64,000 bases of DNA. Origin: an uncultured Candidatus Saccharibacteria bacterium (lineage in GTDB: Bacteria; Patescibacteriota; WWE3; 2-01-FULL-39-13). The notes beneath the pieces are model-generated. The model saw only the letters and a list, made by a program, of their open reading frames with translations, was not told the origin of the DNA and did no database searches. How positions within the stretch are numbered: the first letter of the stretch is position 1; the number at the start of each line of letters is the position of its first letter. Of the stretch, positions 1 to 64,000 are shown piece after piece. The stretch covers positions 84,719-148,718 of the forward strand of contig CAYJKF010000002.1 of the NCBI GenBank assembly GCA_964370865.1, read 5' to 3'. A program made the translations under genes and the position numbers.

Positions 1-768
1 ACAACCTTTATTATACTTTCGTGGGTTCTGACAATTATTTATATTTTTTCCGCGCGAAAAGTTCTGTTTAAAAATACTTTAATTGTTAGCAATCTATTTT
101 TTATCGGTTTATATCTTAATGTCCATTACAACTCCTTTTCGCGCGTGAGTAGCTCAGGAGCTACTTTTGAAAAACGTTCGAGATTTATTGATACTATAAT
201 TTTTGACGGTTTACTTGGTGAAAATAAATATTGGATCCTGGGATTTATTCTAGTAGCTATTATTATTTACTTTTATAAAAAAAAGGAAAAATTTAAATTC
301 GAAGCATTTAATGCAGTGATGTTTTTCTTTATATTATTCCCCGCGATTTTCTTGGTGAACTCAGTTCCTCAAATGACACCGACCCCAAGATATCTAATAA
401 TTTGGTGGCCGGCCTTTGCCTTATGTTTTGTTTGGTCAGTAAGCTACATTAATAGGTTACTACCTTATAAACTAGGTTTTATTATTCCTTTTCTATATTT
501 AATGCCAATTCTTCAATCCCAGAGCAAATACTTAACAACTAAAGATCAATCACAATCTAGAATAGTTAATGAGGATATTCAGAAAATAAAATCAGCGGGT
601 CTAAAGTATTGCGTAGGAGATTATTGGGACATAGGTCCAATAATGTATTACAGTCATTTAGAAATAAAATGTTGGACAGATAAGTCAATTCAATCCAGAT
701 GGGATGTTGATTATTTGGATGATTACAAGGAAAAGTATGCGCAAGAGAATTATTATCTTTTAGATTAG
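1..768 (+). CDS. Membrane protein, 5'-partial (the frame is open from window position 1; the ORF track begins at a GTG at 145). Possibly the C-terminal part of a GT-C/ArnT-like glycosyltransferase.
   Basis: No stop codon in frame 1 from nt 1 to 768. Several hydrophobic segments. Lies next to a Dpm1-like GT2. No recognised catalytic motif. Confidence 0.35.
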   Translation, partial: TTFIILSWVLTIIYIFSARKVLFKNTLIVSNLFFIGLYLNVHYNSFSRVSSSGATFEKRSRFIDTIIFDGLLGENKYWILGFILVAIIIYFYKKKEKFKFEAFNAVMFFFILFPAIFLVNSVPQMTPTPRYLIIWWPAFALCFVWSVSYINRLLPYKLGFIIPFLYLMPILQSQSKYLTTKDQSQSRIVNEDIQKIKSAGLKYCVGDYWDIGPIMYYSHLEIKCWTDKSIQSRWDVDYLDDYKEKYAQENYYLLD

Positions 769-774
769 TAGCGC

Positions 775-1650
775 TTACTTATCTTTTTGAAATAATTTCC
801 GAACGATTCCATTAACAATATTAATAATTCTTTGTTTCTCATTTTTCATATTACCGGTGTTGACGTATAAATTTAATTCTTCGTCATATTGTTTAATGCG
901 ATTTCTCCCATCGTTGTAATATCCCAAGATTCTCATTCTGTACCACACTGCTAACGTATCGATGACAAAGTTCCATAATCCATTTTGTGTAAAAACACCT
1001 TTTATAGTAGATTTGCCAAAATCCATATTTACTTCTACCGGAGCTTCGTAAATTTTTCTAAATCCAAGTAAATGAGCCACTGCCAATATTTCAATATCAA
1101 AGGCAAATCGCTTAACCACCAGTTTATCGAGAACCTTCTTTAGTACAGTACTTCTGTACGCTTTAATTCCAGTTTGAGTGTCGTGTATCTTTAATCCGAA
1201 CAATAATTTTACGAATAAAAAGTATCCATAGCTGAGAATTCTTCTTTTGAATGGATATTCGATTAAACTTGCGGGATGCATTTTTGAGCCAATTATTATA
1301 TCCGCGTCGTACCATTTCATATGTTCAAGCAACATAATAAGTCCCTGCGGATTTATATCTCCCCCTGCATCTATAAACATTGTTATGTCACCCTTAGCTT
1401 TTTCCATACCATATCGAACCGCCTGCCCTTTGCCTTTATTTGATTTGTAACCAAATACTTTTATAGATTTATGTTTAGTTTTCTTCGCATTTTCGTATGT
1501 TTTATCCAATGATGTTCCATCAACAACTACTATAATTTCAAATTTGTATGGAGTGGATTTTAAGGATTTATAGATATTTTCAATATCGTTTAGAATATAT
1601 TTTTCTTGTTTATATGCCGGAACGATTACAGATAAGCGTTCAATTTGCAT
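775..1650 (-). CDS. Glycosyltransferase family 2 (polyprenol-phosphate sugar synthase, Dpm1-like)
   Basis: N-terminal SVIVPAYKQEKYI...IIVVVDGTSLDKT...FIDAGGD is typical of the GT2 DXD fold. 291 aa. Confidence 0.75.
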   Translation of the reverse strand: MQIERLSVIVPAYKQEKYILNDIENIYKSLKSTPYKFEIIVVVDGTSLDKTYENAKKTKHKSIKVFGYKSNKGKGQAVRYGMEKAKGDITMFIDAGGDINPQGLIMLLEHMKWYDADIIIGSKMHPASLIEYPFKRRILSYGYFLFVKLLFGLKIHDTQTGIKAYRSTVLKKVLDKLVVKRFAFDIEILAVAHLLGFRKIYEAPVEVNMDFGKSTIKGVFTQNGLWNFVIDTLAVWYRMRILGYYNDGRNRIKQYDEELNLYVNTGNMKNEKQRIINIVNGIVRKLFQKDK

Positions 1651-2926
1651 TGCCTTTATTCCTAATTAAATTAAAGATGTTCGTTGAGATTGCTAATATA
1701 ACTATTATGCACGAAATGATATTTACAACTATTATTTCACGTAATGTATCATGATAAAAAACAATTCCTGCTAATTGAATAATTGGTGTTAAGAAAGTTA
1801 CTGACGCTAATTTAAACTTTGAAATTGAAATCAAAAATATCGTTAAGAGATTTAATAAAGTGAAGAAAATCATATATAAAGCGTATATTCCAAGAAGTGG
1901 AACAGCATCTATATATTTGTTACTAAAAAGAATTTCAACCAAAAATCCTGGGAAGAAGGTATAGACCAAAAAACTTACAAAAGATATCGTAGTAGAAACT
2001 AATACTGCTAGTAAAAATGGCCTAGTAAAATCCAACCCTTTTTTAAAGTTTTGAGCGCAAATTGGTAAAACTATTATGGTTATTGGGGACGCTGCAAAAA
2101 AGATAATCTTTCCAATGACCGAAACTGAACTATAAATTCCGGCTGTCATTTCCGGAAAATAATACTTAACCATAAGTACGTCTACGTTTTGCAATAGACT
2201 GAGACCGGCGACACCAAGAGAGCTATATACTGAATATTTCACTAGCTCACTAAAATCTTCTCTTGCGAAATCGTAATTTTTTATCGTCAGATTTTTTTGT
2301 AACAAAATGAATTGTATATATCCAACTAAAAGTGTTGCTATAAAGAGTCCCCAGAAAATATCCACCAGCCCTAATCCAAGAAGGATAATAAATATGGCTA
2401 CAAGAAATTTTGTAAACGCTGCTAAAAATAGTGACAAAGAATATGCTTTGAATCTAAGCAACCCTTGTAGAAAAGGAACCATAAAGCCAATCAGGTTTCC
2501 TGCGAAAATTGCGAAGGAGAAAGCAAAAATTATTTCTCGATTAGTGATTTTTAAAGTATCACTTATAAATGGGGTAAAAAAGATAATTAAAAGACTAATT
2601 GTTAGCGCAAGAAAAAATTGGACTTTAAAAACTGTTACAAAGAGTGCAGATATACGTACTGGATAATTGTCGTCTTTTATTTCAGCGACTAATTTAGTTA
2701 TGCCTCCAGTAAAAAAAGTTAGTAATGTTAATAAAATTCCACTGAGTGAAAATAATGAAACCAAAATTGAATAGTCTTCAACCGAAAGATATCTTCCCGA
2801 GGCGAGTTGAAAAAGATAAGCGAAAAAATTAGCAAAAAGTGAAGCGGCTATTATGATAAAAGAGCGACTCAGTATGTACTTATCTCCTGACAGTTTATCC
2901 ATTACTAATCGTAATATTTTATTCAT
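1640..2926 (-). CDS. Polysaccharide biosynthesis protein, Wzx-like flippase (MOP superfamily)
   Basis: 428 aa with about 12 predicted TM helices and flippase-like hydrophobic periodicity. Sits in a glycosyltransferase cluster. Confidence 0.6.
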   Translation of the reverse strand: MNKILRLVMDKLSGDKYILSRSFIIIAASLFANFFAYLFQLASGRYLSVEDYSILVSLFSLSGILLTLLTFFTGGITKLVAEIKDDNYPVRISALFVTVFKVQFFLALTISLLIIFFTPFISDTLKITNREIIFAFSFAIFAGNLIGFMVPFLQGLLRFKAYSLSLFLAAFTKFLVAIFIILLGLGLVDIFWGLFIATLLVGYIQFILLQKNLTIKNYDFAREDFSELVKYSVYSSLGVAGLSLLQNVDVLMVKYYFPEMTAGIYSSVSVIGKIIFFAASPITIIVLPICAQNFKKGLDFTRPFLLAVLVSTTISFVSFLVYTFFPGFLVEILFSNKYIDAVPLLGIYALYMIFFTLLNLLTIFLISISKFKLASVTFLTPIIQLAGIVFYHDTLREIIVVNIISCIIVILAISTNIFNLIRNKGNAN

Positions 2927-2996
2927 TTGTATAATTTTATCAATTTTTCGTTAATTTAATACGTGACTATAATTTTCTGATATCGTTTAATAGATT

Positions 2997-3998
2997 ATGA
3001 ACATCACAGTTGTAGGAGGAGGCACGGGTACGTATACCGTCCTAAAGGGTATTAAGGACCTTCCTAATGTAAATATTACAGCGATTGTAACGTCGGCAGA
3101 TAGCGGTGGCAGTACTGGCGTCCTAAGAGATGAATTTGGAATACTTCCAGTAGGAGATTTCAGACAATGCATAGTAGCGTTAGCTGAGGATGGCGCATCA
3201 CCACAGAATGAACATTTACTTCGTGATCTTTTCGAATACAGATTTTCTAAAGGAGGCACCGGATTATCAGGACATAACTTTGGTAATTTATTTATAACTG
3301 CCTTAACCGATATTTTAGGAAGTGAAGAGTTAGCTTTTCGAAAAGTTTCAAAGATTTTAAATATAAAAGGGAAAGTATACCCAGTAACATTCGAAAAAAT
3401 TCAGTTAGTTGCTGAATATGAAGATGGATCAATGTTAATTGGAGAGAAGATGATTGATGAACCTCCTTCAGTACATGATGGAACGATGCGAATAAAAAAG
3501 TTGTGGGTCCAGCCAAATGCAGAAGTATTTCCAAGAGCCAAAGAGTCGATTATGAACTCTGATTTAATTGTATTTGGTCCTGGAGATTTATATTCGAGCA
3601 CAATAGCAAACATTGTCATAGATGATTTTGCTGGAATAATCAGTCATTCTAAAGCTAAAATCGTATTTATAACAAATATGATGACTAAATATTCTCAAAC
3701 ATATGACTTTAAAGTATCTGATTTTATAAAAGAGACTGAAAAATATTTACGTAAACCGGTTGACTATATTTTGGTTAACTCGGCTCCCATTCCAAAGGAT
3801 ATTATTGAAAACTATACCGTTGAGAAGGCAATACCTGTGATAAATGATATGAAAGATGATAAAAGGGTTATAGAGGCTGATTTGATTTCTGAAATTCTAT
3901 ACGAGCAAAAGAATAACGATGTCGTAAAAAGGAGTGTGTTAAGGCACAGTAGTAAAAAGATTGCAGACCAACTGCAGAGAATTTTGGAAATAGTTTAG
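2997..3998 (+). CDS. yvcK: YvcK/CofD-like protein (UPF0052, gluconeogenesis factor family)
   Basis: N-terminus VVGGGTGTYTVLKGIK...TAIVTSADSGGSTGVLRDEFG matches the YvcK/CofD signature. Confidence 0.7.
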   Translation: MNITVVGGGTGTYTVLKGIKDLPNVNITAIVTSADSGGSTGVLRDEFGILPVGDFRQCIVALAEDGASPQNEHLLRDLFEYRFSKGGTGLSGHNFGNLFITALTDILGSEELAFRKVSKILNIKGKVYPVTFEKIQLVAEYEDGSMLIGEKMIDEPPSVHDGTMRIKKLWVQPNAEVFPRAKESIMNSDLIVFGPGDLYSSTIANIVIDDFAGIISHSKAKIVFITNMMTKYSQTYDFKVSDFIKETEKYLRKPVDYILVNSAPIPKDIIENYTVEKAIPVINDMKDDKRVIEADLISEILYEQKNNDVVKRSVLRHSSKKIADQLQRILEIV

Positions 3999-4032
3999 TA
4001 CAATTTATTCCTTTTGTTATACTTTTATTTGT

Positions 4033-5181
4033 ATGAAGATTGGAATTGATGCAAGACTTTATGGTAACTCTGGTATTGGGCGTTATGTTAAAAATTTGAT
4101 TCTTGAACTTGAAAAAATCGATAACACCAACGACTATATTATTTTCGTTACTAAAGAGATAAGTGATGTATACAAACCCCAGAATCCTCGATTTAAAAAA
4201 TGGCTAGTTAATGCCCCTGTTTATTCAATAGAAGAACAAACTACTCTTTGGAAAGAATTTATGAGTGCTAGATTAGGTCTTTTGCATGTTCCACATTTCA
4301 ACGTTCCTTATTTTTATAAGAGAAAATTTATTGCGACGATACATGATTTTACTATGCTTGGACTAAACTTCGATGCTACTTCTAAAAATCAAATGGAATA
4401 TCTAATAAAACATACAGGGCAAAATCTGATTATCAAAAAGGCTATAAAAAAATCTGCAGGTGTATTAGTTCCATCAGAAGTTGTTAAAAAGGATGTACTA
4501 GAAAATTATGGCGTTTCGGAATCTAAAATTAGAGTAACACTCGAAGGCGTTGATGACAGTATTACAAAACATATCCCTACCGATGGTGGAGTGATGAGAT
4601 TAAAATTAGAAAGATACAAAATTAAGAACAAATATTTTCTGTATGTCGGAAACGCTTATCCTCACAAAAATCTAAACAATTTAATAGTCGCTCATAAAGA
4701 GAATTTACAGAATGCAAAAACCACTTCTCAATTAATTATCGCTGGCAAAGTTGACGCTTTCTCTCAAAGACTCGCTGCATTCGTTAATGGACTTAAGTTA
4801 AGCGATAAGATTATATTTGCAGCCAGATATACAGACAATGGCTTTGTGGATGATACAGAGCTCGCCACACTATATAAAGGCGCATTAGCCTATGTTTTTC
4901 CCTCTTTGAATGAAGGTTTTAGTATAACCCCATTAGAAGCCCAAGCTGTTGGTACTCCAGTTCTGCTTTCTGATATTCCGGTCCATAAAGAAGTTTTTGG
5001 TGACTCAGTTTTATACTTTAAAGCAGATAGTAATATCGACCTTTCAACTAAATTACTGGAGATTGAGAATAATGACCAATTGAGGAATGAGTTGATACAA
5101 AAAGGTTATGAGAATATAAAAAAATATTCTTGGGCAAAGATGGCACAGGAAACTTTGGATTTTTATAATAGTTTCGTTTAG
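4033..5181 (+). CDS. Glycosyltransferase family 1 (GT4-type)
   Basis: MKIGIDARLYGNSGIGRY N-terminus. The C-terminal half resembles the GT-B fold (EGFSITPLEAQAVGTPVLLSDIPV). Confidence 0.75.
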   Translation: MKIGIDARLYGNSGIGRYVKNLILELEKIDNTNDYIIFVTKEISDVYKPQNPRFKKWLVNAPVYSIEEQTTLWKEFMSARLGLLHVPHFNVPYFYKRKFIATIHDFTMLGLNFDATSKNQMEYLIKHTGQNLIIKKAIKKSAGVLVPSEVVKKDVLENYGVSESKIRVTLEGVDDSITKHIPTDGGVMRLKLERYKIKNKYFLYVGNAYPHKNLNNLIVAHKENLQNAKTTSQLIIAGKVDAFSQRLAAFVNGLKLSDKIIFAARYTDNGFVDDTELATLYKGALAYVFPSLNEGFSITPLEAQAVGTPVLLSDIPVHKEVFGDSVLYFKADSNIDLSTKLLEIENNDQLRNELIQKGYENIKKYSWAKMAQETLDFYNSFV

Positions 5182-5196
5182 AATTATCACAATCAT

Positions 5197-5868
5197 ATGA
5201 AAACAGAATTTCCCGAATTGGAGAGCAAAAGTGAGTCCTCCTTGTTTTTTGCTTTTTCAAAGCGAGCTATGGATGTCCTTGGCTCCATCGTATTCATGAT
5301 TATTTTTTCCCCCTTTTATATTATTTTTGGGATACTAATTTGGTTTCAAGATTTTCATTCTCCCATTTATGTTCAAAAACGAGTTGGACAATTTAACAAG
5401 ATATTCACGATTCATAAATTCAGATCAATGGTTATTAATGCTGACCTGGTAATGATGCAGGACGCGAATTTATATAACCAATTAAGAAGTGAGAATAATA
5501 AGATACAAGATGACCCGAGAATTACTAAGCTGGGTAAATTTATTAGAAAATATTCTATAGATGAATTTCCTCAAATGTTTGATGTCTTATTAGGTAGTAT
5601 GAGTTTAGTAGGTCCTAGGCCTCTTCGGCCTGATGAGGCACAGTTATATAGAGATCAAAGTGAAGAACATTCAAGACAGCTGGATAAAGTCTTTGAGATG
5701 AAACCAGGAATTACTGGCTTGTGGCAGGTAAGTGGAAGATCTAATATTTCATTTAAGGAACGAATGATTTTAGAAGAGAAATATTCTAGAGCAAGATCGA
5801 TTATGCTTGATATTACAATCTTAGCGAAAACTCCCCTTGCTGCGATTCAGGGTGAGGGAGCGTATTAA
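5197..5868 (+). CDS. Polyprenyl-phosphate sugar phosphotransferase (bacterial sugar transferase, WbaP/WcaJ C-terminal domain type)
   Basis: One N-terminal TM helix, then SLVGPRPLRPDE...KPGITGLWQVSGRS, the hallmark of the Bac_transf family. Confidence 0.8.
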   Translation: MKTEFPELESKSESSLFFAFSKRAMDVLGSIVFMIIFSPFYIIFGILIWFQDFHSPIYVQKRVGQFNKIFTIHKFRSMVINADLVMMQDANLYNQLRSENNKIQDDPRITKLGKFIRKYSIDEFPQMFDVLLGSMSLVGPRPLRPDEAQLYRDQSEEHSRQLDKVFEMKPGITGLWQVSGRSNISFKERMILEEKYSRARSIMLDITILAKTPLAAIQGEGAY

Positions 5869-5935
5869 GTAACCTATATTTATCATATTCGTATGGTAAA
5901 CTAATTGTTTAGTTGTTAGATTGTTTTGGTAAATT

Positions 5936-8020
5936 ATGAAACGTTTAAATTTCTCAAATAAGAATTCAATTAGTAGTTCCTCACCTTCTTTTTCTCCAAG
6001 CGGAAGTGCCTCAAGAGAAAAATATAATTTTTCAAATAAATTCAGATTCCCTAAGATTAGAATAAATGTGAAATGGATTTTGATTACTCTTGGAATATTT
6101 CTCGGTTTAGTTTTAGTAATAGGATTAGCCGGTTATTTTCTAGTTGCTAAACCAGTATTAGCAATTGCAGATGACGCAAAAAAATTAAAAGATTCTACCT
6201 ATGCGATAAATGCAGGCTTAGAAAATCAAGATCTTGAAGAAATAAAAGGTGGCATTGATAACACTAAAAAAGAGCTCGAAAGATTTAAAGGAAATTTAGA
6301 AACTAATTCTAAGTTGTTAAGAAAATTACCAAGAGCAAATATTTATTACGAGGATGGGCAAAATTTAGTAGTAGTGGCCGAAGAAGCATTAAGCTTGGGT
6401 GAATTGACAATTAGTATTATTGAACCTTATGCCTCTGACTTGGGTTTTGCCTCGGGTGACCAAGAAGCAAGAAATATTCCGGCACAGGAGCGTGTTATTA
6501 AACTTATGCGATTAATGCCAGAATTCTCTCCAAAAGTTAATGAGATTTCACAAAGAATGGTGAAGATTAATGATGAATTAAATAAAATTGATGCCTCAAA
6601 TTATCCAACTAAATTACCATGGGTGGTCAAATATGCTGGAGTAGATCCTGAAATGAATTTACAGGAGCAGATATTAGATATTCAGGCTATTACCAAAGAA
6701 ATTGCTCAAAAGGCGCCTCAGTTTGAAGCATTCTTTAATGCAGTGCCAGAATTTATGGGTTTGAATGAGCCAAAAACTTACATGATAGTTATGGCCAATA
6801 ACTATGAATTACGAATGAGCGGTGGATTTAATACATATATAATTTTAGTTACATTTGCAGATGGAATTCCTGATATTACAAATTCCATCGATACATACTT
6901 TATTGACGAAGGCGCTAGAGCTGGCTCTTTTGGAAGACCAGTTAGGGCGGTTCCATACCATTTGAAGAATTACTTATACCTTTCTGGAAACACATTTAGA
7001 TGGTATGCAAGGGATGCAACCAGCAACAATGCTGATTTCCCGCTTGCCGCAGATGATTTAGTGAATCTTCACTGGAAAAACGCAGGTGGCTTAATACAAC
7101 AATTTGATGGAGTTATAAGCATAAATAATGATGTTGCGGTGGATATCTTAAGAGCAGTGGGGCCAGTTATGACTGATAAATATTCAATTAAGAGAGATGA
7201 TAATACGTATGTAACGGTACCAGTCACTGAATTCAATGCAGATAATGTTATTTACGAACTAGAGAATATTGCAGGTGGAAAATTAGCTGAAACTTTGGGA
7301 AGAAAGGAGATTATTAAATTTTTAGCGACTTCTATTTTGACGAAAATTTATACCTCTGAAGCAACAAATCTAGTTCATATAATGAGAGTTGGTCTTGATT
7401 CCTTAAGCAAAAAGGATGTAATGCTATATTCATATGATCCTGAAGTGCAAAAAGCATTTGAAGATTTAGGATATGGAGGGCGGATTGCTTCTGTACCAGA
7501 GGGCTCAGATTATCTTCATGTAAACAGAAGTAACTATGGTTCAGGAAAAGCTGATTGGACACAACCTGGATTTGTATATCAAACTGTAGATAAAAAAGTC
7601 GAAGTTGTTGATGGTAAAAAAATTAGTACAGTAAACGTCACGGTTAAGAATCCAAAGCGTCCGGAGTGGTTCAATATAGATCCATGCTGTTTCTATAATG
7701 CTTATATGAGGGTATATGTACCGATAGGATCAAAAATGATATCTGTAACAACATCCGATGGTCAAGATGCTAAAGGTGCAGAATTTGTAGATGATAAAGT
7801 TCAAAAAACTTATATTGAATCATTTACAAGGCAGCCAAAAGAAACTGATTTAACTATAACGTATGTTTACGAACTTCCAGATAGTGTTAACTTGGATGAT
7901 TACAATCTAGTCCTACAAAGACAGTCAGGTACTACGATCGATGAATATAAAGTTACTGCTAACGGAAAAACGGAAGATATACTTCTAAATTCTGACAAGG
8001 TGATACATATTAGTCGATAA
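5936..8020 (+). CDS. Membrane-anchored extracytoplasmic protein, DUF4012-like
   Basis: N-terminal Ser-rich region plus a single TM helix. Central NNYELRMSGGF motif resembles the conserved NNaExR-tGG motif of DUF4012 proteins, which accompany cell-wall glycopolymer clusters. 694 aa. Confidence 0.5.
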   Translation: MKRLNFSNKNSISSSSPSFSPSGSASREKYNFSNKFRFPKIRINVKWILITLGIFLGLVLVIGLAGYFLVAKPVLAIADDAKKLKDSTYAINAGLENQDLEEIKGGIDNTKKELERFKGNLETNSKLLRKLPRANIYYEDGQNLVVVAEEALSLGELTISIIEPYASDLGFASGDQEARNIPAQERVIKLMRLMPEFSPKVNEISQRMVKINDELNKIDASNYPTKLPWVVKYAGVDPEMNLQEQILDIQAITKEIAQKAPQFEAFFNAVPEFMGLNEPKTYMIVMANNYELRMSGGFNTYIILVTFADGIPDITNSIDTYFIDEGARAGSFGRPVRAVPYHLKNYLYLSGNTFRWYARDATSNNADFPLAADDLVNLHWKNAGGLIQQFDGVISINNDVAVDILRAVGPVMTDKYSIKRDDNTYVTVPVTEFNADNVIYELENIAGGKLAETLGRKEIIKFLATSILTKIYTSEATNLVHIMRVGLDSLSKKDVMLYSYDPEVQKAFEDLGYGGRIASVPEGSDYLHVNRSNYGSGKADWTQPGFVYQTVDKKVEVVDGKKISTVNVTVKNPKRPEWFNIDPCCFYNAYMRVYVPIGSKMISVTTSDGQDAKGAEFVDDKVQKTYIESFTRQPKETDLTITYVYELPDSVNLDDYNLVLQRQSGTTIDEYKVTANGKTEDILLNSDKVIHISR

Positions 8021-8660
8021 TTCCGTAGCTTTTTATAAACAGATCAGTCTTTTCCTTTAAGTATTTAAGGATAGGCTGGTCTGTTTTTTCGAAATACGCA
8101 TCTTCTTTATTCACAATTTCTTCAAAAATAGAATCCTCCAGAAAAAATATCTTTTTCATTAATTCTGGGTTTTTAATATTCATCTGTTCATAGAAATCCA
8201 TAAATTCACTTTTCGTATAAAAACCATTAATCTTCATAAGTTTTACCAAATACCCTAGGACCAATCCTTTAGTCGGAGTTTGATTAAATAGCTCAATAGC
8301 TTTTTTGAGTAATTTAAAGTTAGTAGGATTTGGATCATCATTTGGAATCAATTTATCGGTTATTTCTAAAATGGAGTAAAGATAAAGAGTTACATCATAG
8401 TCAGTAGCCGACAATTTTATGTTATGAATGGAATTAGCTTGCGTTATTAAATATCTGTCATAGGTCTTAATAAGGTAAATCGTAGCTATTGAACCAGGTT
8501 CCAGATGACTACGCTTTTTAGAAGTAATTTTGCGAATTCCTTTAGCCTTGCAGGAAATTTTCCCTAATTCCTGAGTTAAAACGGTAAGTATCTTATCCGC
8601 ATCCTTATAATTTGTTCTTTTTATTACAATTCCTGTAGTCTTTATATAGTCAGACATCAA
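8010..8660 (-). CDS. recO: DNA repair protein RecO
   Basis: N-terminal OB-fold signature GIVIKRTNYKDADKILTVLT..G. Length 216 aa. Confidence 0.7.
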   Translation of the reverse strand: MMSDYIKTTGIVIKRTNYKDADKILTVLTQELGKISCKAKGIRKITSKKRSHLEPGSIATIYLIKTYDRYLITQANSIHNIKLSATDYDVTLYLYSILEITDKLIPNDDPNPTNFKLLKKAIELFNQTPTKGLVLGYLVKLMKINGFYTKSEFMDFYEQMNIKNPELMKKIFFLEDSIFEEIVNKEDAYFEKTDQPILKYLKEKTDLFIKSYGIID

Positions 8661-8683
8661 GAATTATTATAATATACTCACAT

Positions 8684-10015
8684 ATGGATAGAAGCCAAAA
8701 GATTATTTCTCTCGCAAAAAGACGTGGTTTTGTATTTCCCTCATCCGAAATATATGGTGGTTTTAGTTCTACATACGACTACGGTCCTATGGGAGCTCAA
8801 ATGCTCAAGAATATTAGGGATTTGTGGTGGAAATACTTTGTAGAGCTTAGAAGTGATGTAGTAGGGCTAGATGGGGCAATATTTAGTCACCCTAAGACTT
8901 GGGAAGCCAGCGGACATGTTGATTCTTTTAACGATCCATTAGTAGAAGATAAAGTCACTCACATTAGATATAGAGCAGACCATTTAATCGAGGAAAACTT
9001 AAAAATTGATACCGCTAAAATGTCATTTGATGAAATGCAGAAAATCATAAATGACAATAAGATTATAAGTCCGGATGGGAATGAACTTACCGAATTAAAG
9101 TCTTTTAATCTTTTAGTACAAGCCGAACTTGGAAGTACTGATGAAAGCAAAATTAAAGCTTATCTAAGGGGAGAAACCTGCCAGGTTATATTTCTACAGT
9201 ACTTGAATGTACTTCAGTCGATGAGAATGAAAATTCCTTTTGGAATTGCTCAAATTGGTAAAGCATTTCGAAATGAAGTTACCACAAAAGATTTTATATA
9301 TAGAACTAGAGAATTCGAACAAATGGAATTAGAATTTTTCATTCATCCAAATGATGGAGAAAAATGGTATGAGTATTGGAAACAATTTATGCTTAATTGG
9401 TGTGTTGAAGAACTTGGGTTTCCATTGACCAAATTTCGATATAGGGAAATTCCAAAAGAGGAAATGTCTCACTACGCAAAAATACAAAGTGATTTTGAAT
9501 TCGAGTCTTCTTCAGGAAAATGGTTTGAATTATCTCCTCTAAATCACCGTGGTGAATGGGATTTGTCCAGACACCAGCAATATAGTGGAGAGAATTTTGA
9601 GTATAGAGACCCTGAAACAAATGAGAGATTTTTGCCAAATGTTATCGAGATTTCGATGGGAATTAATCGAATTCTTTATGCTTTACTCGATAATGCGTAC
9701 GAAGAAGATGGAGATCGAGTTGTTCTTAAACTTAATGAAAAAGTTGCACCATATCAATATGCGGTTTTCCCATTAGTGAGAAATAAGCCAGAAGTAGTAG
9801 GTAAAGCACGTATGGTTTACGATTTACTTGTTAATAAAGGTTTTAGAGTCAGCTATGACGACCGAGGAAATGTTGGTAAGAGATATTATTCCCAAGACGA
9901 AATCGGTACTCCAAAATGTATAACTATCGATTACCAGACTCTTGAAGACGATACAATTACAGTTAGAGATCGAGATTCAATGGAACAAGTTAGAGTTAAT
10001 ATAAATGACCTTTAA
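8684..10015 (+). CDS. glyQS: Glycine--tRNA ligase (alpha2 homodimeric type)
   Basis: RRGFVFPSSEIYGGFSSTYDYGPMGAQMLKNI N-terminus and class II motifs. 443 aa. Confidence 0.9.
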   Translation: MDRSQKIISLAKRRGFVFPSSEIYGGFSSTYDYGPMGAQMLKNIRDLWWKYFVELRSDVVGLDGAIFSHPKTWEASGHVDSFNDPLVEDKVTHIRYRADHLIEENLKIDTAKMSFDEMQKIINDNKIISPDGNELTELKSFNLLVQAELGSTDESKIKAYLRGETCQVIFLQYLNVLQSMRMKIPFGIAQIGKAFRNEVTTKDFIYRTREFEQMELEFFIHPNDGEKWYEYWKQFMLNWCVEELGFPLTKFRYREIPKEEMSHYAKIQSDFEFESSSGKWFELSPLNHRGEWDLSRHQQYSGENFEYRDPETNERFLPNVIEISMGINRILYALLDNAYEEDGDRVVLKLNEKVAPYQYAVFPLVRNKPEVVGKARMVYDLLVNKGFRVSYDDRGNVGKRYYSQDEIGTPKCITIDYQTLEDDTITVRDRDSMEQVRVNINDL

Positions 10016-10081
10016 CGATTACTAATTTAACCGAAGACCTCTTCGCTAGTATTTTCACTATTTGCGTAATATGATGAAAAG

Positions 10082-10792
10082 ATGCTTGAAAACGAAATCC
10101 AGAAAGAGATACTGTCGATTTGTAGTTTTATTCCTAATGGAGCTAAATACTCAGAGCTAAAACCACAAAGTATAAAAATCGAAAATGATTTGTTTAATTA
10201 CCATCTACAATATCTTGTAAAAAATTCTCTCCTGAAAAAGGAAAATGCTCTATATTTCTTAACAGAAAAAGGTAAATCGCTAGTTACAAATATTGACCAC
10301 GTAAGTAAAACACTTTCTGGAAATTATAAAGTTAGTGTATACGTATGTCCCGTTATCGATAACAAAATACTCTTATATAAAAGATTAAAGCAACCTCAAT
10401 ACGGATATACTGGTTTTATTTCTGGAAAAATTAAATATGGTGATACGATATTGGATACAGCAAAACGTGAATTTAAGGAGGAAACAGATTTAGAGGCAGA
10501 CTTCAAGATCATCGGAAGTATGAGACAGATTAGAAAAAATAGTGAAGGTGAAGTTATTGAGGACGGGATTTTCTATATTTGTTACACAGATAAGATATTT
10601 GGTAATTTAACCGAGAGTAGTAAAGAGGGTGAGTATTTTTGGACAAATGTTAATGAGGTGAGTGCATTGGAAAAAATATTTAAACCAAGTCTTGAAATAG
10701 GAGTTAAGGAAATTGAGAAACGTCTTAATGGAACTACTTCATGGGACAATCAATTCATATATGAGCTTCAGCCTGAACCAGAAGATTATTAA
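10082..10792 (+). CDS. Nudix hydrolase with an N-terminal winged-helix-like domain
   Basis: Nudix box GKIKYGDTILDTAKREFKEETDLE in the C-terminal half. N-terminal ~70 aa (YLVKNSLLKKENALYFLTEKGKSL) resembles a wHTH. Confidence 0.7.
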   Translation: MLENEIQKEILSICSFIPNGAKYSELKPQSIKIENDLFNYHLQYLVKNSLLKKENALYFLTEKGKSLVTNIDHVSKTLSGNYKVSVYVCPVIDNKILLYKRLKQPQYGYTGFISGKIKYGDTILDTAKREFKEETDLEADFKIIGSMRQIRKNSEGEVIEDGIFYICYTDKIFGNLTESSKEGEYFWTNVNEVSALEKIFKPSLEIGVKEIEKRLNGTTSWDNQFIYELQPEPEDY

Positions 10793-10957
10793 ACAATAAG
10801 CATAGAATTCACTAAACAACATTGCCTTCTCACAGCTCTACGGCGTTTTTTCCCATTATTTAAAGCAAATCTACAGTCAGCATAGAATCCTACTAAAGTT
10901 GTTTTCGGGTGTTCTTCGTGTTCACACAATACTCTTATTGCCTTAATATACCTAGTA

Positions 10958-10990
10958 AGTGGTGATGAATGGTGAATAGTGGTGATGAAG
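10958..10990 (+). promoter_or_regulatory. Putative MraZ operator: three direct TGGTGA repeats with exact 10-bp phasing (starts 10960, 10970, 10980) upstream of mraZ
   Basis: Sequence aGTGGTGAtgaaTGGTGAataGTGGTGAtgaag lies 64-96 bp upstream of the mraZ start. MraZ operators in other bacteria are direct GTG-containing repeats at 10-bp spacing. Confidence 0.5.
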
Positions 10991-11053
10991 CACATTTAAA
11001 TTAACACAACGATTAGAAACCACGCAAGTATTTAGGTTTCCTGCCAATTTCGC

Positions 11054-11494
11054 ATGATTATAGGCGAGCATAAACAAAAAATAGGGGATAAAAATAGGAT
11101 CGCTTTCCCTAAAAAATTTAGAGAAGAGCTAGGAAACAAGCTAATAATAACTCGTGGTTACGAAGGGTGTCTCATAGTCATGTCACCTGCCCAGTGGGAG
11201 GAGATGACCCAAGATTCAATCAAGGGTCCATTCGTCTCTTCATTGATTAGAGACACCCGACGTTTTCTATTCGCCGGAGCAAGCGAAATCGAGCTTGATT
11301 CACAAGGACGTTTTGTAATTCCACCTTTTTTAATGGATTATTCAAATTTATCCCAAGAAGGAGTTTTTCTAGGACTCGGTAGATGGGTAGAACTTTGGAA
11401 TTCCGATAACTGGAATGCAAAACTAAAAGATATTGGTGACTCAAGTGGTGATGTAGCAGATCGTCTTGCCAAAACTGGAGATCAAGATGTATAA
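11054..11494 (+). CDS. mraZ: Transcriptional regulator MraZ
   Basis: MIIGEHKQKIGDKNRIAFPKKFREEL plus a second DXXXR-type repeat (LDSQGRFVIPPFL). First gene of the dcw cluster. Confidence 0.9.
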   Translation: MIIGEHKQKIGDKNRIAFPKKFREELGNKLIITRGYEGCLIVMSPAQWEEMTQDSIKGPFVSSLIRDTRRFLFAGASEIELDSQGRFVIPPFLMDYSNLSQEGVFLGLGRWVELWNSDNWNAKLKDIGDSSGDVADRLAKTGDQDV

Positions 11495-12350
11495 AACGGA
11501 TCATTTTCCAGTCATGTATAAAGAAGCATTGGATGCACTGAACGTTCAAGCAAATGAGCTTTATATTGATTGTAATTTGGGTCTTGGTGGACATACTTCT
11601 CTACTTTTGGAAAGAGGAGCAAGAGTAATTGGGATTGATGCCGATCATGAAGCAATTGAACATTGTAGAAAAAGATTTGAGAAGGAATTAGCAAGTGGCA
11701 CATTAAAAATTCTTCATATGAATTTCAGTAAAATAAATGAAATTCCTCTAGAAGACAAAGTAGCAGGAATTTTATATGATCTTGGATTAAACCTAGGTCA
11801 GCTTAAAGATTCTGAGCGTGGCTTTAGCTTTCATGACACTGGTGAACTCGATATGAGAATGGATACAACACTTGGCGTGAAGGCAATCGATCTAATAAGA
11901 TTGCTGAATGAAGATCAATTAAGCAAATTAATCTTTGAATACGGCGAAGATCCACAAGCCAGAATTTTCTCAAAAGCGATAAAATTTGCTGTAAAAAATG
12001 GAAAAATCCGAACTCCTTCGGATTTAGCAGAGGTAATTAGAAAAGCCTCAAAATATCCTTCCAGTAAATTACATCCTGCTACAAGAACATTTCAAGCATT
12101 ACGAATTGCAGTTAATAGTGAACTTGATTCTTTGCGAGAATCACTAGCTAATGCGATTCCGCTACTAAAACCGAGTGGCCGGCTAGTAATCATCAGTTTT
12201 CATTCACTCGAAGATGAGATATCAAAATCATTGGCGGAATCGCAGCAGCTTATATCAATAACAAAGAAGCCAGTAGAAGCGTCGCTTGATGAAGTCGAAA
12301 AAAATCCTCCATCAAGAAGCGCAAAAATGAGAGTCTATGAAAAACAATAA
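11487..12350 (+). CDS. rsmH: 16S rRNA (cytosine1402-N4)-methyltransferase RsmH (MraW)
   Basis: HFPVMYKEALDAL...YIDCNLGLGGHTS...GIDADHEA. Start chosen at the ATG overlapping the mraZ stop (ATGTATAAA). The ORF track gives an upstream alternative at 11466. Confidence 0.85.
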   Translation: MYKTDHFPVMYKEALDALNVQANELYIDCNLGLGGHTSLLLERGARVIGIDADHEAIEHCRKRFEKELASGTLKILHMNFSKINEIPLEDKVAGILYDLGLNLGQLKDSERGFSFHDTGELDMRMDTTLGVKAIDLIRLLNEDQLSKLIFEYGEDPQARIFSKAIKFAVKNGKIRTPSDLAEVIRKASKYPSSKLHPATRTFQALRIAVNSELDSLRESLANAIPLLKPSGRLVIISFHSLEDEISKSLAESQQLISITKKPVEASLDEVEKNPPSRSAKMRVYEKQ

Positions 12351-12621
12351 TTATCTAAAAATCTTAAATATATTACTCTTTATTGGATTAGTCCTAAGTT
12401 TTGCAGGAAGCCTGTATATGACAGATAAAGTCGCCTTAGCAGGAGCTAATTTAGGCAATATCGAAAGTAAAATTGATGATCAAGAAAAATATAATTATTA
12501 TCTAACAACCGAATTAAATCGATTAAATTCTACTGCAGTTTTATATGATAGAATCCAAACAGCTCAGTTTGTTAAAGCAAGCGTAGACTATATGGATGTT
12601 CCAGAATACGCATATAGGTAA
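12337..12621 (+). CDS. ftsL: FtsL-like cell division protein (septum formation initiator family)
   Basis: 94 aa with a single N-terminal TM helix and a coiled-coil. Lies in the conserved position between rsmH and ftsI. Confidence 0.55.
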   Translation: MKNNNYLKILNILLFIGLVLSFAGSLYMTDKVALAGANLGNIESKIDDQEKYNYYLTTELNRLNSTAVLYDRIQTAQFVKASVDYMDVPEYAYR

Positions 12622-12629
12622 AACCCTTT

Positions 12630-14333
12630 ATGAGGAAATTCAGCGACAGTACAAATTTTCGATTGGCACTGCCAAAATACTTCCTATATTTCGCAACTCT
12701 ATTTATTATTTTCAGACTTTTTCAAATCCAAGTACTAAATACTTCAAGATACAGAGCAGAAGCAAAGCAACAACAATGGAAGGGAAATACAATCCCTTCG
12801 AAAAGAGGCACAATCTATTCTTCTGACAAGTACCCGATTACTCAAAGTATTCAAAAGTACGATTTATATTACGAAGCCTCTGAGAAAACAGATGAAACTG
12901 AACTAATCGCTGGTCTTGATACAGTAATCGAATATGATAGGAATGAGGTTAGAAATATTCTCTTGAAGGAAACTCGAAGAGCCAAATTATTAACAAATCT
13001 TGATTACCAGCAAAAAACAATAATAGAAGGGCTTAAAATCCCAGGAGTAATAATCGAGCCTTACTACGTTAGGGAATATCCAGAAGATGATATGTTAGCC
13101 CATTTGCTTGGATTTGTCGGAAAAGACAAATATGGATCCGATGTAGGATACTACGGATTAGAGCAATACTATGATGGGGATTTATCTGGTACGCCTGGCA
13201 ATAAATTCCAAGAACAATCTGCATCAGGCAACATAATTCTATGGGGAAATACAGAAATTATTGAACCCGTTAATGGAAGTGATTTACATATCACTATCGA
13301 TCGTAATGTTCAGTTCTTAGCCGAGCAGAAAATAAAACATGGGGTTGATATATATAATGCAAAATCAGGAAGCGTTATAGTAGTCGAGCCTAATACAGGA
13401 AAAATTCTCGCGATGGCAAATTATCCCGTGTTTGACCTAGATAAATATGCGGATTTTGTCGATGAGAAAAATTTATTAAGAAATTCTGCAATAGGAACCG
13501 TTTACGAGGCGGGTTCTGTCATTAAACCAATTACTATGTCTTCAGCGATGGATGCAGGAAGTATTAGCATGAATTCTGTATATAACGATACTGGTCCAAA
13601 GATTTATTCAGGTCATAAGATAGACAATTGGGATGGTAAACACCATGGTGAAGAAACGATGACCGAGATTCTTCAGCACTCAAATAATATGGGAATGGCG
13701 TGGATTGGGACCCAAATTGGAGATAAGGCTTTGCTGGACTATTTTGCCAATTTTTATTTAGGGAAGAAATTATCAATTGATCTTGATGGAGAAGAGCGTG
13801 GATTAGTTTATTCGAATCCTCCACTTAAGGAAATTGAATTAGCAAATGCGTCATTTGGGCAAGGTATTTCGGTAACACCGCTCCAAGTTGCAATGTCATT
13901 CTCAGCAATAGCAAATAAAGGTTACTTGATGAAGCCGTATGTTGTGGAAGAAGTATCGGGTCCGGGTGGTTCCACTAAAACTGAGCCTGAAATTTTATCT
14001 AGACCGATTAGTACACAGACCGCGGATGAGATGGTGGGAATGTTAACAGAGGCTGTATCTGGCGGTGAGGCTAAGTTTTTTGTATCAAAAAAATACCAAA
14101 TCGCCGGAAAAACAGGAACAGCTCAAGTTCCTGTTTCTGGTGGTTACGATCCTAGTAGAACTAACGCGACTTTTGTTGGATTTTTCCCCTCATATAGAAA
14201 TTTTGTAATGTTAATTAGACTTGAAGAACCATCATCACCAAGTGGCTATGCAGCAGAGACCGCGGTACCTCTTTGGATGTCTTTAGCTGAAGAATTAGCA
14301 AACTACTACAATTTGCGACCTGATAAAGAATAA
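12630..14333 (+). CDS. ftsI: Peptidoglycan D,D-transpeptidase FtsI (class B PBP)
   Basis: N-terminal TM anchor. Transpeptidase motifs SVIKP (SxxK), HSNN (SxN) and KTGTA (KTG). 567 aa. Confidence 0.9.
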   Translation: MRKFSDSTNFRLALPKYFLYFATLFIIFRLFQIQVLNTSRYRAEAKQQQWKGNTIPSKRGTIYSSDKYPITQSIQKYDLYYEASEKTDETELIAGLDTVIEYDRNEVRNILLKETRRAKLLTNLDYQQKTIIEGLKIPGVIIEPYYVREYPEDDMLAHLLGFVGKDKYGSDVGYYGLEQYYDGDLSGTPGNKFQEQSASGNIILWGNTEIIEPVNGSDLHITIDRNVQFLAEQKIKHGVDIYNAKSGSVIVVEPNTGKILAMANYPVFDLDKYADFVDEKNLLRNSAIGTVYEAGSVIKPITMSSAMDAGSISMNSVYNDTGPKIYSGHKIDNWDGKHHGEETMTEILQHSNNMGMAWIGTQIGDKALLDYFANFYLGKKLSIDLDGEERGLVYSNPPLKEIELANASFGQGISVTPLQVAMSFSAIANKGYLMKPYVVEEVSGPGGSTKTEPEILSRPISTQTADEMVGMLTEAVSGGEAKFFVSKKYQIAGKTGTAQVPVSGGYDPSRTNATFVGFFPSYRNFVMLIRLEEPSSPSGYAAETAVPLWMSLAEELANYYNLRPDKE

Positions 14334-14349
14334 TTTAGTATTACACTGT

Positions 14350-15552
14350 ATGGATTTAGCTTCTACATATTTAATAAAGGGCGGTTGGTCTGCGCATGGG
14401 GATGTTGAGGTGTCTGGCGATACAAATTCCGCCATTGCAAATACATGCTTAGCATTACTTACTGGCGAAAAGAAAATCATTATAAATGCTCCTCGAACAA
14501 ATATTTTTTTAGCGTTTTTGAAGAACTTAGAATTATTAGGTGTTGAAATTAAATGGATTTCAATTTCTCAGATTAGTGTTGATGTTGATTGGAATGTATT
14601 TGATCCTGATTTTGTTCAATATTTGCCTGATTTAGTTCCCACTTTTTCAGAGATATTTATAAACCTAGTATTAGCAAAAAAATATTCAGTAAAAGTTCCG
14701 CTAAAATTTAGGACCCATTTACCAAGATATAAACGATTGGGTTGTATTGTCGAATTCTCTGATGATAATTATTTCTTAATTCAGGCACCAATACATAACA
14801 ACGTAGCTTTGCCCAAATATCATATACATTCTTTTCAAAAAGATTTCTACGCTTTATTGAATTATTCTCTATTAAAATATATTTATCCTAAAATACATAT
14901 TGATTTTGATAATAAGCCACACCCACTTAGGATTTTTAGCGACCAAGAATATATGAAGCAAGATAAATATAGCGTATCCGCAAATGTTTCAGAGGTGAAT
15001 TTTTATGCGATGCTTGCAGTATTAACTGATGGCGAATTAAATATTAAAGGGGTAGATTTAGAGCTTTCATTAGGTTTTCTAATGGATTTAGATGAGATAG
15101 GGGCGACTTATGAAGTAAAATCGAAAGTATTGAAAATCTGGCAAGACTTAAAGTTTTTAAAGCCAAAGTATAACTATATATCCTCAAATCCAGATGAATT
15201 AGGATATCTTTTACTATTTCATACTCTATACGGCGAGAAAAAAATTAGTATCACTTGTAGGGATTCTTTTGATATTAGAGATTTAATTAAAACGTTGAAT
15301 ATAATGGGTTGTTATATCAGTTATGAGCAACTACAGGATAAAATATTAGAATTAACAGTTAAGCCATCTGTTTTAGTCTCATTTAAATTGCCAATTCCTA
15401 ATGGTAGATGGGGAGGAGTCGTTTTAGCCGCAGCTATCGCTTACATTGGAAACAGCATAGTAACTGATATTGAGAGAATTTCTGACTACATTCCATTCTT
15501 AGAAGAAACACTTGAAAATCTTGATCTAAAATTAATTCCTAGAGCAAGTTAA
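14350..15552 (+). CDS. Divergent MurA/AroA (enolpyruvyl transferase, EPT) fold protein, probably non-catalytic
   Basis: The N-terminus (LIKGGWSAHGDVEVSGDTNSAIANTCLALLTGEKKIIINAPRTNIFLAFLKNLELLGVEIKW) aligns position-for-position with the MurA N-terminus (L.GeV.iSGaKNaaLpil.AaLLae.pv.i.NvP.l.Dv......L..LGa.v). Thr replaces MurA Lys22. No PGGC(T)IG Cys115 loop was found. Confidence 0.45.
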   Translation: MDLASTYLIKGGWSAHGDVEVSGDTNSAIANTCLALLTGEKKIIINAPRTNIFLAFLKNLELLGVEIKWISISQISVDVDWNVFDPDFVQYLPDLVPTFSEIFINLVLAKKYSVKVPLKFRTHLPRYKRLGCIVEFSDDNYFLIQAPIHNNVALPKYHIHSFQKDFYALLNYSLLKYIYPKIHIDFDNKPHPLRIFSDQEYMKQDKYSVSANVSEVNFYAMLAVLTDGELNIKGVDLELSLGFLMDLDEIGATYEVKSKVLKIWQDLKFLKPKYNYISSNPDELGYLLLFHTLYGEKKISITCRDSFDIRDLIKTLNIMGCYISYEQLQDKILELTVKPSVLVSFKLPIPNGRWGGVVLAAAIAYIGNSIVTDIERISDYIPFLEETLENLDLKLIPRAS

Positions 15553-16073
15553 ATATCCCGTAATTTAGTAATTGCCCTGTTTATAATAGTTCCAATGTTT
15601 GTTTCACTAATACTCAGAACTTCTGCAATTTTCTTATTTGAGTAGCCTTCATAAAATTTTAGTTTGATTATTACCTGTTCTCTATCTTTCAAATTCGTTA
15701 ATAAATTTTTCAAAGTAATCGAAGTTTCATCTTCAATTAACCGGTCTTCGATTGATTCTTTAGCGTCGGGAATAACATGTTCTATATCTATCTCAACGGT
15801 ATTCTTTAAAGTTCTCAAATAATCTACATATGTATTGTATGCAATTTTATATATCCACGCGGAGAAAGAGGTACCTTGCCATTTATAACCTGAAATATTC
15901 TTGAGTGCCTTTTCAAAAGTGGTGGATGCCAGGTCCTCGGCAGTATGTAAATTTCCATTCACTTTATGTTGCAAATATCTAACTACCTTTGGCCAGTAAT
16001 ATTCATATAATTTCCCAAAAGCCTTTTTGTCCTTTTTTGCCTTATTTATAAGTTTTTCTTCATTTTCAAGCAT
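15549..16073 (-). CDS. RNA polymerase sigma-70 factor, ECF subfamily
   Basis: Region 2 (YEYYWPKVVRYLQHKV...FSAWIYKIAYNTYVDYLR) and region 4 (LKFYEGYSNKKIAEVLSISETNIGTIINRAITKLR). Start chosen at ATGCTTGA, which overlaps the upstream gene's stop. The ORF track extends it to 16136. Confidence 0.85.
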   Translation of the reverse strand: MLENEEKLINKAKKDKKAFGKLYEYYWPKVVRYLQHKVNGNLHTAEDLASTTFEKALKNISGYKWQGTSFSAWIYKIAYNTYVDYLRTLKNTVEIDIEHVIPDAKESIEDRLIEDETSITLKNLLTNLKDREQVIIKLKFYEGYSNKKIAEVLSISETNIGTIINRAITKLRDI

Positions 16074-16908
16074 ATGCGTGAAGATAATTTTCAATAAAAG
16101 CTTTGATTTTAGGTTCGAAATCCCGTTTTCTTCCATAAAATATATAAGTTGTATTTGGTTTGTTTTCTATTGAATTAATTTTAGTAGGATTAGTAATTAA
16201 TATTTTGTTTTCAGGGAACATTTCTAATATGCTATTTAGGGGGATTGGATGAAAAAAATAGCAAGCGTCAACGACCATTGAACCATCTGGCAAATTAGTA
16301 AAGCGTATTCTAGGTATCGGAATGCTATTATTTCTGTCTATTTGGTTATTATTTTCGTGAAAATATTTATCAATATAAGCTAGAAGAATTGATTCATTTC
16401 CTTTGGAAATTTCCTTTATATCCTGGCTAGTTATAATTTCCGTGTTTTTTGAATATTTCTTTAGAGTTTCCATTTTTGCACTAGATTCGTCGATTAAGGA
16501 TAGAAATGGTTTAAGTATCGATATCCAGTAATTGAATATAAAAGGATTTTCATGATTTAAATCCAAAATCAACGTATGGGGGTATGGTCTAATGTAAATT
16601 AATCGCATAATCGAGATTGCAAGAAATTGAATCCAAGAGAGCATGTCACGTGGATAATATTTTTCTCCTAATATAAATAATCCAGTCGAGAATTCATTCC
16701 TTGTGGATTCTATATTACGACGTGGGTTTAAGGAAGGTGACAGATTGTTATACAAGGATTCCCGTATAAGTGTTGGAATTCTATCAGAAACAATGACTAC
16801 GATGGTTGTTTTGTGCTTTTTGATAGTAAATTGCACAATTGTTCCAATTGTCACCCTAGCAATAGTATGTTTAATATCTTTTAAACTCATAAAGTATAAT
16901 AACGTCAT
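16066..16908 (-). CDS. Hypothetical protein, translationally coupled upstream of the ECF sigma factor
   Basis: 280-aa ORF with no recognisable motif. Its stop TGA overlaps the sigma ATG within ATGCTTGA. No clear TM helix, so it does not look like a classical anti-sigma factor. Confidence 0.45.
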   Translation of the reverse strand: MTLLYFMSLKDIKHTIARVTIGTIVQFTIKKHKTTIVVIVSDRIPTLIRESLYNNLSPSLNPRRNIESTRNEFSTGLFILGEKYYPRDMLSWIQFLAISIMRLIYIRPYPHTLILDLNHENPFIFNYWISILKPFLSLIDESSAKMETLKKYSKNTEIITSQDIKEISKGNESILLAYIDKYFHENNNQIDRNNSIPIPRIRFTNLPDGSMVVDACYFFHPIPLNSILEMFPENKILITNPTKINSIENKPNTTYIFYGRKRDFEPKIKAFIENYLHAYA

Positions 16909-16957
16909 TCAACCCAACATATCACGTAGAGTTGCTATATGATTAAATTAATAGGAT

Positions 16958-18175
16958 ATGCTAAATTTACGAAAAAGAAACACCTTAAAAACAAATAAAA
17001 CTGGCCCAAACTACCTACTTATAATTAATATCCTTGTTCTAATACTTATTGGAATTCTAATGGTATATGAAGCTTCACTTGTATATGCTACCCAGCGCTT
17101 TGGGAATCGATACCATTTTTTATTTCTGCAGAGTGCTTGGATGATCGCAGGTTTGTCTGTTGGATATCTAATTTCTAGAGTTAATTTAGAAATATTAAAA
17201 AAGTTTGCCTTTTACTTGTGGATTGCGAATATTTTATTTTTGATTTTTGTTTTACTGCCCACACCTTTTTCTCCTGAAGTGTATGGAGCGAAACGTTGGA
17301 TATATTTGAATCCCGAGGGATTATTACCAGCTTTACCGTTTTTAGGACGCCTATCCTTTCAACCAAGTGAATTAGTTAAGTTTACTTCACTGTTATATTG
17401 CAGTACTTTCCTGACTTCTTCAAAAACTACATCAATTAATGATTTTAAATTTTTACTGAAATATCTTGGTATAGTTGGTGTGACAGTTGGTTTGGTCTTT
17501 TTGCAACCTAATTTTTCAACAGCAACCATTATTGGCTCAATATTAATTGCTTTATACTTTTTTGCCGGTGGTAGGCTTTATTATTTCTTAATTGGTTTAC
17601 CAACTTTAATCGGTCTTGCCTCTGCATATGTATTTTCTTCCGAATATAGGCGATTAAGAATAATGACACTATTTGAACCGGATTCAATTGATAAAAGCAG
17701 TACGGGATATCATATTAACCAAATTATGATAGCCCTAGGTTCTGGAGGATTATTTGGACTCGGCCTTGGAAAGTCTCGGCAGAAATATTCATATTTACCA
17801 GAAGTCACTGCGGATTCGCTCTTTGCCGTTATTGGCGAAGAATTAGGATTTATCGGAGCTACTTTTGTAGTTTTGTTACTTGTTGGGTTAATTTGGCAAT
17901 GTTTTGATTTGGCAGCAAAAAGTACGACTCGCTTTAACATTTTAATATGCAGCGGGGTTGGAACTTGGTTAGCTGTTCAAACATTAATTAATCTTGGTGC
18001 GATTGTTAGAGTTATACCATTAACAGGAATTCCCTTACCTTTAATCTCGTATGGGGGATCGTCAGCAATATTCCTTTTAATGGCGCTTGGTTTAGTTGTG
18101 AATATTTCCGCCGACAATAATTCACCAGATACTAACGTCTCAAAAAAAGTTAAACTGCGTACTAGTGTAAAATAA
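16958..18175 (+). CDS. ftsW: Peptidoglycan glycosyltransferase / lipid II flippase FtsW (SEDS family)
   Basis: About 10 TM helices. SEDS-like segments GYHINQIMIALGSGGLFGLGLGKS and PEVTADSLFAVIGEELGFIG. Lies in the dcw cluster. Confidence 0.85.
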   Translation: MLNLRKRNTLKTNKTGPNYLLIINILVLILIGILMVYEASLVYATQRFGNRYHFLFLQSAWMIAGLSVGYLISRVNLEILKKFAFYLWIANILFLIFVLLPTPFSPEVYGAKRWIYLNPEGLLPALPFLGRLSFQPSELVKFTSLLYCSTFLTSSKTTSINDFKFLLKYLGIVGVTVGLVFLQPNFSTATIIGSILIALYFFAGGRLYYFLIGLPTLIGLASAYVFSSEYRRLRIMTLFEPDSIDKSSTGYHINQIMIALGSGGLFGLGLGKSRQKYSYLPEVTADSLFAVIGEELGFIGATFVVLLLVGLIWQCFDLAAKSTTRFNILICSGVGTWLAVQTLINLGAIVRVIPLTGIPLPLISYGGSSAIFLLMALGLVVNISADNNSPDTNVSKKVKLRTSVK

Positions 18176-18179
18176 TTGC

Positions 18180-19310
18180 ATGGTAAAAATTGTATTTACT
18201 GGAGGTCATCATAATTCAGCACTTGTTACTCTTGATGCATTACATGAGGAATTGAATCAAGAAGGAAAAAGTCATGCTTTTTTTTGGTTAGGTAAGAAAT
18301 ACATAGACAAGGAATGCACAGTCTTATCCCCTGAATTCATTGAAGTTACAAAACGCAAAGTCGATTTTATCGAATTTAGTGCCGGAAAACTATTTCGAAC
18401 ACACTCCATTTTATACATATGGAAAGTCATAATAAATTTGGCCAAAATTCCTTTGGGTTTTATTAAAGCCTATAATATTCTAGCCCAAATAAAGCCGAAT
18501 ATTATAGTTTCGTTTGGTGGTTACCTTGCAGTTCCCGTAGCTATTATAGGAAAACTTAAAGGGATTAAAGTAGTAAGCCACGAGCAAACTGCAACCTTTG
18601 GTTTAGCAAATAAAATTATTGGTTTTGTAGCAGATGAAATCTATGTGACTTGGAAGAAGGAAATATACCCCCAATATTTTAAGAAAAAAATAATCGAAAC
18701 AGGTTTACCAACCCGAATTATCGGGCAGACTGGTGAGAAATATGCCTTTAAAAATTTAAAACCCGTTTTATATGTCTCCGGTGGAAAACTCGGATCAGAT
18801 GTAATCAATACTACGATTTTTCAATCCCTTGATACTTTATTAACAAAGGTAAACATAATTTGGTCGATAGGTTCGAATTTTGTATCTTTTTCAGAAGAAC
18901 TATTGATAGAATATTTAACAAGACACCCCAATTATCAAGGATCAATAATTTATAGTAGATACTTTAACGAACTTGAAGTCGAGAAAATCTATAGGTCATT
19001 TCATTTCGGATTATCAAGAGCAGGAGCCCATACCACATACGAGTATGCGTATTATGCAAAACCATCCATTTTGATTCCGATACCATGGTCATCAAACCAG
19101 GAACAATTGAAAAATGCACAAATGTTAGCATCTCTTGGATTAGCAGAAATCATACTTGAGGAGAACTTCAATTCCACCAAATTGGTCGAAACAATCGATA
19201 TTGTTTTAGATAAATCTAATAGAGATATGTATCCAAAATCCGTTAAGATAGAACGTGAAGGTACAAAAAAAATCTGCCATGAAATTATTAAATATATTCA
19301 AAAAGCGTAA
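18180..19310 (+). CDS. murG: Undecaprenyldiphospho-muramoylpentapeptide beta-N-acetylglucosaminyltransferase MurG
   Basis: IVFTGGHHNSALVTLDAL N-terminus (MurG G-loop-like). GT-B length of 376 aa. Position after ftsW. Divergent from canonical MurG. Confidence 0.65.
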   Translation: MVKIVFTGGHHNSALVTLDALHEELNQEGKSHAFFWLGKKYIDKECTVLSPEFIEVTKRKVDFIEFSAGKLFRTHSILYIWKVIINLAKIPLGFIKAYNILAQIKPNIIVSFGGYLAVPVAIIGKLKGIKVVSHEQTATFGLANKIIGFVADEIYVTWKKEIYPQYFKKKIIETGLPTRIIGQTGEKYAFKNLKPVLYVSGGKLGSDVINTTIFQSLDTLLTKVNIIWSIGSNFVSFSEELLIEYLTRHPNYQGSIIYSRYFNELEVEKIYRSFHFGLSRAGAHTTYEYAYYAKPSILIPIPWSSNQEQLKNAQMLASLGLAEIILEENFNSTKLVETIDIVLDKSNRDMYPKSVKIEREGTKKICHEIIKYIQKA

Positions 19311-19962
19311 ATTTATTTTTATATTAGTTAGTCTTTTTGTTGCTATTTTTCTAATCCTATTCCTATATGTTTTTAGGGTTAATTCACTCGAAGTTGTATC
19401 GAACAGTGCCGAAGCTAATGCTGATTTCATCACGGCAAAAGAATCTTTACAAACAAAGTATATTGGTCAGAGCATGTTTTTTGTCGACAATATTGATGTG
19501 TCGGCATATTTATCAAGTTTCGTTTTTTCACATAAATTATCACACATTGTTAAAACCTATCCTTCACACATATCAGTCGTTGTAGAGCCCAGACAACCAA
19601 AGTATATTATTAAGGCACCAAATGGATTGTTCACTATTGATGCTGATTACTATGTGATTGAAAGTACGGAGGAGGGGAACGCTCAGATTGAATATCAGTC
19701 TGATTTGCTTGTAAGACGCCACATTGAAGATCAAAAATTAATTGCAGGGTTGAAATATTCTACTTTAGATGCCAAAGTGATAGTAGGTAATGAGATATCA
19801 ATAACATTTGAAGATGGATCAAAAGTTATTCTTCCTGAAGATCAGAATGCTGAAATAATATTAGATATATTGAAAAAGATTCGTCAAAAGTATACGATTG
19901 AAAACAGGGCTATCGAATTAATTGATTTAAGATACTCAAAGCCTATAATTAAATTTAAGTAA
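19279..19962 (+). CDS. ftsQ: Cell division protein FtsQ/DivIB-like (POTRA-containing)
   Basis: N-terminal TM helix followed by an extracytoplasmic domain. Lies between murG and ftsA. Start ambiguous: the ORF track gives 19255, overlapping the murG 3' end. Confidence 0.6.
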   Translation: MKLLNIFKKRKFIFILVSLFVAIFLILFLYVFRVNSLEVVSNSAEANADFITAKESLQTKYIGQSMFFVDNIDVSAYLSSFVFSHKLSHIVKTYPSHISVVVEPRQPKYIIKAPNGLFTIDADYYVIESTEEGNAQIEYQSDLLVRRHIEDQKLIAGLKYSTLDAKVIVGNEISITFEDGSKVILPEDQNAEIILDILKKIRQKYTIENRAIELIDLRYSKPIIKFK

Positions 19963-19963
19963 A

Positions 19964-21235
19964 ATGTCGAAAGATCAATTTGTAGTAGCATTAGATATAG
20001 GTTCCTCAAAAATTTCATGTGTTGTAGCTAATCTTGATGGTTCAAGAATTTCCGTAATAGGTGCGCATACAGGAGAGTCAAAAGGAATTAAATCTGGTGT
20101 AGTTAATAACATCGATAAGGCCGTTAGTAGCATTAATGATGTTATCAATAAAGCTGAGATGATGTCTGGGCAGGCTATTTCAAGAGTTGTTGTAACCATT
20201 AGTGGTACACATATTGAGTCGCTAAATTCACGAGGTGTAGTAGCTGTATCTGGTCAGAATTCAGAAATCAACGCAGATGACATAAGCAGAGTCAATGATG
20301 CTGCACAAGCCCTCTCACTCCCATCGTCACGTGAAATAATACATGTCTTGCCAAGAGAGTATGTAGTAGATCGTCAAAGAGGAATTTCCGACCCAAGTGG
20401 GATGACTGGAATCCGTTTAGAGGTCGAGGCAAACATAATTCACGGTAGTACGACAGCCATTAAAAATCTAGTTAAGTGTGTTCAACAAATAGGAATTGAA
20501 GTTGATCAGTTAGCATATTCAGGTCTATCGTCCGCCGAAGCAGTTTTAACTGATACAGAAAAGGAACTTGGTACAATTTTGATTGATATTGGCGGCGGGA
20601 CTATGGATTTAATTATTTACAGTAGTGGTAGACCAGCATATTCTGCGGTACTTCCAATAGGCGGTCAGGATATTACAAATGATTTGGCGATTGGACTAAG
20701 GGCATTATTAGAAGATGCCGAAAAAGTTAAAGTTAGACTCTCAGATCATGAGGAGTTTTCATCGAAAGCTGTGATTATAGATAAGAATGGTAGAGAAGCA
20801 AAAATTCCCAAAGGAGAGCTGTATGTCGGCGATTTGAATTTCGGAATGGATAGTGTGCCAATTGCTGTCCTAAACGAGATTATATACAAAAGGTTAGAAG
20901 AGGCATTTAAATTCGTAAAAATCTATGTTAAGAAAGCAGGGTTTGCAGATAAATTGCCTGCTGGAGTTGTCTTAACTGGTGGTACCTCTATGATTCCAGG
21001 AATTGAGAATATTGCTGAAGATATTTTTAAACTACCGGTAAGGGTTGGTAAGCCATCCGGAATAATTGGACTAGCAGATCAGATACAAACGCCATCTCAT
21101 TCGGCGGTTATTGGCGCATTAAAATACATCTCAAGCACTATACAAGAAACTGGTAGAACAAATGGTAGAAGAAGTGGTACTATAATGGGGATTAACGAGA
21201 GAATAAAAAGTTTTTTCAAATCGTTTCTGCCTTAA
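19964..21235 (+). CDS. ftsA: Cell division protein FtsA (actin-like ATPase)
   Basis: VVALDIGSSKISCVVA phosphate-1 motif and DIGGGTMDL phosphate-2 motif. 423 aa. Immediately upstream of ftsZ. Confidence 0.9.
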   Translation: MSKDQFVVALDIGSSKISCVVANLDGSRISVIGAHTGESKGIKSGVVNNIDKAVSSINDVINKAEMMSGQAISRVVVTISGTHIESLNSRGVVAVSGQNSEINADDISRVNDAAQALSLPSSREIIHVLPREYVVDRQRGISDPSGMTGIRLEVEANIIHGSTTAIKNLVKCVQQIGIEVDQLAYSGLSSAEAVLTDTEKELGTILIDIGGGTMDLIIYSSGRPAYSAVLPIGGQDITNDLAIGLRALLEDAEKVKVRLSDHEEFSSKAVIIDKNGREAKIPKGELYVGDLNFGMDSVPIAVLNEIIYKRLEEAFKFVKIYVKKAGFADKLPAGVVLTGGTSMIPGIENIAEDIFKLPVRVGKPSGIIGLADQIQTPSHSAVIGALKYISSTIQETGRTNGRRSGTIMGINERIKSFFKSFLP

Positions 21236-21239
21236 AAAT

Positions 21240-22562
21240 ATGCCATTTATAGCGCCAAAGAGCGAAAATCCTGCAAAAATAAAAGTAATTGGAGTTGGGG
21301 GTGGAGGTCAGAATGCCATCAACACTATGGTTAACCTAGGAGAGACATACGGTGTTGAGTATATTGCTATGAATACCGACCTTCAGGCCTTGAATTCATG
21401 CGAAGCACCAACAAAGCTACAGCTTGGTCCTGGACGTACTCATGGTTTAGGTTCTGGAGCAGATCCATCCGTTGGACAAGATGCGGCATTTGAATCAGTT
21501 GAAGATGTTAAAAAATTATTAGAGGGCGCAAACATGGTGTTTGTCGCGGCTGGTTTAGGTGGAGGCACTGGAACCGGAGCTAGTCCCGTTGTGGCCCAAA
21601 TTGCTAAAGAACTTGGGATTTTGACGGTTGGAGTTGTCACAAAACCATTTGTATTCGAAGGAAAAAGAAGAATGGCTCAAGCCGATCAAGGTATAAAAGA
21701 TTTGAAAAGCAGAGTGGATGCACTTATTGTAATTCCAAATGAAAAATTATTAGAAGTTGTTGAAGAAAAAACTTCTATGCAAGATGCGTTTAAGGTTGTT
21801 GATAGGGTTGTTGGAAATGCTGTCAAAGGAATTTCTGATTTAATTACATCGGCTGGACTAATCAATGTAGACTTTGCTGATATTGAAACTGTTATGAGTA
21901 ATGCTGGATCCGCCTTAATGGGTATAGGTAAGGCAAATGGTGAGAATAGAGCGGAGAAGGCCGCCAAAATGGCTATTAATTCCCCACTGCTCGGCATTGA
22001 TATAAAAGGATCAACGGGTATTTTATTAAATATTGTTGGAGACTCAACAATGACAATGCACGAGGTTAACACAGCTGCTAAATTAGTATCAGAGTCAGCA
22101 AATGAAAACGCTAATATAATATTTGGAGCCAATATCGATCCTACAATTGATGGTGTTCAGGTTACCGTTATCGCGACAGGTTTTGATTCAGATTTTAAAG
22201 ATATTTCTATTCCAAATAATTCAACCGGGATTAGCGATAGAGACGTAATTGAACAAATAGATTCAAGATATGACAACATTAAAAAGAAACCAGTTGTTGT
22301 AGAAGATGAGATTGAAGAATTAGAAGAGAAGGTAGAACAACAAAAAGATAGGGATTTTAGTTTTAGCGAAATAGATTCGACTCCAAAAGATGATACAGAT
22401 GTATTAAAGAATTTACGAAAAGAAGTAGAGGAAATGGAAAAAAAGGAAAAACCTTCAACTGATAAATCACCATTTGATTCAGAAGATGATGATTCTGATC
22501 AGGATAGCTCTGATGATACCAAGAGCAACTTTTGGAATTTTATGAAGGATCGAAAGAAATAA
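21240..22562 (+). CDS. ftsZ: Cell division GTPase FtsZ
   Basis: IKVIGVGGGGQNAINTM and the tubulin signature GGGTGTGASPVVAQIAKE. Acidic Asp/Glu/Ser-rich C-terminal tail. Confidence 0.95.
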   Translation: MPFIAPKSENPAKIKVIGVGGGGQNAINTMVNLGETYGVEYIAMNTDLQALNSCEAPTKLQLGPGRTHGLGSGADPSVGQDAAFESVEDVKKLLEGANMVFVAAGLGGGTGTGASPVVAQIAKELGILTVGVVTKPFVFEGKRRMAQADQGIKDLKSRVDALIVIPNEKLLEVVEEKTSMQDAFKVVDRVVGNAVKGISDLITSAGLINVDFADIETVMSNAGSALMGIGKANGENRAEKAAKMAINSPLLGIDIKGSTGILLNIVGDSTMTMHEVNTAAKLVSESANENANIIFGANIDPTIDGVQVTVIATGFDSDFKDISIPNNSTGISDRDVIEQIDSRYDNIKKKPVVVEDEIEELEEKVEQQKDRDFSFSEIDSTPKDDTDVLKNLRKEVEEMEKKEKPSTDKSPFDSEDDDSDQDSSDDTKSNFWNFMKDRKK

Positions 22563-22566
22563 TTTC

Positions 22567-22749
22567 ATGCCAAGTAATGCCACTAAAAAAGAACTTTTCG
22601 TGTTTTTTTTTCTTATTTTCTGTGGGTTAATTGCCATTGCGTATTACTTTTACAAAGCTACTTTTAGATTCGATCCATATTATAGATTTAAAAGTGAGGA
22701 ACAAGCAAAGCAATTGATAAAATCCCCAAAAATTCTAATTGACCGTTGA
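22567..22749 (+). CDS. Small hypothetical membrane protein (60 aa, one TM helix)
   Basis: Short ORF directly after ftsZ with a hydrophobic N-terminus. No homology signal. Confidence 0.3.
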   Translation: MPSNATKKELFVFFFLIFCGLIAIAYYFYKATFRFDPYYRFKSEEQAKQLIKSPKILIDR

Positions 22750-23997
22750 TCCTTTTCCAATAATATTACGATTTATATTGATTGCATAAGTTAGAGGCGA
22801 AATACAAGCTAAACATAAAAACAAATATTGCCAATTATTAAATGACCATATAAAAACTACAGCAAAAATCATTCCCAGCAACACCGCCAGTTCAATAATA
22901 TAAGTTCTGTAGATAACGAAATCTGTCTCATGTTTTCCAAGTTTTGCATGCATATACATAGAACTTAAAAATGGTATCGAAAAGAAACTATTGTTTAATC
23001 GATCTAAAAAATCAGCGGAATAAATAATCGAAGGGGTTGAAGCAAAAGCGCGAATGACATATAAAGTTGTGTTCAATGAAACTCCAATCTTGTGTAATAA
23101 GTAGGGGCCGCTACTATCCACGGCTTTCCCGATTTTAAACGATAGAACTGTAGATAATGCCATTGAAAAAGAAGTAATAATTCCAATTACAGTAATATCA
23201 CTTGATATAAAAAAGATTAGAAGCGGAGACATAATAGCAAAAAATACATTTTCAACACCCATTGCGGCAAAAGCAATAGAATCGTTTACTAGACTGTTAT
23301 TTTTAATGTATTTAAAAAATATCTGCTTGGCATTATGTTTACCATGCTTATGTTCTTCGTTGCTAAATACCAGAGGAAGACCCGCAAATAGCAATATCAC
23401 CAGTCCTACAAGAAATAATGATTCAAAACCTGAAAAAGAAATTAGCATGGCTCCTATAAGAGGTCCTGTCATTGATGCAATCCTAGATAAGAGGAGTCTG
23501 AATCCTATATTCTTCCCGTATCTTCCTTCTGTGGAGGCTGATTTTCGTATGAAATAGGTATGATAGGGAATCCAATATAAAATGCTATTTACACTTAGCA
23601 AAGTTATAGAAATCGGCAGAAATAGAAAGAGATTTATTGGTGCAAGATAAAGGGAGAATAGCCCAACTCCTAATAGAATATTGCCCACAACAATCGAACC
23701 TTTAAAGTTTAATTTGCCAAATATTAGATTCACCATACTAGGCAGTAAGATTAATGCGACAAGAGATTTTAATCCATAAAAAAGAAATATATTGATTACT
23801 CCTCTAGAAATTTCATTTGATATTCCTAATGGGTTTAGGTGAATACTTTGATAAATAAAAATCGGTATATAGATTCCCATTACAGCTTCGGCAAAAGATC
23901 TTAGTGTATTAGTGATATATAAAGCTTTGGATTCAGTAAAATAGTGTTCTCCAAGTATATAGGCTGAATAGTTTTTTGCGGCAGGATTATGTTGCAT
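22735..23997 (-). CDS. Integral membrane transporter, probably major facilitator superfamily
   Basis: 420 aa with about 12 TM helices. No catalytic motifs. Confidence 0.5.
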   Translation of the reverse strand: MQHNPAAKNYSAYILGEHYFTESKALYITNTLRSFAEAVMGIYIPIFIYQSIHLNPLGISNEISRGVINIFLFYGLKSLVALILLPSMVNLIFGKLNFKGSIVVGNILLGVGLFSLYLAPINLFLFLPISITLLSVNSILYWIPYHTYFIRKSASTEGRYGKNIGFRLLLSRIASMTGPLIGAMLISFSGFESLFLVGLVILLFAGLPLVFSNEEHKHGKHNAKQIFFKYIKNNSLVNDSIAFAAMGVENVFFAIMSPLLIFFISSDITVIGIITSFSMALSTVLSFKIGKAVDSSGPYLLHKIGVSLNTTLYVIRAFASTPSIIYSADFLDRLNNSFFSIPFLSSMYMHAKLGKHETDFVIYRTYIIELAVLLGMIFAVVFIWSFNNWQYLFLCLACISPLTYAININRNIIGKGSTVN

Positions 23998-24039
23998 GCT
24001 ACTAGAAGTCTAGCAAAAATATTGACTTGAGTTCGCCCA

Positions 24040-26934
24040 GTGTTAACCTTTCTTACATATATGAAAACGAAATTTAATGAGGTTCCAGTACAGTTAAATT
24101 TACCCGAAATAGAGTTAAAAATTCTAAAAGCCTGGAAAGACAATAATATCTACGAGAAAGTTAAAGAAAAATATAAAGATGCACCTGAAAAGGTTTATTA
24201 TGATGGTCCTATTACGGCAAATGCTATGCCGCACTATGGTCATATCATACCTTGGACTGCTAAGGATGTTATACCAAGATATTGGACCATGACTGGCAAT
24301 TTTGTTTCAAGAAATATTGGTTGGGATTGCCAAGGTCTTCCTGTCGAAATGGAAGTCGAGAAGAGGTTAGGATTCAAATCAAAAAAGGAAGTTGAAACAT
24401 TTGGAATCGAGAAATTTAATCAGGAATGTAAAAATTCGGTAATGGAATACAGGGATGCTATGTGGAGGTACGAAGAACGAATTGGAAGATGGATAGAACC
24501 TACTGACACATACGAGACGATGTCGCCAAAGTATATTGAAAGCGTCTGGTGGTCTCTAAAAGAGTTGTACAACAAAGATCTATTATATGAAGGCCTAAAA
24601 GTTGTTCCATATTCAGCAAGAGCTGGCACTCCATTGTCTAATTCTGAGGTAGCCATGGGTGGATATAAAGAAGTCGTCGATCCAGCCGTTACAATAAAAT
24701 TCAAGGTAAAAGGAAAAAATGAATTCCTACTAGCATGGACAACTACTCCTTGGACGCTGCCTGGTAACTTAATGCTCTCAGTGGGGCGAAAAATCACTTA
24801 CTGTAAGGTTAGTTCAAATAATGAAGTTTTTATCCTAGCAAAGGATTGCGTAGAGAGAATATTCAAAGATCAAGAGGTTGCAATTATTGAGGAATTTTCC
24901 GCTGAAAAATTAATTGGTATGGAATATGAACCACTTTTTGATTACTTTGAAACAAAAAGAGATGAAGGATGTTTTAAGGTTATTTATGCAGACCATGTTA
25001 CAACCGAAGACGGAACTGGAATTGTTCATCTTGCGCCATACGGAGCAGAAGATTTCGATATATTTATGAAGCTTGGTATTAAGATATTTGATTATCTAGA
25101 CTCAAATGCCGCATTTAACAATTTAATACCAGAGTTTGAGGGGAAATTTTACAAGAAGGCGAACCCAATCATAATTTCACAATTAACTGAAAAAGGCCTC
25201 TTATTTAAACTCGAAGATTACTCGCACCAAATGCCAATGTGTTGGCGTACTGATACTCCTTTGATATATAAACCTGTAAAGAGTTGGTATGTTGCCGTTA
25301 CTAAAATAAAGGATCAATTACTTTCAGAAAATGAAAAAATAAAATGGGTTCCAGATAATATAAAAAATGGAAGATTCGGTGTATGGCTCGAAAACGCTAG
25401 AGATTGGGCACTTAGCAGAAATCGATATTGGGGAACCCCGCTTCCTGTATGGATTAATGATAAGACTGGTGAAGTGGTTGTAATTGGATCATTTGAAGAA
25501 TTAAGTCGGCTAAGTAATAAGGAACTTCCTGCTGATTTTGATCCACATATGCCTTTTGTTGATGAAATAACCTGGCAAGATAAAAACGGAGGAACTTACA
25601 GACGAGTAAAGGAGGTTATCGATGTTTGGTATGACTCAGGAGCAATGCCATTTGCTAGGCACCATTATCCTTTTGAGAATGTAGAAGATTTTAAACGTAC
25701 CTTTCCATCTGAATACATAGCCGAAGGAGTTGACCAAACTAGAGGATGGTTTTACTCACTATTAGTTATTAATGTAGCTCTTTTTGCCAAGACCCCATAT
25801 GAGTCTTGTTTGGTAATCGGAATGCTCGGAGATGAACACGGTAAGAAATTAAGTAAGAGCAAGAAAAATTACCCTCCTGTAGATGAAGCTTTAACAAAAT
25901 ATGGTTCAGAGGCGCTTCGTTATTATATTTTGTCATCACCAATTGTCGAGAACGGCACTGCAAAATTTAGCTACCGTCTTCTTGAAGAATCTAAGAGAGA
26001 ATTTTTCCCAACAATATGGAATTCATTTAGATATTTTGTAACTTACGCAAATTTAAAAGGTTTTGAAATAAAAAACTTATCGGAGCTAGATGATAGGTTT
26101 ACAATTCTTGATAAATGGATATTAACTAGAATGAATCAGGTTAAACAAAAAGTGAATTCTGATTTGGTAAATCTTAGATTGGTAGATGCTACAAGAGAAT
26201 TTACTGTATTTTTAGATGACCTATCCAACTGGTACATCAGAAGATCTCGTGATCGCTTATCTGAAGGTGACGAAGTTTCTATGAATGTATTATTTTCTGT
26301 ACTTTACGATTTTTCGAAATTAATAGCACCTTTTATGCCGCTATTTTCCGAAGAATTATATAAAAATTTATCAGTGGCATCTGAACAGGCTCTAGAATCT
26401 GTCCATTTGGAAAAGTATCCAACAAGCGAGATTACTATAGATGACAATTTAATTGATCAGATGGTATTTGCAAGGCAACTTGCATCGGTCGCAAGTGCTA
26501 TTAGAAAAGAAAACAATCTACCTATTAGGCAGCCATTAAGCGTTTTAGAAGTTATGTTATATCAAGAGAAAACGGCTTTGTCAGAAGAAATCTTAGAAAT
26601 TGTGAAAGATGAGATAAACGTAAAAAATATTGTTTTTGTTACAGAATTTATGTTATCTGAAGGAAATTGGATAAATAAAGAAGATAATGGGGTTGAAATA
26701 CGATTAAACACCGATATCACAGAAGAATTGAAGCTTGAAGGTATTCTCAGAGAATTTATTCGCGAAATTCAGAAATTACGTAAAGAGGCGAATGTTGAGT
26801 GGGACAAATTGGTTGATGTAACATATCCGGAGATCGAAGGTTATTCAGATGTATTGGCTAAATATGAGTATCAAATCAAGCAAAAAACGTTAGTTAAATC
26901 CTTTATAAAGGGTGGAGAATTTAAGCTAAATTAG
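24040..26934 (+). CDS. ileS: Isoleucine--tRNA ligase
   Basis: Class I HIGH motif (PHYGH) and KMSKS motif (KLSKS). GWDCQGLPVE matches the IleRS GWDCHGLPIE. 964 aa. The true start may be the ATG at 24061 (MKTKF...). Confidence 0.8.
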   Translation: MLTFLTYMKTKFNEVPVQLNLPEIELKILKAWKDNNIYEKVKEKYKDAPEKVYYDGPITANAMPHYGHIIPWTAKDVIPRYWTMTGNFVSRNIGWDCQGLPVEMEVEKRLGFKSKKEVETFGIEKFNQECKNSVMEYRDAMWRYEERIGRWIEPTDTYETMSPKYIESVWWSLKELYNKDLLYEGLKVVPYSARAGTPLSNSEVAMGGYKEVVDPAVTIKFKVKGKNEFLLAWTTTPWTLPGNLMLSVGRKITYCKVSSNNEVFILAKDCVERIFKDQEVAIIEEFSAEKLIGMEYEPLFDYFETKRDEGCFKVIYADHVTTEDGTGIVHLAPYGAEDFDIFMKLGIKIFDYLDSNAAFNNLIPEFEGKFYKKANPIIISQLTEKGLLFKLEDYSHQMPMCWRTDTPLIYKPVKSWYVAVTKIKDQLLSENEKIKWVPDNIKNGRFGVWLENARDWALSRNRYWGTPLPVWINDKTGEVVVIGSFEELSRLSNKELPADFDPHMPFVDEITWQDKNGGTYRRVKEVIDVWYDSGAMPFARHHYPFENVEDFKRTFPSEYIAEGVDQTRGWFYSLLVINVALFAKTPYESCLVIGMLGDEHGKKLSKSKKNYPPVDEALTKYGSEALRYYILSSPIVENGTAKFSYRLLEESKREFFPTIWNSFRYFVTYANLKGFEIKNLSELDDRFTILDKWILTRMNQVKQKVNSDLVNLRLVDATREFTVFLDDLSNWYIRRSRDRLSEGDEVSMNVLFSVLYDFSKLIAPFMPLFSEELYKNLSVASEQALESVHLEKYPTSEITIDDNLIDQMVFARQLASVASAIRKENNLPIRQPLSVLEVMLYQEKTALSEEILEIVKDEINVKNIVFVTEFMLSEGNWINKEDNGVEIRLNTDITEELKLEGILREFIREIQKLRKEANVEWDKLVDVTYPEIEGYSDVLAKYEYQIKQKTLVKSFIKGGEFKLN

Positions 26935-26993
26935 GGTTTCTTGCTCTTAAATGCAAGTTTAGCTAAACTATGTCGGAATAATAGTTAATTTAT

Positions 26994-27070
26994 GGGCTTG
27001 TAGCTCAGTTGGTTAGAGCGCCTCAATGGCATTGAGGAGGCAAGGGGTTCGAATCCCCTCAAGTCCACCA
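26994..27070 (+). tRNA. tRNA-Ala (anticodon GGC), CCA encoded
   Basis: Cloverleaf by hand: acceptor GGGCTTG/CAAGTCC with the G3:U70 Ala identity pair. D-arm GCTC-AGTTGGTT-AGAGC. Anticodon loop ATGGCAT. T-arm AGGGG-TTCGAAT-CCCCT. Confidence 0.9.
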
Positions 27071-27126
27071 GGTAATGGTTTATTGCTATAATTCGCTAGT
27101 TTTGGTAATATTTCCTACGTACATAT

Positions 27127-27567
27127 ATGGATTTTGCAGTAATAAAGCTTAACGGCAAACAATTTATAGTAAAGAAAGGTGACTTATTGACAGTTGACCG
27201 AGTCACGTTAGAAACACCTGTACAGGTGTTAGCTTTTGCGACTGATTCAGCAGTAGAGCTTGATTTAGAGAAATTAACGAAAATAGGTCTCGAACTTGAA
27301 GTTATGTCAGATTTTAGAACAGCAAAGATTCAAGTTAGAAGATATAAGAGCAAATCCAGATATAGAAAGAATAAAACCCATAGGCAACCATTAACAATGT
27401 TAAAAGTTATAGATTTATCACCAAAAGGTGGAATAAAAATAGTCGAAAATAAAGGTAAAACTCCACAACCTACTCAAGAAGAAGAAACACAGGTGAAAGC
27501 TAAACCATCAAAGATAAAAGCCGAACCTGAGTCAAAGAATAAGAAAGTAGTAAAAGCAAAGGAATAA
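27127..27567 (+). CDS. rplU: 50S ribosomal protein L21 with a Lys-rich C-terminal extension
   Basis: MDFAVIKLNGKQFIVKKGDLL is an L21 N-terminus. Followed directly by rpmA. Confidence 0.85.
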   Translation: MDFAVIKLNGKQFIVKKGDLLTVDRVTLETPVQVLAFATDSAVELDLEKLTKIGLELEVMSDFRTAKIQVRRYKSKSRYRKNKTHRQPLTMLKVIDLSPKGGIKIVENKGKTPQPTQEEETQVKAKPSKIKAEPESKNKKVVKAKE

Positions 27568-27570
27568 AAT

Positions 27571-27834
27571 ATGGCACATAAGAAAGCAACAGCAGCAAAT
27601 GCATCACAAAAAGGAAATCGACAAGGTAAACATAGAGGATTAAAAAGAGGAGATGGGGAATACGTATTGGGTGGAACAATCTTAGTTAGACAAGTTGGCT
27701 CTGTTTATTTGGCAGGTGAAAATGTAATGATGGGTAAGGATTTCACACTATTCGCATCAAAAGATGGATACGTAAAATTTACAAACTACAGTAAAGAGAA
27801 AAAGTGTGTAAATATCGTTTCTACAGACGATTAA
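27571..27834 (+). CDS. rpmA: 50S ribosomal protein L27
   Basis: MAHKKATAANASQKGNRQGKHRGLKRGDGEYVLGGTILVRQVGS matches the L27 signature. Confidence 0.9.
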   Translation: MAHKKATAANASQKGNRQGKHRGLKRGDGEYVLGGTILVRQVGSVYLAGENVMMGKDFTLFASKDGYVKFTNYSKEKKCVNIVSTDD

Positions 27835-27848
27835 TTAATCCTCATTTT

Positions 27849-28490
27849 TTATTCAGTAGCATTATATTTTGGAAGTTTTATGAGACCAATTTCATTTGTT
27901 GGCCAATAACGGAAGTAGCTTCTACCAACAATATCTGTCTTTGGTACAAATCCCCAAGTTCGAGAATCTGAACTATCAGGCCTGTTATCTCCCATGACGA
28001 TATATGAATTGTCTGGAATTGTTATTTTTTCACCTTCCTTAAGAAATGCTTTGGATTCAGTAATAACCTTGCTTGATAGATATTCACCCTCGTCCAGGAT
28101 AAAACCAGCCGGATTTTCTGAGTTATAAATATAGATTTTATTATCTTTGAGCATAATCTCCTCACCAGGAAGTGCAATTATTCGTTTAATATAGTCTGAA
28201 TTCTTCTTAAGGGGATATTTAAATACTATTATTTCTCCTCTGTGTGGCTCTCTAAATTTATAGGTTAATTTATCAGTAAGGATATATTGCCCTTGATGAA
28301 AATTCGCAACTCCGTCCATTGAAGAACCAACAACTTCATGTGGTTGAAACGCAAAAAGATATGTAATAACAAAGAATGCTAGTCCGATAATCAGGCTTTC
28401 TAGAAAGTCTAATAAAATCGAGCCAGCATATGAGAAGAAAGTTCGAGCCATACCAGAGTAGTATAACAAGAATAATGGTAAAATTAACAA
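27849..28490 (-). CDS. lepB: Signal peptidase I
   Basis: Catalytic Ser box VVGSSMDG. KRIIALPGEEI (Lys box). C-terminal VMGDNRPDSSDSRTWGFV. Confidence 0.85.
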   Translation of the reverse strand: MLILPLFLLYYSGMARTFFSYAGSILLDFLESLIIGLAFFVITYLFAFQPHEVVGSSMDGVANFHQGQYILTDKLTYKFREPHRGEIIVFKYPLKKNSDYIKRIIALPGEEIMLKDNKIYIYNSENPAGFILDEGEYLSSKVITESKAFLKEGEKITIPDNSYIVMGDNRPDSSDSRTWGFVPKTDIVGRSYFRYWPTNEIGLIKLPKYNATE

Positions 28491-28501
28491 ATAATTTATT
28501 A

Positions 28502-28578
28502 GAGTCTGTAGCTCAGTTGGTTAGAGCGCTTCGTTCACATCGAAGAGGTCAGTGGTTCGAGTCCACTCCGACTCACCA
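28502..28578 (+). tRNA. tRNA-Val (anticodon CAC), CCA encoded. One U6:C67 mismatch in the acceptor stem.
   Basis: Cloverleaf by hand: acceptor GAGTCTG/CCGACTC. D-arm GCTC-AGTTGGTT-AGAGC. Anticodon stem CTTCG/CGAAG with loop TTCACAT. T-arm AGTGG-TTCGAGT-CCACT. Confidence 0.8.
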
Positions 28579-28596
28579 TTGATTTTGCCATTGTCT

Positions 28597-29844
28597 ATGA
28601 ATAGAAAAAAGCTTGTTGCTGTAAATACTTTTTATCAATTAGTAGTACGATTCTCATCTGGAATATTCACATTAATTACAACAATATATGTTGCAAGGTA
28701 CGCTGGGATTCCACTTTTAGCTCAATATTCTACTGTTATAGCTTTTGTTGTTATTTTTGTAGCCTTATCAGATCTTGGTATAAATACTCGTACTCTTAAA
28801 TTTTTCGATACAGAAGCGAAGTTGAGAGAGAATTTTAAAAAACTACTTGGTCTTAGAATTCTTATCTCGCTTCTTTCGCTTATTTTGGGTTTAATATTGC
28901 TATATATTATTGGATATTCGAAGGAATTATATATCCCAATTTTGTTTGGTCTTTTTGCAGTTTTGATCAATGCTTTTCTAAAATCATTTACAGTTATTTT
29001 TCAAGTTAAGTCAGACTATTCAAGTTTTGCAAAAATAAGCTTCGTAGTATATTTGACTGCTCTAGCATATATCGGTGTATCCTCGGTTAATTCAGTTTTA
29101 AGTATTTTTGAGTTAATTGCAGTTTATTTGCTTGTCCAACTTATAATCGCGGCAGGACTGTCTTATGTCTACAGAAGTTACCTGGTTTTAAAGGGTAAAA
29201 TATTTGATTTTGCCTTCAGTAAATCAATACTTTCTGATATATGGGTTTTTGCAGTAATAATGCTTGTGAATTTACTTATGTTAAATTTGGACAGATTATT
29301 ATTAGCTAAACTTTCAGATGATGCAAATGTTTCAGTGTACAATACCTCCTATCGAATCTTTGAATTTGCTTTAATTATTCCCACCTATATTATGAATACC
29401 TATTTTCCAATGCTAGTGTTGGAGGAGGGGTCGAATGCTATGACTCGATTAGCAGGCACTATGAAATCTATCCGTTATTTATTGATTATATCAATCTGCG
29501 TTATGGTAGGGCTGATAGGGGTTTCATATTTAATACCTTTTATATGGGGGAAAGAATTAGTGAATGGTGTTCGAGCTTTACAGATGCTTGCTTTAGGAAT
29601 TCCTTTTTTCTATATAACATCTCCTCTAAACTGGTTATATGCTACCGAAAAGCAATATAAAATTATGCTTTTGGCTTATTTTGTTGCACTGATAGTAAAC
29701 GTTATTGGAAATATTAGCTTTATAGGATCTATTGGCTATGTTTCGCCGATTATTTTCAAAATTATTTCTGAACTTATCGTTCTAAGTGTGTTTTTATACC
29801 CATTGTTAAGCCGAAGCCTTATGACAAAGCCTGTCACAAAATGA
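28597..29844 (+). CDS. Polysaccharide biosynthesis protein / oligosaccharide flippase (MOP superfamily, Wzx/MurJ-like)
   Basis: About 12 TM helices. Start moved to the MNRKK ATG because the ORF-track start (28552) lies inside tRNA-Val. Confidence 0.55.
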   Translation: MNRKKLVAVNTFYQLVVRFSSGIFTLITTIYVARYAGIPLLAQYSTVIAFVVIFVALSDLGINTRTLKFFDTEAKLRENFKKLLGLRILISLLSLILGLILLYIIGYSKELYIPILFGLFAVLINAFLKSFTVIFQVKSDYSSFAKISFVVYLTALAYIGVSSVNSVLSIFELIAVYLLVQLIIAAGLSYVYRSYLVLKGKIFDFAFSKSILSDIWVFAVIMLVNLLMLNLDRLLLAKLSDDANVSVYNTSYRIFEFALIIPTYIMNTYFPMLVLEEGSNAMTRLAGTMKSIRYLLIISICVMVGLIGVSYLIPFIWGKELVNGVRALQMLALGIPFFYITSPLNWLYATEKQYKIMLLAYFVALIVNVIGNISFIGSIGYVSPIIFKIISELIVLSVFLYPLLSRSLMTKPVTK

Positions 29845-30168
29845 GATATGTTGATGAGACGTGGGTAAGTTTTATTAATCGACTTTAATTTGTATTCATA
29901 ATATAGTATGAAAGGGTTGTCTGTAAAGGATGAATACAGGCTATCAAATAACTGCGTCAAAGTGATAATTCATGGGGAACCTTAACGTTTTTCCCTTTCT
30001 GTCGACCAATTCTAACTAGTTGAAAGGTCTTAATACTAATTTTCTAAACTTGACATTTGATTTCTATAAAATGAATGGGAGGCTATAGGTTCTATTTCGT
30101 ATTGAGCAATTATTGCCGATAAGTTGGGCAAAGATATTCGAAGTCTGATAGTAATAGTTATAGGTTCT

Positions 30169-30879
30169 TTACTGAATCTTTTCAAATGTAACGAAGACTT
30201 TCTTCTCCGTTTCATTACCTGCCTTATCAATTGCTTTGATGTTGATTTCATTACCGCCATCATCTAGAGAGACTTGAGCAGTAAATTCACCTTCTGAATT
30301 TAATATCGCTGATTGATCTTCAACCAATACATTTATACCTGGTTCAGTTTTTCCTGTAACAGCGTAAGTACGTTCGGTCGCTTTATAAGTTTCGCCAGAT
30401 TTTGGAGTTACTATTTCAAATTCAGGTGCTGTGATATCGCGGACTATGCTATAGGATTTAGAGTCATTGCTCTTATTTCCACTATTATCTTCGGCAATAA
30501 CCTTAATATTTGATATAGCATACCCTATTGGGATGTCTGAGAAACTGAAGCCACCCTCATTATCTGTTATTGTTTCCGATTGTTTTGCATTATCAATATA
30601 CAGTATGATTTTGATACCTGGTTCCGATTTTCCATATATTGTAGTCTTATCATCTTTTGTAGCCTCTGGAATGGGTTCTAGATATGGTGAAACTGGTGCA
30701 ATATTGTCTTTTACTTCATATATGTCTTTGTTTCGGAATAAATCCCAAAACGAATTAACACTTGCTAGAAAGAACACCATCCAAAGATAGGTAAATATTA
30801 CAATTCCGAGGGAGCCTAAGTTTAAAAGTAATATTCTTTTAATTAGATATTTTTTTACGTTTTTCTTTTTATTTATCAT
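30169..30879 (-). CDS. Membrane-anchored surface protein with bacterial Ig-like repeats
   Basis: N-terminal TM helix, then two repeated modules (…GKSEPGIKI… and …GKTEPGINV…) with beta-sandwich-like composition. Start moved to MINKKK because the ORF-track start overlaps tRNA-Thr. Confidence 0.45.
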   Translation of the reverse strand: MINKKKNVKKYLIKRILLLNLGSLGIVIFTYLWMVFFLASVNSFWDLFRNKDIYEVKDNIAPVSPYLEPIPEATKDDKTTIYGKSEPGIKIILYIDNAKQSETITDNEGGFSFSDIPIGYAISNIKVIAEDNSGNKSNDSKSYSIVRDITAPEFEIVTPKSGETYKATERTYAVTGKTEPGINVLVEDQSAILNSEGEFTAQVSLDDGGNEINIKAIDKAGNETEKKVFVTFEKIQ

Positions 30880-30885
30880 AAATAA

Positions 30886-30961
30886 TGGAGCCACCCGGCG
30901 GAATTGAACCGTCAACCTACGGTTTACGATACCGTTGCTCTACCAATTGAGCTAGGGTGGC
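30886..30961 (-). tRNA. tRNA-Thr (anticodon CGT), CCA encoded
   Basis: Reverse complement folds as acceptor GCCACCC/GGGTGGC. D-arm GCTC-AATTGGT-AGAGC. Anticodon stem ACGGT/ACCGT with loop ATCGTAA. T-arm GACGG-TTCAATT-CCGCC. Discriminator U. Confidence 0.85.
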
Positions 30962-31033
30962 ATAACTAAAATAACCTTAACAAATTATATACTAATTGTG
31001 CTAACCTAATTATGTATATTATTTATTTAATCC

Positions 31034-31768
31034 ATGCCCAAAAAACTAGTCAAACAAGAACAACTAACACAAGCAAATTTAAAGAGTTTACAGGAAACTT
31101 TTATAGCGATTACCTCACATAAATTTCTTTCACCTATTACTGTTATTAAGTGGAATCTTGAACTATTAATGGAATCAAGCAGTGCATTATCTGAGAAGGA
31201 CAAAGAAAAACTTTTAGATATCAAAAATAATGTGCAGCGTTTAGATGATATTACTAAATTATTGCTTCGTATTTATGAAGTTGCAACTAGTCCAAGTGTT
31301 GGATCATTTAAAAATTATTCTCCAGGACTAATAGTAGATCAGATTTTGCAGGAGTATTCACTTCTAATAAAACAAAACCGACTTACCATCATCAATAATG
31401 TTAAAAACGAAGATTCGTACCACTTGCCAGGCTCTGAATACTTTATGAGAGAAATTTTAAGATCTGTTATAGATAATGCAGTTAACTACAACGTGAAAGA
31501 AGGCAAAATACAAATCGACCTAACCTCAAGTGCTAAGGCTGTCAAAATTTCTCTCCAGGATACTGGAATTGGAATTCCTGAAAAAGATCAAAATCTAATT
31601 TTTAATCCGTTTTATCGTGCTTCAAATGTCATGAAAATGTCATTCAATGGAAATGGTTTGGGGTTATATATGTCGAAAATGGGTTTAAATTTAGTTGGCG
31701 GGGATATTCGTTTTTCCTCCAACCCTGGTGTTGGGTCGAAATTCGAGTTGGTTTTTCCAATATTATAG
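31034..31768 (+). CDS. Sensor histidine kinase, soluble: HisKA + HATPase_c only, with no TM or sensor domain
   Basis: H-box ITSHKFLSPIT. N, G1 and G2 boxes (DNAVNYN, QDTGIGIP, GNGLGLYM). Confidence 0.8.
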   Translation: MPKKLVKQEQLTQANLKSLQETFIAITSHKFLSPITVIKWNLELLMESSSALSEKDKEKLLDIKNNVQRLDDITKLLLRIYEVATSPSVGSFKNYSPGLIVDQILQEYSLLIKQNRLTIINNVKNEDSYHLPGSEYFMREILRSVIDNAVNYNVKEGKIQIDLTSSAKAVKISLQDTGIGIPEKDQNLIFNPFYRASNVMKMSFNGNGLGLYMSKMGLNLVGGDIRFSSNPGVGSKFELVFPIL

Positions 31769-31781
31769 TTCTCAACAACAT

Positions 31782-32180
31782 ATGGGTGAATTACGCAAAG
31801 TAAAAAGAATCTTAATAGTGGATGATAATGAGTTCTTCGCTAAAGTTATTAAAAGTGAATTACTAAATCATGGTTATGAAGTCGATATCGTATATAACGG
31901 TGAACAAGCAATAGATTTTTTAAAACATACTAAAGTAGATTTAATCTTGCTGGATATAATTATGCCAATCAAGGATGGTTTCGAGACTATGGAAGAAATA
32001 AAGAAAAATGAACTCACAAAAGATATTAGTGTAGTTTTCTTTTCAAATTTAGGGCAGGCTGAAGATATTCAGAAAGCAATGGATCTTGGGGCACAATCAT
32101 ATATTGTAAAAAAAGATTTTTCTCTGAAAGAGGTGATGAATAATATAGAAATGCATATCAGAAAATCCGATAGCTTGTAA
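31782..32180 (+). CDS. Response regulator, stand-alone receiver domain (CheY-like)
   Basis: ILIVDDNEFF...DLILLDIIMP...K conserved Asp/Lys positions. No output domain. The ORF-track start (31695) overlaps the kinase, so MGELRK was used. Confidence 0.8.
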   Translation: MGELRKVKRILIVDDNEFFAKVIKSELLNHGYEVDIVYNGEQAIDFLKHTKVDLILLDIIMPIKDGFETMEEIKKNELTKDISVVFFSNLGQAEDIQKAMDLGAQSYIVKKDFSLKEVMNNIEMHIRKSDSL

Positions 32181-32246
32181 ACTATTTTTTGGTAATGTAT
32201 ATTTTAAGTGTAAATATAGTTTATTTTTATTTTTGAAAGGAACTTA

Positions 32247-32720
32247 ATGTTTACTCCTGATAATAGAAAGAAAAAAGGATTCACGTTAATTGAGTTATTA
32301 GTTGTCATTGCTATTATTGCTACCTTGGCAGTTGTTGCTTTTGTAGCCTTAGATCCTGTAAGAAGAATTCGAGATGCTCAAAATGCTACTCGAAGGACTG
32401 ATGTGGAAAATATCTCACAGGCTATTGCTTTACAAACAATAGATGATGCTGGAGTTTTACCAGTAGGACTTGTGGCTGATGGTTTGACATACCAGATAGG
32501 AACCTGCGCAGCGGGTGCAGATACACTTTGTCCAGGTGCACAAGCCGCTTGTGTAGACTTGTCAACAGTATTAGCCCAGAAGCTTAACCCAATCCCAACA
32601 GATCCGGATTCAGGTACGGCAGCTACAACAGGATATTCGGTATCGGTTGATGCTAACAATATCGTAACTGTAACCTCATGTGGTGCAGAAGGTGTAGATC
32701 CAATCTATACATCTAAGTAA
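32247..32720 (+). CDS. pilA: Type IV pilin (major pilin candidate) with class III signal peptide
   Basis: Prepilin leader/cleavage site KKKGFTLIELLVVIAIIATLAVVAF. Four Cys in the C-terminal region. Followed by a strong intrinsic terminator. Confidence 0.85.
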   Translation: MFTPDNRKKKGFTLIELLVVIAIIATLAVVAFVALDPVRRIRDAQNATRRTDVENISQAIALQTIDDAGVLPVGLVADGLTYQIGTCAAGADTLCPGAQAACVDLSTVLAQKLNPIPTDPDSGTAATTGYSVSVDANNIVTVTSCGAEGVDPIYTSK

Positions 32721-32738
32721 GTACAAGTTTAGATACAT

Positions 32739-32774
32739 GGCGCTTTCCCGCAAATGCGGGAAAGCGCTTTTTTG
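32739..32774 (+). terminator. Rho-independent terminator downstream of the pilin gene
   Basis: GGCGCTTTCCCGC-AAAT-GCGGGAAAGCGC, a perfect 13-bp GC-rich stem, followed by TTTTTTG. Confidence 0.85.
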
Positions 32775-32828
32775 TTCTTCTTTTTGTTGTTAAACGACTC
32801 CATTTCATATAAGATTTAGTTACTGCCC

Positions 32829-34520
32829 ATGCAAATTACTGATGAAATTCTAAAAACGATTTTGTTGGATACCCAATTGATATCCGATAAACAATTTGAA
32901 TTAGCTATTAAGAGTGCTAAGGCTCAAGGCACGACTCTTTACCATTATTTTGTTGATTCCAACACAATAAAAGATACTGATTTAGGTCAGTTAATCGCAA
33001 ATCACTTCAAACTTCCATACATTGATTTAAGCCGAGTGGCAATTCCAGATAACGTGTTGAGAATAATTCCCGAAGATACGGCGCGAAAGAGAAAATTTAT
33101 AAGCTTTTTAGACGAAAAGGATATTTTACATGTTGCAACTCCGAGTCCGGAGGATGTAGAGATGATAAGTTTTCTTGAAAAAAAAATAAATAAAAAAATT
33201 CTAGTACATTACACAACTGATAGAAATATTAAAGATACTCTAAATAGCTATGCAAAGAATGTAACTTTGGCTTTCGAAGATATCCTTGCTGAAAATATAA
33301 AACAAATAAAAAATTCTTTTACCGGAACATCCGAGCCACCAATTATTAAAATCGTAGATACTATTATTGAATATGCGTTCAAAAATAAAGCTTCGGATGT
33401 ACATCTTGAGCCCGTAGATACGTATTCATTACTTAGATTTAGAGTTGATGGTTTGTTAAAGGATATTGTTAAATTGCCAAAAGAGTTACATGATCGCTTA
33501 GTCACAAGAATAAAAGTTATGAGTGACTTAAGAACTGACGTTAGGCAGGCTCCACAAGATGGAAAAATCCACATTAAATTAAGTGAGGAGACCTTAAATC
33601 TTAGGGTTTCAATTGTTCCTGTTCTTGGTGGTGAAAAAGTTGTACTTAGAGTCCTAGCGGAAAAAAATAAAGGACTTGGTTTGGTTGAATTAGGTTTTAG
33701 AGATGAATCGTTAAAGAGAATCGAAGAATCATATAGAAAACCCTACGGAATGATTTTAACCACAGGTCCGACTGGTTCTGGAAAAACAACAACCCTATAT
33801 GCAATTCTGAAAGAAATCAATACTCGTGAAATTAATATTATGACAATCGAAAATCCTGTTGAGTATGAAATTGAAGGGATAAGCCAAATTCAAGTAAACC
33901 CAAAAGCAGGATTAACCTTTGCTACTGGACTTAGATCAATTGTTAGACAAGATCCAGATGTAGTACTAGTTGGAGAAATAAGAGATGAGGAAACCGCCAA
34001 AATTGCTATAAATGCCGCTATGACCGGGCATCTCGTTCTATCGACTTTACATACAAATGATGCCGCAACAACCATTCCTAGACTATTTGATATGGGAATT
34101 GAGCCTTTTCTTGTTGCTTCCTCTACGAATGTAATAGTTGGGCAAAGACTTGTGAGAAAAATTTGTGAACAATGTAGAGTTACTGAAGTTCATGATAGAA
34201 AAAATTGGGAAGAATCCACTCAATTATTTCCAAAAGAAATGATTAAGAAAGTCTTTGGAGATAAAAATGAAATACATACGTACGTGGGAAAGGGTTGTGA
34301 TATTTGTAACCATTCTGGCTATAAGGGTAGAGTCGGAATCTATGAAGTCATGTACGTAAGTGAGGAAATTAGGAGGGCAATAGTAAGTAAAGAAAACGCA
34401 GCGACGATTGCTGAAATTGCAAAAAAAGAGGGAATGATAACGATGTTTGAAGACGGTCTTGAAAAGGTAAAAATGGGAACTACAACACTTGCAGAGGTAA
34501 TTCGTGGAACGAAAGAATAA
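32829..34520 (+). CDS. pilB: Type IV pilus assembly ATPase PilB (GspE family)
   Basis: N-terminal GSPII_E_N-like domain. Walker A LTTGPTGSGKTTT. Asp box and Walker B. His box. Tetracysteine motif CEQC...CDIC. 563 aa. Confidence 0.9.
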   Translation: MQITDEILKTILLDTQLISDKQFELAIKSAKAQGTTLYHYFVDSNTIKDTDLGQLIANHFKLPYIDLSRVAIPDNVLRIIPEDTARKRKFISFLDEKDILHVATPSPEDVEMISFLEKKINKKILVHYTTDRNIKDTLNSYAKNVTLAFEDILAENIKQIKNSFTGTSEPPIIKIVDTIIEYAFKNKASDVHLEPVDTYSLLRFRVDGLLKDIVKLPKELHDRLVTRIKVMSDLRTDVRQAPQDGKIHIKLSEETLNLRVSIVPVLGGEKVVLRVLAEKNKGLGLVELGFRDESLKRIEESYRKPYGMILTTGPTGSGKTTTLYAILKEINTREINIMTIENPVEYEIEGISQIQVNPKAGLTFATGLRSIVRQDPDVVLVGEIRDEETAKIAINAAMTGHLVLSTLHTNDAATTIPRLFDMGIEPFLVASSTNVIVGQRLVRKICEQCRVTEVHDRKNWEESTQLFPKEMIKKVFGDKNEIHTYVGKGCDICNHSGYKGRVGIYEVMYVSEEIRRAIVSKENAATIAEIAKKEGMITMFEDGLEKVKMGTTTLAEVIRGTKE

Positions 34521-34521
34521 A

Positions 34522-35574
34522 ATGATTTTGCTTAAACGGGTATCCTTTTTAGATAAGCTAATGTTTACAAAACATTTAGCGATAATGATTAAATCCGGTG
34601 TTCCAATATTTGAGGCTATAGAATCTTTGGCAGCTAATAGCGAGAGTGAGTATTTCAAATTTGTATTAAAAGATGTTTTAGTTGGTATTGAAAACGGTAA
34701 GTCCTTATGTGATGCGTTTAAAAAATATCCGAAAATATTCGATGATTTTTATACAAGCTTGATAAAAGTTAGCGAGGATTCTGGAACTTTAGAAGAGACT
34801 TTAGAATTTTTAAGCGAGCAGCTCGCCAAAGACTACGCACTACGAAAAAAAATCCAGGGAGCTATGTTTTACCCAGCGATAATTATGGTCACCGGAGTTG
34901 GAATAGCGGGTTTCATTTCTCTTTTTATCTTGCCCCAATTAGTAGGGTTTTTCACATCTCTTGATATAGAATTGCCTCTTCCAACAAAAATCTTATTATT
35001 CATCGCGAACATAATGAAGGACCACGGTGTTTTGATATTTGGCGGAGGCGCAATATTTTTTATCTTCTTAAGATGGTTCTTTAATACAAAATATTTTAAA
35101 CCGGTATGGCATAAAATATTATTACGCATTCCAATTTTTGGCAAATTACTAAAATATGGTCAGTTGGCTCGTTTTAGTCGCAATTTAGCTACTTTGGTAA
35201 AGAGTGGTGTTCCAATTGCGGAGGGATTAAGGACTGCTTCAAACACAATGTCCAATGTTGTTTATAGAAATTACTTACTAATAGTTAGGGAGGATTTGAT
35301 TAAAGGAAAAAGTATTAGTGTTTCACTTGAAGCAAGAAAATTTTCTGAAATTCCTGCAATGTTAACTAAAATGATTGGTGTTGGTGAAAAAACAGGTAAT
35401 CTCGAAGAAGTTCTATTGTATTTAAGCGAATTCTATGAAGAAGAAGTTGACGATATGGCGAAAAATTTAACCACTATGCTTGAGCCAATTCTATTGGTGG
35501 GAATTGGTGGGATGGTAGCATTCATAGCATTAGCAATTATTGGACCAATTTACAAAGTTACCAGTAGTTTTTAA
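34522..35574 (+). CDS. pilC: Type IV pilus platform protein PilC (GspF family)
   Basis: Two repeated GspF domains and three TM segments. Start ambiguous: 34504 or 34522. Confidence 0.85.
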   Translation: MILLKRVSFLDKLMFTKHLAIMIKSGVPIFEAIESLAANSESEYFKFVLKDVLVGIENGKSLCDAFKKYPKIFDDFYTSLIKVSEDSGTLEETLEFLSEQLAKDYALRKKIQGAMFYPAIIMVTGVGIAGFISLFILPQLVGFFTSLDIELPLPTKILLFIANIMKDHGVLIFGGGAIFFIFLRWFFNTKYFKPVWHKILLRIPIFGKLLKYGQLARFSRNLATLVKSGVPIAEGLRTASNTMSNVVYRNYLLIVREDLIKGKSISVSLEARKFSEIPAMLTKMIGVGEKTGNLEEVLLYLSEFYEEEVDDMAKNLTTMLEPILLVGIGGMVAFIALAIIGPIYKVTSSF

Positions 35575-36018
35575 ATGAAATCTATAACAAATAGAATATA
35601 TAAAGCATTTTCTTATAATGAACTGTTGCTAAGTGTCACGATTATAGCAATCCTCTCTGCTATGGCAGGACCTTATTTATTGAATTCCTTAACGTCAAAT
35701 CAAGTGGAACAGACATCTCGAATCATAATTTCGCTACTTAGATCATCTCAACAGTATTCAATTGATAGGATTGAAAATGCCAACTGGGGAGTTTGTATGG
35801 TTGATGGTGAGATTATGCAGTATAAAAACTCATGTACTTCAGAAAATATACAGAAAACTTATATACCAGAGCCAAATATATCAATTAACGGATTAAACAA
35901 TGTTTTCTTCGAAAGTTATACGGGTGAACTGTCTTCTACTATAAGTATTTCCATAACAGATGGAATCGAGAGTCGATTAATTGAAATTAATGAGATCGGA
36001 GGATATGAAATCAATTAA
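35575..36018 (+). CDS. Pseudopilin / minor pilin-like protein (degenerate prepilin N-terminus)
   Basis: N-terminus KAFSYNELLLSVTIIAILSAMA resembles a class III signal peptide and has Glu+5, but has Ala instead of Gly at the cleavage site. Confidence 0.5.
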   Translation: MKSITNRIYKAFSYNELLLSVTIIAILSAMAGPYLLNSLTSNQVEQTSRIIISLLRSSQQYSIDRIENANWGVCMVDGEIMQYKNSCTSENIQKTYIPEPNISINGLNNVFFESYTGELSSTISISITDGIESRLIEINEIGGYEIN

Positions 36019-37783
36019 GAAAGCTTTTTCACTTGTAGAGTTGTTAGTAGCTCTTGGCGTTTTCACAATTGTGATATCTAGCGGTGCTGGATTTATCACT
36101 TCCAGTTACAAACTTACGACTATGAGTGAACAAAACACTAAAGCCAGACAATTGGTAAATGAAGGGTTAGAGGTTACTAAATATTTGAAAAGGAAAAGTT
36201 GGGACAGTTTAGTTAACGGACAGTGGGGAATTAATTATAATAATCAGTCACTAGACTGGGAATACATTCCTAACCTAGACATTACAGATAGTAAATATTC
36301 GCGAGTAGTTACTATCTCAGATATTTATCGGGAAGAAGATGGAACAATCGTTACAAATAGCCCAACAAGCGCATTGGATTTATTTTCGAAAAAAGTTAGT
36401 GTAACTGTTACTTGGGATAATGCAAATAATAACGATCGTACAATAACTCAATCATTTCTAATTACGAATTGGGAAAGGGAAGTTCCTGGAGGTGGTTCTG
36501 GCATGTTGGTTTATGCAGATTATTCTGGTTCAGATGATATTATACGGTACAGATTTTTATATGAGGATGGTACTTGGTCGGCCCAGTATACTATTCCAGA
36601 CGCAGGAGTGCCCGCTAATCGAGATACTCGGCGTATTGAGCTCTATGCATCAGATACAAGGGATGAATATGTTCTTATGTCAAAACATACCGAGGATGGT
36701 CAATTTATATTTGCTCACGTTTGGGATGGTTCTCGTTGGATAGAACCAATACAGTTGGTTGGGTATGGTGATAACACTAATCCGAATACAAGAAATTTTA
36801 GTGGTACTTACTTAGAGGATGGAAGATTTTTAGCGGTCTTTGATGATTTTACATTCACACCAAAATATAGAATTTGGAATGGTACAAGTTGGGGTTCAGA
36901 AGGATCTATTGGGAACTTGGGTTTTCTAAGCTACCCAGTCTGGATGGAAGTGGAGGCTAGACCAGGTAGTAATAGGGCTATTTTTGTTGTAAGAGATTGG
37001 TTACAGAAAACAACAACTTATGTTTGGGATGGTTCAAGCTGGGGAAGCCGTGTTACTCATGGTAGTTCATCAACTGGTTCATCAATTGAAAACATTTCAC
37101 TCCAGTGGAATCGATTTTCTGGTTCAAGATTAGCGTTAATGTTTAATGAAGCCAACGATAATAATCCAAATATTAAAATATGGAATGACTCAACAAACAG
37201 CTGGAGTAGTAATGTGGAAAATGTAGCCTTACCAGGTTATGCACGTATTTTTGAAATTAGTGATAATCCACAGAGGGATCAGTTTGTAGGGTGTGCGAAA
37301 GATTCTGTTCGCGGAATTAGTTGCCTTACAACTACGTATACTCCATCTTGGACAAATGCAACACAAATTGCTACCCGTACTCACGGGAATGCTGAGAGAA
37401 GCTTTAGTGTAGGATACGAAAATAGTGGAGATGACGCTCTCGTAGTTTACAGTAACGGACCAACCGATGCGGATTTGAGAGAACCGAAATTTAGAACCTT
37501 TAATGCGAGTAGTTTGAGTTGGTCAGGTGAGCAAAAAATAGATGAACTAGGGCCGACTTCTTCATATGCTCTTACTACGACTAGGGTTTTGCCATCACAT
37601 AATTCCAATGACGTTATGGTAGTAATGGGGGATCAATCTAAAAGGATTCATACCATAGTTTGGGATGGTGATAATAATCAATTTTATGATTCAGTCGGGC
37701 TTCAACTTACTAAACAAGGTGATTTTGGGTCATATAATGAAGATTTTTGGTATGCATTTTCTTGGAGGGAATATGAAGAATAA
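36005..37783 (+). CDS. Large pilin-like protein (~592 aa) with a C-terminal predicted 7-bladed beta-propeller. Candidate pilus-tip adhesin.
   Basis: Prepilin-like N-terminus KKAFSLVELLVALGVFTIV. Seven spaced repeats of the form (aromatic)x(V/I)W(D/N)GxxW: YEDGTWS, VWDGSRW, IWNGTSWG, VWDGSSWG, IWNDSTNSW, SLSWSG, VWDGDNN. Each repeat is preceded by a short hydrophobic strand. Confidence 0.6.
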   Translation: MKSIKKAFSLVELLVALGVFTIVISSGAGFITSSYKLTTMSEQNTKARQLVNEGLEVTKYLKRKSWDSLVNGQWGINYNNQSLDWEYIPNLDITDSKYSRVVTISDIYREEDGTIVTNSPTSALDLFSKKVSVTVTWDNANNNDRTITQSFLITNWEREVPGGGSGMLVYADYSGSDDIIRYRFLYEDGTWSAQYTIPDAGVPANRDTRRIELYASDTRDEYVLMSKHTEDGQFIFAHVWDGSRWIEPIQLVGYGDNTNPNTRNFSGTYLEDGRFLAVFDDFTFTPKYRIWNGTSWGSEGSIGNLGFLSYPVWMEVEARPGSNRAIFVVRDWLQKTTTYVWDGSSWGSRVTHGSSSTGSSIENISLQWNRFSGSRLALMFNEANDNNPNIKIWNDSTNSWSSNVENVALPGYARIFEISDNPQRDQFVGCAKDSVRGISCLTTTYTPSWTNATQIATRTHGNAERSFSVGYENSGDDALVVYSNGPTDADLREPKFRTFNASSLSWSGEQKIDELGPTSSYALTTTRVLPSHNSNDVMVVMGDQSKRIHTIVWDGDNNQFYDSVGLQLTKQGDFGSYNEDFWYAFSWREYEE

Positions 37784-38279
37784 AAAAGGAATGACATTAG
37801 TTGAAGTAGTCCTTTATGTTGCCATTTTGGTCATGTTTATGACTGCCCTCATGTCGTATGTATTTATGATTATGAATGGTCGTGCAAAATCTAAGGTACA
37901 AGAAGAGGTTCAGGATAATTTAGAATTAGTAATTAACAAATTAGAGTATGAACTCAAGAATGCCTCAGCAGTGTCTTCCACTTCCAATTCACTGTCTATC
38001 ACGAGTAGTCAGCTAGCTAGAGGTAATTCAATTTATAGAGTCGAGGCAGAAGCTGTTTTATTTGGAGTTGGAGATTCTGGTTCATGCAGTGTAGCTAGTC
38101 CTTGTTTCCTAACTAGCAATTTAGTTCAAGTTACAAATTTTGAAGTGACTCAAACGACAAGTACTGATGCGAACTCTATTATTCATTTCGAGATTACAAT
38201 TCAATATAAAGATAATAATAATGAAAAGTTAAGATATAGCGAAACGCAAAGTGGGTCAGTTTACATTAGAACAACATGA
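37773..38279 (+). CDS. Pseudopilin / minor pilin
   Basis: MKNKKGMTLVEVVLYVAILVMFM class III signal peptide with Gly at -1 and Glu+5. Start moved from the ORF-track 37665 to this Met. Confidence 0.6.
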   Translation: MKNKKGMTLVEVVLYVAILVMFMTALMSYVFMIMNGRAKSKVQEEVQDNLELVINKLEYELKNASAVSSTSNSLSITSSQLARGNSIYRVEAEAVLFGVGDSGSCSVASPCFLTSNLVQVTNFEVTQTTSTDANSIIHFEITIQYKDNNNEKLRYSETQSGSVYIRTT

Positions 38280-38656
38280 ATAATACAAATTTAAATGGCT
38301 ATATTGCCTTAGTTTCTGTATTGATTCTTTCAGCAGTGATTATGTCAATTTTAGTAACAGTTTCAATTACCTCAGCTTATAGAATTAACGGAATTCTAAA
38401 TGAACAAGGCGTAAATAATATTAAATTAGTAGCGGAGTCTTGCGCAGATGATGTTCTGTTAAAATTAAATCACGATAATCTACTTCCGAGTACCGTGACA
38501 GTGGATGGTGTTACGTGCAACGTCGTTCAAAATAGTCAGTTAGGTACTTTATGGGATTTTGATATCAGTGTAAGTTTATCTCAAATGGTCCACACAATAA
38601 ATATTGTTGCTGACAGAACTGATAAAATATACATTATAAGTTGGAATAATAAATAA
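38276..38656 (+). CDS. Pseudopilin-like small membrane protein (PilX-like?)
   Basis: N-terminus NGYIALVSVLILSAVIMSIL is a hydrophobic pilin-like helix. Start overlaps the previous stop by 4 nt. Confidence 0.45.
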   Translation: MNNTNLNGYIALVSVLILSAVIMSILVTVSITSAYRINGILNEQGVNNIKLVAESCADDVLLKLNHDNLLPSTVTVDGVTCNVVQNSQLGTLWDFDISVSLSQMVHTINIVADRTDKIYIISWNNK

Positions 38657-40116
38657 TGAACCACAATTTGCTATTAATAACAAAAGATAAGATTTATTTG
38701 TATTCACATACTGATAATAAAATTTTAAATATTCAGGAACCGGTGATGTGGGTTGAGTCAAATTTAGAGCAAGTAATTGCTCAATTATTGGCTAAATTTA
38801 AATCTAAGAATTGGGGTGTGCTTTTAAATAATGACTTGAATTACGTTATTTCTTTTACTATAGATAAACCTCAAAAACCTAACGAAGAAAAGAGTTTAAT
38901 TAGGCAGAAAGTTATTGAAAAGATACCAGAATATTCTGACAAACTAGTTTGGGACTATAAAATTTTGAGAGATAAAGGTTTTTCTACAGTTCAAATTGCG
39001 GCCTCAGAAAAGTCTCTTATCGAACATATTTACCGAGCTTTTGAGATTTCCAAGATTTCCAAGATGGCTCTTTCATTCATTGAGCCTATGTCTTATTTCC
39101 TTGCACAAGGGGTATCAAAACAAGATAAATATTACGTAATTTTGTATACGTCTCCACTTGAATCAATTATTGCTCTCGCAAATAACGGTTTCATTAGTAT
39201 GGTCACTACTTTAAATAATGAAGATTTAGAGTCACAACTTAATAAATTTTTCGAATTCATTAAGATAAAGATTCCAATGTCATTCCCAATTGAGATGTTA
39301 GTTTCTGATAATAATAATGTGCTTACTGAGCAACTTGTATCAGTACTAGAGAAATCCAATGCCAAAATTACAGCTTTAGATTTGACGCCATTTTTATTCA
39401 AGGATTATGCTGAAATCAAAAGCCGGAACGACGAAGCTAAACTAAATTTAAATAATGATAACAGTTTTGTTGCCGAGGTTGCTCAACAGAGAAATGAGTC
39501 ACCACAAGATTCTCAAAAACCATCAAAGCATAAGAAATGGATTTCCATAATTGCAATTGTAACGATGTTTTTAGTTATGGCTGGAGCATTAACTTATTAT
39601 TTTACAAAAGATGAGGAAACGGAAGAGAACGTTACTGACGTTAAATTAGTTTCGCCAACACCCACACCGGCATCAGAAGTTTTAAACGAAAGCGAAATTG
39701 ACGAAAAAGAGCAAGAGACAATTGATAGTAAGGTTGTCGAAAGGCCAAAAGCACTTGAGAACTTTAAAGGATATAGACTGGAGATTTTAAATGGGTCAGG
39801 AATTCCCGGGGAAGCAGATAAAATGAGAGATCTAGTTGTACCTTTACAATTTGATAGGGTTAATGTAGGTAATGCAGATAAATTTGATTATTTGGACACG
39901 ACAATTCAATTTAGATCTGAAGAAGTTAAACTTGGACAGGATTTATTGCAAGACTTACTGGACAATTATTCTGTAGTTGTTTCTGAGGAATATTTGCCTG
40001 CTTCATCGATTTATGATGTGCAAATTCTAATAGGATCGACGAGGAATCCACAGACATCATCAATAAAGGGGGATTCAGAAAGTCTTAATGGTGGAGTACA
40101 GGGAATCGAGCCATAG
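38656..40116 (+). CDS. Pilus assembly protein: PilM-like cytoplasmic N-domain, TM helix, and C-terminal LytR_C domain
   Basis: Central TM helix WISIIAIVTMFLVMAGALTYYF. C-terminus YRLEILNGSGIPGEADKMRDLVVPLQFDRVNVGNADKFDYLDTTIQF matches the LytR_C pattern (V.V.NGsg..G.A......L...Gf.v..vgna......t.I.y). The N-terminal 290 aa has weak PilM-like character. Confidence 0.45.
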   Translation: MNHNLLLITKDKIYLYSHTDNKILNIQEPVMWVESNLEQVIAQLLAKFKSKNWGVLLNNDLNYVISFTIDKPQKPNEEKSLIRQKVIEKIPEYSDKLVWDYKILRDKGFSTVQIAASEKSLIEHIYRAFEISKISKMALSFIEPMSYFLAQGVSKQDKYYVILYTSPLESIIALANNGFISMVTTLNNEDLESQLNKFFEFIKIKIPMSFPIEMLVSDNNNVLTEQLVSVLEKSNAKITALDLTPFLFKDYAEIKSRNDEAKLNLNNDNSFVAEVAQQRNESPQDSQKPSKHKKWISIIAIVTMFLVMAGALTYYFTKDEETEENVTDVKLVSPTPTPASEVLNESEIDEKEQETIDSKVVERPKALENFKGYRLEILNGSGIPGEADKMRDLVVPLQFDRVNVGNADKFDYLDTTIQFRSEEVKLGQDLLQDLLDNYSVVVSEEYLPASSIYDVQILIGSTRNPQTSSIKGDSESLNGGVQGIEP

Positions 40117-40125
40117 CTATATTAT

Positions 40126-40200
40126 TGGAGCGACCGAAGGGATTTGAACCCTCGGTCTCTTCCTTGGGAAGGAAGCATGTTACCACTACACCACGGTCGC
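40126..40200 (-). tRNA. tRNA-Gly (anticodon CCC), CCA encoded
   Basis: Reverse complement folds as acceptor GCGACCG/CGGTCGC. D-arm GTGT-AGTGGTA-ACAT. Anticodon stem CTTCC/GGAAG with loop TTCCCAA. T-arm GAGGG-TTCAAAT-CCCTT. Discriminator U. Confidence 0.85.
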
Positions 40201-40228
40201 ACTTTCCTATATTATAACTCACACCAGC

Positions 40229-40861
40229 TTATGGTAGTTGAAGATTAGTTCCAGGTATTATAAGTGGATTACCGTTTTGCAAATATCCAACTTTATTAAT
40301 ATCAGCTATTTTTTTCCATTGCTTTCCTTCGCCGTATTTTCCTTCTGAAATTTCCCAAAGTGTATCGCCTCTTATTACTAAGTGAGTGTTACCAGTTATG
40401 TCTCCTGGATTATAATTAACTGCTACCCAAACACCTGGTGCGACTTTCACATTTTTAGTTAGGTTTGAATCAGTTGATGTGCTAACTATTCCACTGGGCT
40501 TATTTGTTGTTGGAGTAGGAGTTGCAATATTTCCACCTTTTTGACTTCCAACATTATTACCTCCAGCAAAACCAAGTACTTTATCGGACACAGGTTGATT
40601 GACATTTGGTGTTGCCAAAGTAGGAGCTTTACTTGGGGTTGGCAACGAATCGTCTAATGCCACATCTTGAGAAGACTCTGATGGTTCGCCAGTTTCCACT
40701 GTTGCTAAAGGAATTTCATTATTATCTCCAGCTTCTTTGAAGTATCGATACATAAAAACAATAATCGTACTGACAATGAGAAGGCCAATTACCAAAAAGA
40801 TGATAGCAACTTTGCCTGTATGTTTACTTTCGTTTACGGTTGTATTTATTTCATCTGCCAT
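40229..40861 (-). CDS. LysM domain peptidoglycan-binding membrane protein
   Basis: N-terminal TM helix, a Pro/Thr/Ser-rich linker, and a C-terminal LysM domain (GDTLWEISEGKYGEGKQWKKIADINKV...IIPGTNLQLP). Confidence 0.75.
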   Translation of the reverse strand: MADEINTTVNESKHTGKVAIIFLVIGLLIVSTIIVFMYRYFKEAGDNNEIPLATVETGEPSESSQDVALDDSLPTPSKAPTLATPNVNQPVSDKVLGFAGGNNVGSQKGGNIATPTPTTNKPSGIVSTSTDSNLTKNVKVAPGVWVAVNYNPGDITGNTHLVIRGDTLWEISEGKYGEGKQWKKIADINKVGYLQNGNPLIIPGTNLQLP

Positions 40862-40934
40862 ATTTATATTTTCTGGGCAGGGAAATTATTAGTGAGTGTA
40901 TTATAGGATATAAACCTCACAGACTCAACTTGTG

Positions 40935-41351
40935 CTAGAAAACCGTATTTTGAAGTTCAGAGTCAGCTGAGTCAAAATCAAGCTTATCAAGAGACTCATT
41001 CATCGAATCGGTGCTTTCATCTAGAGAATCAGTACTTCCATCAATTTCCATAATTAAGGAGTCAGAATCCAATTCGTTTTCTTCAACTGGGGTTGGAGTT
41101 ACTACTGGAGTAGCCTCTGCTGTTGGTGTTGGTACTATTGCTTCCTCATTCGTAGCTATCTTATCGTTTGGAAGCATTTCTAAAAAATAATATAGAGCTC
41201 CTGCAATTAGCAATAGAAATACTATTCCGACCGCAACGTATAAAGGTAATTTACTCCTACCTTTTTCAGGTGTTTCGGTCAGGTTTGTGTTAGAAGTTTG
41301 GTTAATTTGAGTTGTATCTGGTTGGGGTTGAATCGTTTGTATATTTTCCAT
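40935..41351 (-). CDS. Hypothetical membrane protein with an acidic Asp/Ser-rich C-terminus
   Basis: One TM helix (LPLYVAVGIVFLLLIAGALYYF). The C-terminus is rich in D/E/S. No homology signal. Confidence 0.4.
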   Translation of the reverse strand: MENIQTIQPQPDTTQINQTSNTNLTETPEKGRSKLPLYVAVGIVFLLLIAGALYYFLEMLPNDKIATNEEAIVPTPTAEATPVVTPTPVEENELDSDSLIMEIDGSTDSLDESTDSMNESLDKLDFDSADSELQNTVF

Positions 41352-41354
41352 TGA

Positions 41355-41957
41355 TTATTCTAAACTAGAAATTACTTCTCTTAAATCCGTTTTTATTGTT
41401 TTCAATCGACTAATTATACTTCTAGTATCTTCTTTTATTTCCGTTAACTTTGCTTTAATTTCCTCAACTTCTAATTCCTCAATGTTTTCATATTTTACTG
41501 TAAGTTCAGAAATTTCTACTTCTAATTGGTCAATTTCTGTTTGAATTGCAACAAGCTTAGCTGTTGCTACATCGTTTTCGAAGCCACTATCTACGATTCT
41601 TTTTTGAATTCGCTCTACTATTTCAGTTAACTTTTCTGTTACCTTCAATAGTCTTGCTTGTGATTTAGCGGTATGTTCTTTGATAAGTGAAAGTCTTGCC
41701 TGCTGTTGATCAGAGAATTTTCCTTTGAGATTTTCTACTCTTAACTCAGTTCTTTCTTTGAATGCCTTTCGAAATTCCTCGTATTTTTCCATCCTTTGAG
41801 GAGTGGTTTCAGGTTGTCGTTCCAGCCTTTCACGACCGGGGTCAACTTGTAACTGATTCTGTACACCATTTGGGACTTCCCGTTGGGCTATTGAATTAGC
41901 TGGGAAACATAGTAAGGCAAGTGAAATCAAAAAAAGAGGTATATATATACTTTTCAT
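41355..41957 (-). CDS. Secreted coiled-coil protein, hypothetical
   Basis: N-terminal signal peptide (MKSIYIPLFLISLALLCFPANSIA). The remainder is a charged heptad-like coiled-coil. Confidence 0.4.
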   Translation of the reverse strand: MKSIYIPLFLISLALLCFPANSIAQREVPNGVQNQLQVDPGRERLERQPETTPQRMEKYEEFRKAFKERTELRVENLKGKFSDQQQARLSLIKEHTAKSQARLLKVTEKLTEIVERIQKRIVDSGFENDVATAKLVAIQTEIDQLEVEISELTVKYENIEELEVEEIKAKLTEIKEDTRSIISRLKTIKTDLREVISSLE

Positions 41958-42003
41958 ACAAGTAATCTATATAAAATCAGTGTGAATGTAAAGGAATTTA
42001 TTA

Positions 42004-42079
42004 TGGCGGGAGTGACGGGATTCGAACCCGCAACCTCTTCCGTGACAGGGAAGCGCTCTAACCGTTGAGCTACACCCCC
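42004..42079 (-). tRNA. tRNA-Asp (anticodon GTC), CCA encoded
   Basis: Reverse complement folds as acceptor GGGGGTG/CACTCCC. D-arm GCTC-AACGGTT-AGAGC. Anticodon stem CTTCC/GGAAG with loop CTGTCAC. T-arm GCGGG-TTCGAAT-CCCGT. Discriminator G73 (Asp identity). Confidence 0.85.
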
Positions 42080-42181
42080 TTACAGAAGGGGTAACAGAAG
42101 AATTATAGTGAAGTTTAGGCTAGAAAACAATAAATAGAGTTTATCCCTGGTTCGTAATGGGTGATATAATCGGTAAGAAAT

Positions 42182-43369
42182 ATGGTTAGCAAATTTTTAA
42201 ATAAAGACGATTTAGCCAAATTAAAATCCGAAACACCAACTACTAAGAAAATTGTTTTTACCTATGGGACTTTTGATCTAATACACAGCGGTCATGCAGC
42301 ATATTTAGTTGAAGCGAAAAACTTAGGTGATGTGTTAATCGTTGGCGTTACGACTAATAAATCTCGTAGAGAAATGAGAGGAAAAGGATTTCCTCTAGTT
42401 GATCAAAAAAACCGCGCGGAGTTACTAACATATTTTGATTTTGTGGATGGAGTTATATACGTTGATGACCGAAATTTACTTCAACAACTAAAAATACTTA
42501 AACCTGATATTTTTTTTACACACTCTTTAGATTGGAAAAGCCATTTAAGAAAACCTGCAGAAGAAAAGTTTGTTGAGGGATATGGTGGACAGGTCTATAA
42601 ACGAAAACCACAGGGACCATTTGTTTCCTCTTCTATGATTGTAGAATTAGTTGCCGATTTAAAAATAAAAGAAGTTGTCGAATATTTCTTTGGAAAAATA
42701 AAGATTGACCTAACGGATGGTAATTGGAAAGTTGGAGCGTTCTCTGGATTAAAAACGAAAATTAGAACAGAATCATTAGTTTTTCCAGAGCACTTAATGT
42801 CACTTGGATTATTTGGGAGTAAATTCGGAAGAAAAATTATCCCTAAAAATAAATTAAGCATTATCGTTAAAAAATTGAAAAAAGATTCCAAGAAAGTCGT
42901 TCTGTCAGCAGGTTCTTGTGATTTACTTCACGTGGGACATGTTCGTTTCTTTTCCAAAGCCAAGGAAGAGGGCGATATTCTGATACTTGGTATACCAACG
43001 GATAAAATAATTAAAAAGCAAAAGGGTAGAGGACGTCCAATCATAAATGAAAATTCTAGAGCAGAACTTATGTCGTTTTTCCCTTTTATTGATTATATTT
43101 TTCTATTCGATGATGAAAGTATTTTGCAACCTATTATTGATTTACAGCCTGATGTTTTTTTTACGGTCAAAGAAGAATGGAATAATATCGAAAATTCATC
43201 TATATCTGATAATATTAAAAAGTGGGGAGGACGAATTGTTACCGCTCCTCCACAAGCAGATGGACTTTCTTCTAGTAAATTAATTAAACGAGCTGCGGGT
43301 ATTCGTGTAAGAGAACTTTTTAAAGAAGTCCTACATGAAGCCGAGAAACTTACTAGTCTTAAAGATTGA
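42182..43369 (+). CDS. Tandem cytidylyltransferase-domain protein: two HxGH nucleotidyltransferase modules, Pcyt2/TagD-like
   Basis: First module VFTYGTFDLIHSGHAAYLVEAK. Second module SAGSCDLLHVGHVRFFSKAKEEGDILILGI. Both carry the HxGH motif of the CTP-transferase family. 395 aa. Confidence 0.65.
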   Translation: MVSKFLNKDDLAKLKSETPTTKKIVFTYGTFDLIHSGHAAYLVEAKNLGDVLIVGVTTNKSRREMRGKGFPLVDQKNRAELLTYFDFVDGVIYVDDRNLLQQLKILKPDIFFTHSLDWKSHLRKPAEEKFVEGYGGQVYKRKPQGPFVSSSMIVELVADLKIKEVVEYFFGKIKIDLTDGNWKVGAFSGLKTKIRTESLVFPEHLMSLGLFGSKFGRKIIPKNKLSIIVKKLKKDSKKVVLSAGSCDLLHVGHVRFFSKAKEEGDILILGIPTDKIIKKQKGRGRPIINENSRAELMSFFPFIDYIFLFDDESILQPIIDLQPDVFFTVKEEWNNIENSSISDNIKKWGGRIVTAPPQADGLSSSKLIKRAAGIRVRELFKEVLHEAEKLTSLKD

Positions 43370-43851
43370 TGACTATGCATACTGATTATTCTAATTTTAA
43401 AGCACGACAAAATGGAGAGTACGAAAAAGCATGGCAGTCTACCGGTAAATGTGTGTTTTGTGACTTGAGAGATAAATATATTATTTATGAGAAAAATGGA
43501 GTGGTCCTTACAACAAATTTATTTCCATACATCGATGGGCATTTAATGGTAATTCCACGTCGTCATTCTGAAACTATTCAAGAGGTTACGGAGGAGGAAT
43601 GGGTTGAGTTCAAACATATTATCGAACTGGGCTCTGAGTTGCTAAAAAAAACTCTAAAAATAAAGGATGTCTGGGTTTTATATCGAATTGGAGAAGGCTA
43701 TAGGGCTGGAAAATCCGTCGTTCATAGTCATCTCCACTTGATTCCATATTCACTTGATTTAATTAAAATGGAGTATCAAGAATTAAATATTTCACCGCAG
43801 GAACTAGCAGAGAAATTACGAAAAAGTATCAAGAAAAATGAAACTCAATAA
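43366..43851 (+). CDS. HIT (histidine triad) family nucleotide hydrolase/transferase
   Basis: Histidine triad VVHSHLHLIPY near the C-terminus. N-terminal CVFCD. 161 aa. Confidence 0.75.
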   Translation: MMTMHTDYSNFKARQNGEYEKAWQSTGKCVFCDLRDKYIIYEKNGVVLTTNLFPYIDGHLMVIPRRHSETIQEVTEEEWVEFKHIIELGSELLKKTLKIKDVWVLYRIGEGYRAGKSVVHSHLHLIPYSLDLIKMEYQELNISPQELAEKLRKSIKKNETQ

Positions 43852-44362
43852 CCACCAGAAAAATGATTTTATAAAGAAGGCCGCATTTATTGCCGACAAA
43901 TCATCATGTTTATATAAAGTTGGTTGTGTTGGTGTTATTGAAGATGTTGGACAGACTATTCCATCAAGCGCTCTAAAAGATTTATCATATAGAAAAAAGG
44001 ACGGTTTTATATATCTTAAAAGTTGGAATGAAACTTTACATGGCGAAATTTTTTGCCAAGAATGTGATGACAAAGGAAATAAAGTTTGTATCCGGCAAGT
44101 TGAAAATTTAAAAGGTAGAGATTTCCAGAAAGTATGTTCAATTCATGCTGAATCCAACTTAATAGCTAAATTCGCAAGATATGGAATTTCTACAGAAGGG
44201 ATGGTTTTGTTTATAACAAATACGCCGTGTTATGTATGCGCAAAAAATCTAATTCAAGCTGGGGTTTCTAAGGTTTATTATCTAGCTGAGCATACTGACA
44301 CAACAGGAATGGATATACTTAGGACAAACGGAATAATTTCAGAGAAAATTTCATTTAACTAG
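43838..44362 (+). CDS. dCMP (deoxycytidylate) deaminase, ComEB-like
   Basis: Zinc-binding deaminase motifs HAESNLIAKFA and PCYVCAKNLIQAG. dCMP-deaminase-type insertion carrying extra Cys/His (CQECDDKGNKVC). Confidence 0.75.
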   Translation: MKLNNHQKNDFIKKAAFIADKSSCLYKVGCVGVIEDVGQTIPSSALKDLSYRKKDGFIYLKSWNETLHGEIFCQECDDKGNKVCIRQVENLKGRDFQKVCSIHAESNLIAKFARYGISTEGMVLFITNTPCYVCAKNLIQAGVSKVYYLAEHTDTTGMDILRTNGIISEKISFN

Positions 44363-46114
44363 AGTTTGATACAAGCCTGTGGTTTTAAAGCCATTCTTTT
44401 TATAATATTCTCTCGTTCCAACTGAAGATATTACTGCAAGTTTTTGAAAATTATTTTCTTTTGAAATCTCTAAGGACTTTGCAATTAATGTCTTTCCCAA
44501 ACCTAAATGTTGGGTTTTAGCCTTTTCACCTATATTTAGGCTTTCTCCATAAATGTGAATTTCACGAATAATCGCGGCTCCATCCAATTCCTCGATAAAA
44601 TGTGGTGAATCCAGATTAGGCAAAGATAAACGTAAAAATCCTGCAATTTGATTTTCGTTTGTAACAAATTCCAAGAACTTTTCAGAAGAGACAGATGTTT
44701 CATATTCCAAAATTTTTAATTTAAGATCTCCTAATTCGACTTTTTTACCGCGAATTTCTCTATATCTGATTTCCTGTATATCAGCTTTTTGATTTTTGAT
44801 ATTTATTTCAACTGTTTGACGTAGATTAGTTTTTTTATTTCCAACTACAATATCTTGAGATCCAATATCCCTAATCATTCGAGTAATCCTGCAGTATGCT
44901 GGTGTTAATTTATAAGCTTCCTCTAGAACGTGAGTTAGTTCTTCATAAGTATATGGTTTCCATAAACCTTTTTTATAATATTGCATTAACTCTGCGCTAG
45001 CGATTAGTGAACATGGATAAATTTTTATTTCATCGGGCCTAAATTTAGGATCACTAAAGACTTTCTTGTAATCCTCAATATCTTTTTGTGGTGTTGAACC
45101 ATATAAGTTTGGCATCCAGTGCGCGTGAATTTTAAATCCTGCTTTCCTTAATATCGCGACTGCATTTGCAGTAACAGAAGAATCATGTCCTCTCTTATTA
45201 AGCATCAAGACTTTATCATTCAAGCTTTGAAAACCAATTTGTACCTTTGTAGCTCCAAGTTTTCGAATACGAATAACTTCGGTTTCTGTTATTTCATCTG
45301 GTCTTGTCTCTATAACAAGTCCAATACAGCGAGTTTCTGCTAATTCATTCTGTGAGTGAACCGTAAATAATTCGTCCCATGTTGCATGTTCGGTTTCAGA
45401 TTGTGGTTTTTTTGGAAGTATCGCCATCGAAACGATTTGATTATAAGTTTTATTAAACTGTGTTCCATCAATTTCTTCTAATAACTTATCTTCGAATGGA
45501 ATCTCCATTTTCGTTTCAACAGGAGTTGGCAACGTAAAAGTATCGAAATCATTCATAGCATCGAAGCATCTTTTAACAAACCATATCTGATAAGGTTCGG
45601 GGTATGAGGTCCAGGTTCCACCAAGAATAATTAATTCAATTTTATCTGTTGAATGGCCAAGTGCTTTATATGCAACTAGCCTGTTAAAAGTTTGTGCATA
45701 CGGGTCGAATTTATTTCTAGTCGCTCTTTGTGCTCCAGGTTCATCTGATAAATAGCTTTTTGGCATTCGAACATCATTTGGACAAAAAATACATTTTCCA
45801 GGACATGGAAATGGCTTGGTAAGTACGGTAACTGGAGTTACTCCTGAGATAGATCTTACTTCTTTGGATTTCAAATTTTGTCTCAAAGTTTTAAGTTCGG
45901 TAGGAGTAAGGGTTATTTCATCAGTCTTCAAAAATTCAATTAGTGATACTGTTAGATCGCTTTTTTTGAAAATTCCTTTATCTCCCTTTGGAAACTGCCT
46001 AAATGCTGTCTGAATGTCTTTATCATCAGCCTTTTCCATTTTAGCCAGCTTGTAGATTAGCGGTATTGTCTGATTTTTATTCTTATTTATGTCAAAATGA
46101 TAGCTATTATTCAT
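44351..46114 (-). CDS. elp3: Elp3-like tRNA wobble-uridine modification enzyme (radical SAM + GNAT acetyltransferase domains)
   Basis: RSISGVTPVTVLTKPFPCPGKCIFCPN reproduces the Elp3 radical-SAM signature (R.ISG...V.V..KP..CP....C.YCP). C-terminal GNAT motif GLGKTLIAKSLEISKENNFQKLAVISSVGTREYYKKNGF. 587 aa. The start may be the internal Met at 46039. Confidence 0.8.
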   Translation of the reverse strand: MNNSYHFDINKNKNQTIPLIYKLAKMEKADDKDIQTAFRQFPKGDKGIFKKSDLTVSLIEFLKTDEITLTPTELKTLRQNLKSKEVRSISGVTPVTVLTKPFPCPGKCIFCPNDVRMPKSYLSDEPGAQRATRNKFDPYAQTFNRLVAYKALGHSTDKIELIILGGTWTSYPEPYQIWFVKRCFDAMNDFDTFTLPTPVETKMEIPFEDKLLEEIDGTQFNKTYNQIVSMAILPKKPQSETEHATWDELFTVHSQNELAETRCIGLVIETRPDEITETEVIRIRKLGATKVQIGFQSLNDKVLMLNKRGHDSSVTANAVAILRKAGFKIHAHWMPNLYGSTPQKDIEDYKKVFSDPKFRPDEIKIYPCSLIASAELMQYYKKGLWKPYTYEELTHVLEEAYKLTPAYCRITRMIRDIGSQDIVVGNKKTNLRQTVEINIKNQKADIQEIRYREIRGKKVELGDLKLKILEYETSVSSEKFLEFVTNENQIAGFLRLSLPNLDSPHFIEELDGAAIIREIHIYGESLNIGEKAKTQHLGLGKTLIAKSLEISKENNFQKLAVISSVGTREYYKKNGFKTTGLYQTLVK

Positions 46115-46819
46115 ATGAATGCCGAAACGATAGACTCCATTATAAGGTTAAACAACAACTTCTACAAAAAGGTTGCTCAAAGTTTTTCGAATACAAGACA
46201 ACATCCTTGGGATGGATGGAAACGTGTTCTGACTTATATTGAGGAAAATCACGTACAAACTATACTAGATTTTGCATGCGGAAACGGTCGTTTTCTGGAT
46301 TACCTAATTTCTCAAAATATTGAACCTAAATATACTGGGGTGGATTCAAATGAGGACTTGCTAGGCATTGCAGAGAAACATCATCAAAGACACCGATTCT
46401 TTAATCGTGATTTGTTAAATGAAGGATTACCCGGTCGAGAGAAATATGACATGATTGTTTCTTTTGGATTTATGCATCATGTTCCAACGGAGGAAATTCG
46501 AGAGCAGGTTATTTCCAAACTTTTTGATTTACTTAATGAGAAGGGAATTTTAATTCTAACTTTCTGGAGTAATCCAAATCGAAGAGGAATAATTCCACTT
46601 GATAAATTAACAGGCGAAGCTCTTAGGTTAAATAGTGAAATGGGTGAGAATGATTTCTTTTTTGGATGGGAAGGAGATTATGAAACACCGAGGTTTTGTC
46701 ACTTATTCGATGAAGAAGAAGTGATAAAACTCTTAGATAAATATAAACAATTTGAATTATTTAAATCCGATGGACGTACCTCGCAAGATAACATATATGC
46801 TGTATTATTTAATAGATGA
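46097..46819 (+). CDS. trm9: Trm9-like SAM-dependent methyltransferase (tRNA carboxymethyluridine methyltransferase family)
   Basis: FYKKVAQSFSNTRQHPWDGW and ILDFACGNGRFL match yeast Trm9 (VHKVYNEIAPHFSQTRYKPWP and GIDVGCGNGKYL). VSFGFMHHVPTEEIREQVISKLFDLLNEKGILILTFWS matches Trm9 ISIAVVHHWSTRERRVEVIRHVLSKLRQGGQALIYCWA. The start could be the Met at 46115. Confidence 0.7.
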   Translation: MIAIIHMNAETIDSIIRLNNNFYKKVAQSFSNTRQHPWDGWKRVLTYIEENHVQTILDFACGNGRFLDYLISQNIEPKYTGVDSNEDLLGIAEKHHQRHRFFNRDLLNEGLPGREKYDMIVSFGFMHHVPTEEIREQVISKLFDLLNEKGILILTFWSNPNRRGIIPLDKLTGEALRLNSEMGENDFFFGWEGDYETPRFCHLFDEEEVIKLLDKYKQFELFKSDGRTSQDNIYAVLFNR

Positions 46820-48363
46820 GTGAATGGCCCGTATACTTTAAAGACAGACTAACTATTTCGAATTTAAATAGTGCTAACGCTATTGCATGCCTTTGGACTC
46901 CAAAAGAAACAATTGAAAAACTCACTATTCCAGAAGCATATTGCGTTCTAGGCCAGTTGTATACAAAAAAGGGAATCAACTATCTATTAAGAAATATTTT
47001 AGCCAATCCATTTATTAAAAATATTTACTTGGTTGGAAACGACTTAATGGAAAGCGGCGAAGCTCTAGTTAAGTTTTTTGAAAATGGAATCGATGAAAAT
47101 TATAAAATAATTGGTGATGACTCTGCAGTAATAGATAAGGAAATTTCAATAGAAAAAATAAATATCTTGAGAGAAAAAGTTTCATTGGTGGATTTACGTG
47201 GAGCTGATAAATTAACTTCACTAAAAACTGCGATAAAACCCAACGAAGACATTTCATTATGGTCTGAGCCCGAGATGTTCGAAGAACCACCAGCTCCAGA
47301 TATTTCCACATTTCCATCAGAAGTAGATTTAATGAGAATTCGTCGTCCGCTAATATCCGAAGCCTATTTATCAGTACTTAAACACGTGATGCAGTTTGGT
47401 TTGGAGTCGGAGCCAGTTATGAATTATGTTTCAGATACATCCAAATCAATGAAGGAATTATTAAATCTTTCAGTAATTATTACTGATGAGGAGGTGGACT
47501 CCCCAAATGTTCCTGGCTATATGCCATTTAGTGCAACTGACTTGCAAAATTACTACAATGGTTTTTTTAATCCAGATAAAATGACAGAGGATTATACCTA
47601 TGGTGAAAGACTCTTTAATTTCGCAAATGATGAAATTAATGAACTAAAGAAAATATACCCTCATCTCAATATCGATAGATTTCAAAAATATTTTCCAGAG
47701 GGAGGAATCGACCAAGTTGCAATCTCCATCATTCGTAAGCTACAAGGTTTTAAACATGATAAAGGAGCAATTGCCCTTCTTGGAAATCCCTTTACAGATG
47801 TTTTTCCACAACGACCTTCAAAAAAAATACCATGTCTGTTTTTGATCCAATGTCAGATATATCAGGATAAATTAAATATGACTGCCTACTTTAGAAGTAA
47901 CGATATGTACAATGCATGGCCATTGAATGCATTTGCTTTAAGAAAGCTACAGAAGGAGATTGCTGAAAAACTTGATTCAAAACTAGGTTCACTAATAACA
48001 ATTTCAAATATGGCACATATATATGAACATAATTATTCTGATGCCAAAAAAATAATAGATGAAAACTATAAAGGTAATTGTGAATGGGATCCAAGAGGAA
48101 ATATTATTGTTGAAGTTATTAATAAAGAAATCGTAGCCAAATTAATTTCACCAGAAGGAACCGTAGAATTGCGAGAATGGAAAATTGATGGGACGTTACC
48201 TCATGCAGCCAGAGAGTTATCATTTCTAATTGATAAAGATTTAGCAGTTTCAACTTTTGGTAATGCTTTATATTTGGGTAGACAATTTGAAAGAGCCGAG
48301 ACCGCAATAAAACTGAAATTAGAATTTAAACAGGATAACCCACTTGATTTCGAGAAAGTCTAA
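46816..48363 (+). CDS. Thymidylate synthase (ThyA) family protein with a ~180-aa N-terminal extension of unknown fold
   Basis: The C-terminal ~330 aa align with ThyA. [27 protein letters not shown] matches DQI..v...L..dP.SRR.ivsAWNp. [36 protein letters not shown] matches [48 protein letters not shown] matches GGDTHLYSNH. The catalytic Cys is present. Confidence 0.6.
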   Translation: [515 protein letters not shown]

Positions 48364-48547
48364 TTAGCAAAGACCGATTGGTACGCTATTACAAGTAACA
48401 ATGAACTTACTGCAACGAGAACACCCTGAGCGACAATATCTTTAACTTTCTTGTGATGTAGATTTTTGGCAGGCATAGTAGGTAAATTGTATACTAAAAA
48501 TCTTCTAAAAGGTATAATCTTTAGTAAGTAAATAATTATTAAAAAAT

Positions 48548-49114
48548 ATGGATCTAATATACTTTTTGTTAATACCAATTGCCTTAGCAGCTTTTGTTTG
48601 GTTTTCGTATAACTCATTAGTTAAATTAAGAATACGTGTAAAAGAAGCATGGGCTGATATAGATGTCCAATTGAAAAAAAGATATGATTTGTTACCTGAT
48701 TTGATTGAAACAGTAAGAAAAGCCACAGCAGTAGACGAACAAATTTTAACCAAGATTACAGAACTTAGATCAAAGGCAATGGAAGACTCTGCTAAAGGAG
48801 TTAATTTACAGGAAAGAGCTCAAGTTGAGAACCAACTATCGAGTATGATGAGGGATGTAAAAGTTCAGGTTGAAGCATACCCTGAAATTAGATCTCACCA
48901 AGAATTAACAAGTTTAATGGACAAAGTAACTGAAATTGAGGAAAAAATTGCTTATTCTAGAAGGTTTTATAACGCAAATGTTAAGGATTACAACACGCAA
49001 GTCGCAATGTTCCCAAGTAATATTATCGCTGGAGTTTTTAACTTTTCTTCAGAACAGTTTTTCGCAGCAAATGAAACTGAAAGAGAAGATATAAAAGTAT
49101 CATTCGATAAGTAA
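48548..49114 (+). CDS. lemA: LemA family protein
   Basis: N-terminal TM helix plus the conserved LemA core (LVKLRIRVKEAWADIDVQLKKRYDLLPDLIETV). Adjacent to htpX, as is usual. Confidence 0.85.
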   Translation: MDLIYFLLIPIALAAFVWFSYNSLVKLRIRVKEAWADIDVQLKKRYDLLPDLIETVRKATAVDEQILTKITELRSKAMEDSAKGVNLQERAQVENQLSSMMRDVKVQVEAYPEIRSHQELTSLMDKVTEIEEKIAYSRRFYNANVKDYNTQVAMFPSNIIAGVFNFSSEQFFAANETEREDIKVSFDK

Positions 49115-49126
49115 TTTAAAACCGTA

Positions 49127-50026
49127 ATGACCATATATTCGCAGATAAATTCTAATAAGCGTAAAACCGCATTTATTATTGTAGTGTTCATGCTTTTTAT
49201 TTCTTTCTTAGGATACGTTTTAGGTGAATATTACTTTGGATACGGAATGGGACTTGGTGTGATGGGTATGGCATTTGTATTTTCTGCGATTAGTGCGTTA
49301 TCGAGTTATTTCTATTCAGATAAAATGGTTTTAGGTATTTCAGGTGCGAAAAAGGCAGATCCTGTACGTGATTCGAATTTATATGGAATACTTGAAAATC
49401 TTTCAATTGGTTCAGGATTACCAAAAACACCTGATTTATATATCATTAATGATTCTGCTCCAAACGCTTTTGCGACTGGACGTGATACTAAACATTCCGC
49501 AATCGCCGTAACAACTGGTTTGGCCCAAAAACTGAACAAACGTCAAATTGAAGCTGTATTAGCGCATGAAATATCACATGTAAAAAATTACGATATATTA
49601 TTAATGACGATAGTTGTAGTACTAGTTGGATCAGTAACAATGCTCGCTAATTTTCTTTTTCGAGGTAGAATGTTCAGCTCGAGTGATAATAATCGTGGAG
49701 GTGGAGGAATTATCTTGTTAGTCGGTCTGGCTTTAGCAATAGTAAGCCCTATAATAGCTCAGCTAATTAAACTTGCGGTTTCACGAAGTAGAGAGTATTT
49801 GGCAGATGCATCCGCTTCTCTTCTTACTAGAGATCCTGATGGGCTTGCCGAAGCACTAGCAATTATTGCCAATGATCCAGAACCCCTTGAAGTTGCAAAT
49901 GAAGCGACAGCCCATCTATATATATCAAATCCTTTGAAAAAAGGAGTTAACGCTGACTGGTTTGCAAATTTGTTTAGTACACATCCTCCGGTACAAGAAA
50001 GGATTGCTAGGTTAAGGGCAATGTAG
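49127..50026 (+). CDS. htpX: Zinc metalloprotease HtpX (M48 family)
   Basis: HEISHVKNYD is the HExxH motif. Four TM helices. The C-terminal third metal-ligand region is present. Confidence 0.85.
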   Translation: MTIYSQINSNKRKTAFIIVVFMLFISFLGYVLGEYYFGYGMGLGVMGMAFVFSAISALSSYFYSDKMVLGISGAKKADPVRDSNLYGILENLSIGSGLPKTPDLYIINDSAPNAFATGRDTKHSAIAVTTGLAQKLNKRQIEAVLAHEISHVKNYDILLMTIVVVLVGSVTMLANFLFRGRMFSSSDNNRGGGGIILLVGLALAIVSPIIAQLIKLAVSRSREYLADASASLLTRDPDGLAEALAIIANDPEPLEVANEATAHLYISNPLKKGVNADWFANLFSTHPPVQERIARLRAM

Positions 50027-50029
50027 TTT

Positions 50030-50311
50030 ATGGTTACAAAAGAACAAGTTTTAAAAATCGCGAAATTGGCTAATTTAGAATTAACTGAAGCCGAAGTCGA
50101 TTCATTTACTCCACAGATTTCTAATATAATTGGGTATTTAAATAAACTAAGTGAAGTTGATGTCAGCTCTGTCGAGCAGGATTTTACCGTTTTAAAAGAC
50201 TCAAAAAATCGTTTTCAAGAAGGTGAAAGTAATACTATAGAAAGAAAAGAAGCGTTGAAAAATTCTAAAGATCATACTGATAAGTATTTTTCAACGGACC
50301 CTGTTTTATGA
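50030..50311 (+). CDS. gatC: Asp/Glu-tRNA(Asn/Gln) amidotransferase subunit C
   Basis: 93 aa. VLKIAKLANLELTEAEVDSFTPQISNIIGYLNKLSEVDV is the GatC signature. Overlaps the gatA start by 4 nt. Confidence 0.85.
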   Translation: MVTKEQVLKIAKLANLELTEAEVDSFTPQISNIIGYLNKLSEVDVSSVEQDFTVLKDSKNRFQEGESNTIERKEALKNSKDHTDKYFSTDPVL

Positions 50312-51726
50312 TAATCATTAAAGATTTTCACAATAAAATATTCAATAAAGAGAAAACTGTAGTTGAATTAATTTCAGAATATTTGGAAAATATTCAAACG
50401 ACTAATCCGAAATTGAATTCTTTTATTACAATCACAAAGGAAAGTGCATTACAAAAAGCCAGATTACTGGATGAAGAGTTATCAAAAACTTCACCAGAAG
50501 AAATTCTAAAGACTAAGCCACTTTTTGGAATTCCAATTGCTCATAAAGATATTTTTTCAACAAAAGGAGTTGAGACAACAGCAGCTTCTAATATATTAAG
50601 AGGTTATATTCCACCTTATGATGCAACTGTAGTGAAAAGGTTAGAAAATGCTGGATGCATAATGCTGGGTAAATTAAATTGTGATGCATTTGCTCATGGC
50701 GCTTCAGGAGTGAATAGCGATTTCGGAAATACATTGAATCCCTATGATTTTAATCGTATTCCAGGTGGTTCCTCTAGTGGTTCAGGTGTTGCGGTAGCGA
50801 CAAATCAAGTCTGTGTGGCAACTGGATCAGATACAGGTGGCTCAGTTAGAAATCCTGCTTCATTTACAAACACAGTTGGCTTAAAACCAACATATGGTAG
50901 AGTTTCAAGGTATGGAGTGTATGCAATGGCGTCATCTTTGGATTCAATTGGTCATATTACAAATACGGTTGAGGATAATGCGAAAATTTTAAATGTAACA
51001 GCAGGATTTGACGAGAATGATGCCACCTCATCTAAAATTGCTACAGAAGACTATACGCAGGATTTAAATCTTGGAGTTAAGGGATTAAAAATCGGAATTC
51101 CTAAAGAATACTTTACAAACGAGTTAGATCCTCAAGTAAAAAAATCAATCGAAAATTCAATCCAAATCTACACAAAACTTGGAGCAGAGATAGTTGATAT
51201 CTCCCTTCCTCATACAGAATACGCTCTTGCGGTATATTACACGTTGACACCAAGTGAAGTTTCATCCAATTTGGGACGTCTAGATGGAATTCGTTATGGT
51301 CAAGATCGTACAAAATTTGGAGCAGAAGCTAAGAGAAGAATTATGATTGGTACATATGTTTTATCTGCTGGATATTACGATGCATATTATTTAAAAGCAT
51401 TAAAAGTTAGAGCCTTAATAAAGAAAAATTTCGAGGAGGCTTTTAAAAAGGTTGATCTTATTTTGGCACCAGTTGCTCCATGCTTGCCGCTAAGGTTTGA
51501 CGAAGATTTAACGGATCCTATGAAACTTTATTTAACCGACATCCTTACAGTTACGGCTAATTTAGCTGGTATTCCAGCACTTGCTCTACCATCAGGATTC
51601 AGTGAAGAAGGTTTACCAATTGGTATGCAGTTAATGGGTAATTACTTTGAGGAAAAGCTCCTTTTCAGAGTAGCAAATGCTTACGAGCAAGAAACAAAAT
51701 TATATGAAAGGAGACCAAGCTTATGA
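50308..51726 (+). CDS. gatA: Asp/Glu-tRNA(Asn/Gln) amidotransferase subunit A (amidase)
   Basis: Amidase signature GGSSSGSGVAVATNQVCVATGSDTGGSVRNPASF. 472 aa. Confidence 0.9.
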   Translation: MIIIKDFHNKIFNKEKTVVELISEYLENIQTTNPKLNSFITITKESALQKARLLDEELSKTSPEEILKTKPLFGIPIAHKDIFSTKGVETTAASNILRGYIPPYDATVVKRLENAGCIMLGKLNCDAFAHGASGVNSDFGNTLNPYDFNRIPGGSSSGSGVAVATNQVCVATGSDTGGSVRNPASFTNTVGLKPTYGRVSRYGVYAMASSLDSIGHITNTVEDNAKILNVTAGFDENDATSSKIATEDYTQDLNLGVKGLKIGIPKEYFTNELDPQVKKSIENSIQIYTKLGAEIVDISLPHTEYALAVYYTLTPSEVSSNLGRLDGIRYGQDRTKFGAEAKRRIMIGTYVLSAGYYDAYYLKALKVRALIKKNFEEAFKKVDLILAPVAPCLPLRFDEDLTDPMKLYLTDILTVTANLAGIPALALPSGFSEEGLPIGMQLMGNYFEEKLLFRVANAYEQETKLYERRPSL

Positions 51727-53045
51727 GCGACATTAATTCAAAATACGAATTAGTTCTTGGGATGGAAATTCATATGCAGCTTTCGACTGGACGAAAGATG
51801 TTCTGTAAATGTAAAAGTGATTCGTTTGATAGCGAACCAAATGTAAATGTTTGTCCTGTTTGTTTGGGTTTACCAGGAGCCATGCCGGTTCCAAATTTAG
51901 ATGCAATCAAAAAATCTCAGCTTATGGCAAATGCCCTTGGAAGTAAACTAAATTCAAGAGTTATATTTGAGCGAAAAAACTATTTTTATCCAGATTTACC
52001 AAAAGGTTTTCAATTAACTTGTCCTCACTATCCAATTAGTACTGGTGGAGAAATGGATTTGTCTCATCTTGGATTAAAAGGTCCTTTTAGATGGAGGGAA
52101 ATTCACCTTGAAGAGGACACTGGAAAATCAATGCACACAGATAAAACATATTTAGATTTCAATAAATCAGGTATTCCACTTTTAGAGATGGTAACCGAAC
52201 CTGATTTTCGTTCGATTGATGATGCAGTAATATTTTGTACGGAGATACAATCGATAGCTAAAACGTTAAAAATAAGTGACGCGGATATGGAAAAAGGTAA
52301 ATTAAGATTGGAGGCTAATATTTCAGTCAGGCCAGTTGGTCAAACAAATCTTCCAAATTATAGAGTTGAACTTAAAAATATAAACTCATTTAAATTTATG
52401 AAGAAGGCTTTAACATTCGAATTCAGAAGACAAATTGGCGAATTAGAAAATGGAAGCACTTTATATCAAGAGACCCGAGGATTTAATGAAGACAAAAATG
52501 AAACGTTCGTGCAAAGATCAAAAGAAGAAGCTAATGATTACAGATATTTTCCTGAACCAGATATTCCACCAATTGAGTTTACGGATCCTGAATTAGATTC
52601 AATTTCGAACATAGAGTTAAGTTTACCGAAAGATAAATTCAAATTATTGAATGATTTAGGTGTTCCAACTAACTATATAAATATATTAATTGGAGATGAA
52701 ACTTTGTATAAAAATGTTATTTCCTTAATAAACGAATATAAATATGAACCCAAAAAAGCTGTATCCATTTATATTGATAAGCCATCAAATAGAAATTTGA
52801 CTCCGGCAGAAATCGTGAATGCAGAAAAAAAGAATACAGATAATAAAATAACGGATGCAAACAAAATTAAAGAGATAATTGCGACTGTCCTTGCAGAAAA
52901 TCCTAAAGCGATTCAGGATTATAAAGATGGAAAAGAGAATTCAATCCAATTTTTAATAGGACAGGTCATGCGTAGTAGTAAAGGAATGGTTGATGTTACA
53001 ACAGCAAAAGAAATTTTATTGACTAAACTCCAAAACAGTATATAA
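51723..53045 (+). CDS. gatB: Asp/Glu-tRNA(Asn/Gln) amidotransferase subunit B
   Basis: YELVLGMEIHMQLSTGRKMFC N-terminus. Partial C-terminal GatB_Yqey-like region. 440 aa. Overlaps the gatA stop by 4 nt. Confidence 0.85.
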   Translation: MSDINSKYELVLGMEIHMQLSTGRKMFCKCKSDSFDSEPNVNVCPVCLGLPGAMPVPNLDAIKKSQLMANALGSKLNSRVIFERKNYFYPDLPKGFQLTCPHYPISTGGEMDLSHLGLKGPFRWREIHLEEDTGKSMHTDKTYLDFNKSGIPLLEMVTEPDFRSIDDAVIFCTEIQSIAKTLKISDADMEKGKLRLEANISVRPVGQTNLPNYRVELKNINSFKFMKKALTFEFRRQIGELENGSTLYQETRGFNEDKNETFVQRSKEEANDYRYFPEPDIPPIEFTDPELDSISNIELSLPKDKFKLLNDLGVPTNYINILIGDETLYKNVISLINEYKYEPKKAVSIYIDKPSNRNLTPAEIVNAEKKNTDNKITDANKIKEIIATVLAENPKAIQDYKDGKENSIQFLIGQVMRSSKGMVDVTTAKEILLTKLQNSI

Positions 53046-53053
53046 AGTTCTTT

Positions 53054-54778
53054 ATGCCAAGTTACAACAGGTTACAAACTTCTAGTGCCTGGCAAAAACC
53101 CCCAAAAAACACTTCACCAAAATTTATTTTCGTTTCAGGCGGAGTTATGAGTGCGCTTGGTAAAGGGATTACTGCTGCCAGTATATCCATGTTGCTAAAA
53201 AAACATGGTTACATTGTATGTCCAATTAAATGTGAAAATAATCTTAATGTAGATTTTGGAACAATTAATCCAATTGAACATGGTGATCCTTTTCTTTGTC
53301 ACGATGGTCTAGAAGCTGATGTGGATTTAGGTAATTACGAAAGATTCTTAAATCAACCTGTTGGGACAGATAACTTCATGACCATGGGACAGTTATATTC
53401 AACTGTAATCAATAATGAAAGATTGCTTAAATATCATGGTGAAGATGTAGAACCAATTCCACATATTGTTGATGAAATAATCGAGAGATACAAGTTAGCA
53501 GCTAAATCTCACAAAGCAGATTATGTTGTTATCGAACTTGGTGGAACTGTTGGCGAATATGAAAATAATAATGGCTTATATTACGAGGCTGCTAGAAGGT
53601 TAGCTTTTCAATATCCCGTTGCACATGTACATGTAACTTATGTCCCGGTTCCTCCACATGTAGGTGAACCAAAAACAAAACCTGCACAATTTGGAATTAA
53701 AGAGCTAATGAGCATGGGGATTTATCCAGATTTTATTGTAGTAAGAAGCGAAATCCCATTAGATGACCAACGCAAATATAAATTTGCTATGAAATTTAAT
53801 ATTGATCCAAATAATGTTTTTTCTAACGAAAACTTGAAAAGTTCAGATGAAGTGCCTGTTCATCTTCATAAACAAAAAATTGATGAAAGAATTCTAAGTT
53901 TATTTGGCGACAAATCAAAGAAAATCGATATTGATGAATGGACTAGCTATGTTAACAAGCTAGTTAAAAATAAAACTAAAATAGTCAAAATAGGCATTGT
54001 CGGAAAGTACTTAGCATCAGGACAGTCTCAATCAATCGATTCTTATTATGCTCTGGTAAAGGCTTTAGAGCATGCAGCAACTAATCAAAATAGTAATTTA
54101 GAAATCCAATTTGTTAATTCTGAAACAGATGAGAAAAATATGAAAAGCGCCTTAAAAAATGTAGACGGTATCATTGTCCCAATCGGATGGGGTTCCAGAG
54201 GTGTTGAGGGAAAAATAAATGCAATTACTTTTGCGAGGGAAAATAAGATTCCTTACCTCGGACTTTGTTATGGTATGCAACTAGCTTGCGTAGAATTCGC
54301 AAGAAATGTTGTCGGTTTAACTGGTGCAAATTCAATAGAAGTAAATCCAAAGACAAAATATCCAATTATTCATAGTATTCCATTCGACCCACAATATCAG
54401 GTGATAAAAGCCGAAGGATCTTCAATGAGACTTGGAACTTATAAATGTGTCCTTAAAAAAGGTTCCTTAGCCGAGAAAGTTTATAATCTACATGTTTATA
54501 TGGATGACAAAGAGAATCGAATCGTAAGTGAGCGTCATAGACACAGATTTGAATTCAATAATGAATATAGAGAAGAGTTAGAAAAAGCAGGGCTAATTAT
54601 ATCCGGAACCTCCCCGGATAATTTTTTTGTAGAGTTTATTGAACTTGATAAAAAGGACCATCCATTTTTCATTGCAACGCAAGGTCATCCAGAATATAAA
54701 TCAACGCCTCTTATTCCACATCCTTTATTTGTGGAATTTGTTAAAGCATCGATAAAGTCAACAGCGCATAAAAAGTAG
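53054..54778 (+). CDS. pyrG: CTP synthase
   Basis: FIFVSGGVMSALGKGITAASI synthetase N-terminus. C-terminal class I glutamine amidotransferase domain (GLCYGMQLACVEFARNV, HPE triad). Has a ~20-aa N-terminal extension or an alternative start. Confidence 0.9.
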   Translation: MPSYNRLQTSSAWQKPPKNTSPKFIFVSGGVMSALGKGITAASISMLLKKHGYIVCPIKCENNLNVDFGTINPIEHGDPFLCHDGLEADVDLGNYERFLNQPVGTDNFMTMGQLYSTVINNERLLKYHGEDVEPIPHIVDEIIERYKLAAKSHKADYVVIELGGTVGEYENNNGLYYEAARRLAFQYPVAHVHVTYVPVPPHVGEPKTKPAQFGIKELMSMGIYPDFIVVRSEIPLDDQRKYKFAMKFNIDPNNVFSNENLKSSDEVPVHLHKQKIDERILSLFGDKSKKIDIDEWTSYVNKLVKNKTKIVKIGIVGKYLASGQSQSIDSYYALVKALEHAATNQNSNLEIQFVNSETDEKNMKSALKNVDGIIVPIGWGSRGVEGKINAITFARENKIPYLGLCYGMQLACVEFARNVVGLTGANSIEVNPKTKYPIIHSIPFDPQYQVIKAEGSSMRLGTYKCVLKKGSLAEKVYNLHVYMDDKENRIVSERHRHRFEFNNEYREELEKAGLIISGTSPDNFFVEFIELDKKDHPFFIATQGHPEYKSTPLIPHPLFVEFVKASIKSTAHKK

Positions 54779-54798
54779 TTTTATAGTATAAAAAGAGT

Positions 54799-57700
54799 AT
54801 GGAAGTAGATCCTATTATAAATCCTGTCAGTGGGAAATTTGTTCATTTGCATGTACATAGCGAATATTCAATGCTAGATGGAATTAACCGAATTCCCGAA
54901 GTGGTTAAGAAAATAAAAGATGACGGAATGTCGTCTCTAGCTTTAACTGATCATGGAGTGCTTTATGGCGTTTATGATTTTTATAAAGCATGCAAGTCAG
55001 CAGAAGTAAAACCGATAATCGGGTGTGAAATATATTTATCGCCTGGAAAAAAAGAAATCAAAGAAGAGATTGATGGAATAAAATATTATCACCTATTATT
55101 ACTTGCTAAGAATGAAATTGGTTACCACAACCTGATAAAGATAATTTCAAGGTCGCATTTAGAAGGATTTTACTACAGGCCAAGAGCTGATAAAGAGTTA
55201 CTGGAGGAGTTTTCTGAAGGAATTATCTGTTCATCAGCATGTGCGGTCGGACCACTAAGTAGACACATTTTGAGAAATGAAGATCCAAAGGCAATAGATT
55301 GGTTAAATTTTCTAAAGAAAAATTATAAAGATGATTTTTATCTCGAGCTACAAAGACCTGGATTCGCGGGAACAGATAATCCCAAAGAAATCAATTTTTC
55401 AGGATTTTCTGAGGAGCACGTTAATCTGCTAAAAGAGCAGACTAAAATAAATACTAAGTTGAGAGAGTGGAGTGACAAATATCAAATTCCTTTAATTGGA
55501 ACCACCGACGCTCATTATCTAAATGCTGATGATGAGTTTACACAAGAAGTCGCCTTTGCAATAAAAGATGGAAAACGGTTAAGTGATCCAACTAGAAGAC
55601 TTGCATATACCCATACATATATAAAAACCCAAAACGAGATGGCTGAGGTTTATAAGGACTTGCCAGAAGTCCTGGAAAACACAGTAAAACTTGCCGAGAA
55701 GGTTGAAACATATCCAATTGGTTATGATCGTTTACAACCCAAATTTAGCGGATTGCCAGATGGAAAAACTGCTAGAAGTTATCTAAAAGAATTATCGATG
55801 GACGGTGCAAACCTAAAATATAAAAATCTTACAGAAGATCTAATTGCAAGAATTGACATGGAATTAGACGTCATACATGACAAAGGTTATGACGATTACT
55901 TTTTAGTAGTCGCAGATATTATGCGCTGGTCTAAAGAGCAGGACATTTTAGTTGGTGTGAGGGGTTCTGTTGCAGGTAGCGTTGTTGCTTATGCTTTAAA
56001 TATAACCACAATTGATCCGATTAAATGGGAACTTTATTTCGAAAGATTTCTAAATCCGCAGAGGCCAAGTCCACCGGATATTGATATGGATATACAAGAC
56101 TCGAGAAGAGATGAAGTTCTAAAATACGTTCAAGATAAATTCGGAGAAGATTGTGTTGCTGCAATTTCTGCATTCGGACGATTAAGAACAAGAGCAGCAA
56201 TTAGAGATGTATCAAGAGTTATGGAAATCGATTTAAAGGTTGCCGATGAATTATCAAAGATGGTTCATGTAAAGTTTGGAAGAGTCAAAGCAATTAAGGG
56301 GATGCTTGCCGATGATAAACAATTTGCCTCAAGGGTTAATGAGAATCCCAATTTGTCAAAGATGGCAGAAGTCGTATCGAAAATTGAAGGACTATGTAGG
56401 CATGTGTCGACACATGCTTGTGGGTATTTAATTACTCCAACACCAATTCAAGATTTAACTCCTCTTCAATATGAAACAGGGTCTAGTGAAAAAGTTATTA
56501 CTCAGCTCGAATCCAAGCCACTCGAAGAATTGGGATTCATGAAGTTTGATTTTTTAGGACTTAAGAATTTAACAATAATTGATAAAGCTATTAAGTTGGT
56601 TAAAGAATTACATAACGTAGATGTTGATATTTACACAATCCCTGAGGACGATAAGAAAACTTTTAAATTATTCCAGGCAGCAAACACAACTTCTGTATTC
56701 CAGTTTGAATCAGAAGGAATGAAAAAATATTTAAAGGATTTAAAACCAGAGGATTTGGAAGATATCTGCTTTATGGTAGCGGCTTACAGACCAGGACCTA
56801 TGAAACTTATTCCTGAATATATTGCCTGTAAACATGGCGAAAAAGACCCGGAGTATTTGATACCAGAACTAGAACCAATATTATCCAACACTTATGGCTT
56901 TGCTATATACCAGGAACAAGTTATCAGAATAGCAGTTGAAATTGCAGGATATACAATGGGTGAAGCGGATTTACTTAGAAGAGCCATGGGTAAAAAGATT
57001 CCGGAATTAATGAAGGCCGAAGAAGCTAGATTTGTTGATGGCTGTGTAAAAGGAGGTTTTTCAAAAGATATTGGTAAAAAACTTTTTGAATACATGATGC
57101 CATTTGCAGATTATGGATTCAATAAAGCCCACGCTGCTGGCTATGCAATGCTCGCATATTGGACTGCATATCTCAAAGCACACTATCCTCTAGAATTTAT
57201 GTGTGCACGTTTAACAGCAGATATGGGAGCTGGAGACAAGCTAACAATAGCACTAGAAGAAGCAAGGCATTTAAACTTAGAGCTATTACCTCCTGATATC
57301 AATTTAAGTTATGCGGATTTTACTGCCGAAGGTAAAAATGGTATTCGATTTGGTTTTAATGGAATCAAAAACTTAGGGAGCAATGTAGTTGATGAAATTA
57401 TTTCTGCAAGAGGTTTATCAGGAGATTTCTCTAATTTAGATGAGTTAATTGACAGAGTTCCATCAATTAACTCCAGGGGACTTGAATCATTAATAAAGGT
57501 AAACGGATTATCTTCTTTTGGTCCAATCGAAGGCTTATTATCTATTTATCCTCAGCTATTAGCAAATAAATCCAAATATAATAAAAGGGACGTAAACCAA
57601 ATTGGATTCTTTGATGCTAAAAATGCTGATAGTGGACCAAAAGTTATTAGTGCTACTCCTATTCCTAATTTGAATAACATTACTGACAATCAAAAACTTC

Positions 57701-58341
57701 AATGGGAGAAGGAATTATTAGGAATTTATTTCACGTCAAATCCTTTGATTGAAATAATTAATAAATATCCAGATAAAAACTTTAAGACAATTTCAGCAAA
57801 TGATTTAAAAGAAGGTGCGGATATTTCTGGTATAGCAATAATTCACAGAATAAAAAATATTACTACTAGAAAAGGCGATCCGATGGCGTTCTTAACATTG
57901 GAAGACACATCGGGTACTTATGATGGCGTTGTATTTCCCAAAGATTATAAAGTCTTTAAAGATTATTTAATAGATGGTTCAGTAATATTTATAAACGGAA
58001 AAGTAAATTTGAGAGATGATCAGGTAAGTATCATTATAAATAAAGTCAAAAATTTAACTTTGGCTATAGAAAATGATGAAGAGATGTCTGATTTGATGTC
58101 TTCTATTGCAACTAAAAAAGAAGAACTATGTACAGTATATGTTCATGAGTCTGCAACATTAGAAGATTTATCTCAATTGAGAGATATTTTTTCAGAGAAT
58201 CTTGGAGAAATAATGGTTATTATTGTTATTCATGATGACGATGAGATTAAGCGTTTTAAGGTTAGAAATAAGGTTGATATTAAAATACTTCAGGAAATTG
58301 TGGCGAAGATGTCTATGGTAGAGAAGGTTGTATTTAAGTAG
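54799..58341 (+). CDS. dnaE: DNA polymerase III alpha subunit
   Basis: N-terminal PHP domain FVHLHVHSEYSMLDGI. Polymerase core of 1180 aa. C-terminal OB-fold region. Confidence 0.9.
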   Translation: MEVDPIINPVSGKFVHLHVHSEYSMLDGINRIPEVVKKIKDDGMSSLALTDHGVLYGVYDFYKACKSAEVKPIIGCEIYLSPGKKEIKEEIDGIKYYHLLLLAKNEIGYHNLIKIISRSHLEGFYYRPRADKELLEEFSEGIICSSACAVGPLSRHILRNEDPKAIDWLNFLKKNYKDDFYLELQRPGFAGTDNPKEINFSGFSEEHVNLLKEQTKINTKLREWSDKYQIPLIGTTDAHYLNADDEFTQEVAFAIKDGKRLSDPTRRLAYTHTYIKTQNEMAEVYKDLPEVLENTVKLAEKVETYPIGYDRLQPKFSGLPDGKTARSYLKELSMDGANLKYKNLTEDLIARIDMELDVIHDKGYDDYFLVVADIMRWSKEQDILVGVRGSVAGSVVAYALNITTIDPIKWELYFERFLNPQRPSPPDIDMDIQDSRRDEVLKYVQDKFGEDCVAAISAFGRLRTRAAIRDVSRVMEIDLKVADELSKMVHVKFGRVKAIKGMLADDKQFASRVNENPNLSKMAEVVSKIEGLCRHVSTHACGYLITPTPIQDLTPLQYETGSSEKVITQLESKPLEELGFMKFDFLGLKNLTIIDKAIKLVKELHNVDVDIYTIPEDDKKTFKLFQAANTTSVFQFESEGMKKYLKDLKPEDLEDICFMVAAYRPGPMKLIPEYIACKHGEKDPEYLIPELEPILSNTYGFAIYQEQVIRIAVEIAGYTMGEADLLRRAMGKKIPELMKAEEARFVDGCVKGGFSKDIGKKLFEYMMPFADYGFNKAHAAGYAMLAYWTAYLKAHYPLEFMCARLTADMGAGDKLTIALEEARHLNLELLPPDINLSYADFTAEGKNGIRFGFNGIKNLGSNVVDEIISARGLSGDFSNLDELIDRVPSINSRGLESLIKVNGLSSFGPIEGLLSIYPQLLANKSKYNKRDVNQIGFFDAKNADSGPKVISATPIPNLNNITDNQKLQWEKELLGIYFTSNPLIEIINKYPDKNFKTISANDLKEGADISGIAIIHRIKNITTRKGDPMAFLTLEDTSGTYDGVVFPKDYKVFKDYLIDGSVIFINGKVNLRDDQVSIIINKVKNLTLAIENDEEMSDLMSSIATKKEELCTVYVHESATLEDLSQLRDIFSENLGEIMVIIVIHDDDEIKRFKVRNKVDIKILQEIVAKMSMVEKVVFK

Positions 58342-58375
58342 AATAAAAAGCCGCAGATACTAGCAAACTAGCCCC

Positions 58376-60532
58376 TTGAGTGATAAAATATCTCTGTTAT
58401 ATTGTTATTTACTTATGGTTATTTGTTCAAATTGTAGAAAAAGAGAAGCACAACACCAAACTGCCGTTAATGTTGACGGAAGATTGGTTTACATGTCACT
58501 TTGTGAAGAGTGCCTTTTGAAGTTGCAAAAAAAGTCACAAGAAACTACTTCATTGGATCAGTTTAGCCGTGACCTAACAGAACTTGCAAAAGATGGAAAG
58601 CTAGATCCGGTTATTGGGCGTGATTCGCAGATAGATAGATTGGTTCATATACTTTGCAGACGTACAAAGAATAATCCTGTGTTGATTGGTGAACCTGGAG
58701 TTGGTAAGACAGCAATAGTTGAAGGTTTGGCCCAGAAAATTGTAGACAATATGGTTCCCGAGCCAATGCGAAAAAAAAGATTAGTATCGCTAGATCTCGC
58801 TGCTTTAATAGCCGGTACTGTGCATAGAGGAGCTTTTGAAAAAAGACTTAAAGAGGTTATTGATGAAGTTACAAAAACAAAAGGTCAGGTAATTCTATTT
58901 CTAGACGAGGTTCATACAATAGTAGGTGCTGGCAGTGCTCAAGGATCAATGGATGCAGCAAATATTCTTAAGCCATACCTTTCTAGAGGAGAAATGCAGT
59001 TAATTGGTGCTACAACTATTAAGGAATATAAGATAGTTGAGAAAGATGCTGCTCTCGAAAGAAGATTCCAGCAGGTTCAGGTGGACGAACCAAATTCAGA
59101 GCAGACAAAAAAGATATTAAACGGCTTGAAGAAAAGATATGAAGAGCATCATAAAATTATTATTTCTCAAGAGGCTATTGATGCTGCAGTGAAATTATCC
59201 GACAGATACATATCTGATAAATTTCAACCAGATAAGGCTATTGATTTAATCGATGAATCCGGAGCAGCACTAAGATTAGAATTATCCTCTCAAGAACCAA
59301 CAAATCTGAAACAAGTTCTGGAGGAAATAGACTCAATTGAAACAGCCGCATTTGATGAACAGGATTCAAAGAAACAAGAAAAAATACAATCAAAACTTGA
59401 TGAATTAAATCGAGTCAAAAAAGAACTTACGGATCTTTGGGTTCAGACAAAGCTCGATAACACACCAATCTTAAAAGAAGAGCATGTCGCAAAAGTTATA
59501 TCTAAAATGACAGGTATTTCCTTATCGGAATTAACCCAAGACGAAAGAGATAAACTTAAACATTTAAAGGAATCGTTAGGTGCCAAGGTAGTTGGACAGT
59601 CTGATGCTGTAGAGGTCATGAGCCAATCAATTCTAAGGGCTAGAGCAGGTGTAAAACCAGTAAATAGACCAGTTGGAGTATTTATGTTCTTAGGTCCAAC
59701 AGGGGTCGGTAAAACGCAATTAGCAAAAAGCTTATCAGAAGTTTTATATGGAAATGAAGAACACTTAATACGAGTAGATATGAGTGAGTTTGGAGAGAAG
59801 CATAATGTTGCAAGGCTTATTGGATCTCCTCCAGGATATATCGGTTACGAAGAGGGAGGTACTTTAACTGAAAAAGTTAGACGAAAACCGTTTAGTATTA
59901 TTCTGTTTGACGAGATTGAGAAGGCTCACTCAGATGTTTTTAATGTGTTACTTCAAGTCATGGATGACGGAAGGCTAACAGATGGTCAAGGAAGAACTGT
60001 TGATTTCAGAAATGCAATTATTATAATGACTTCAAATGTTGGTTCGGAATATTTACAAAGAGAGCATATAGGTTTTACCGAAGTAAATTTGGACGATACA
60101 TCTAGAGAGCAAAATGAGAAGGAAGACGCACATCTTCGTATAAAGGAGAGAATTAACGAGTCCCTTAAAAATACTTTTAAACCTGAGTTTCTAAACAGAA
60201 TAGATGACATTATCATATTTCATCCTCTTGGACATGGTGAGATAGCCAAAATTGTGGATATTCAAATTGCAGAACTTAACAAACTTTTGTCAGAATCAGG
60301 AATAAAGGTTAATTTAAGTGAATCAGCCAAAAATCATATGATTAAAGAAGGATATAATTTAGAACTCGGTGCTAGACCACTTAAGAGACTTATACAAAAA
60401 GAGATTGAAAATCCAATTTCATTAATGATTATTGATGGGGAAATTGCAGGAGATACCGAAGTAAAAATTAGTGCAGGAGAAGACAAACTTAAGATTAAAG
60501 TGGCAGACATGCAGAAGGCAAAAGTAACTTAG
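58376..60532 (+). CDS. clpC: ClpC-like double-ring AAA+ unfoldase with an N-terminal C4 zinc ribbon in place of the Clp_N domain
   Basis: D1 Walker A GEPGVGKTAIVEGLA. D2 Walker A GPTGVGKTQLAKSLS. Short middle coiled-coil (ClpC-type). EHIGF tripeptide after IMTSNVG is the ClpP-docking IGF loop. N-terminus CSNCRKRE...(21 aa)...CEEC is a C-x2-C...C-x2-C zinc ribbon like the ClpX ZBD. Confidence 0.75.
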   Translation: MSDKISLLYCYLLMVICSNCRKREAQHQTAVNVDGRLVYMSLCEECLLKLQKKSQETTSLDQFSRDLTELAKDGKLDPVIGRDSQIDRLVHILCRRTKNNPVLIGEPGVGKTAIVEGLAQKIVDNMVPEPMRKKRLVSLDLAALIAGTVHRGAFEKRLKEVIDEVTKTKGQVILFLDEVHTIVGAGSAQGSMDAANILKPYLSRGEMQLIGATTIKEYKIVEKDAALERRFQQVQVDEPNSEQTKKILNGLKKRYEEHHKIIISQEAIDAAVKLSDRYISDKFQPDKAIDLIDESGAALRLELSSQEPTNLKQVLEEIDSIETAAFDEQDSKKQEKIQSKLDELNRVKKELTDLWVQTKLDNTPILKEEHVAKVISKMTGISLSELTQDERDKLKHLKESLGAKVVGQSDAVEVMSQSILRARAGVKPVNRPVGVFMFLGPTGVGKTQLAKSLSEVLYGNEEHLIRVDMSEFGEKHNVARLIGSPPGYIGYEEGGTLTEKVRRKPFSIILFDEIEKAHSDVFNVLLQVMDDGRLTDGQGRTVDFRNAIIIMTSNVGSEYLQREHIGFTEVNLDDTSREQNEKEDAHLRIKERINESLKNTFKPEFLNRIDDIIIFHPLGHGEIAKIVDIQIAELNKLLSESGIKVNLSESAKNHMIKEGYNLELGARPLKRLIQKEIENPISLMIIDGEIAGDTEVKISAGEDKLKIKVADMQKAKVT

Positions 60533-60574
60533 TTGTAGCATATTCCTCTAGAATACGTTAAAATATTCCAGCAT

Positions 60575-60982
60575 ATGGCAGATGAAAAAGCTACAACTCC
60601 AATAGAACAAGAAGGACAAAATATCGATATTCCGGTTGATACAACAACTGATACTGTTGTAACGGATTCTTCAAAATTGGCCAAACCAAACTTTAAAGTT
60701 GGTGATACTGTTATTGTAAATTATAAGATAAAAGAAGGGGAAAAGGCTAGAATTCAACCTTTTCAGGGCATCGTAATTTCCTTAAAAGGCTCCCAAATCT
60801 CAAAGACATTCACGGTTAGAAGAATTGCAGCTGGAAGCATTGGCGTAGAGAGAATTTTCCCTTTATTTTCACCAAATATTGATTCAATAGTAGTTAAAAC
60901 ACCTGGAAAAGTTAAAAAAGCGAAACTTTACTATCTAAGAAAACGAGTTGGCAAAGCAGCTCTCAAAGTAAAAGCAGGATAA
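60575..60982 (+). CDS. rplS: 50S ribosomal protein L19 with a ~35-aa N-terminal extension
   Basis: [61 protein letters not shown] is the L19 core. Confidence 0.85.
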
Positions 60983-61031
60983 TTCATTTATATTTCAATA
61001 CTTTTTAATAACAATTAATTAATATTATTAT

Positions 61032-61379
61032 GTGAATAATATATTAGTTGGCAATCGGTCGGAAGAATACGTATTACGACATTATAGAAGAGAGGGGTGG
61101 TTATGCTTACTTCATAATTACCAATTTAATAAAAAGGCTGAATTGGATTTTGTTTTCATTAAAAACAAGACAATAAGATTTGTTGAAGTTCGTACCCTAT
61201 CCGCAAAATATCATCCTTACAATTCTGTGACATTACGGAAGAAGAATAAAATTAGATATATGGCAAGTATGTTAATTGCTAATATGCCACAATATGAAAA
61301 TTATCGAAAAGAGATTTTTTTGGAAATTGTGGATTTGAATAAACCTAACCTAATCCAATCAATTAATTTATTAAGCTAG
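61032..61379 (+). CDS. yraN: YraN family (UPF0102) putative endonuclease
   Basis: GNRSEEYVLRHYRREGWLCLLHNYQFNKKAELDFVFIKNKTIRFVEVRT matches the YraN pattern (GE..A..yL...Gy.il.rN.r...GEiDli.......vFVEVKtR). Downstream of rplS, as is commonly conserved. Confidence 0.65.
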   Translation: MNNILVGNRSEEYVLRHYRREGWLCLLHNYQFNKKAELDFVFIKNKTIRFVEVRTLSAKYHPYNSVTLRKKNKIRYMASMLIANMPQYENYRKEIFLEIVDLNKPNLIQSINLLS

Positions 61380-61389
61380 AATTGGTTAG

Positions 61390-62148
61390 TTATTTAACCA
61401 ATATCATTAGTAAAGTTCCAGCTATAAAAATCGCGATTGTAATCCAAGCCTTTGGTTTATTATTCTCTTGTTTCATTTCCGGTAGAAGGTCAGAGGTTGA
61501 AAGATACAAAAAACCACCGGCGGCAAAAGCTGTGATATAGGCTGTAGCTGATGTCGTAATATCGATGTACAAAAAACCAATAATTCCACCAATAATTGAT
61601 AAAAGAGAGACTACAAAATTTGATAAGATTGCTTTTTTAATACTCATTCCAGAGTGCAACATAACTCCAAAATCTCCTATTTCTTGAGGTATTTCATGCA
61701 AAATGACTGCAAAAGTTGTTAACACTCCCAATGAAGGATCCGTGTAAAACGCGGCTGCAATAATTAAACCATCGAGAAAATTATGGAATGCGTCTGCGAC
61801 TAAGTTTATCGTTCCAATTGTATGTTTATCATTTATTTCATGATGATGGTGCCAGTGTAAAGTTCTTTCCAGAATAAAGAAGGCTACAAAGGCTCCAATT
61901 ACAATAAGGTTAGTTGAATAAATTCCAATAGTGCTTGATGACTCAGGTATAAGGTGAAAAAATGCGGTTCCAAGCATAGTTCCTGCCGCCAGCGCAACGA
62001 GAAATATTAAAATATCCTTAAGTAGCTTCTTATTAAATAGCAAAGTGATTGTGCCAACTAGCGAAATTAATCCCATGGCTGAGGTTGCAACTAGTATGTA
62101 TAACAAGATGGGTGATAACTGTTCCATTATGTGGATATTATAAACCAT
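61390..62148 (-). CDS. zupT: ZIP family zinc/metal permease (ZupT-like)
   Basis: Histidine-rich loop HWHHHHEINDKH. ZIP signature HEIPQEIGDFGVMLHSG. Eight TM helices. Confidence 0.8.
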   Translation of the reverse strand: MVYNIHIMEQLSPILLYILVATSAMGLISLVGTITLLFNKKLLKDILIFLVALAAGTMLGTAFFHLIPESSSTIGIYSTNLIVIGAFVAFFILERTLHWHHHHEINDKHTIGTINLVADAFHNFLDGLIIAAAFYTDPSLGVLTTFAVILHEIPQEIGDFGVMLHSGMSIKKAILSNFVVSLLSIIGGIIGFLYIDITTSATAYITAFAAGGFLYLSTSDLLPEMKQENNKPKAWITIAIFIAGTLLMILVK

Positions 62149-62171
62149 TAGAAAAAGTTACAATATAACAG

Positions 62172-63542
62172 ATGGACTTAAACGAGAAATGTGGAGTTGT
62201 TGGAATTTATGGTACCGAAAGTGATGCCAGTCGTTTAGCCTACTATGGTCTCTGGACTCTGCAACACCGGGGACAGGAGAACTCTGGAATAGCCTGTTCA
62301 AACGGTAAAAGAATCCTAGCTCACAAAGGAAAAGGTTTAGTAGCTCATGTTTATACAGAAGCGGATATCAAAAAACTAACTGGTCACATCGCAATTGGAC
62401 ATAATAGGTATTCGACTTTTGGAAAATCAGTTGTTGATCACTCTCAGCCTGTGTTTCATAGCTCACTAGCTTTAGTTCATAATGGAAATTTGCCAAGAGT
62501 AAATAAGATTAAAAGATTTTTAACTACTAAGGGCATATCATCTGAAGGATTAAATGACTCTGAAATGATGCATGCTGCAATTAAGTACTGGTATATAAAA
62601 GGTAAATCAATACAAGATTCAATTAGAAACTGTTATCCACTTTTTACTGGAGCATTTAGTGCGCTAATAATGGATAAAAAAACTTTAGTGGCAGTAAGAG
62701 ATCCGTTTGGAATTCGGCCACTCTCAATTGGAAGGGTAAATGGTACTTTCATATTTTCTTCTGAAACATGTACATTTGATACCTTAGGAGCCAGTTTTGT
62801 TAGGGATGTTATGCCAGGTGAAATGGTGTGGGTTGATAGTACTGGATTACATTCAGAGGTAATTGTTGAGGGGACTACTAATCTAGATGTATTTGAGTTT
62901 ATATATTTCGCAAGACCTGATTCAATGCTGCTTGGTAAGAGCATTTACGAAGTTAGAAAAAATTTAGGTATACAATTAGCTAAGGAATCAAAAATCAAAG
63001 CGGATATTGTAATTGCCGTGCCTGACTCGGGGATTCCATCTGCAATAGGTTATTCAGAGTATTCAGGTATACCGATAGAGTTATCTTTGATAAAGAATCG
63101 ATATATACATAGAACATTTATAAAGCCAGCGCAAAAACAACGACAGTCTGGAGTTAGCATGAAACTTAACTTAATTCCTCATACAGTAAAAGGGAAAAGA
63201 GTAATAATAATTGATGATTCAATAGTTAGAGGAACGACTTCTAAAAAGTTAGCGGAACTAGTACGGTCATGTGGACCCAAATCAATTCACTTTTTAATTA
63301 CTTCTCCTCCAGTTAAGTACCCAGACTTTTATGGTATAGATACACCTAATCAGTCTGAGTTAATTTCTTCAAGACTTAATGAAAAAGAATTAGCACAGTA
63401 CATTGGAGTTGATTCAGTGTCGTTTCTGTCATTTGAAGGAATGGTAGATGCTATCGGTGTTAGAAAAGATCAATTATGTACTTCATGTTTCAATGGAAAG
63501 TATCCAATAGACATAGGTAAAAAAAACATTAAGCATATTTAA
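62172..63542 (+). CDS. purF: Amidophosphoribosyltransferase
   Basis: N-terminal Ntn glutaminase with the catalytic Cys after a short propeptide (MDLNEKCGVVGIYG). C-terminal PRTase motif VIIIDDSIVRGTTSKK. Confidence 0.8.
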   Translation: MDLNEKCGVVGIYGTESDASRLAYYGLWTLQHRGQENSGIACSNGKRILAHKGKGLVAHVYTEADIKKLTGHIAIGHNRYSTFGKSVVDHSQPVFHSSLALVHNGNLPRVNKIKRFLTTKGISSEGLNDSEMMHAAIKYWYIKGKSIQDSIRNCYPLFTGAFSALIMDKKTLVAVRDPFGIRPLSIGRVNGTFIFSSETCTFDTLGASFVRDVMPGEMVWVDSTGLHSEVIVEGTTNLDVFEFIYFARPDSMLLGKSIYEVRKNLGIQLAKESKIKADIVIAVPDSGIPSAIGYSEYSGIPIELSLIKNRYIHRTFIKPAQKQRQSGVSMKLNLIPHTVKGKRVIIIDDSIVRGTTSKKLAELVRSCGPKSIHFLITSPPVKYPDFYGIDTPNQSELISSRLNEKELAQYIGVDSVSFLSFEGMVDAIGVRKDQLCTSCFNGKYPIDIGKKNIKHI

Positions 63543-63546
63543 AATT

Positions 63547-64000
63547 ATGGAAGAAATCCAATTATCAAAAATTGCGAAAGTTGAGAATTTACTAAACAGA
63601 TATTGCTGTGAAGGTGATGAACTTGAAATGATAGACACAACCTTAGCTAGGACCTTTTATTCTAAAATAGACAAAAAATCTATCGCGGATAATTTGTGTT
63701 TTGATATTGCTTATTCCTTGTTAACAAAAAAGACAGACCGCTATTTTATAAATAAGGACAATAAAATCGAAATCGATAATTTATCAGTGAAATGGTCCCC
63801 GAAATTCTATAAAACGTGGAATGGAATTGAAACTTTGAAACTATATCTTTCTGGAAAGAATATTATTGATCCTTTTGCTGGAAGTGGAATATTTTCTTAC
63901 TATCTTCTATCTAGTGGAATAGTAAACAGCTTAACTCTTAATGATATTTCATATCCATTTAATAAATCTATAATGCATAAGGGAAATTATTATGAACCAA
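63547..64000 (+). CDS. Putative class I SAM-dependent methyltransferase, 3'-partial at window end
   Basis: Motif I-like IIDPFAGSGIFSYYL, then LTLNDIS (acidic residue at the end of beta-2). ORF continues past the window. Confidence 0.4.
   Translation, partial: MEEIQLSKIAKVENLLNRYCCEGDELEMIDTTLARTFYSKIDKKSIADNLCFDIAYSLLTKKTDRYFINKDNKIEIDNLSVKWSPKFYKTWNGIETLKLYLSGKNIIDPFAGSGIFSYYLLSSGIVNSLTLNDISYPFNKSIMHKGNYYEP

Follow-up and report, generated by a model that had tools for sequence, protein, structure and literature searches.

Introduction

MurA adopts the enolpyruvyl transferase (EPT) fold, a two-domain inside-out alpha/beta barrel made up of six beta-alpha-beta-alpha-beta-beta units. Lys22, in the SG(A/S)KN motif, binds and activates phosphoenolpyruvate (PEP); the loop spanning residues 111-121 carries Cys115 or Asp115, the general acid and the target of fosfomycin; and Asp305 abstracts a proton in the elimination step.

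Outside the EPT fold, EnvC and NlpD are degenerate LytM factors that serve as pseudoenzyme regulators of wall synthesis. Mycobacterial CwlM, a homologue of amidases that is itself inactive, stimulates MurA (PMC4946905, PMC12723410). The MurA of P. aeruginosa activates LpxC, a function separable from catalysis (Hummels et al. 2023, PMC9995270), and Firmicutes have two EPT paralogues per genome, MurAA and MurAB (MurA1/MurZ), both linked to wall synthesis (PMC12077105).

The gene described here (14350..15552, + strand, an ORF from ATG to stop) encodes a protein of 400 aa, of a family that we call SGD, and lies in the division/cell-wall (dcw) cluster of a 64,000-nucleotide stretch of DNA (the window). 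Both Firmicute paralogues catalyse enolpyruvyl transfer to UDP-GlcNAc, whereas here one of the copies has lost its active site. P. aeruginosa MurA provides a precedent for the MurA fold as a protein-binding envelope regulator, but it is also a working enzyme, and its partner LpxC, of the LPS pathway, was seen in no locus examined here. The likeness to EnvC, NlpD and CwlM is one of concept only, that of a dead wall-enzyme fold kept as a regulator: their folds are unrelated and their partners are experimentally established. A literature search found no paper on a catalytically dead MurA paralogue or on an SGD-family protein.

Results

The EPT-like gene starts 16 nt past the stop codon of ftsI, with ftsW and murG downstream. 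The ftsI gene (12630..14333, + strand) encodes a class B PBP with Pfam PBP_dimer and Transpeptidase domains and with SxxK, SxN and KTG motifs in its translation; ftsW (16958..18175, +) encodes the SEDS polymerase (Pfam FTSW_RODA_SPOVE, E=8e-86); and murG (18180..19310, +) matches Pfam Glyco_transf_28 and Glyco_tran_28_C. The head of the operon (11054..12621, +) consists of mraZ, rsmH and a small ftsL-like ORF (Pfam MraZ and Methyltransf_5 on the gene calls of L001, the locus of the window; ORFs), and its tail (19255..22562, +) of an ftsQ-like ORF, ftsA and ftsZ (gene calls; Pfam FtsA/SHS2_FTSA and Tubulin/FtsZ_C). The translated N-termini of FtsI and FtsW are rich in Lys and Arg. A scan for promoters and terminators returned fewer sites than shuffled sequence, and the start codon of the EPT-like gene is not preceded by any visible purine run resembling a Shine-Dalgarno sequence.

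Two genes between the EPT-like gene and ftsW lie on the - strand. One (15549..16136), convergent with the EPT-like gene, encodes an ECF-like sigma-70 factor (Pfam Sigma70_r2 and r4). It is present in loci L005, L010 and L012, reduced to a remnant in L008 and absent from L003, L004, L011 and L015; it is a lineage-specific insertion, outside the core arrangement. Upstream of it, a gene for a protein of 274-280 aa (16066..16908) has no match in Pfam. Of four PDB matches at E<=1 to a profile of this protein (7 sequences), the top three are MurF structures (E=0.005-0.01), aligned as two colinear segments; hhalign gave no significant match to an alignment of mixed Mur ligases. The Walker A motif is intact in the homologue from contig L051 and decayed in the window. 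Judged by these alignments, the protein is probably a truncated derivative of MurF with a degenerate P-loop.

Pfam, gene calls and tblastn found no murA, murB, Mur ligase or mraY gene in the window or in the 10 kb on each side, in agreement with a first-pass annotation made from the sequence, which had placed the gene between ftsI and ftsW and noted that murE, murF, mraY and murD are missing from the window. That they do not stand between ftsI and ftsW probably does not signal loss of the pathway, because mur genes can form a separate operon in the lineage.

The ORF encodes a genuine EPT-fold protein. Three lines of evidence place it in the EPT superfamily (PF00275): the Pfam score, a structural model and the matches to that model. 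The Pfam EPSP_synthase model scores 32 bits (E=7.3e-8), above the gathering score of 22.8. The NCBIfam MurA models align their positions 3-76 to residues 6-79 (14365..14586, + strand; E=8e-12 to 3e-11), a segment also recovered in alignments to MurA structures in the PDB; it corresponds to the first beta-alpha-beta-alpha-beta-beta unit, with its NxPR motif, and upholds the earlier observation that the N-terminus aligns with MurA. The similarity extends well beyond this segment. A profile-profile comparison, which the first-pass annotation had proposed as a check together with structure prediction, matched the family profile (29 sequences) to MurA structures at E=2e-20, and to Aquifex MurA from end to end (8-393 against 14-420, E=1.6e-15). 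The AF2 model of the window protein has a pLDDT of 93.2 and a pTM of 0.91 (a model built from 6 sequences reached a pLDDT of 64 and was not used). In a Foldseek search of the PDB, every one of its top matches is a MurA (E=2e-24, TM 0.70-0.75, 14-17% identity), so that both checks return the EPT fold; NikO and AroA (4fqd, 3slh) are also among the matches.

Measured against E. coli (1UAE) and Aquifex (2YVW) MurA, the window protein has the same inside-out fold (TM ~0.73), full-length homology, and G14, N43-x-P45, E234, the L-x-x-M-G motif and D305 in common; it differs in its 14-17% identity, in being ~20 residues shorter and in being acidic (net charge -7) where MurA is basic. The family averages a net charge of -6.4, the canonical MurA set one of +2.6. 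The protein falls far below the thresholds by which MurA is assigned, with 42.8 bits on the TIGR01072 equivalog (cut-off 392.7) and 44.6 bits on NF006873 (cut-off 297). Nor is it assigned to AroA (35.8 bits on TIGR01356, cut-off 287.25), and no aro gene is present in the 64-kb window. NikO and AroA share the EPT fold, but both keep the cationic PEP site, and the gene context here is neither that of shikimate nor that of nikkomycin. Databases nevertheless name members of the family after the enzyme: NCBI calls MDQ5981401.1 MurA, and JGI calls P0012 enolpyruvyl transferase.

To define the state of the active site, residues were counted in 30 family members (50%-identity cluster representatives) and in 51 canonical MurAs, which are invariant or nearly so at all positions considered. 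Alignment with E. coli MurA sets S22-G23-D24-T25-N26 of the window protein (14413..14427, + strand) against S19-G20-A21-K22-N23, so that T25 occupies the position of K22, as had been claimed. K22 is kept in none of the 30 family members; S, P or T stands there, never K or R. N23 is kept in 2/30, R91 in 2/30 (T in the window protein), R120 in 1/30 (L), R331 in 0/30 (I) and R397 in 1/30 (D); R371 is kept in 3/30, and the aligned residue in the window protein is R. The cationic PEP/UDP-GlcNAc site that characterises MurA (R91, R120, R331, R371, R397) was thus not found in the family. The PGGC loop, which the earlier reading had failed to find, has been removed by deletion: MurA 111-121 collapses to residues 117-118 (14698..14703, +), where the HMM alignment to Aquifex MurA has a 9-residue gap and strand 113-117 of the AF2 model runs directly into helix 118-129 with no loop between, and the loop is absent from 30/30 members. 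Only D305 is widely kept (18/30, including the window protein as D282; 15193..15195, +). The same annotation had left room for catalytic residues that were present but shifted. No K occurs in residues 15-36 of the window protein, and its four Cys (33, 132, 303, 321) lie elsewhere, which rules out a displaced Lys or Cys. Among 150 profile matches listed, at least 44 of the 128 full-length proteins are without at least one core residue.

The family has invariant positions of its own. D24, its signature (29/30), R49 (30/30) and W264 (30/30) are family-specific; E215, W69 and Y254 (each 30/30) are shared with canonical MurA or similar there. By homology we place D24, R49, E215 and D282 at the N-terminal ends of helices; in EPT enzymes these ends point towards the cleft between the domains. 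Because the residues for PEP and UDP-GlcNAc binding and for catalysis are lost, the window protein, as far as its sequence tells, cannot be a MurA or transfer enolpyruvate, and it is presumably non-catalytic in vivo.

The gene follows ftsI directly in all nine loci examined (window/L001, L003, L004, L005, L008, L010, L011, L012 and L015), at 25-91% identity; position and orientation are kept across divergent genomes, as in a component of the dcw cluster. In L003 and L015/L016 its stop codon overlaps the start of ftsW by 4 nt. Length is constant (385-410 aa) and the frame intact in ~30 cluster representatives. Compared with L010, dN/dS is 0.035 for the EPT-like gene, against 0.032 for ftsI, 0.045 for ftsW, 0.026 for ftsZ and 0.104 for murG; the values are approximate because dS (~1.4) is near saturation. 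The gene is not decaying, and is under purifying selection comparable to that on ftsI and ftsW. The protein has nonetheless diverged further than its neighbor, with 29% identity in L015 against 53% for ftsI. A member at 28% identity comes from candidate division WWE3, a GTDB scan returned two loci (labelled Patescibacteria group bacterium and 'Candidatus Saccharibacteria'), and a word-indexed homologue search with a broad family alignment returned 8 proteins.

Relatives carry a second EPT gene. The order in L012 is ftsI, degenerate EPT gene (P0036), sigma factor gene (- strand), a gene for 264 aa (- strand), second EPT gene, murB, ftsW. The second gene scores 300.8 bits on NCBIfam NF006873, above the cut-off of 297, and its product keeps K22, N23, R91, GGC115, R120, D305 and R397. 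Six distinct metagenome contigs, L018, L033, L034, L045, L051 and L064, likewise combine a degenerate copy after ftsI with a complete MurA (L017 repeats the sequence of L012). In L034, L045 and L064 the EPT genes form a direct tandem pair, and murB adjoins the complete gene wherever the contig reaches that far. The ftsI-adjacent copies of L018 and L033 are half-degenerate intermediates, whereas those of L012, L034, L045, L051, L064 and the SGD family are fully degenerate.

The complete genes belong to a WWE3-type MurA (P0165 family, ~436 aa) in which K22, N23, R91, GGC115, R120, D305 and R397 are present in 118/118 sequences. This MurA has the same fold as the degenerate copy, lies on the same contig in relatives and neighbors murB; it differs in retaining these seven core residues or motifs and in passing NF006873. 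It is probably the duplication partner or the functional counterpart of the degenerate copy. The two align at ~24% identity over part of their length, a similarity so low that the split must be old. A recent duplication from the co-resident WWE3-type MurA was considered and rejected: degenerate copies resemble other MurA-like proteins of Patescibacteria more, and the WWE3-type match ranks behind these. No bona fide murA was found within the ~84 kb inspected of the ~570 kb source genome, and a search seeded with the L012 MurA gave no match from the contigs of the source organism among the best 120 of 734.

Since relatives carry the degenerate copy and a complete MurA on one contig, the degenerate gene is probably a MurA paralogue turned pseudoenzyme. 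Residue loss and purifying selection, two marks of a pseudoenzyme, are seen in the family, and a catalytically complete MurA is seen on the contigs of relatives. The first-pass annotation had described a catalytically degenerate MurA/EPT-fold protein embedded in the dcw cluster, and fold, residue loss and gene position all agree with it. It had offered two interpretations. Its pseudoenzyme reading gains from a loss that goes beyond K22 and Cys115, is family-wide and is accompanied by a complete MurA in relatives; its alternative, a highly divergent MurA, is made less likely by that same co-residence.

Discussion

We propose, with a probability of roughly 0.6, that the SGD protein is a MurA-derived pseudoenzyme and likely a non-catalytic partner of FtsI, FtsW and MurG, the partners being suggested by gene order. 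On this account a lineage of Patescibacteria, candidate division WWE3 with its relatives, would have duplicated murA beside itself in the division/cell-wall cluster. Of the two copies, the one that immediately follows ftsI would have kept the two-domain EPT fold and lost K22, N23, R91, the whole Cys115 loop (111-121), R120, R331, R371 and R397, the features that set the SGD family apart from MurA. The gene is predicted to share a transcript with ftsI, ftsW and murG, with probable translational coupling to them in some relatives. Its product would then serve the septal peptidoglycan synthase FtsI-FtsW-MurG as a cytoplasmic, non-catalytic scaffold or regulator, and may connect this module to precursor supply. 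Operon position and selection suggest recruitment to divisome or peptidoglycan regulation; a bona fide murA presumably lies elsewhere in the source genome. A stronger form of this proposal makes the protein an obligatory, stoichiometric cytoplasmic subunit of FtsW-FtsI (with MurG), whose charge-reversed, acidic cleft would clamp a basic cytoplasmic tail of FtsW or FtsI and so gate septal synthesis; we advance it tentatively, as a doubtful extension.

The scaffold reading has to contend with a few invariant charged residues (D24, R49 and E215, with D282 frequent) that might make up a novel site for ligand binding or catalysis. The family might accordingly be a neo-functionalised EPT-fold enzyme or small-molecule sensor, its rebuilt acidic cleft (D24, R49, E215, D282) taking a different, probably non-anionic, ligand of wall synthesis. 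The family-specific D24, R49 and W264, the invariant E215, W69 and Y254, the retention of D282/D305 in 18/30 and the strong purifying selection would all suit such a protein, and EPT enzymes with other substrates exist, NikO among the fold matches being one. We nevertheless consider it unlikely: six cationic positions that bind PEP or the UDP-sugar are lost family-wide with nothing equivalent conserved, the mobile catalytic loop is deleted outright, the conserved positions are mostly structural to the fold and common to MurA, and divergence faster than that of ftsI (29% against 53% in L015) suits a binding scaffold better.

That the protein is the only MurA of the organism, highly divergent yet functional through a non-canonical active site, is very improbable, for all that NCBI (MDQ5981401.1) and JGI (P0012) name family members after the enzyme, that no other EPT gene lies within the 84 kb inspected, and that FtsI, FtsW and MurG look intact, so that UDP-MurNAc needs some source. 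K22, the Cys/Asp115 loop, R120, R371 and R397 are jointly lost in the family, and we know of no active MurA that lacks them together; K22, C/D115, R120, D305 and R397 are kept without exception in the 51 canonical and 118 WWE3-type MurAs. In relatives, the gene at this position occurs together with a complete MurA-MurB pair, and the protein scores 43 bits where the equivalog requires 393. Lost catalytic residues, and the absence here of the adjacent murA-murB of relatives, might also mark a decaying relic of a cluster murA with no present function. This has next to no probability, and selection and conservation in practice refute a pseudogene: the frame is intact at 385-410 aa in ~30 cluster representatives, dN/dS is 0.035, the AF2 model is confident and compact, and strict position and coupling to ftsW persist across lineages at only 25-30% identity.

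The MurA-derived pseudoenzyme, if correctly identified, has consequences for how these genomes are read. Since both NCBI and JGI annotate members of the family as MurA, a metabolic reconstruction might credit ultra-small Patescibacteria with a peptidoglycan-precursor step on account of a non-catalytic protein; it might equally overlook that there are two distinct EPT genes. The series from complete MurA through the half-degenerate copies of L018 and L033 to fully degenerate ones would be a natural record of the passage from essential enzyme to pseudoenzyme after tandem duplication.

Part of the divisome repertoire of model organisms is not known from Patescibacteria. With its divisome-grade selection and its constant place between ftsI and ftsW, the dead copy suggests that division or wall synthesis in this large uncultured radiation includes a component not yet characterised. 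Were the protein an obligatory subunit, a pseudoenzyme would have taken over the regulatory role that other divisome proteins have in model bacteria and, together with the MurF-derived neighbor, would indicate a lineage in which Mur enzymes have repeatedly been turned into regulators; in its most reduced members (~570 kb) the protein might even outlast a UDP-MurNAc synthesis lost to scavenging from the host.

A MurA-like fold in the division cluster

The window (~34% GC, AT-rich) carries on one strand mraZ, rsmH, an ftsL-like ORF, ftsI (12630-14333, +), an enolpyruvyl-transferase (EPT)-like gene, ftsW, murG, an ftsQ-like ORF, ftsA and ftsZ. The EPT-like gene (14350-15552, +) is an ORF of 400 aa beginning 16 nt past ftsI, which lies directly 5' of it. 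Two minus-strand genes interrupt the cluster: one encodes an ECF-like sigma factor with sigma-70 regions 2 and 4 (15549-16136), the other a protein of 274-280 aa without a Pfam match (16066-16908), located ~50 nt from ftsW. The placement between ftsI and ftsW reported in the first-pass annotation recurs among relatives: the gene is directly 3' of ftsI in nine loci (L001, which is the window, L003, L004, L005, L008, L010, L011, L012 and L015/L016), and its 3' end runs 4 nt into ftsW in L003 and L015.

The EPT similarity is real. The N-terminal likeness to MurA, noticed from the sequence alone, is borne out by Pfam EPSP_synthase (32 bits, E=7e-8, exceeding the gathering score) and by NCBIfam MurA models, which match residues 6-79 (E ~1e-11); the total NCBIfam score of 42.8 is a tenth of the curated cut-off of 392.7. 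Searching 1.84 billion representatives with a profile revealed a compact group, the SGD family, with 25 matches at E<=1e-30 and ~34 at E<=1e-23, each 385-410 aa long and aligned over its entire length; beyond a score gap lie other MurA-like proteins and canonical MurAs. Against the PDB, a 29-member family profile recovered MurAs at E=2e-20, with Aquifex MurA aligned over its full length. The AF2 model built from the 29-member alignment (pLDDT 93.2, pTM 0.91) agrees: the top Foldseek matches in the PDB are all MurA (E=2e-24, TM ~0.73, 14-17% identity), with NikO and AroA further down the list.

Proteins 100% or 91% identical to the window protein are recorded under 'Patescibacteria group bacterium', and the largest contig bearing the gene is 571 kb. 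OGC48077.1, from candidate division WWE3, is a family member at 28% identity. A 42%-identical member with the same division-cluster synteny occurs in L011 (CAZFZJ010000011.1), from a GTDB genome titled 'uncultured Candidatus Saccharibacteria bacterium'; either this title or the WWE3 assignment may be mistaken, or more than one class has the family.

Loss of the active site under purifying selection

Of the 150 listed profile matches, 128 were full-length; we aligned these with E. coli MurA, whose reference sequence we take to be 419 aa, with K22, C115, R120, D305 and R397 numbered as expected. In the 51 canonical MurAs K22, N23, R91, the C/D115 loop (residues 113-119), R120, D305, R371 and R397 are invariant, and R331 is Arg in 50 and Lys in one. 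In the 30 SGD-family members K22 (replaced by Ser, Pro or Thr) and R331 are never retained and the loop is always deleted; N23 and R91 survive in two members each, R120 and R397 in one each, R371 in three and D305 in 18. The window protein has T25, N26, Thr, the deletion, Leu, D282, Ile, Arg and Asp at K22, N23, R91, the loop, R120, D305, R331, R371 and R397, respectively. Both the Thr in place of Lys22 and the missing Cys115 loop, as first suspected, are genuine: HMM alignment with Aquifex MurA gives the same nine-residue deletion ('LPGGCSIGA'), and in the predicted structure strand 113-117 joins helix 118-129 directly, with no loop between. A shifted catalytic Lys or Cys was ruled out, no substitute being found near the lost catalytic sites of the window protein.

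The family has a signature of its own, comprising D24 (SGD, 29/30), R49 (NVPR, 30/30) and W264, together with W69, Y254 and E215, and is acidic (mean net charge -6.4, versus +2.6 for canonical MurAs). Because most active-site residues and the loop are lost, no substitute Lys or Cys is present and the family is acidic, binding of the anionic PEP and UDP-GlcNAc, and enolpyruvyl transfer, are very unlikely. We are highly confident that the window protein is not an enolpyruvyl transferase.

Against a 91%-identical orthologue (L010, GTDB contig JAUPVU010000018) dN/dS of the EPT-like gene is 0.035, the same pair giving 0.032 for ftsI, 0.045 for ftsW, 0.026 for ftsZ and 0.104 for murG; all values are approximate because dS is ~1.4. 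Purifying selection thus acts on ftsW and murG, and the FtsI of the window has its SxxK, SxN and KTG motifs. Family length and fold are maintained down to 20-25% identity.

Degeneration among MurA-like proteins seems to be widespread and to take varied forms. Outside the SGD family, one or more of K22, C/D115, R120, D305 and R397 is missing from 44 of the 128 full-length proteins (from the 150 listed matches); one example, P0040, has R22 and no Cys loop, and its gene lies between secG and mraY.

A paralogue sharing contigs with a complete MurA in relatives

A tblastn search found no relic of murA or murB in the window or 10 kb either side. Other Patescibacteria also have murA grouped elsewhere with murB and the Mur ligases; a split mur cluster is normal for the group and probably accounts for murE, murF, mraY and murD not lying between ftsI and ftsW. 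A putative murA is likely to reside elsewhere in this organism's genome.

Contigs of relatives show that the degenerate EPT is a MurA paralogue. Locus L012 shares flanking synteny with the window (GT4, Bac_transf, DUF4012, RecO and GlyRS upstream, IleRS downstream) and has, in order, ftsI, P0036, a sigma gene and a 264-aa gene (both on the minus strand), another EPT gene, then murB, ftsW and murG. P0036, the degenerate copy, has the SGD motif and no Cys loop. The second EPT passes NCBIfam NF006873 (300.8 versus a cut-off of 297) and retains K22, N23, R91, PGGC, R120, D305 and R397; it is homologous to MurAs of WWE3 and Patescibacteria, which keep those residues in 118/118 (best 120 of 734). 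With this WWE3-type MurA as the seed, a scan of JGI metagenomes gave 75 loci, and a degenerate copy shares a contig with a complete MurA in L017 (a repeat of the L012 sequence), L018, L033, L034, L045, L051 and L064. On every contig reaching that far, ftsI is 5' of the degenerate copy (all except the short L064) and murB 3' of the complete MurA (not L034 or L064); in L034, L045 and L064 the two EPT genes are in direct tandem.

The ftsI-adjacent copies of L018 (6339-7586) and L033 (7280-8524) retain GAKN/GARN, D305 and R331 and have lost the Cys115 loop, R120, R371 and R397; farther downstream each contig carries a complete MurA-MurB pair. These copies represent natural intermediate stages in the making of a pseudoenzyme. 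By BLAST, the co-resident WWE3-type MurA is more distant from the degenerate copies than other MurA-like proteins of Patescibacteria are, and therefore the split is old. The first-pass annotation had offered either a pseudoenzyme or a highly divergent MurA; the active-site loss, the dN/dS of the gene and the complete MurA beside it in relatives favor the former and speak against the latter.

The WWE3/Patescibacteria-type MurA (P0165-P0284; for example L012 12598-13941) is itself an unusual active-site variant of bona fide MurA, presumably active: it keeps K22, N23, R91, C115, R120, D305 and R397, has 'PNKN' in place of the usual 'SGxKN', and among the best 120 of 734 matches carries Gly at R331 in 118/118 and Gln at R371 in 107/118.

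Opposite-strand neighbors and other genes

Homologues of the 274-280-aa protein occur in L005, L010, L012, L018, L033 and L051. A seven-sequence profile gave four PDB matches at E<=1, the best three all MurF (3zl8, E=0.005; 2am1 and 3zm5, E=0.009-0.010), in two colinear pieces, one over the P-loop region and one over the C-terminal domain. Walker A is kept in L051 ('ITGSGKTS'), reads 'G(S/D/N)GETS' in L012, L018 and L033, and is 'VSDRIPT' in the window; dN/dS is 0.136. The protein looks like a second truncated, degenerating Mur-enzyme derivative of the same cluster. The sigma gene, just downstream of it on the minus strand, overlaps the EPT-like stop by 4 nt, the pair being inserted within the division operon. 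L005, L010 and L012 carry the sigma gene and L008 keeps a remnant; the two genes are present in only some lineages.

Elsewhere, the fusion encoded by 46816-48363 (+) is unusual among enzymes that depend on folate or pterin (515 aa; MtrA-like N-terminal domain, partial thymidylate-synthase domain, C-terminal PterinBD-DUF4346). The 587-aa product of 44351-46114 (-) combines Radical_SAM, Radical_SAM_C and GNAT domains in an Elp3-like architecture, which is uncommon in bacteria. A type IV pilus gene set (32247-38279, +) comprises a PilB-like ATPase (32829-34520), a PilC-like platform protein (34504-35574) and three proteins with an N-terminal methylation motif (32247-32720, 35981-37783 and 37665-38279, all +), preceded by a histidine kinase and response regulator (31034-32180).

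A possible role in septal wall synthesis

The main rival explanation is a ligand site rebuilt from D24, R49, E215 and D282, residues that by homology we take to lie at helix N-termini facing the interdomain cleft of EPT enzymes; we think it unlikely. A regulatory, non-catalytic role has a precedent for the MurA fold, since P. aeruginosa MurA activates LpxC without need for catalysis (PMC9995270), and wall enzymes turned degenerate regulators are already known, as two reports describe for mycobacterial CwlM (PMC4946905, PMC12723410). Literature searches turned up no account of a MurA paralogue that is catalytically dead, whether from Patescibacteria or from any other group; in databases, family members go by the names 'MurA', 'UDP-N-acetylglucosamine enolpyruvyl transferase', 'hypothetical protein' or 'Enolpyruvate transferase domain-containing protein'.

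The protein is probably an EPT-fold pseudoenzyme and is not a new kind of system. Best supported, with a probability of roughly 0.6, is a scaffold or regulator: a pseudoenzyme derived from MurA that would be co-expressed with FtsI, FtsW and MurG and would act non-catalytically on or with the FtsI-FtsW-MurG module.

Follow-up and report, generated by a model that had tools for sequence, protein, structure and literature searches.

A modular minor type IV pilin with a predicted eight-bladed beta-propeller, a candidate pilus-tip binding protein of Patescibacteria

How the ultrasmall Patescibacteria find and hold their hosts is poorly understood, and type IV pili are the main suspects. The only propeller-bearing pilin that has been studied genetically is PilX2 of the Saccharibacteria strain TM7x (Nanosynbacter lyticus), a minor pilin of the thin T4P-2 pilus and a proposed adhesin, the deletion of which halves host binding (PMC11623550). 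According to its description, PilX2 has seven blades built from RCC1 repeats, and it lacks a predicted PilD signal peptide (PMC11623550). Binding of host proteins and glycans is known from modular pilins more generally, and models place such pilins at the pilus tip (PMC8179133, PMC9934059). In S. sanguinis, PilB carries a vWA module and binds proteins, PilC carries a ConA-like lectin module and binds glycans, and both were modelled in a minor-pilin complex located at the tip (PMC8179133, PMC9934059). A propeller is also tied to the tip complex of type IV pili in PilY1/PilC of Pseudomonas, Neisseria and Myxococcus (IPR008707) and plays a part there in adhesion and in the priming of pili. PilY1 itself is no pilin; its C-terminal propeller, a modified seven-bladed one, serves as the docking module, and its variable adhesive part is N-terminal.

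Here we describe a gene from the window, i.e. the whole stretch of 64,000 nucleotides that was analysed. Judged by its sequence and by a structural model, its product is a modular minor type IV pilin consisting of a pilin module (residues 1-155), a linker (residues 156-165) and a propeller (residues 166-592). We make this assignment because a short linker connects the pilin module with a further module that is not confined to pili. The predicted eight-bladed propeller has not been described previously, and the propeller of PilX2 differs from it according to its published description.

The gene, its operon and the pilin module

A scan of open reading frames revealed the gene on the forward strand, with its stop codon ending at position 37783. 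Translation probably starts from the ATG at 36005, since the sequence GGAGG is found 2 nt upstream of it and the homologues share the short basic leader that it opens; the product translated from this ATG begins MKSIKKAFSLVELLVALGVFTIV. The protein had been given as 600 aa in an earlier reading of the sequence alone (the sequence-only reading). This length belongs to the mechanical open reading frame from an upstream TTG and has to be corrected to 592 aa.

The neighbouring genes encode PilB, PilC, one major pilin and, besides the target, three minor pilins, with overlaps between start and stop codons (Table 1). The company of pilins proposed by the sequence-only reading was thus confirmed, with PilB, PilC and four other pilin genes around the target. 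Minor pilin 1 overlaps the start of the target gene by 14 nt, and its position is kept in some related loci; the ATG of minor pilin 3 overlaps the 3' end by 11 nt. Of 25 related loci, which represent many lineages of Patescibacteria and reach down to 27% identity, 24 have a homologue of the target directly 3' of PilC. Minor pilin 4 is a candidate for a GspK/ComGG-like, tip-most subunit by analogy. The 486-aa protein at the end of the operon is possibly a component of the alignment complex. Scans of the window ORFs detected neither a Peptidase_A24 prepilin peptidase nor a PilT retraction ATPase, the first 30 kb having been judged by eye from the translations. These first 30 kb contain housekeeping genes, including a dcw cluster with FtsA and FtsZ and the genes for IleRS and GlyRS.

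A word search detected about 33 full-length homologues of the target, and the family contains at least 82 cluster representatives with a prepilin motif. Detailed alignments were made with 31 homologues of 27-62% identity. The N-terminus of the target, MKSIKKA↓FSLVELLVALGVFTIVISSGAGF (the arrow marks the predicted cut), fits the scheme of a basic leader, [G/A/S]↓[F/M/L/I]xxxE and about 20 hydrophobic residues. The Pfam model N_methyl (PF07963) matched residues 5-25 with 21.6 bits against a cut-off of 21.2, a margin of 0.4 bits, and the NCBIfam model TIGR02532 scored 16.6 against a cut-off of 16.3. At position -1 of the cleavage site the target has Ala, whereas the canonical residue is Gly. The motif [G/A/S]↓FxxxE followed by a hydrophobic stretch is present in 82 of 91 family representatives, with Gly at -1 in 59 of these 82, Ala in 12 and Ser in 8, which makes Ala a minority variant. 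The Glu at +5 (E12) is nearly invariant in the 31-homologue alignment. In the AlphaFold2 prediction, an N-terminal helix of 55 residues (10-64) is followed by a beta-sheet with strands at residues 72-79, 84-89, 92-94, 98-109, 123-138 and 144-154 (pLDDT 75-93), resulting in the lollipop shape of a pilin. R100 and W137 of this head are invariant in the alignment, and the linker differs in length and sequence between homologues (alignment columns ~210-222). By sequence and model, the target is a pilin-type protein with a class III signal motif. The class III (prepilin) N-terminus suggested earlier therefore stands: N_methyl scores above its cut-off, and a prepilin site, which a plain signal-anchor would lack, is present and conserved.

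Table 1. Positions of the operon genes in the window and of the parts of the propeller-bearing pilin (arrows mark predicted cleavage sites)
Feature	Position	Strand	Properties and basis
Major pilin candidate	32247..32720	+	157 aa, KKKG↓FTLIE; N_methyl E = 4.9e-10; kept in related loci
PilB-type assembly ATPase	32829..34520	+	T2SSE E = 7e-131, with MshEN
PilC-type platform protein	34504..35574	+	T2SSF E = 2e-61
Minor pilin 1	35575..36018	+	147 aa, YKA↓FSYNE; weak ComGD-like match, E = 8.5e-4, far under cut-off
Modular minor type IV pilin (target), whole gene	36005..37783	+	592 aa and stop
Leader peptide, residues 1-7	36005..36025	+	MKSIKKA; sequence; predicted prepilin-peptidase cut after Ala7
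Alpha-1 helix of mature pilin, residues 8-64	36026..36196	+	FSLVE with Glu+5, then hydrophobic alpha-1N
Pilin head, residues 65-155	36197..36469	+	antiparallel beta-sheet in model
Short Gly-rich linker, residues 156-165	36470..36499	+	WEREVPGGGS; sequence
Blade 1, type A, residues 166-203	36500..36613	+	three strands, YEDGTW191; DSSP; HHalign against blades 3, 5, 7 = 89-97% probability
Blade 2, type B, residues 204-261	36614..36787	+	HVWDGSRW245; DSSP; HHalign against blades 4, 8 = 94-95%
Blade 3, type A, residues 262-307	36788..36925	+	YRIWNGTSW296; DSSP and HHalign
Blade 4, type B, residues 308-361	36926..37087	+	YVWDGSSW346; DSSP and HHalign
Blade 5, type A, residues 362-409	37088..37231	+	IWNDSTNSW400; DSSP and HHalign
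Blade 6, type B, residues 410-463	37232..37393	+	TYTPSW449; most diverged; DSSP and HHalign
Blade 7, type A, residues 464-519	37394..37561	+	TFNASSLSW506; DSSP; HHalign against blade 3, E = 1.8e-13
Blade 8, type B, residues 520-578	37562..37738	+	IVWDGDNNQF560; DSSP; HHalign against blade 4, E = 1.3e-9
C-terminal closing strand, residues 579-592	37739..37780	+	FWYAFSW; innermost strand of blade 1 (velcro closure)
Minor pilin 3	37773..38279	+	168 aa, KKG↓MTLVE; translation; sub-threshold N_methyl and ComGF-like matches
Minor pilin 4	38276..38656	+	126 aa, NG↓YIALV; without Glu+5; kept in synteny
Last operon gene, membrane protein	38656..40116	+	486 aa; C-terminal LytR_C E = 3e-6; kept in synteny

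Architecture and relatives of the propeller

AlphaFold2 modelled residues 166-592 of the target as an all-beta propeller, and modelling of the propeller alone gave a pLDDT of 91.6 and a pTM of 0.92. The top Foldseek matches are all propellers. The large C-terminal beta-propeller of the sequence-only reading is thus borne out by a confident model. Blade count, ring closure and the face on which conserved residues lie were derived from DSSP strings and HHalign comparisons. According to these, the propeller has eight blades in a ring that is closed by the C-terminal strand. The repeats end at W191, W245, W296, W346, W400, W449, W506 and F560, with spacings of 49-57 residues, and x-[WYF]-[DN]-G-x-x-W repeats occur far above chance expectation. 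Seven evenly spaced repeats with a WDGxxW core had been proposed. The repeats are real and their Trp residues are invariant across the 31 homologues, but there are eight blades rather than seven, two of the eight have a degenerate motif (YEDGTW and TYTPSW), and Phe stands at the end of the last repeat.

Sub-alignments of the blades match one another (best E 1.8e-13) and reveal alternating types A and B, i.e. four tandem units of two blades, (AB)x4. When the C-terminal strand was joined to blade 1, the composite aligned with blade 7 over 47 columns (E = 2.6e-10), and W582, F585 and W587 of the closing strand are invariant. Cys430 (nt 37292-37294) and Cys440 (nt 37322-37324) in blade 6 are the only Cys residues of the target and are invariant in the alignment, in which all 31 members have at least two Cys in the propeller; to judge by this sequence pattern, they probably form a disulfide. 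The mean pairwise identity is 42% for the propeller, with 47-55% for blades 1-3 and the maximum of 55% in blade 3, versus 31-38% for the pilin module. Many Asp, Glu, His, Arg and Lys residues of the propeller are invariant or nearly so; they are specific to individual blades and are not repeated blade by blade. Conserved positions of the propeller include D178, D199, R209, H228, Q233, D266, D281, K287, R289, T336, H352, D385, K432, S466 and K495. The strand topology of the model suggests that the conserved polar residues lie mostly on one face.

Profile scans of the propeller revealed no Pfam or NCBIfam model, aside from a short DUF2510 motif in homologues. Searches of the PDB sequences with the whole family and with the propeller alone gave nothing meaningful, and the propeller profile detected no PLL/PHL chains among them at E<=10. 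The proposal that an HMM scan would place the propeller among PQQ, WD40 or Kelch-like families was not supported: Pfam models of these families and of RCC1 gave no match at E<=1 for the target and at E<=0.1 for the 31 homologues. Identities as WD40, PQQ, Kelch, RCC1, BNR or PilY1 propellers were rejected, as none of them gave any match. Membership of the sialidase/BNR group was likewise rejected, since six blades, the Asp-box SxDxGxTW and an Arg triad would be expected there, whereas the target has W-[DN]-G-x-x-W with a different spacing. DUF2510 (PF10708), a 35-residue motif containing (R/K)YWDGxxW, matched 14 of the 31 homologues at E<=0.1 (best E 9.4e-6) and did not match the target itself. 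The matches are confined to the C-D hairpin of single blades (e.g. residues 340-353 of homologue P0020) and thus probably reflect a shared hairpin motif rather than membership of the domain family.

The best Foldseek matches were the Photorhabdus PLL/PHL lectins, with TMq 0.56-0.58, TMt 0.68-0.71, an rmsd of about 5 A and 12-14% identity. The eight-bladed enzyme cd1 nitrite reductase equals these lectins in its fold similarity to the propeller.

About 14,000 bacterial and archaeal proteins contain the propeller module, and thousands of them are not pilins. Its partners elsewhere, including those in giant surface proteins, are VWA, PA14, Big_1, fn3, Ig-like and ConA-like Laminin_G_3 lectin domains, and the module also occurs in proteins with Sec signals. 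The propeller is a member of a large family of unannotated extracellular modules, and in Patescibacteria this module has been grafted onto a pilin. Saccharibacteria-labelled loci with matches to the propeller only encode surface proteins with Sec signals and were rejected as pilins. Full-length loci labelled 'Vitreimonas' or 'Gammaproteobacteria' were not accepted as occurrences outside Patescibacteria, as these labels are probably binning or labelling errors. Loci of Gracilibacteria, in which the ORFs are broken under table 11, probably by an alternative genetic code, were left out.

Possible roles at the pilus tip

By analogy with the described modular pilins, we propose with moderate confidence that the target displays a ligand-binding propeller at the tip, as the part of the pilus that binds a receptor. 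A prepilin peptidase, with its gene elsewhere than in the window, would remove the leader behind Ala7, so that the mature protein starts with Phe1 and carries Glu5. Through its hydrophobic helix and beta-sheet head, and together with the three small minor pilins, it would build up a priming complex on the PilC platform, and this complex would come to lie at the pilus tip, by analogy with GspHIJK/FimU-PilVWX and S. sanguinis PilABC. The Gly-rich linker would then display the propeller of 430 residues, with its confidently modelled fold and the eight blades read from the sequence, outside the filament. There it would most likely bind a ligand on the surface of a host or partner cell, with a glycan as the best guess, and the target would so provide these ultrasmall bacteria with the receptor-binding end of a pilus for attachment. 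It is probably not the topmost subunit, because it keeps Glu+5 while the downstream 126-aa pilin has none.

A role of the propeller in extracellular binding is suggested by the invariant Cys pair and by the adhesion domains that accompany the module elsewhere, and a tip-adhesin role can reasonably be inferred from the published modular pilins and TM7x PilX2. Against an adhesin count the modest likeness to the lectin folds (TMq as above, ~13% identity) and the conserved polar residues, which are not repeated between blades as they are in multivalent lectins. Moreover, conservation is higher in the propeller than in the pilin over lineages whose hosts presumably differ, which is not what a host-specific adhesin would lead one to expect. 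One tentative explanation is that the (AB)x4 propellers form a new and very large family of extracellular recognition domains, and that in Patescibacteria such a propeller was fixed in the core type IV pilus as a conserved receptor-binding or envelope-processing head with which many CPR lineages engage hosts. It would have a single conserved site on one face for an envelope feature that is widely shared; such a site would explain why the propeller is conserved above its pilin carrier.

This conservation, highest in blades 1-3, would also fit a structural role like that of PilY1, which we regard as unlikely. A propeller of this kind, here fused to a pilin, would not be an adhesin in the first place; it would dock on the minor pilins, cap the filament and control its assembly or retraction, in the manner of the C-terminal PilY1/PilC propeller of diderm type IVa pili. 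The fixed position in the core operon of 24 of the 25 loci, over many lineages, agrees with such a role, as do the blade-specific polar residues predicted mostly on one face, which suggest one conserved interaction surface, and the description of the PilY1 propeller as a carrier module docking on minor pilins (PMC8179133). However, the target has no Pfam match to Neisseria_PilC/PilY1 at E<=1, and the 50 best Foldseek matches do not include PilY1. That the same module accompanies adhesion domains in thousands of surface proteins that are not part of pili argues that it is not a pilus-specific docking domain by origin. In addition, TM7x lacking its propeller pilin still extrudes filaments (PMC11623550), although the propeller there is a different one.

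The blade-specific, invariant or nearly invariant Asp, Glu, His, Arg and Lys residues would suit a single active site, and a catalytic propeller (a glycosidase, a sialidase-like hydrolase or another single-site enzyme) might be brought to the host envelope at the pilus tip. Foldseek lists sialidases and the 7-8-bladed enzymes cd1 nitrite reductase and thiocyanate dehydrogenase, and modular pilins with a peptidase are known (PMC8179133). We consider an enzyme improbable, as the target family gave no match to glycoside hydrolase, sialidase, BNR/Asp-box, PQQ or other enzyme families in Pfam and NCBIfam, the TM-scores of the sialidases are low (0.3-0.46), no cofactor-binding motif is evident in the propeller, and its partners elsewhere are adhesion and lectin modules, none of them catalytic.

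The capture of extracellular DNA for uptake by a Com-like competence pilus, an option offered by the sequence-only reading, is very unlikely. Patescibacteria show natural competence (PMC10633639), and the Thermus minor pilin ComZ, which carries an extra module, is mentioned as a proposed DNA binder in PMC8179133. The propeller is strongly acidic throughout the family (median pI 4.71, range 4.05-6.11), with a net charge of about -20 in the target, which speaks against DNA as a ligand. The N-termini match the NCBIfam models ComGD, ComGE and ComGF weakly, with scores far under the cut-offs and over no more than the generic N-terminal helix, and TM7x mutants in pilins of the propeller-bearing pilus keep wild-type competence (PMC11623550).

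Finally, that the target is no pilus subunit at all and merely a signal-anchored surface propeller placed by chance among pilus genes would fit the marginal N_methyl score, the Ala at -1 and the pairing of the same propeller with ordinary signal peptides in other proteins, but is hardly credible in view of the prepilin motif in 82 of 91 representatives (most with the canonical Gly), the nearly invariant Glu+5, the full pilin head modelled between helix and propeller, the overlap with both flanking pilin genes at a position kept in 24 of 25 loci, and the Ala at -1 that is also found in minor pilin 1.

As a putative tip-displayed binder, the target family is widely conserved and offers a concrete candidate for the working end of the pilus in many lineages that have not been cultivated. 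The confident model and its domain boundaries define a fragment for expression (residues 160-592), and a ligand, if identified, could help to predict host range from metagenomes. The analysis also draws attention to a so far unannotated domain family with about 14,000 members, which turns up repeatedly in giant bacterial and archaeal surface proteins.

Comparison with described systems

Like the 'K' pseudopilins of the GspK/PilX type, which are located at the filament tip, the target is the largest of a four-member set of minor pilins and has an extra domain. In GspK the extra domain is alpha-helical and sits as an insertion in the pilin fold, and Glu+5 is missing; the target carries a C-terminal propeller and keeps Glu+5, and the pilin without Glu+5 in its operon is the downstream 126-aa protein. 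The Photorhabdus PLL/PHL proteins share the Trp-rich blades of about 50 residues. They are soluble, seven-bladed, multivalent lectins for fucose, rhamnose or O-methyl-sugars with sites repeated between the blades, whereas the target has eight predicted blades and blade-specific polar residues, so that the likeness is one of fold only. The connection of a propeller with the tip of type IV pili is common to PilY1 and, by analogy, the target; in the latter, unlike PilY1, the propeller is fused to a pilin.

S. sanguinis PilB and PilC resemble the target in design, i.e. a small pilin, a short linker and a bulky module that is also found outside pili, and in the monoderm type of the pilus (PMC8179133, PMC9934059). 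The modules differ in fold, that of the target being an eight-bladed propeller by prediction. This propeller is not among the Pfam/InterPro architectures named in the main text of PMC8179133, which is explained by its lack of a database signature.

The closest published parallel is PilX2 of TM7x. Both proteins are minor pilins of Patescibacteria with a large C-terminal beta-propeller, both are found among other minor pilins, and the propeller of PilX2, like that of the target, resembles PLL-type lectins structurally (PMC11623550). By its description, PilX2 belongs to another propeller family: the target has eight predicted blades in an (AB)x4 arrangement, and no RCC1 match at E<=1. It also has a recognisable prepilin motif and is encoded in one operon with PilB and PilC, whereas PilX2 lies in a separate locus of pilins only, locus three (TM7x_02975-02995).

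The gene and its pilus operon

The pilin-propeller open reading frame on the + strand has its stop end at 37783. A mechanical start at TTG 35981 gives 600 aa, the length initially assigned to the protein; however, a GGAGG lies 2 bases 5' of an ATG at 36005, and this start yields a short basic leader common to all aligned homologues, so that the true product is taken to be 592 aa, beginning MKSIKKAFSLVELLVALGVFTIV. Its first 14 nt are shared with the pilin gene upstream, and the next pilin gene begins (ATG at 37773) within its 3' end, an arrangement typical of operons with coupled translation. The window has a G+C content of ~34% and carries housekeeping genes (dcw cluster, FtsA/FtsZ, aminoacyl-tRNA synthetases, DnaE, GatAB). 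The protein's nearest relative, 89% identical, belongs to a genome labelled 'Patescibacteria group bacterium'.

Features of the pilus operon and other genes of the window (arrow, predicted cleavage position)
Position	Strand	Feature	Observations
30169-30915	-	248-aa membrane-anchored protein	Big_6/Glucodextran_B Ig-like domain; adjoins tRNA-Thr, a short way 5' of the pilus regulatory genes; probably another surface protein
31034-32180		Histidine kinase and stand-alone response regulator	HisKA + HATPase_c; receiver domain; directly upstream of the pilus operon
		Major pilin	Operon; N-terminus G↓FTLIE
		PilB	Operon; T2SSE, E = 7e-131
		PilC	Operon; T2SSF
		Three small minor pilins (one of them the 126-aa pilin at 38276-38656)	Operon
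36005-37783	+	Pilin-propeller	Operon
38276-38656		126-aa minor pilin	N-terminus NG↓YIALV; no family match in Pfam or NCBIfam
38656-40116		486-aa membrane protein	Last gene of the operon; sole Pfam match LytR_C (residues 373-461); likely transmembrane segment at ~295-320
40229-41957	-	Three small genes (210, 138, 200 aa)	Between tRNA-Gly and tRNA-Asp, immediately 3' of the operon; signal-anchor-like or signal-peptide N-termini; low-complexity or coiled regions; no Pfam match
44351-46114	-	Radical SAM + C-terminal GNAT acetyltransferase domain	Elp3-like architecture; GNAT match slightly under the Pfam cut-off; probable Patescibacteria genome
46816-48363		515-aa fusion	MtrA-like N-terminal region + thymidylate synthase domain + C-terminal PterinBD-DUF4346

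Comparison of 25 related loci revealed a homologue directly 3' of PilC in 24 of them, with identities down to 27%; in 22 of these it also lies downstream of PilB, and it is usually followed by further minor pilins and a major pilin. The lineages represented are WWE3, Levy-, Davies-, Woese-, Berkel-, Falkow- and Komeilibacteria, Parcubacteria and Microgenomates. Four loci labelled Vitreimonas, Gammaproteobacteria or Sulfotelmatobacter (L005, L018, L020, L021) also carry a full-length pilin-propeller; L005 is apparently the same contig as the JGI metagenome contig L001 (same relative match positions, identical identities; lengths 1,409,690 and 1,409,795 bp), and mistakes in binning or annotation are a likelier source of these labels than a true presence outside Patescibacteria. 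Many homologous loci also have a kinase/regulator pair 5' of PilB, suggesting conserved two-component control of the pilus. The LytR_C protein, likewise kept in synteny (447 aa in L001), may combine a PilM/N-like alignment protein with the LytR_C domain.

Pilin module and propeller domain

The Pfam N_methyl profile matched residues 5-25 with 21.6 bits (cut-off 21.2) and TIGR02532 scored 16.6 (cut-off 16.3), each marginal alone. This doubt is removed by the conservation of the prepilin motif in the family: [G/A/S]↓[F/I/L]xxxE followed by a hydrophobic stretch is present in 82 of the 91 representatives of full-length size (position -1: Gly 59, Ala 12, Ser 8), and Glu+5 is almost invariant in the homologue alignment. 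The -1 residue of the protein itself is Ala, a minority variant that recurs in the operon's preceding minor pilin (KA↓FSYNE). An AlphaFold2 model built from 31 homologues (mean pLDDT 90) predicts a helix (residues 10-64) and an antiparallel sheet (72-154), the lollipop fold of pilins. The prepilin-type N-terminus proposed in the sequence-only reading is thus confirmed, and the reading as a propeller-displaying pilin has good support.

The same reading had described seven evenly spaced repeats; these are real, but their number is eight, counted from sequence and secondary structure rather than by inspection in 3D. The motif x-[WYF]-[DN]-G-x-x-[WF] ends at W191, W245, W296, W346, W400, W449, W506 and F560, with a spacing of 49-57 residues, and DSSP assigned eight four-strand sets to residues 166-587 of the model. 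Profile-profile comparison of blade sub-alignments revealed two alternating blade types: blades 1, 3, 5 and 7 match each other with 89-98% probability (E down to 1.8e-13) and blades 2, 4 and 8 with 94-96%; the relationship of blade 6 is looser and confined to blades 4 and 8 (54-69%). A two-blade unit of ~104 residues, repeated four times in tandem, therefore makes up the domain. Blade 1, at the N-terminal end of the domain, has three strands only. In the C-terminal strand W582, F585 and W587 are invariant, and a composite of blade 1 and this strand aligned with blade 7 over 47 columns (E = 2.6e-10), placing YAFSWRE onto the innermost strand of blade 7. We infer from these sequences a single ring with the usual velcro closure.

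Modelled alone, residues 160-592 gave the beta-propeller that had been expected from structure prediction (pLDDT 91.6, pTM 0.92), and the model indicates one rigid domain. Every top Foldseek match in the PDB was a propeller. The best were the seven-bladed Photorhabdus lectins PLL/PHL (TMq 0.56-0.58, TMt 0.68-0.71, 12-14% identity); cd1 nitrite reductase, through its eight-bladed d1 domain, reached TMq 0.57 over 453 columns, and sialidases and fungal fucose lectins scored lower.

An unannotated propeller family

Pfam searches at E<=1 detected no family on the C-terminal 430 residues, and across 31 homologues the only Pfam match was a 35-residue DUF2510 hairpin motif (14 of 31); the propeller matched nothing in NCBIfam or among PDB sequences. 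None of the tests run placed it in the PilY1, PLL or sialidase families, nor in the PQQ, WD40 or Kelch families to which it might have been assigned. An exhaustive profile search retrieved 13,985 proteins at E<=1e-3 and 900 at E<=1e-30. This domain family is widespread, very large and unannotated.

Many of the matched proteins are not pilins, and some have 2,000-8,000 aa and up to 26 matched stretches. Giant metagenome proteins among them (P0053, 6,719 aa; P0081, 7,926 aa; P0082, 2,681 aa) carry 13-26 separate stretches each. One matched protein contains six ConA-like lectin domains, and one matched pilin also has LVIVD repeats. Proteins from bins labelled Saccharibacteria (L042, L050, L061; 965-1,851 aa) combine ordinary signal peptides with two tandem eight-bladed propellers, in L050 together with fn3 domains. 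An archaeal protein of Methanolobus bombayensis (1,964 aa; locus L043, 8001-9158) has the propeller between two VWA domains, plus Big_1 and PA14. These partners, together with the invariant pair C430/C440, the sole cysteines of our protein, identify the propeller as an extracellular module that co-occurs with domains for adhesion and glycan binding and is grafted onto a pilin in this Patescibacteria family.

Position in the pilus, function and known systems

By analogy with what is established for type IV filaments (see also PMC9934059, PMC8179133), sets of four minor pilins would form an assembly-priming complex that ends at the tip, where bulky modular pilins could be accommodated. The filament body presumably has no room for a 430-residue domain carried on a Gly-rich linker of 10 residues. 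Tip-capping subunits of the GspK/ComGG type lack Glu+5. Since our protein keeps this residue and the downstream 126-aa pilin does not, it probably belongs to the tip complex without being its topmost subunit.

A role as tip adhesin is plausible. The propeller is, however, better conserved than the pilin module (mean pairwise identity 42%, in blades 1-3 47-55%, against 31-38%), which fits a host-specific adhesin poorly, and the hosts of the lineages compared presumably differ. The conserved polar residues belong to individual blades instead of recurring in each, and 15 of 17 would lie in the model at strand ends of one face (D-A and B-C loops of a canonical propeller), which suggests a single conserved site. 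Most likely this site would bind a widely shared envelope component. Ligand binding would be the most economical function: it agrees with the domains found beside the propeller in other proteins, with the lectin-like neighbours in fold and with PilX2, a propeller minor pilin of Saccharibacteria TM7x, as a precedent. Ranked second is a structural role, in which the site, like the PilY1 propeller, would dock onto other minor pilins, and third a catalytic site, the propeller being an enzyme. DNA capture, also considered initially, is unlikely, as family members consistently have an acidic propeller (median pI 4.71, range 4.05-6.11) and our protein has a net charge of ~-20. Widely conserved and well defined in structure, the family offers a candidate for the part of the pilus that contacts the host in many uncultivated lineages.

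The architecture is that of a modular pilin as defined by Raynaud et al. 2021, who surveyed more than 1,200 such pilins in 264 architectures via database signatures (PMC8179133); the present type would have been invisible to that survey because its propeller has no such signature. A propeller-bearing minor pilin of Patescibacteria has already been described and genetically tested: PilX2 is 'heptabladed ... with RCC1 repeats', resembles PLL lectins and lacks a predicted PilD signal; its deletion lowered host binding from ~10.6% to 4.6%, and TM7x host binding is inhibited by rhamnose (PMC11623550). Compared with this published description, our protein embodies the same idea but differs in its eight blades, arranged by type as (AB)x4, its lack of an RCC1 signature, its recognisable prepilin site and its fixed place in an operon with PilB and PilC. 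The concept of a propeller pilin is already published; what is new here is a propeller module from an unannotated, very large domain family.

Follow-up and report, generated by a model that had tools for sequence, protein, structure and literature searches.

Two interleaved gene sets in a WWE3 chromosome: a probable dUMP-to-dTMP module and a presumed tRNA wobble-modification pair

Introduction

When six consecutive genes that appear to act on nucleotides or nucleic-acid bases lie beside a tRNA gene, do they form one functional island, and was that island acquired at the tRNA? The question is raised by a block of the core chromosome in a very small WWE3 bacterium (Patescibacteria), which was analysed within a 64,000-nt stretch of DNA, here called the window. 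A first-pass annotation of the block proposed a single island, serving either tRNA/pyrimidine metabolism or the hypermodification of DNA or RNA. Here, we propose instead that the six genes are two separate conserved gene sets, modules A and B, interleaved within an ordinary WWE3 core chromosome; the probability of this two-module explanation as a whole is put at about 70%. A literature search found no paper describing module A. For module B, Elp3 and Trm9 orthologues have been reported before to cluster in Sulfolobus (PMC6144793).

Results

The six reading frames proposed by the first-pass annotation were recovered, and its family calls hold for all of them through PF and TIGR domain matches, motifs and a Trm9 profile match (Table 1). 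The reported overlaps of the nucleotidyltransferase and HIT genes (4 nt, 43366-43369) and of the HIT and deaminase genes (14 nt, 43838-43851) were confirmed. The methyltransferase and synthase genes also overlap, by 4 nt (46816-46819), and the convergent deaminase and Elp3 genes share 12 nt (44351-44362). The methyltransferase probably starts at Met7 (ATG at 46115), and it is transcribed divergently from Elp3, the two starts abutting.

Table 1. Features of the block and the adjacent tRNA gene (window positions)
Feature	Length (aa)	Position	Strand	Basis or remark
tRNA-Asp (GTC)		42004..42079	-	ARAGORN and Rfam; context only, outside both modules
Module A gene 1, tandem nucleotidyltransferase	395	42182..43369	+	two CTP_transf_like modules
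Module A gene 2, HIT protein	161	43366..43851	+	PF01230
Module A gene 3, dCMP deaminase-type zinc deaminase	174	43838..44362	+	PF00383
Module B gene 1, Elp3	587	44351..46114	-	TIGR01211
Module B gene 2, Trm9-like SAM methyltransferase	240 as listed	46097..46819	+	Trm9 profile match
Module A gene 4, three-domain thymidylate synthase	515	46816..48363	+	PF04208, PF00303, PF14251

The tRNA-Asp gene does lie beside the block, 102 nt upstream of the first reading frame, although on the opposite strand. This proximity, together with an imperfect 48-nt direct repeat (71% identity) that brackets the block at 42177 and 48098, could suggest a genomic island, mobile or accessory, that had integrated at tRNA-Asp. 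However, both copies of the repeat are inside conserved coding sequence, no tRNA-derived repeat flanks the block and no integrase was found. Base composition is normal, with a GC content of 33.6% against 34.3% for the window and a tetranucleotide distance of z = 1.16. The tRNA-Asp gene and the genes flanking the block are syntenic in relatives: the tRNA adjoins the cytidylyltransferase (CT, the tandem nucleotidyltransferase of Table 1) in four WWE3 loci (L002, L003, L004, L010), its synteny is confined to WWE3, and the operon lacks it as a neighbour in L081, L082 and L084. The flanks themselves are core genes (pilus genes, GatCAB, PyrG, DnaE). Integration is given next to no credence, and the tRNA is best regarded as part of the WWE3 backbone rather than as an integration landmark.

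Neither did the six genes behave as one island. The full block, with its LemA-HtpX-GatCAB backbone, is kept only in the closest WWE3 relatives, and its spacing there varies through insertions of 0.5-6.6 kb. Among 28 well-flanked loci, 2 have Elp3 in the vicinity of the synthase, and outside WWE3 the Elp3-methyltransferase pair is unlinked to the other four genes.

Those four genes (tandem CT, HIT, dCMP deaminase and three-domain synthase) make up module A, a Patescibacteria-wide operon that is supported as a functional unit. They are contiguous and co-directional in loci whose synthases are 35-45% identical (L081-L085), and the same arrangement was seen when the context was surveyed in 80 metagenome loci. 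After dereplication at 90% identity, 41 of 57 loci have a deaminase gene immediately before the synthase, 38 of 51 have a HIT gene and 33 of 46 a CT gene; the complete trio accompanies the synthase in 30 of 46 loci, leaving 16 without it. An APH-like kinase is found near the operon in 22/28 loci and is absent both from the 64-kb window and from WWE3 loci.

Further support for module A came from gene fusions. These join the kinase, both CT modules and HIT (L128, L145, L146, L163), CT+CT+HIT (L162), CT+HIT (L082, L083, L102, L103), HIT and deaminase (L112, L154, L159), HIT and NUDIX (L135, L137) and synthase and deaminase (P0332). The fusions are old, as their carriers share 55-78% identity. In addition, some lineages have other enzymes in the place beside the synthase. 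A dCTP deaminase (310.7 bits with NF005734, cut-off 283) directly precedes the synthase in a four-locus group that includes L142 and L143, and L144 has the order deaminase, dNMP kinase, synthase, Tmk, dUTPase. SHMT, FolD and Tmk are neighbours of the synthase in 8-11 loci, and a HAD phosphatase follows it in 7.

It could be argued that the six genes are unrelated housekeeping neighbours whose conservation is only inherited synteny. The restriction of the full order to the closest WWE3 relatives and the variable spacing agree with this, and so does the company of rpsB-tsf-frr and TopA-DprA in ~30 loci, which means that part of the operon's conservation may indeed be inherited synteny. Elsewhere the flanks differ, and the four-gene order persists beside unrelated flanks at 35-45% protein identity; the pairing of Elp3 with the methyltransferase recurs in at least three phyla, and multiple independent fusions link the members of module A and contradict the idea directly. 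We regard it as highly improbable. For four of the six genes the proposed functional unit stands.

The synthase was said to be a ThyA with an extra domain; the ThyA part is present (~47338-48063) and there are two additions, an N-terminal MtrA-like domain (~46819-47238) and a C-terminal PterinBD-DUF4346 domain (~48088-48336). PF04208, PF00303 and PF14251 all exceed their gathering scores. Of the 434 homologues, those listed have the same three-domain architecture, and the N-terminal domain subfamily is found almost exclusively at the N-terminal end of proteins of ~460-545 aa. Against the methanogen-type model TIGR03283 the score is 132 bits, below the cut-off of 174.6. The AF2 model (pLDDT 90.6) has TS-fold enzymes as its best PDB matches. 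Residues C340, R360, D363 and N371, equivalent to E. coli C146, R166, D169 and N177, are invariant in 61 sequences. It has been reported that 5-hydroxylases have Asn at the D169 position and that Asn at N177 marks dUMP, not dCMP, as the substrate (PMC13326640), so the residues kept here point to dUMP. The L143 equivalent is polar (K337; K/R/S/T/N across the family) and leaves a methyl and a hydroxymethyl product indistinguishable by sequence.

That polar residue, where a hydrophobic one might be looked for, is one of several features that recall hypermodification, in which all six genes would act as one island that modifies DNA or RNA, for example by way of 5-hydroxymethyl-dUMP and subsequent sugar decoration as in phages. 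The best Foldseek match of the synthase model is the dCMP hydroxylase of phage HY126, three-domain synthases are also found on four large IMG/VR contigs, and in the phage arabosyl-5-hydroxycytosine clusters (PMC13326640) a TS homologue likewise accompanies an APH-fold kinase and a nucleotidyltransferase. Against this, the Asp and Asn at the two diagnostic positions are retained, the cluster has no glycosyltransferase or similar gene, and Elp3 and the methyltransferase go their own way outside WWE3. The synthase has SHMT, FolD, Tmk, dCTP deaminase and dUTPase as neighbours elsewhere, and it is widespread in Patescibacteria, annotated there as the thymidylate synthase among housekeeping genes. 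Hypermodification is considered very unlikely; of the options first offered, pyrimidine metabolism and tRNA modification fit the dUMP-type residues, the neighbours and the lack of a glycosyltransferase better.

The deaminase (PF00383, 44.1 bits) has its HAE and PCYVC motifs at residues 103 and 130. Among NCBIfam models ComEB matches it best, but the 58.5 bits fall short of the cut-off of 219, so that equivalog level is not reached. The HIT protein (PF01230, 47.6 bits) has CVFC at 29 and its histidine triad, HSHLHLI, at 120, and its PDB matches are HIT/Hint/Fhit proteins and Ap4A phosphorylase.

The tandem nucleotidyltransferase is matched twice by PF01467 and twice by TIGR02199 (RfaE domain II). 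The N-module (~42251-42646) has HSGH at residue 35 and the C-module (~42863-43294) has HVGH at residue 250. Among 65 family members the HxGH of the C-module, K281, R285-P286, S363 and S365 are invariant or nearly so, and the N-module retains its first His in 45. In the AF2 model (pLDDT 83, pTM 0.83) both modules align with human phosphoethanolamine cytidylyltransferase (4xsv/3elb, TM 0.74-0.75), and each aligns with HldC. The full-length tandem family was found only in Patescibacteria.

In module B, Elp3 scores 457.6 bits against TIGR01211 (cut-off 350), with Radical_SAM, Radical_SAM_C and GNAT domains all detected and the motifs CPGKCIFC and QHLGLG at residues 104 and 535. Its 533 relatives in the genome collection are mostly from WWE3/Patescibacteria, Chloroflexota and Acidobacteriota. 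The methyltransferase, a class I SAM enzyme, has TRQHPW at 33, DFACGNG at 58, HHVP at 127 and RFCH at 199. A profile built from 24 Elp3-adjacent homologues finds Yarrowia Trm9 first (5cm2_Z, E 3.5e-16, near full length), followed by matches of E 2e-13 or weaker that cover the Rossmann core only. The two genes are divergent and adjacent in 35 of 76 loci (by label, Patescibacteria 18/18, Acidobacteriota 3/3, Chloroflexota 12/50). With this cross-phylum adjacency and the Trm9 match, the pair is supported as a second functional unit.

Discussion

All activities of modules A and B discussed here are predictions from homology. In module A the catalytic residues are intact. Module A most likely supplies dUMP and makes dTMP, as suggested by the fusions among its members and by the dCTP deaminase and dUTPase that fill the same slot elsewhere. 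Three routes to dUMP are known (PMC10733785). By family chemistry, the deaminase would convert dCMP to dUMP and the synthase would convert dUMP to dTMP with a pterin or folate C1 donor, which the MtrA-like and PterinBD-DUF4346 domains may help to bind or handle.

More speculative is a feeder step, which we consider tentative at best. Here, X would be a small alcohol or sugar that the APH-like kinase phosphorylates. The ECT-like tandem transferase would then use dCTP to form dCDP-X, which HIT would split into dCMP and X-P. Overall, dCTP would be passed on to the deaminase, in an analogue of the dCTP deaminase/dUTPase route. As the kinase is absent from the window and from WWE3, the cycle, if it needs one, would draw X-P from elsewhere. 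Some HIT relatives are annotated as ATP adenylyltransferase/phosphorylase, an activity that would yield no dCMP and so speaks against the feeder, and the nearest characterised transferase relatives use sugar or alcohol phosphates for envelope precursors, which also counts against it. Three enzymes for what is effectively a pyrophosphatase reaction make an unparsimonious route.

Alternatively, the kinase, tandem transferase and HIT could serve the cell envelope by making an NDP-sugar or CDP-alcohol and by proofreading or recycling it, a reading that we judge improbable. It agrees with the closest characterised transferase relatives (HldC/HldE domain II, TagD, CCT, ECT), with the small-molecule APH/choline-kinase/homoserine-kinase fold of the kinase and with the HAD phosphatase of seven loci, which recalls the kinase-phosphatase-transferase scheme of ADP-heptose and phage UDP-arabinose synthesis (PMC13326640). 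However, the HIT+dCMP deaminase and HIT+NUDIX fusions couple an NMP-releasing step to the deaminase, dCTP deaminase/dUTPase replaces the set in the same slot, and the cluster showed no recognisable glycosyl- or phosphotransferase to consume an activated product. In such a Kennedy-type or ADP-heptose-type model, the deaminase and synthase alone would act on DNA precursors, and the other genes would share no more than location or regulation with dTMP synthesis.

Module B presumably makes (m)cm5U34 in tRNA: Elp3 would carboxymethylate the wobble U34 to cm5U, and the Trm9-like methyltransferase would esterify this to mcm5U. Bacterial Elp3 is known to act on tRNA (PMC6367351) and Haloferax Trm9 makes mcm5U (PMC6144793). 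In WWE3, module B separates the deaminase from the synthase and thereby splits module A into two transcription units, which would be CT-HIT-deaminase and methyltransferase-synthase.

Comparison with known systems

The proposed dUMP supply resembles the dCMP deaminase-thymidylate synthase route of Gram-positives, eukaryotes and phage T4 (cd/td; pathway per PMC10733785). As there, an HAE and PCxxC zinc deaminase is directly upstream of a folate-type synthase that keeps the catalytic Cys, Arg, Asp169 and Asn177 equivalents, and the two are fused in P0332. Unlike in the textbook route, gene fusions connect the deaminase with HIT, a tandem nucleotidyltransferase and a kinase, and the synthase carries two extra domains. 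The Dcd + dUTPase route shares the slot beside the three-domain synthase in other lineages and, on the proposed reading, the net conversion of a dC nucleotide triphosphate to dUMP; the enzymes here are unrelated, and the intermediates would be dCDP-X and dCMP instead of dUTP.

The synthase resembles the DHFR-TS of protozoa and plants, and archaeal TS, in being fused to cofactor-related domains. Its short core is best matched by the archaeal methanogen-type model, and DHFR-TS chains are among its Foldseek matches, where an alignment rmsd of ~25 Å limits the superposition to the TS part. The added domains, however, are not DHFR, and reductase activity is neither shown nor implied by the sequence. 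The phage AfhE-type clusters (PMC13326640) likewise place a TS-fold enzyme beside an APH-fold kinase and a nucleotidyltransferase; they differ in that the phage transferase has a MurU/LicC fold instead of the HxGH cytidylyltransferase fold, the phage synthase carries D169N and N177D, and glycosyltransferases are present.

For the transferase, human ECT/Pcyt2 of the Kennedy pathway is the sole top PDB match that spans both modules (~365 columns), and in relatives a kinase of the APH/choline-kinase fold partners it, sometimes in one polypeptide, much as ethanolamine/choline kinase accompanies ECT. Identity to ECT is ~18%, each module is nearer HldC/RfaE domain II by sequence, and the Kennedy pathway offers no parallel for the link to HIT and dCMP deaminase. 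HldC/RfaE domain II is the best sequence relative of each module (5x9q, E 7.5e-17; 28% identity, TM 0.84-0.89 per module), whereas the TIGR02199 cut-off is passed only by the score summed over the two modules, a PfkB kinase domain is lacking, and the tandem architecture and gene context are unrelated to LPS core synthesis.

Finally, module B differs from the eukaryotic Elongator/Trm9-Trm112 and archaeal systems in its bacterial hosts (Patescibacteria, Chloroflexota, Acidobacteriota), in which cm5U and mcm5U are predicted products; identity to Trm9 is low and a Trm112 partner was not identified here. It agrees with these systems, and with Haloferax Trm9 and the Dehalococcoides Elp3, in having a full-length radical SAM and GNAT Elp3 above the family cut-off and a neighbouring methyltransferase with Trm9-like motifs and Trm9 as its best PDB match, the two genes being clustered as they are in Sulfolobus.

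Gene organization of the block

ORF calling returned the six genes of the block at the positions given by the first-pass annotation, and Pfam and NCBIfam matches bore out the families it had named (Table). The 4-nt and 14-nt overlaps that it had read among the first three genes also stand. In addition, the deaminase and Elp3 genes converge and share 12 nt, and 4 nt are common to the methyltransferase and synthase genes. All six proteins retain intact catalytic motifs.

Table. Coordinates of features in and around the six-gene block (window positions)
Feature	Position	Strand	Basis or remark
Tandem transferase (two CTP_transf_like modules)	42182-43369	+	ORF, Pfam/NCBIfam
HIT protein	43366-43851	+	ORF, Pfam/NCBIfam
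dCMP/cytidine deaminase	43838-44362	+	ORF, Pfam/NCBIfam
Elp3	44351-46114	-	ORF, Pfam/NCBIfam
Class I SAM methyltransferase	46097-46819	+	ORF, Pfam/NCBIfam
Synthase: ThyA domain with MtrA-like N-terminal and PterinBD-DUF4346 C-terminal domains	46816-48363	+	ORF, Pfam/NCBIfam
tRNA-Asp(GTC)	42004-42079	-	102 nt upstream of the first ORF
48-nt direct repeat, copy 1	42177-42224		Start of the transferase gene
48-nt direct repeat, copy 2	48098-48145		DUF4346 domain of the synthase
Type IV pilus set and the three ORFs after it	32829-38656 and 40229-41957		PilB-like ATPase, PilC-like platform protein, prepilin-motif ORFs; then three ORFs with no Pfam match
PyrG (CTP_synth_N + GATase)	53054-54778	+	4.7 kb downstream of the block

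In the region 46097-46117, the listed ORFs of Elp3 and the methyltransferase share 18 nt at their 5' ends. Homologues of the methyltransferase begin at the window's Met7 (ATG at 46115). With this start, the divergent start codons of the two genes would stand back to back with no intergenic DNA, so that each promoter would have to lie within the other gene. A promoter and terminator consensus scan of 41300-48700 returned fewer sites than shuffled sequence did and is uninformative.

The block as part of the chromosomal backbone

The first-pass annotation had noted that a tRNA gene is a frequent integration landmark, and had named GC skew or k-mer deviation as a check. The window has a GC content of 34%, the block is not deviant in composition (33.6% versus 34.3%; tetranucleotide distance z = 1.16 relative to 6-kb windows), and neither the block nor the annotated flanking genes include an integrase ORF. 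No tRNA-derived repeat was found around the block. The flanks are core genes, with type IV pilus genes and a LytR_C protein upstream and LemA, HtpX, GatCAB, CTP synthase, DnaE, a Clp ATPase and L19 downstream. The tRNA-Asp gene adjoins the transferase gene in four WWE3 relatives (loci L002, L003, L004 and L010), and in other Patescibacteria it is not beside the same operon. The nearest relatives of the Elp3 are themselves found in genome bins of WWE3 and other Patescibacteria. Taken together, composition, repeats, core flanks and the synteny of tRNA-Asp place the block in the chromosomal backbone. A genomic island targeted to the tRNA is contradicted by the composition and the synteny, and its probability is negligible.

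The only repeat that brackets the block is a 48-nt direct repeat of 71% identity. It was rejected as an att site because both copies lie in conserved coding sequence, and it is attributed to chance in AT-rich DNA. Past LemA-HtpX-GatCAB, PyrG is a further pyrimidine gene nearby, the CTP of which would precede dCTP. Upstream, the pilus set is followed by three ORFs that have no Pfam match, in a stretch bounded by tRNA-Gly(CCC) and tRNA-Asp.

Two interleaved modules

Conservation of the gene order was followed in an Elp3-anchored collection of 80 loci with 10-kb flanks, onto which twelve window proteins were mapped. The complete order, together with LemA-HtpX-GatCAB, is found only in the nearest relatives (L001-L005, L008 and L010), with insertions of up to 6.6 kb in L008 and a rearrangement in L010. 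In distant WWE3, other Patescibacteria, Chloroflexota and Acidobacteriota, the methyltransferase is the sole partner that stays with Elp3. The two are divergent neighbours in 35/76 loci overall (by label, 18/18 in Patescibacteria, 3/3 in Acidobacteriota and 12/50 in Chloroflexota). Conversely, when dereplicated loci are collected through the synthase, Elp3 is nearby in just 2/28, both of WWE3 type.

Conservation of the block as a unit holds for the nearest WWE3 relatives and fails beyond them, where Elp3 keeps only the methyltransferase. The single six-gene island does not exist. Instead, two conserved modules are interleaved: an operon of transferase, HIT protein, deaminase and synthase (module A) and the divergent Elp3-methyltransferase pair (module B). 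In the simplest reading, the window carries the module A operon with the pair lying between deaminase and synthase. We put the probability of this two-module reading of the block at about 0.7.

The WWE3-type loci L010 and L093 are rearranged into HIT-synthase, then tRNA-Asp (in L010), then transferase-deaminase-Elp3, and in L010 the methyltransferase follows Elp3. The genes remain clustered in both, despite the breakpoint at the tRNA.

The Elp3-methyltransferase pair

The Elp3 scores 457.6 bits against TIGR01211 (NCBIfam cut-off 350; residues 69-582) and matches Radical_SAM, Radical_SAM_C and GNAT in Pfam, with the radical SAM motif CPGKCIFC at residue 104 and the GNAT acetyl-CoA motif QHLGLG at residue 535. 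For the methyltransferase, a profile built from 24 Elp3-adjacent homologues, in which F..TR..PW.GW, D.GCGNGR, HH(I/V)P and RY.H are conserved, was searched against the PDB. Trm9 of Yarrowia lipolytica (5cm2_Z) ranks first, with E 3.5e-16 over profile positions 27-220 of 236, nearly the full length. The margin is modest, as the next matches have E 2e-13 or weaker and are limited to the Rossmann core.

In Sulfolobus, Elp3 and Trm9 orthologues were already known to cluster, and Haloferax Trm9-Trm112 forms mcm5U, where Trm112 is an activator that both the eukaryotic and the Haloferax Trm9 require (PMC6144793). The Elp3 of the bacterium Dehalococcoides, which has been called a rare example, has tRNA-dependent activity (PMC6367351). 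On the strength of the Trm9 match, the Sulfolobus clustering, the Haloferax product and the action of Dehalococcoides Elp3 on tRNA, the pair is read as a putative bacterial pathway to wobble-uridine cm5U/mcm5U.

A fusion-linked operon

In three loci whose synthases are 39-43% identical to the one studied here, the tandem transferase, HIT protein, dCMP deaminase and synthase genes form an uninterrupted run on one strand, and their ends overlap. In 3/3, an APH-like kinase gene adjoins them, with SHMT adjacent in two and FolD also in one. No homologue of the kinase, SHMT or FolD was found anywhere in the 64-kb window. A metagenome scan with the synthase alignment added 80 loci, which were dereplicated at 90% synthase identity. 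Here, the deaminase lies directly upstream of the synthase in 41/57, the HIT protein in 38/51, the transferase in 33/46 and all three in 30/46, while the kinase is nearby in 22/28. Roughly 30 loci share rpsB-tsf-frr and TopA-DprA flanks, so part of the operon signal is inherited synteny; the flanks of the other loci are unrelated.

Members of the operon are also repeatedly fused into single ORFs, as confirmed by Pfam. The fusions are kinase+CT+CT+HIT, where CT is a CTP_transf_like (HxGH) module (722-745 aa; L128, L145, L146, L163), CT+CT+HIT (556 aa; L162), CT+HIT (347 aa; L082, L083, L102, L103), HIT+dCMP deaminase (315-318 aa; L112, L154, L159) and MtrA-like+ThyA+DUF4346+dCMP deaminase (733 aa; protein P0332). 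A HIT+NUDIX fusion occurs in the same operon context (L135 6103-7053; L137 1732-2706), and HIT and NUDIX domains both cleave nucleoside-diphosphate-X or NTP bonds with release of NMP. Identity between carriers of one fusion is only 55-78%, which indicates that the fusions are old and not assembly errors. Together they connect every member, from kinase through synthase. Adjacency by pure chance is contradicted by these fusions and is highly improbable.

In some loci the synthase occurs apart from this set, and the slot upstream of it is filled differently. In a group of four loci (including L142 and L143), a dCTP deaminase is directly upstream (NF005734, 310.7 versus 283 bits), and in L144 the order is dCMP deaminase, dNMP kinase, synthase, thymidylate kinase and dUTPase. 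Genes for dCTP deaminase, dCMP deaminase and dUTPase are of the textbook types that supply dUMP (PMC10733785). Their presence in the same slot supports the view that the upstream genes, whichever are present, supply dUMP. In that lineage, the pair of dCTP deaminase and synthase is immediately preceded by a conserved 427-aa ORF that has no Pfam match (L142 5364-6644, with a homologue in L143).

Deaminase, HIT protein, transferase and kinase

The deaminase has the zinc-binding motifs HAE (residue 103) and PCYVC (residue 130) and scores 44.1 bits against PF00383 (cut-off 25). Against TIGR02571 (ComEB) it reaches 58.5 bits, below the equivalog cut-off of 219.45, so the assignment of dCMP as substrate is drawn from gene context: the deaminase is found next to the synthase and fused to it. 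Four deaminases of this type are extended at the N-terminus by about 170-200 residues that have no Pfam match (L111 3861-4823, L135 7053-7985, L136 4856-5806, L137 3886-4884).

The HIT protein (PF01230, 47.6 versus 21.5 bits) has the histidine triad HSHLHLI at residue 120, in the form H-x-H-x-H-x-x and not the H-x-H-x-Q of the GalT branch; among HIT proteins, sequence does not separate hydrolases from phosphorylases. In a homologue search in which 100 word-sharing candidates were scored, all 78 matches were standalone HIT proteins and added no fusions. One relative, L081, encodes a second, short canonical HIT protein (117 aa; 13622-13975) in the same locus. The HIT protein of the operon, which is 150-180 aa long and has a CxFC extension at its N-terminus, is therefore a separate paralogue.

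The transferase (PF01467, 98.6 bits) carries HSGH at residue 35 and HVGH at residue 250. The catalytic motifs of the C-terminal module (HxGH and Ser-rich) are invariant in 65 sequences; the N-terminal module is relaxed, with its first His kept in 45/65. By NCBIfam both modules are most like RfaE domain II, and TIGR02199 (201.9 versus 181.5 bits) is reached only by summing the two. No heptose pathway gene was found in three relatives' operon loci or among the window neighbours. The protein was not assigned as HldC, the heptose-1-phosphate adenylyltransferase. In model comparison, each module aligns with HldC, and human phosphoethanolamine cytidylyltransferase matches the predicted structure across both modules (TM 0.74-0.75). 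The full-length tandem family was found only in Patescibacteria.

For the APH-like kinase, a profile search of the PDB gave generic matches (homoserine kinase, the ACAD11 kinase domain, and aminoglycoside and choline kinases), which would place it generically in the small-molecule APH fold, with no substrate inferable. It is unlikely that the transferase set makes an envelope NDP-sugar or CDP-alcohol and is merely co-located with dTMP synthesis. In some loci, a HAD protein downstream of the synthase is weakly like pyrimidine 5'-nucleotidases, at scores below the cut-off.

The three-domain thymidylate synthase

The synthase has 434 homologues. Among the 120 listed, the architecture is the same, and those named by their source are mostly thymidylate synthases from Patescibacteria. 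The ThyA domain scores 48.4 bits against PF00303 (cut-off 24.3) and, below cut-off, 132.1 against the methanogen-type TIGR03283 (174.55). A confident AF2 model of the protein (pLDDT 90.6) retrieved only TS-fold enzymes in Foldseek, and DHFR-TS chains superpose on the TS part alone.

A bulky hydrophobic residue at the L143 position of thymidylate synthases is thought to exclude water and so favour a methyl over a hydroxymethyl product. The equivalent residue here, three positions before the catalytic Cys in a register drawn from sequence only, is K337; across the family it is K/R/S/T/N, neither hydrophobic nor acidic. This polar residue leaves the choice between methyl and hydroxymethyl product undecidable from sequence. 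C340, R360, D363 and N371 correspond to C146, R166, D169 and N177 of the E. coli enzyme and are invariant in 61 family members. By published criteria using these four positions, of which Asn177 is dUMP-selecting (PMC13326640), such residues mark an enzyme that would use dUMP, and not a dCMP-using enzyme or a flavin 5-hydroxylase.

That the block is a DNA hypermodification island, as the first-pass annotation had offered as one option, is very unlikely. The polar residue at the L143 position and a likeness to phage clusters of kinase, transferase and TS genes (PMC13326640) speak for it, whereas the synthase residues are of the dUMP type, the neighbours are folate and thymidylate-kinase genes, transferases for a modification are missing and the genes have core status.

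The N-terminal domain matches the soluble MtrA domain only (PF04208, 35.9 bits; 5laa at E 6e-7). It scores 28.5 bits against TIGR01111 (mtrA, cut-off 249), and no Mtr genes neighbour the synthase; a true MtrA, the cobalamin-binding, membrane-anchored Mtr subunit, was rejected. Searched alone against 1.84 billion representatives, the domain matched 493 proteins. The full-length matches are nearly all of 460-545 aa with the domain at the N-terminus, which means that this MtrA-like subfamily is essentially confined to these synthases. From family chemistry, the MtrA-like and DUF4346 domains may help to bind or handle a pterin/folate cofactor; cofactor scavenging is a trait of these organisms. That they replace DHFR is speculation, prompted solely by the detection of folA in 54.8% of CPR genomes, with about 45% missing it (PMC11974145).

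Full-length three-domain synthases also occur at about 5800-7540 in each of four loci from IMG/VR contigs classed as viral (L166-L169; contigs of 80-189 kb, 42-47% GC). These proteins are 26-33% identical and retain the Cys, the RSND motif and the Asn, but their neighbourhoods contain neither a transferase nor a HIT or deaminase gene.

A possible route to thymidylate

By the chemistry of their families, the deaminase would convert dCMP to dUMP and the synthase dUMP to dTMP. Phospho-acceptors are the products of APH-fold kinases, HxGH transferases combine such an acceptor with an NTP to give NMP-P-X, and HIT enzymes cleave NMP-X with release of NMP. The kinase, transferase and HIT protein could thus take dCTP via dCDP-X, where X is a small alcohol or sugar, to dCMP, the substrate of the deaminase. 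Such a feeder step is speculative, though chemically coherent, and we regard it as possible rather than probable. Two kinds of fusion, HIT+deaminase and HIT+NUDIX, are consistent with it, as is the dCTP deaminase that takes this slot in other loci. Against it stand the use of three enzymes for a pyrophosphatase-type reaction, the kinase missing in WWE3 and a HIT protein that may be a phosphorylase.

More broadly, many Patescibacteria might make thymidylate by a hitherto undescribed five-enzyme channel. The kinase and the ECT-like tandem cytidylyltransferase would transfer dCMP from dCTP to a phospho-acceptor and so form dCDP-X, the dedicated HIT protein would free dCMP, the deaminase would yield dUMP, and a self-contained synthase would methylate it. 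The MtrA-like and PterinBD-DUF4346 domains would capture or recycle a scavenged pterin cofactor, in organisms that often lack folA. Such a channel would replace the Dcd/Dut route non-orthologously, and perhaps DHFR as well; this wider proposal is doubtful.

Comparison with known systems

Patescibacteria (CPR) make up a large share of bacterial diversity, have tiny AT-rich genomes and depend on hosts for nucleotides and cofactors, which makes the route of dTMP synthesis central to their biology. What is annotated in them as 'thymidylate synthase' is a distinctive protein of three domains that ends a conserved, fusion-linked gene set, whose parts are annotated separately by the sources (thymidylate synthase, rfaE nucleotidyltransferase domain, HIT, ATP adenylyltransferase). 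The open-access literature yielded no description of the module A operon or of the three-domain synthase, and queries on DUF4346, MtrA-like plus thymidylate, the four-family combination and Elp3 in CPR yielded nothing on either module. The set is widespread, fusion-supported and experimentally tractable, in a major and poorly understood bacterial radiation. The block also illustrates that an apparent island can be two interleaved conserved modules.

Set against known pathways, module A amounts to dTMP synthesis by an unusual synthase, together with additional steps that are unexplained. To our knowledge, textbook pyrimidine metabolism assigns no role to the kinase, the tandem nucleotidyltransferase or the HIT protein. 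If the proposed route were true, dC nucleotides would enter dTMP synthesis by a new path, and the synthase would be of a new, cofactor-handling type. In module B, a Trm9-like methyltransferase accompanies Elp3 in several bacterial phyla, and the pairing predicts mcm5U wobble chemistry of the eukaryotic and archaeal type in bacteria, where Elp3 was called rare. The pair would be a bacterial addition to the already known chemistry of Elp3 and Trm9.
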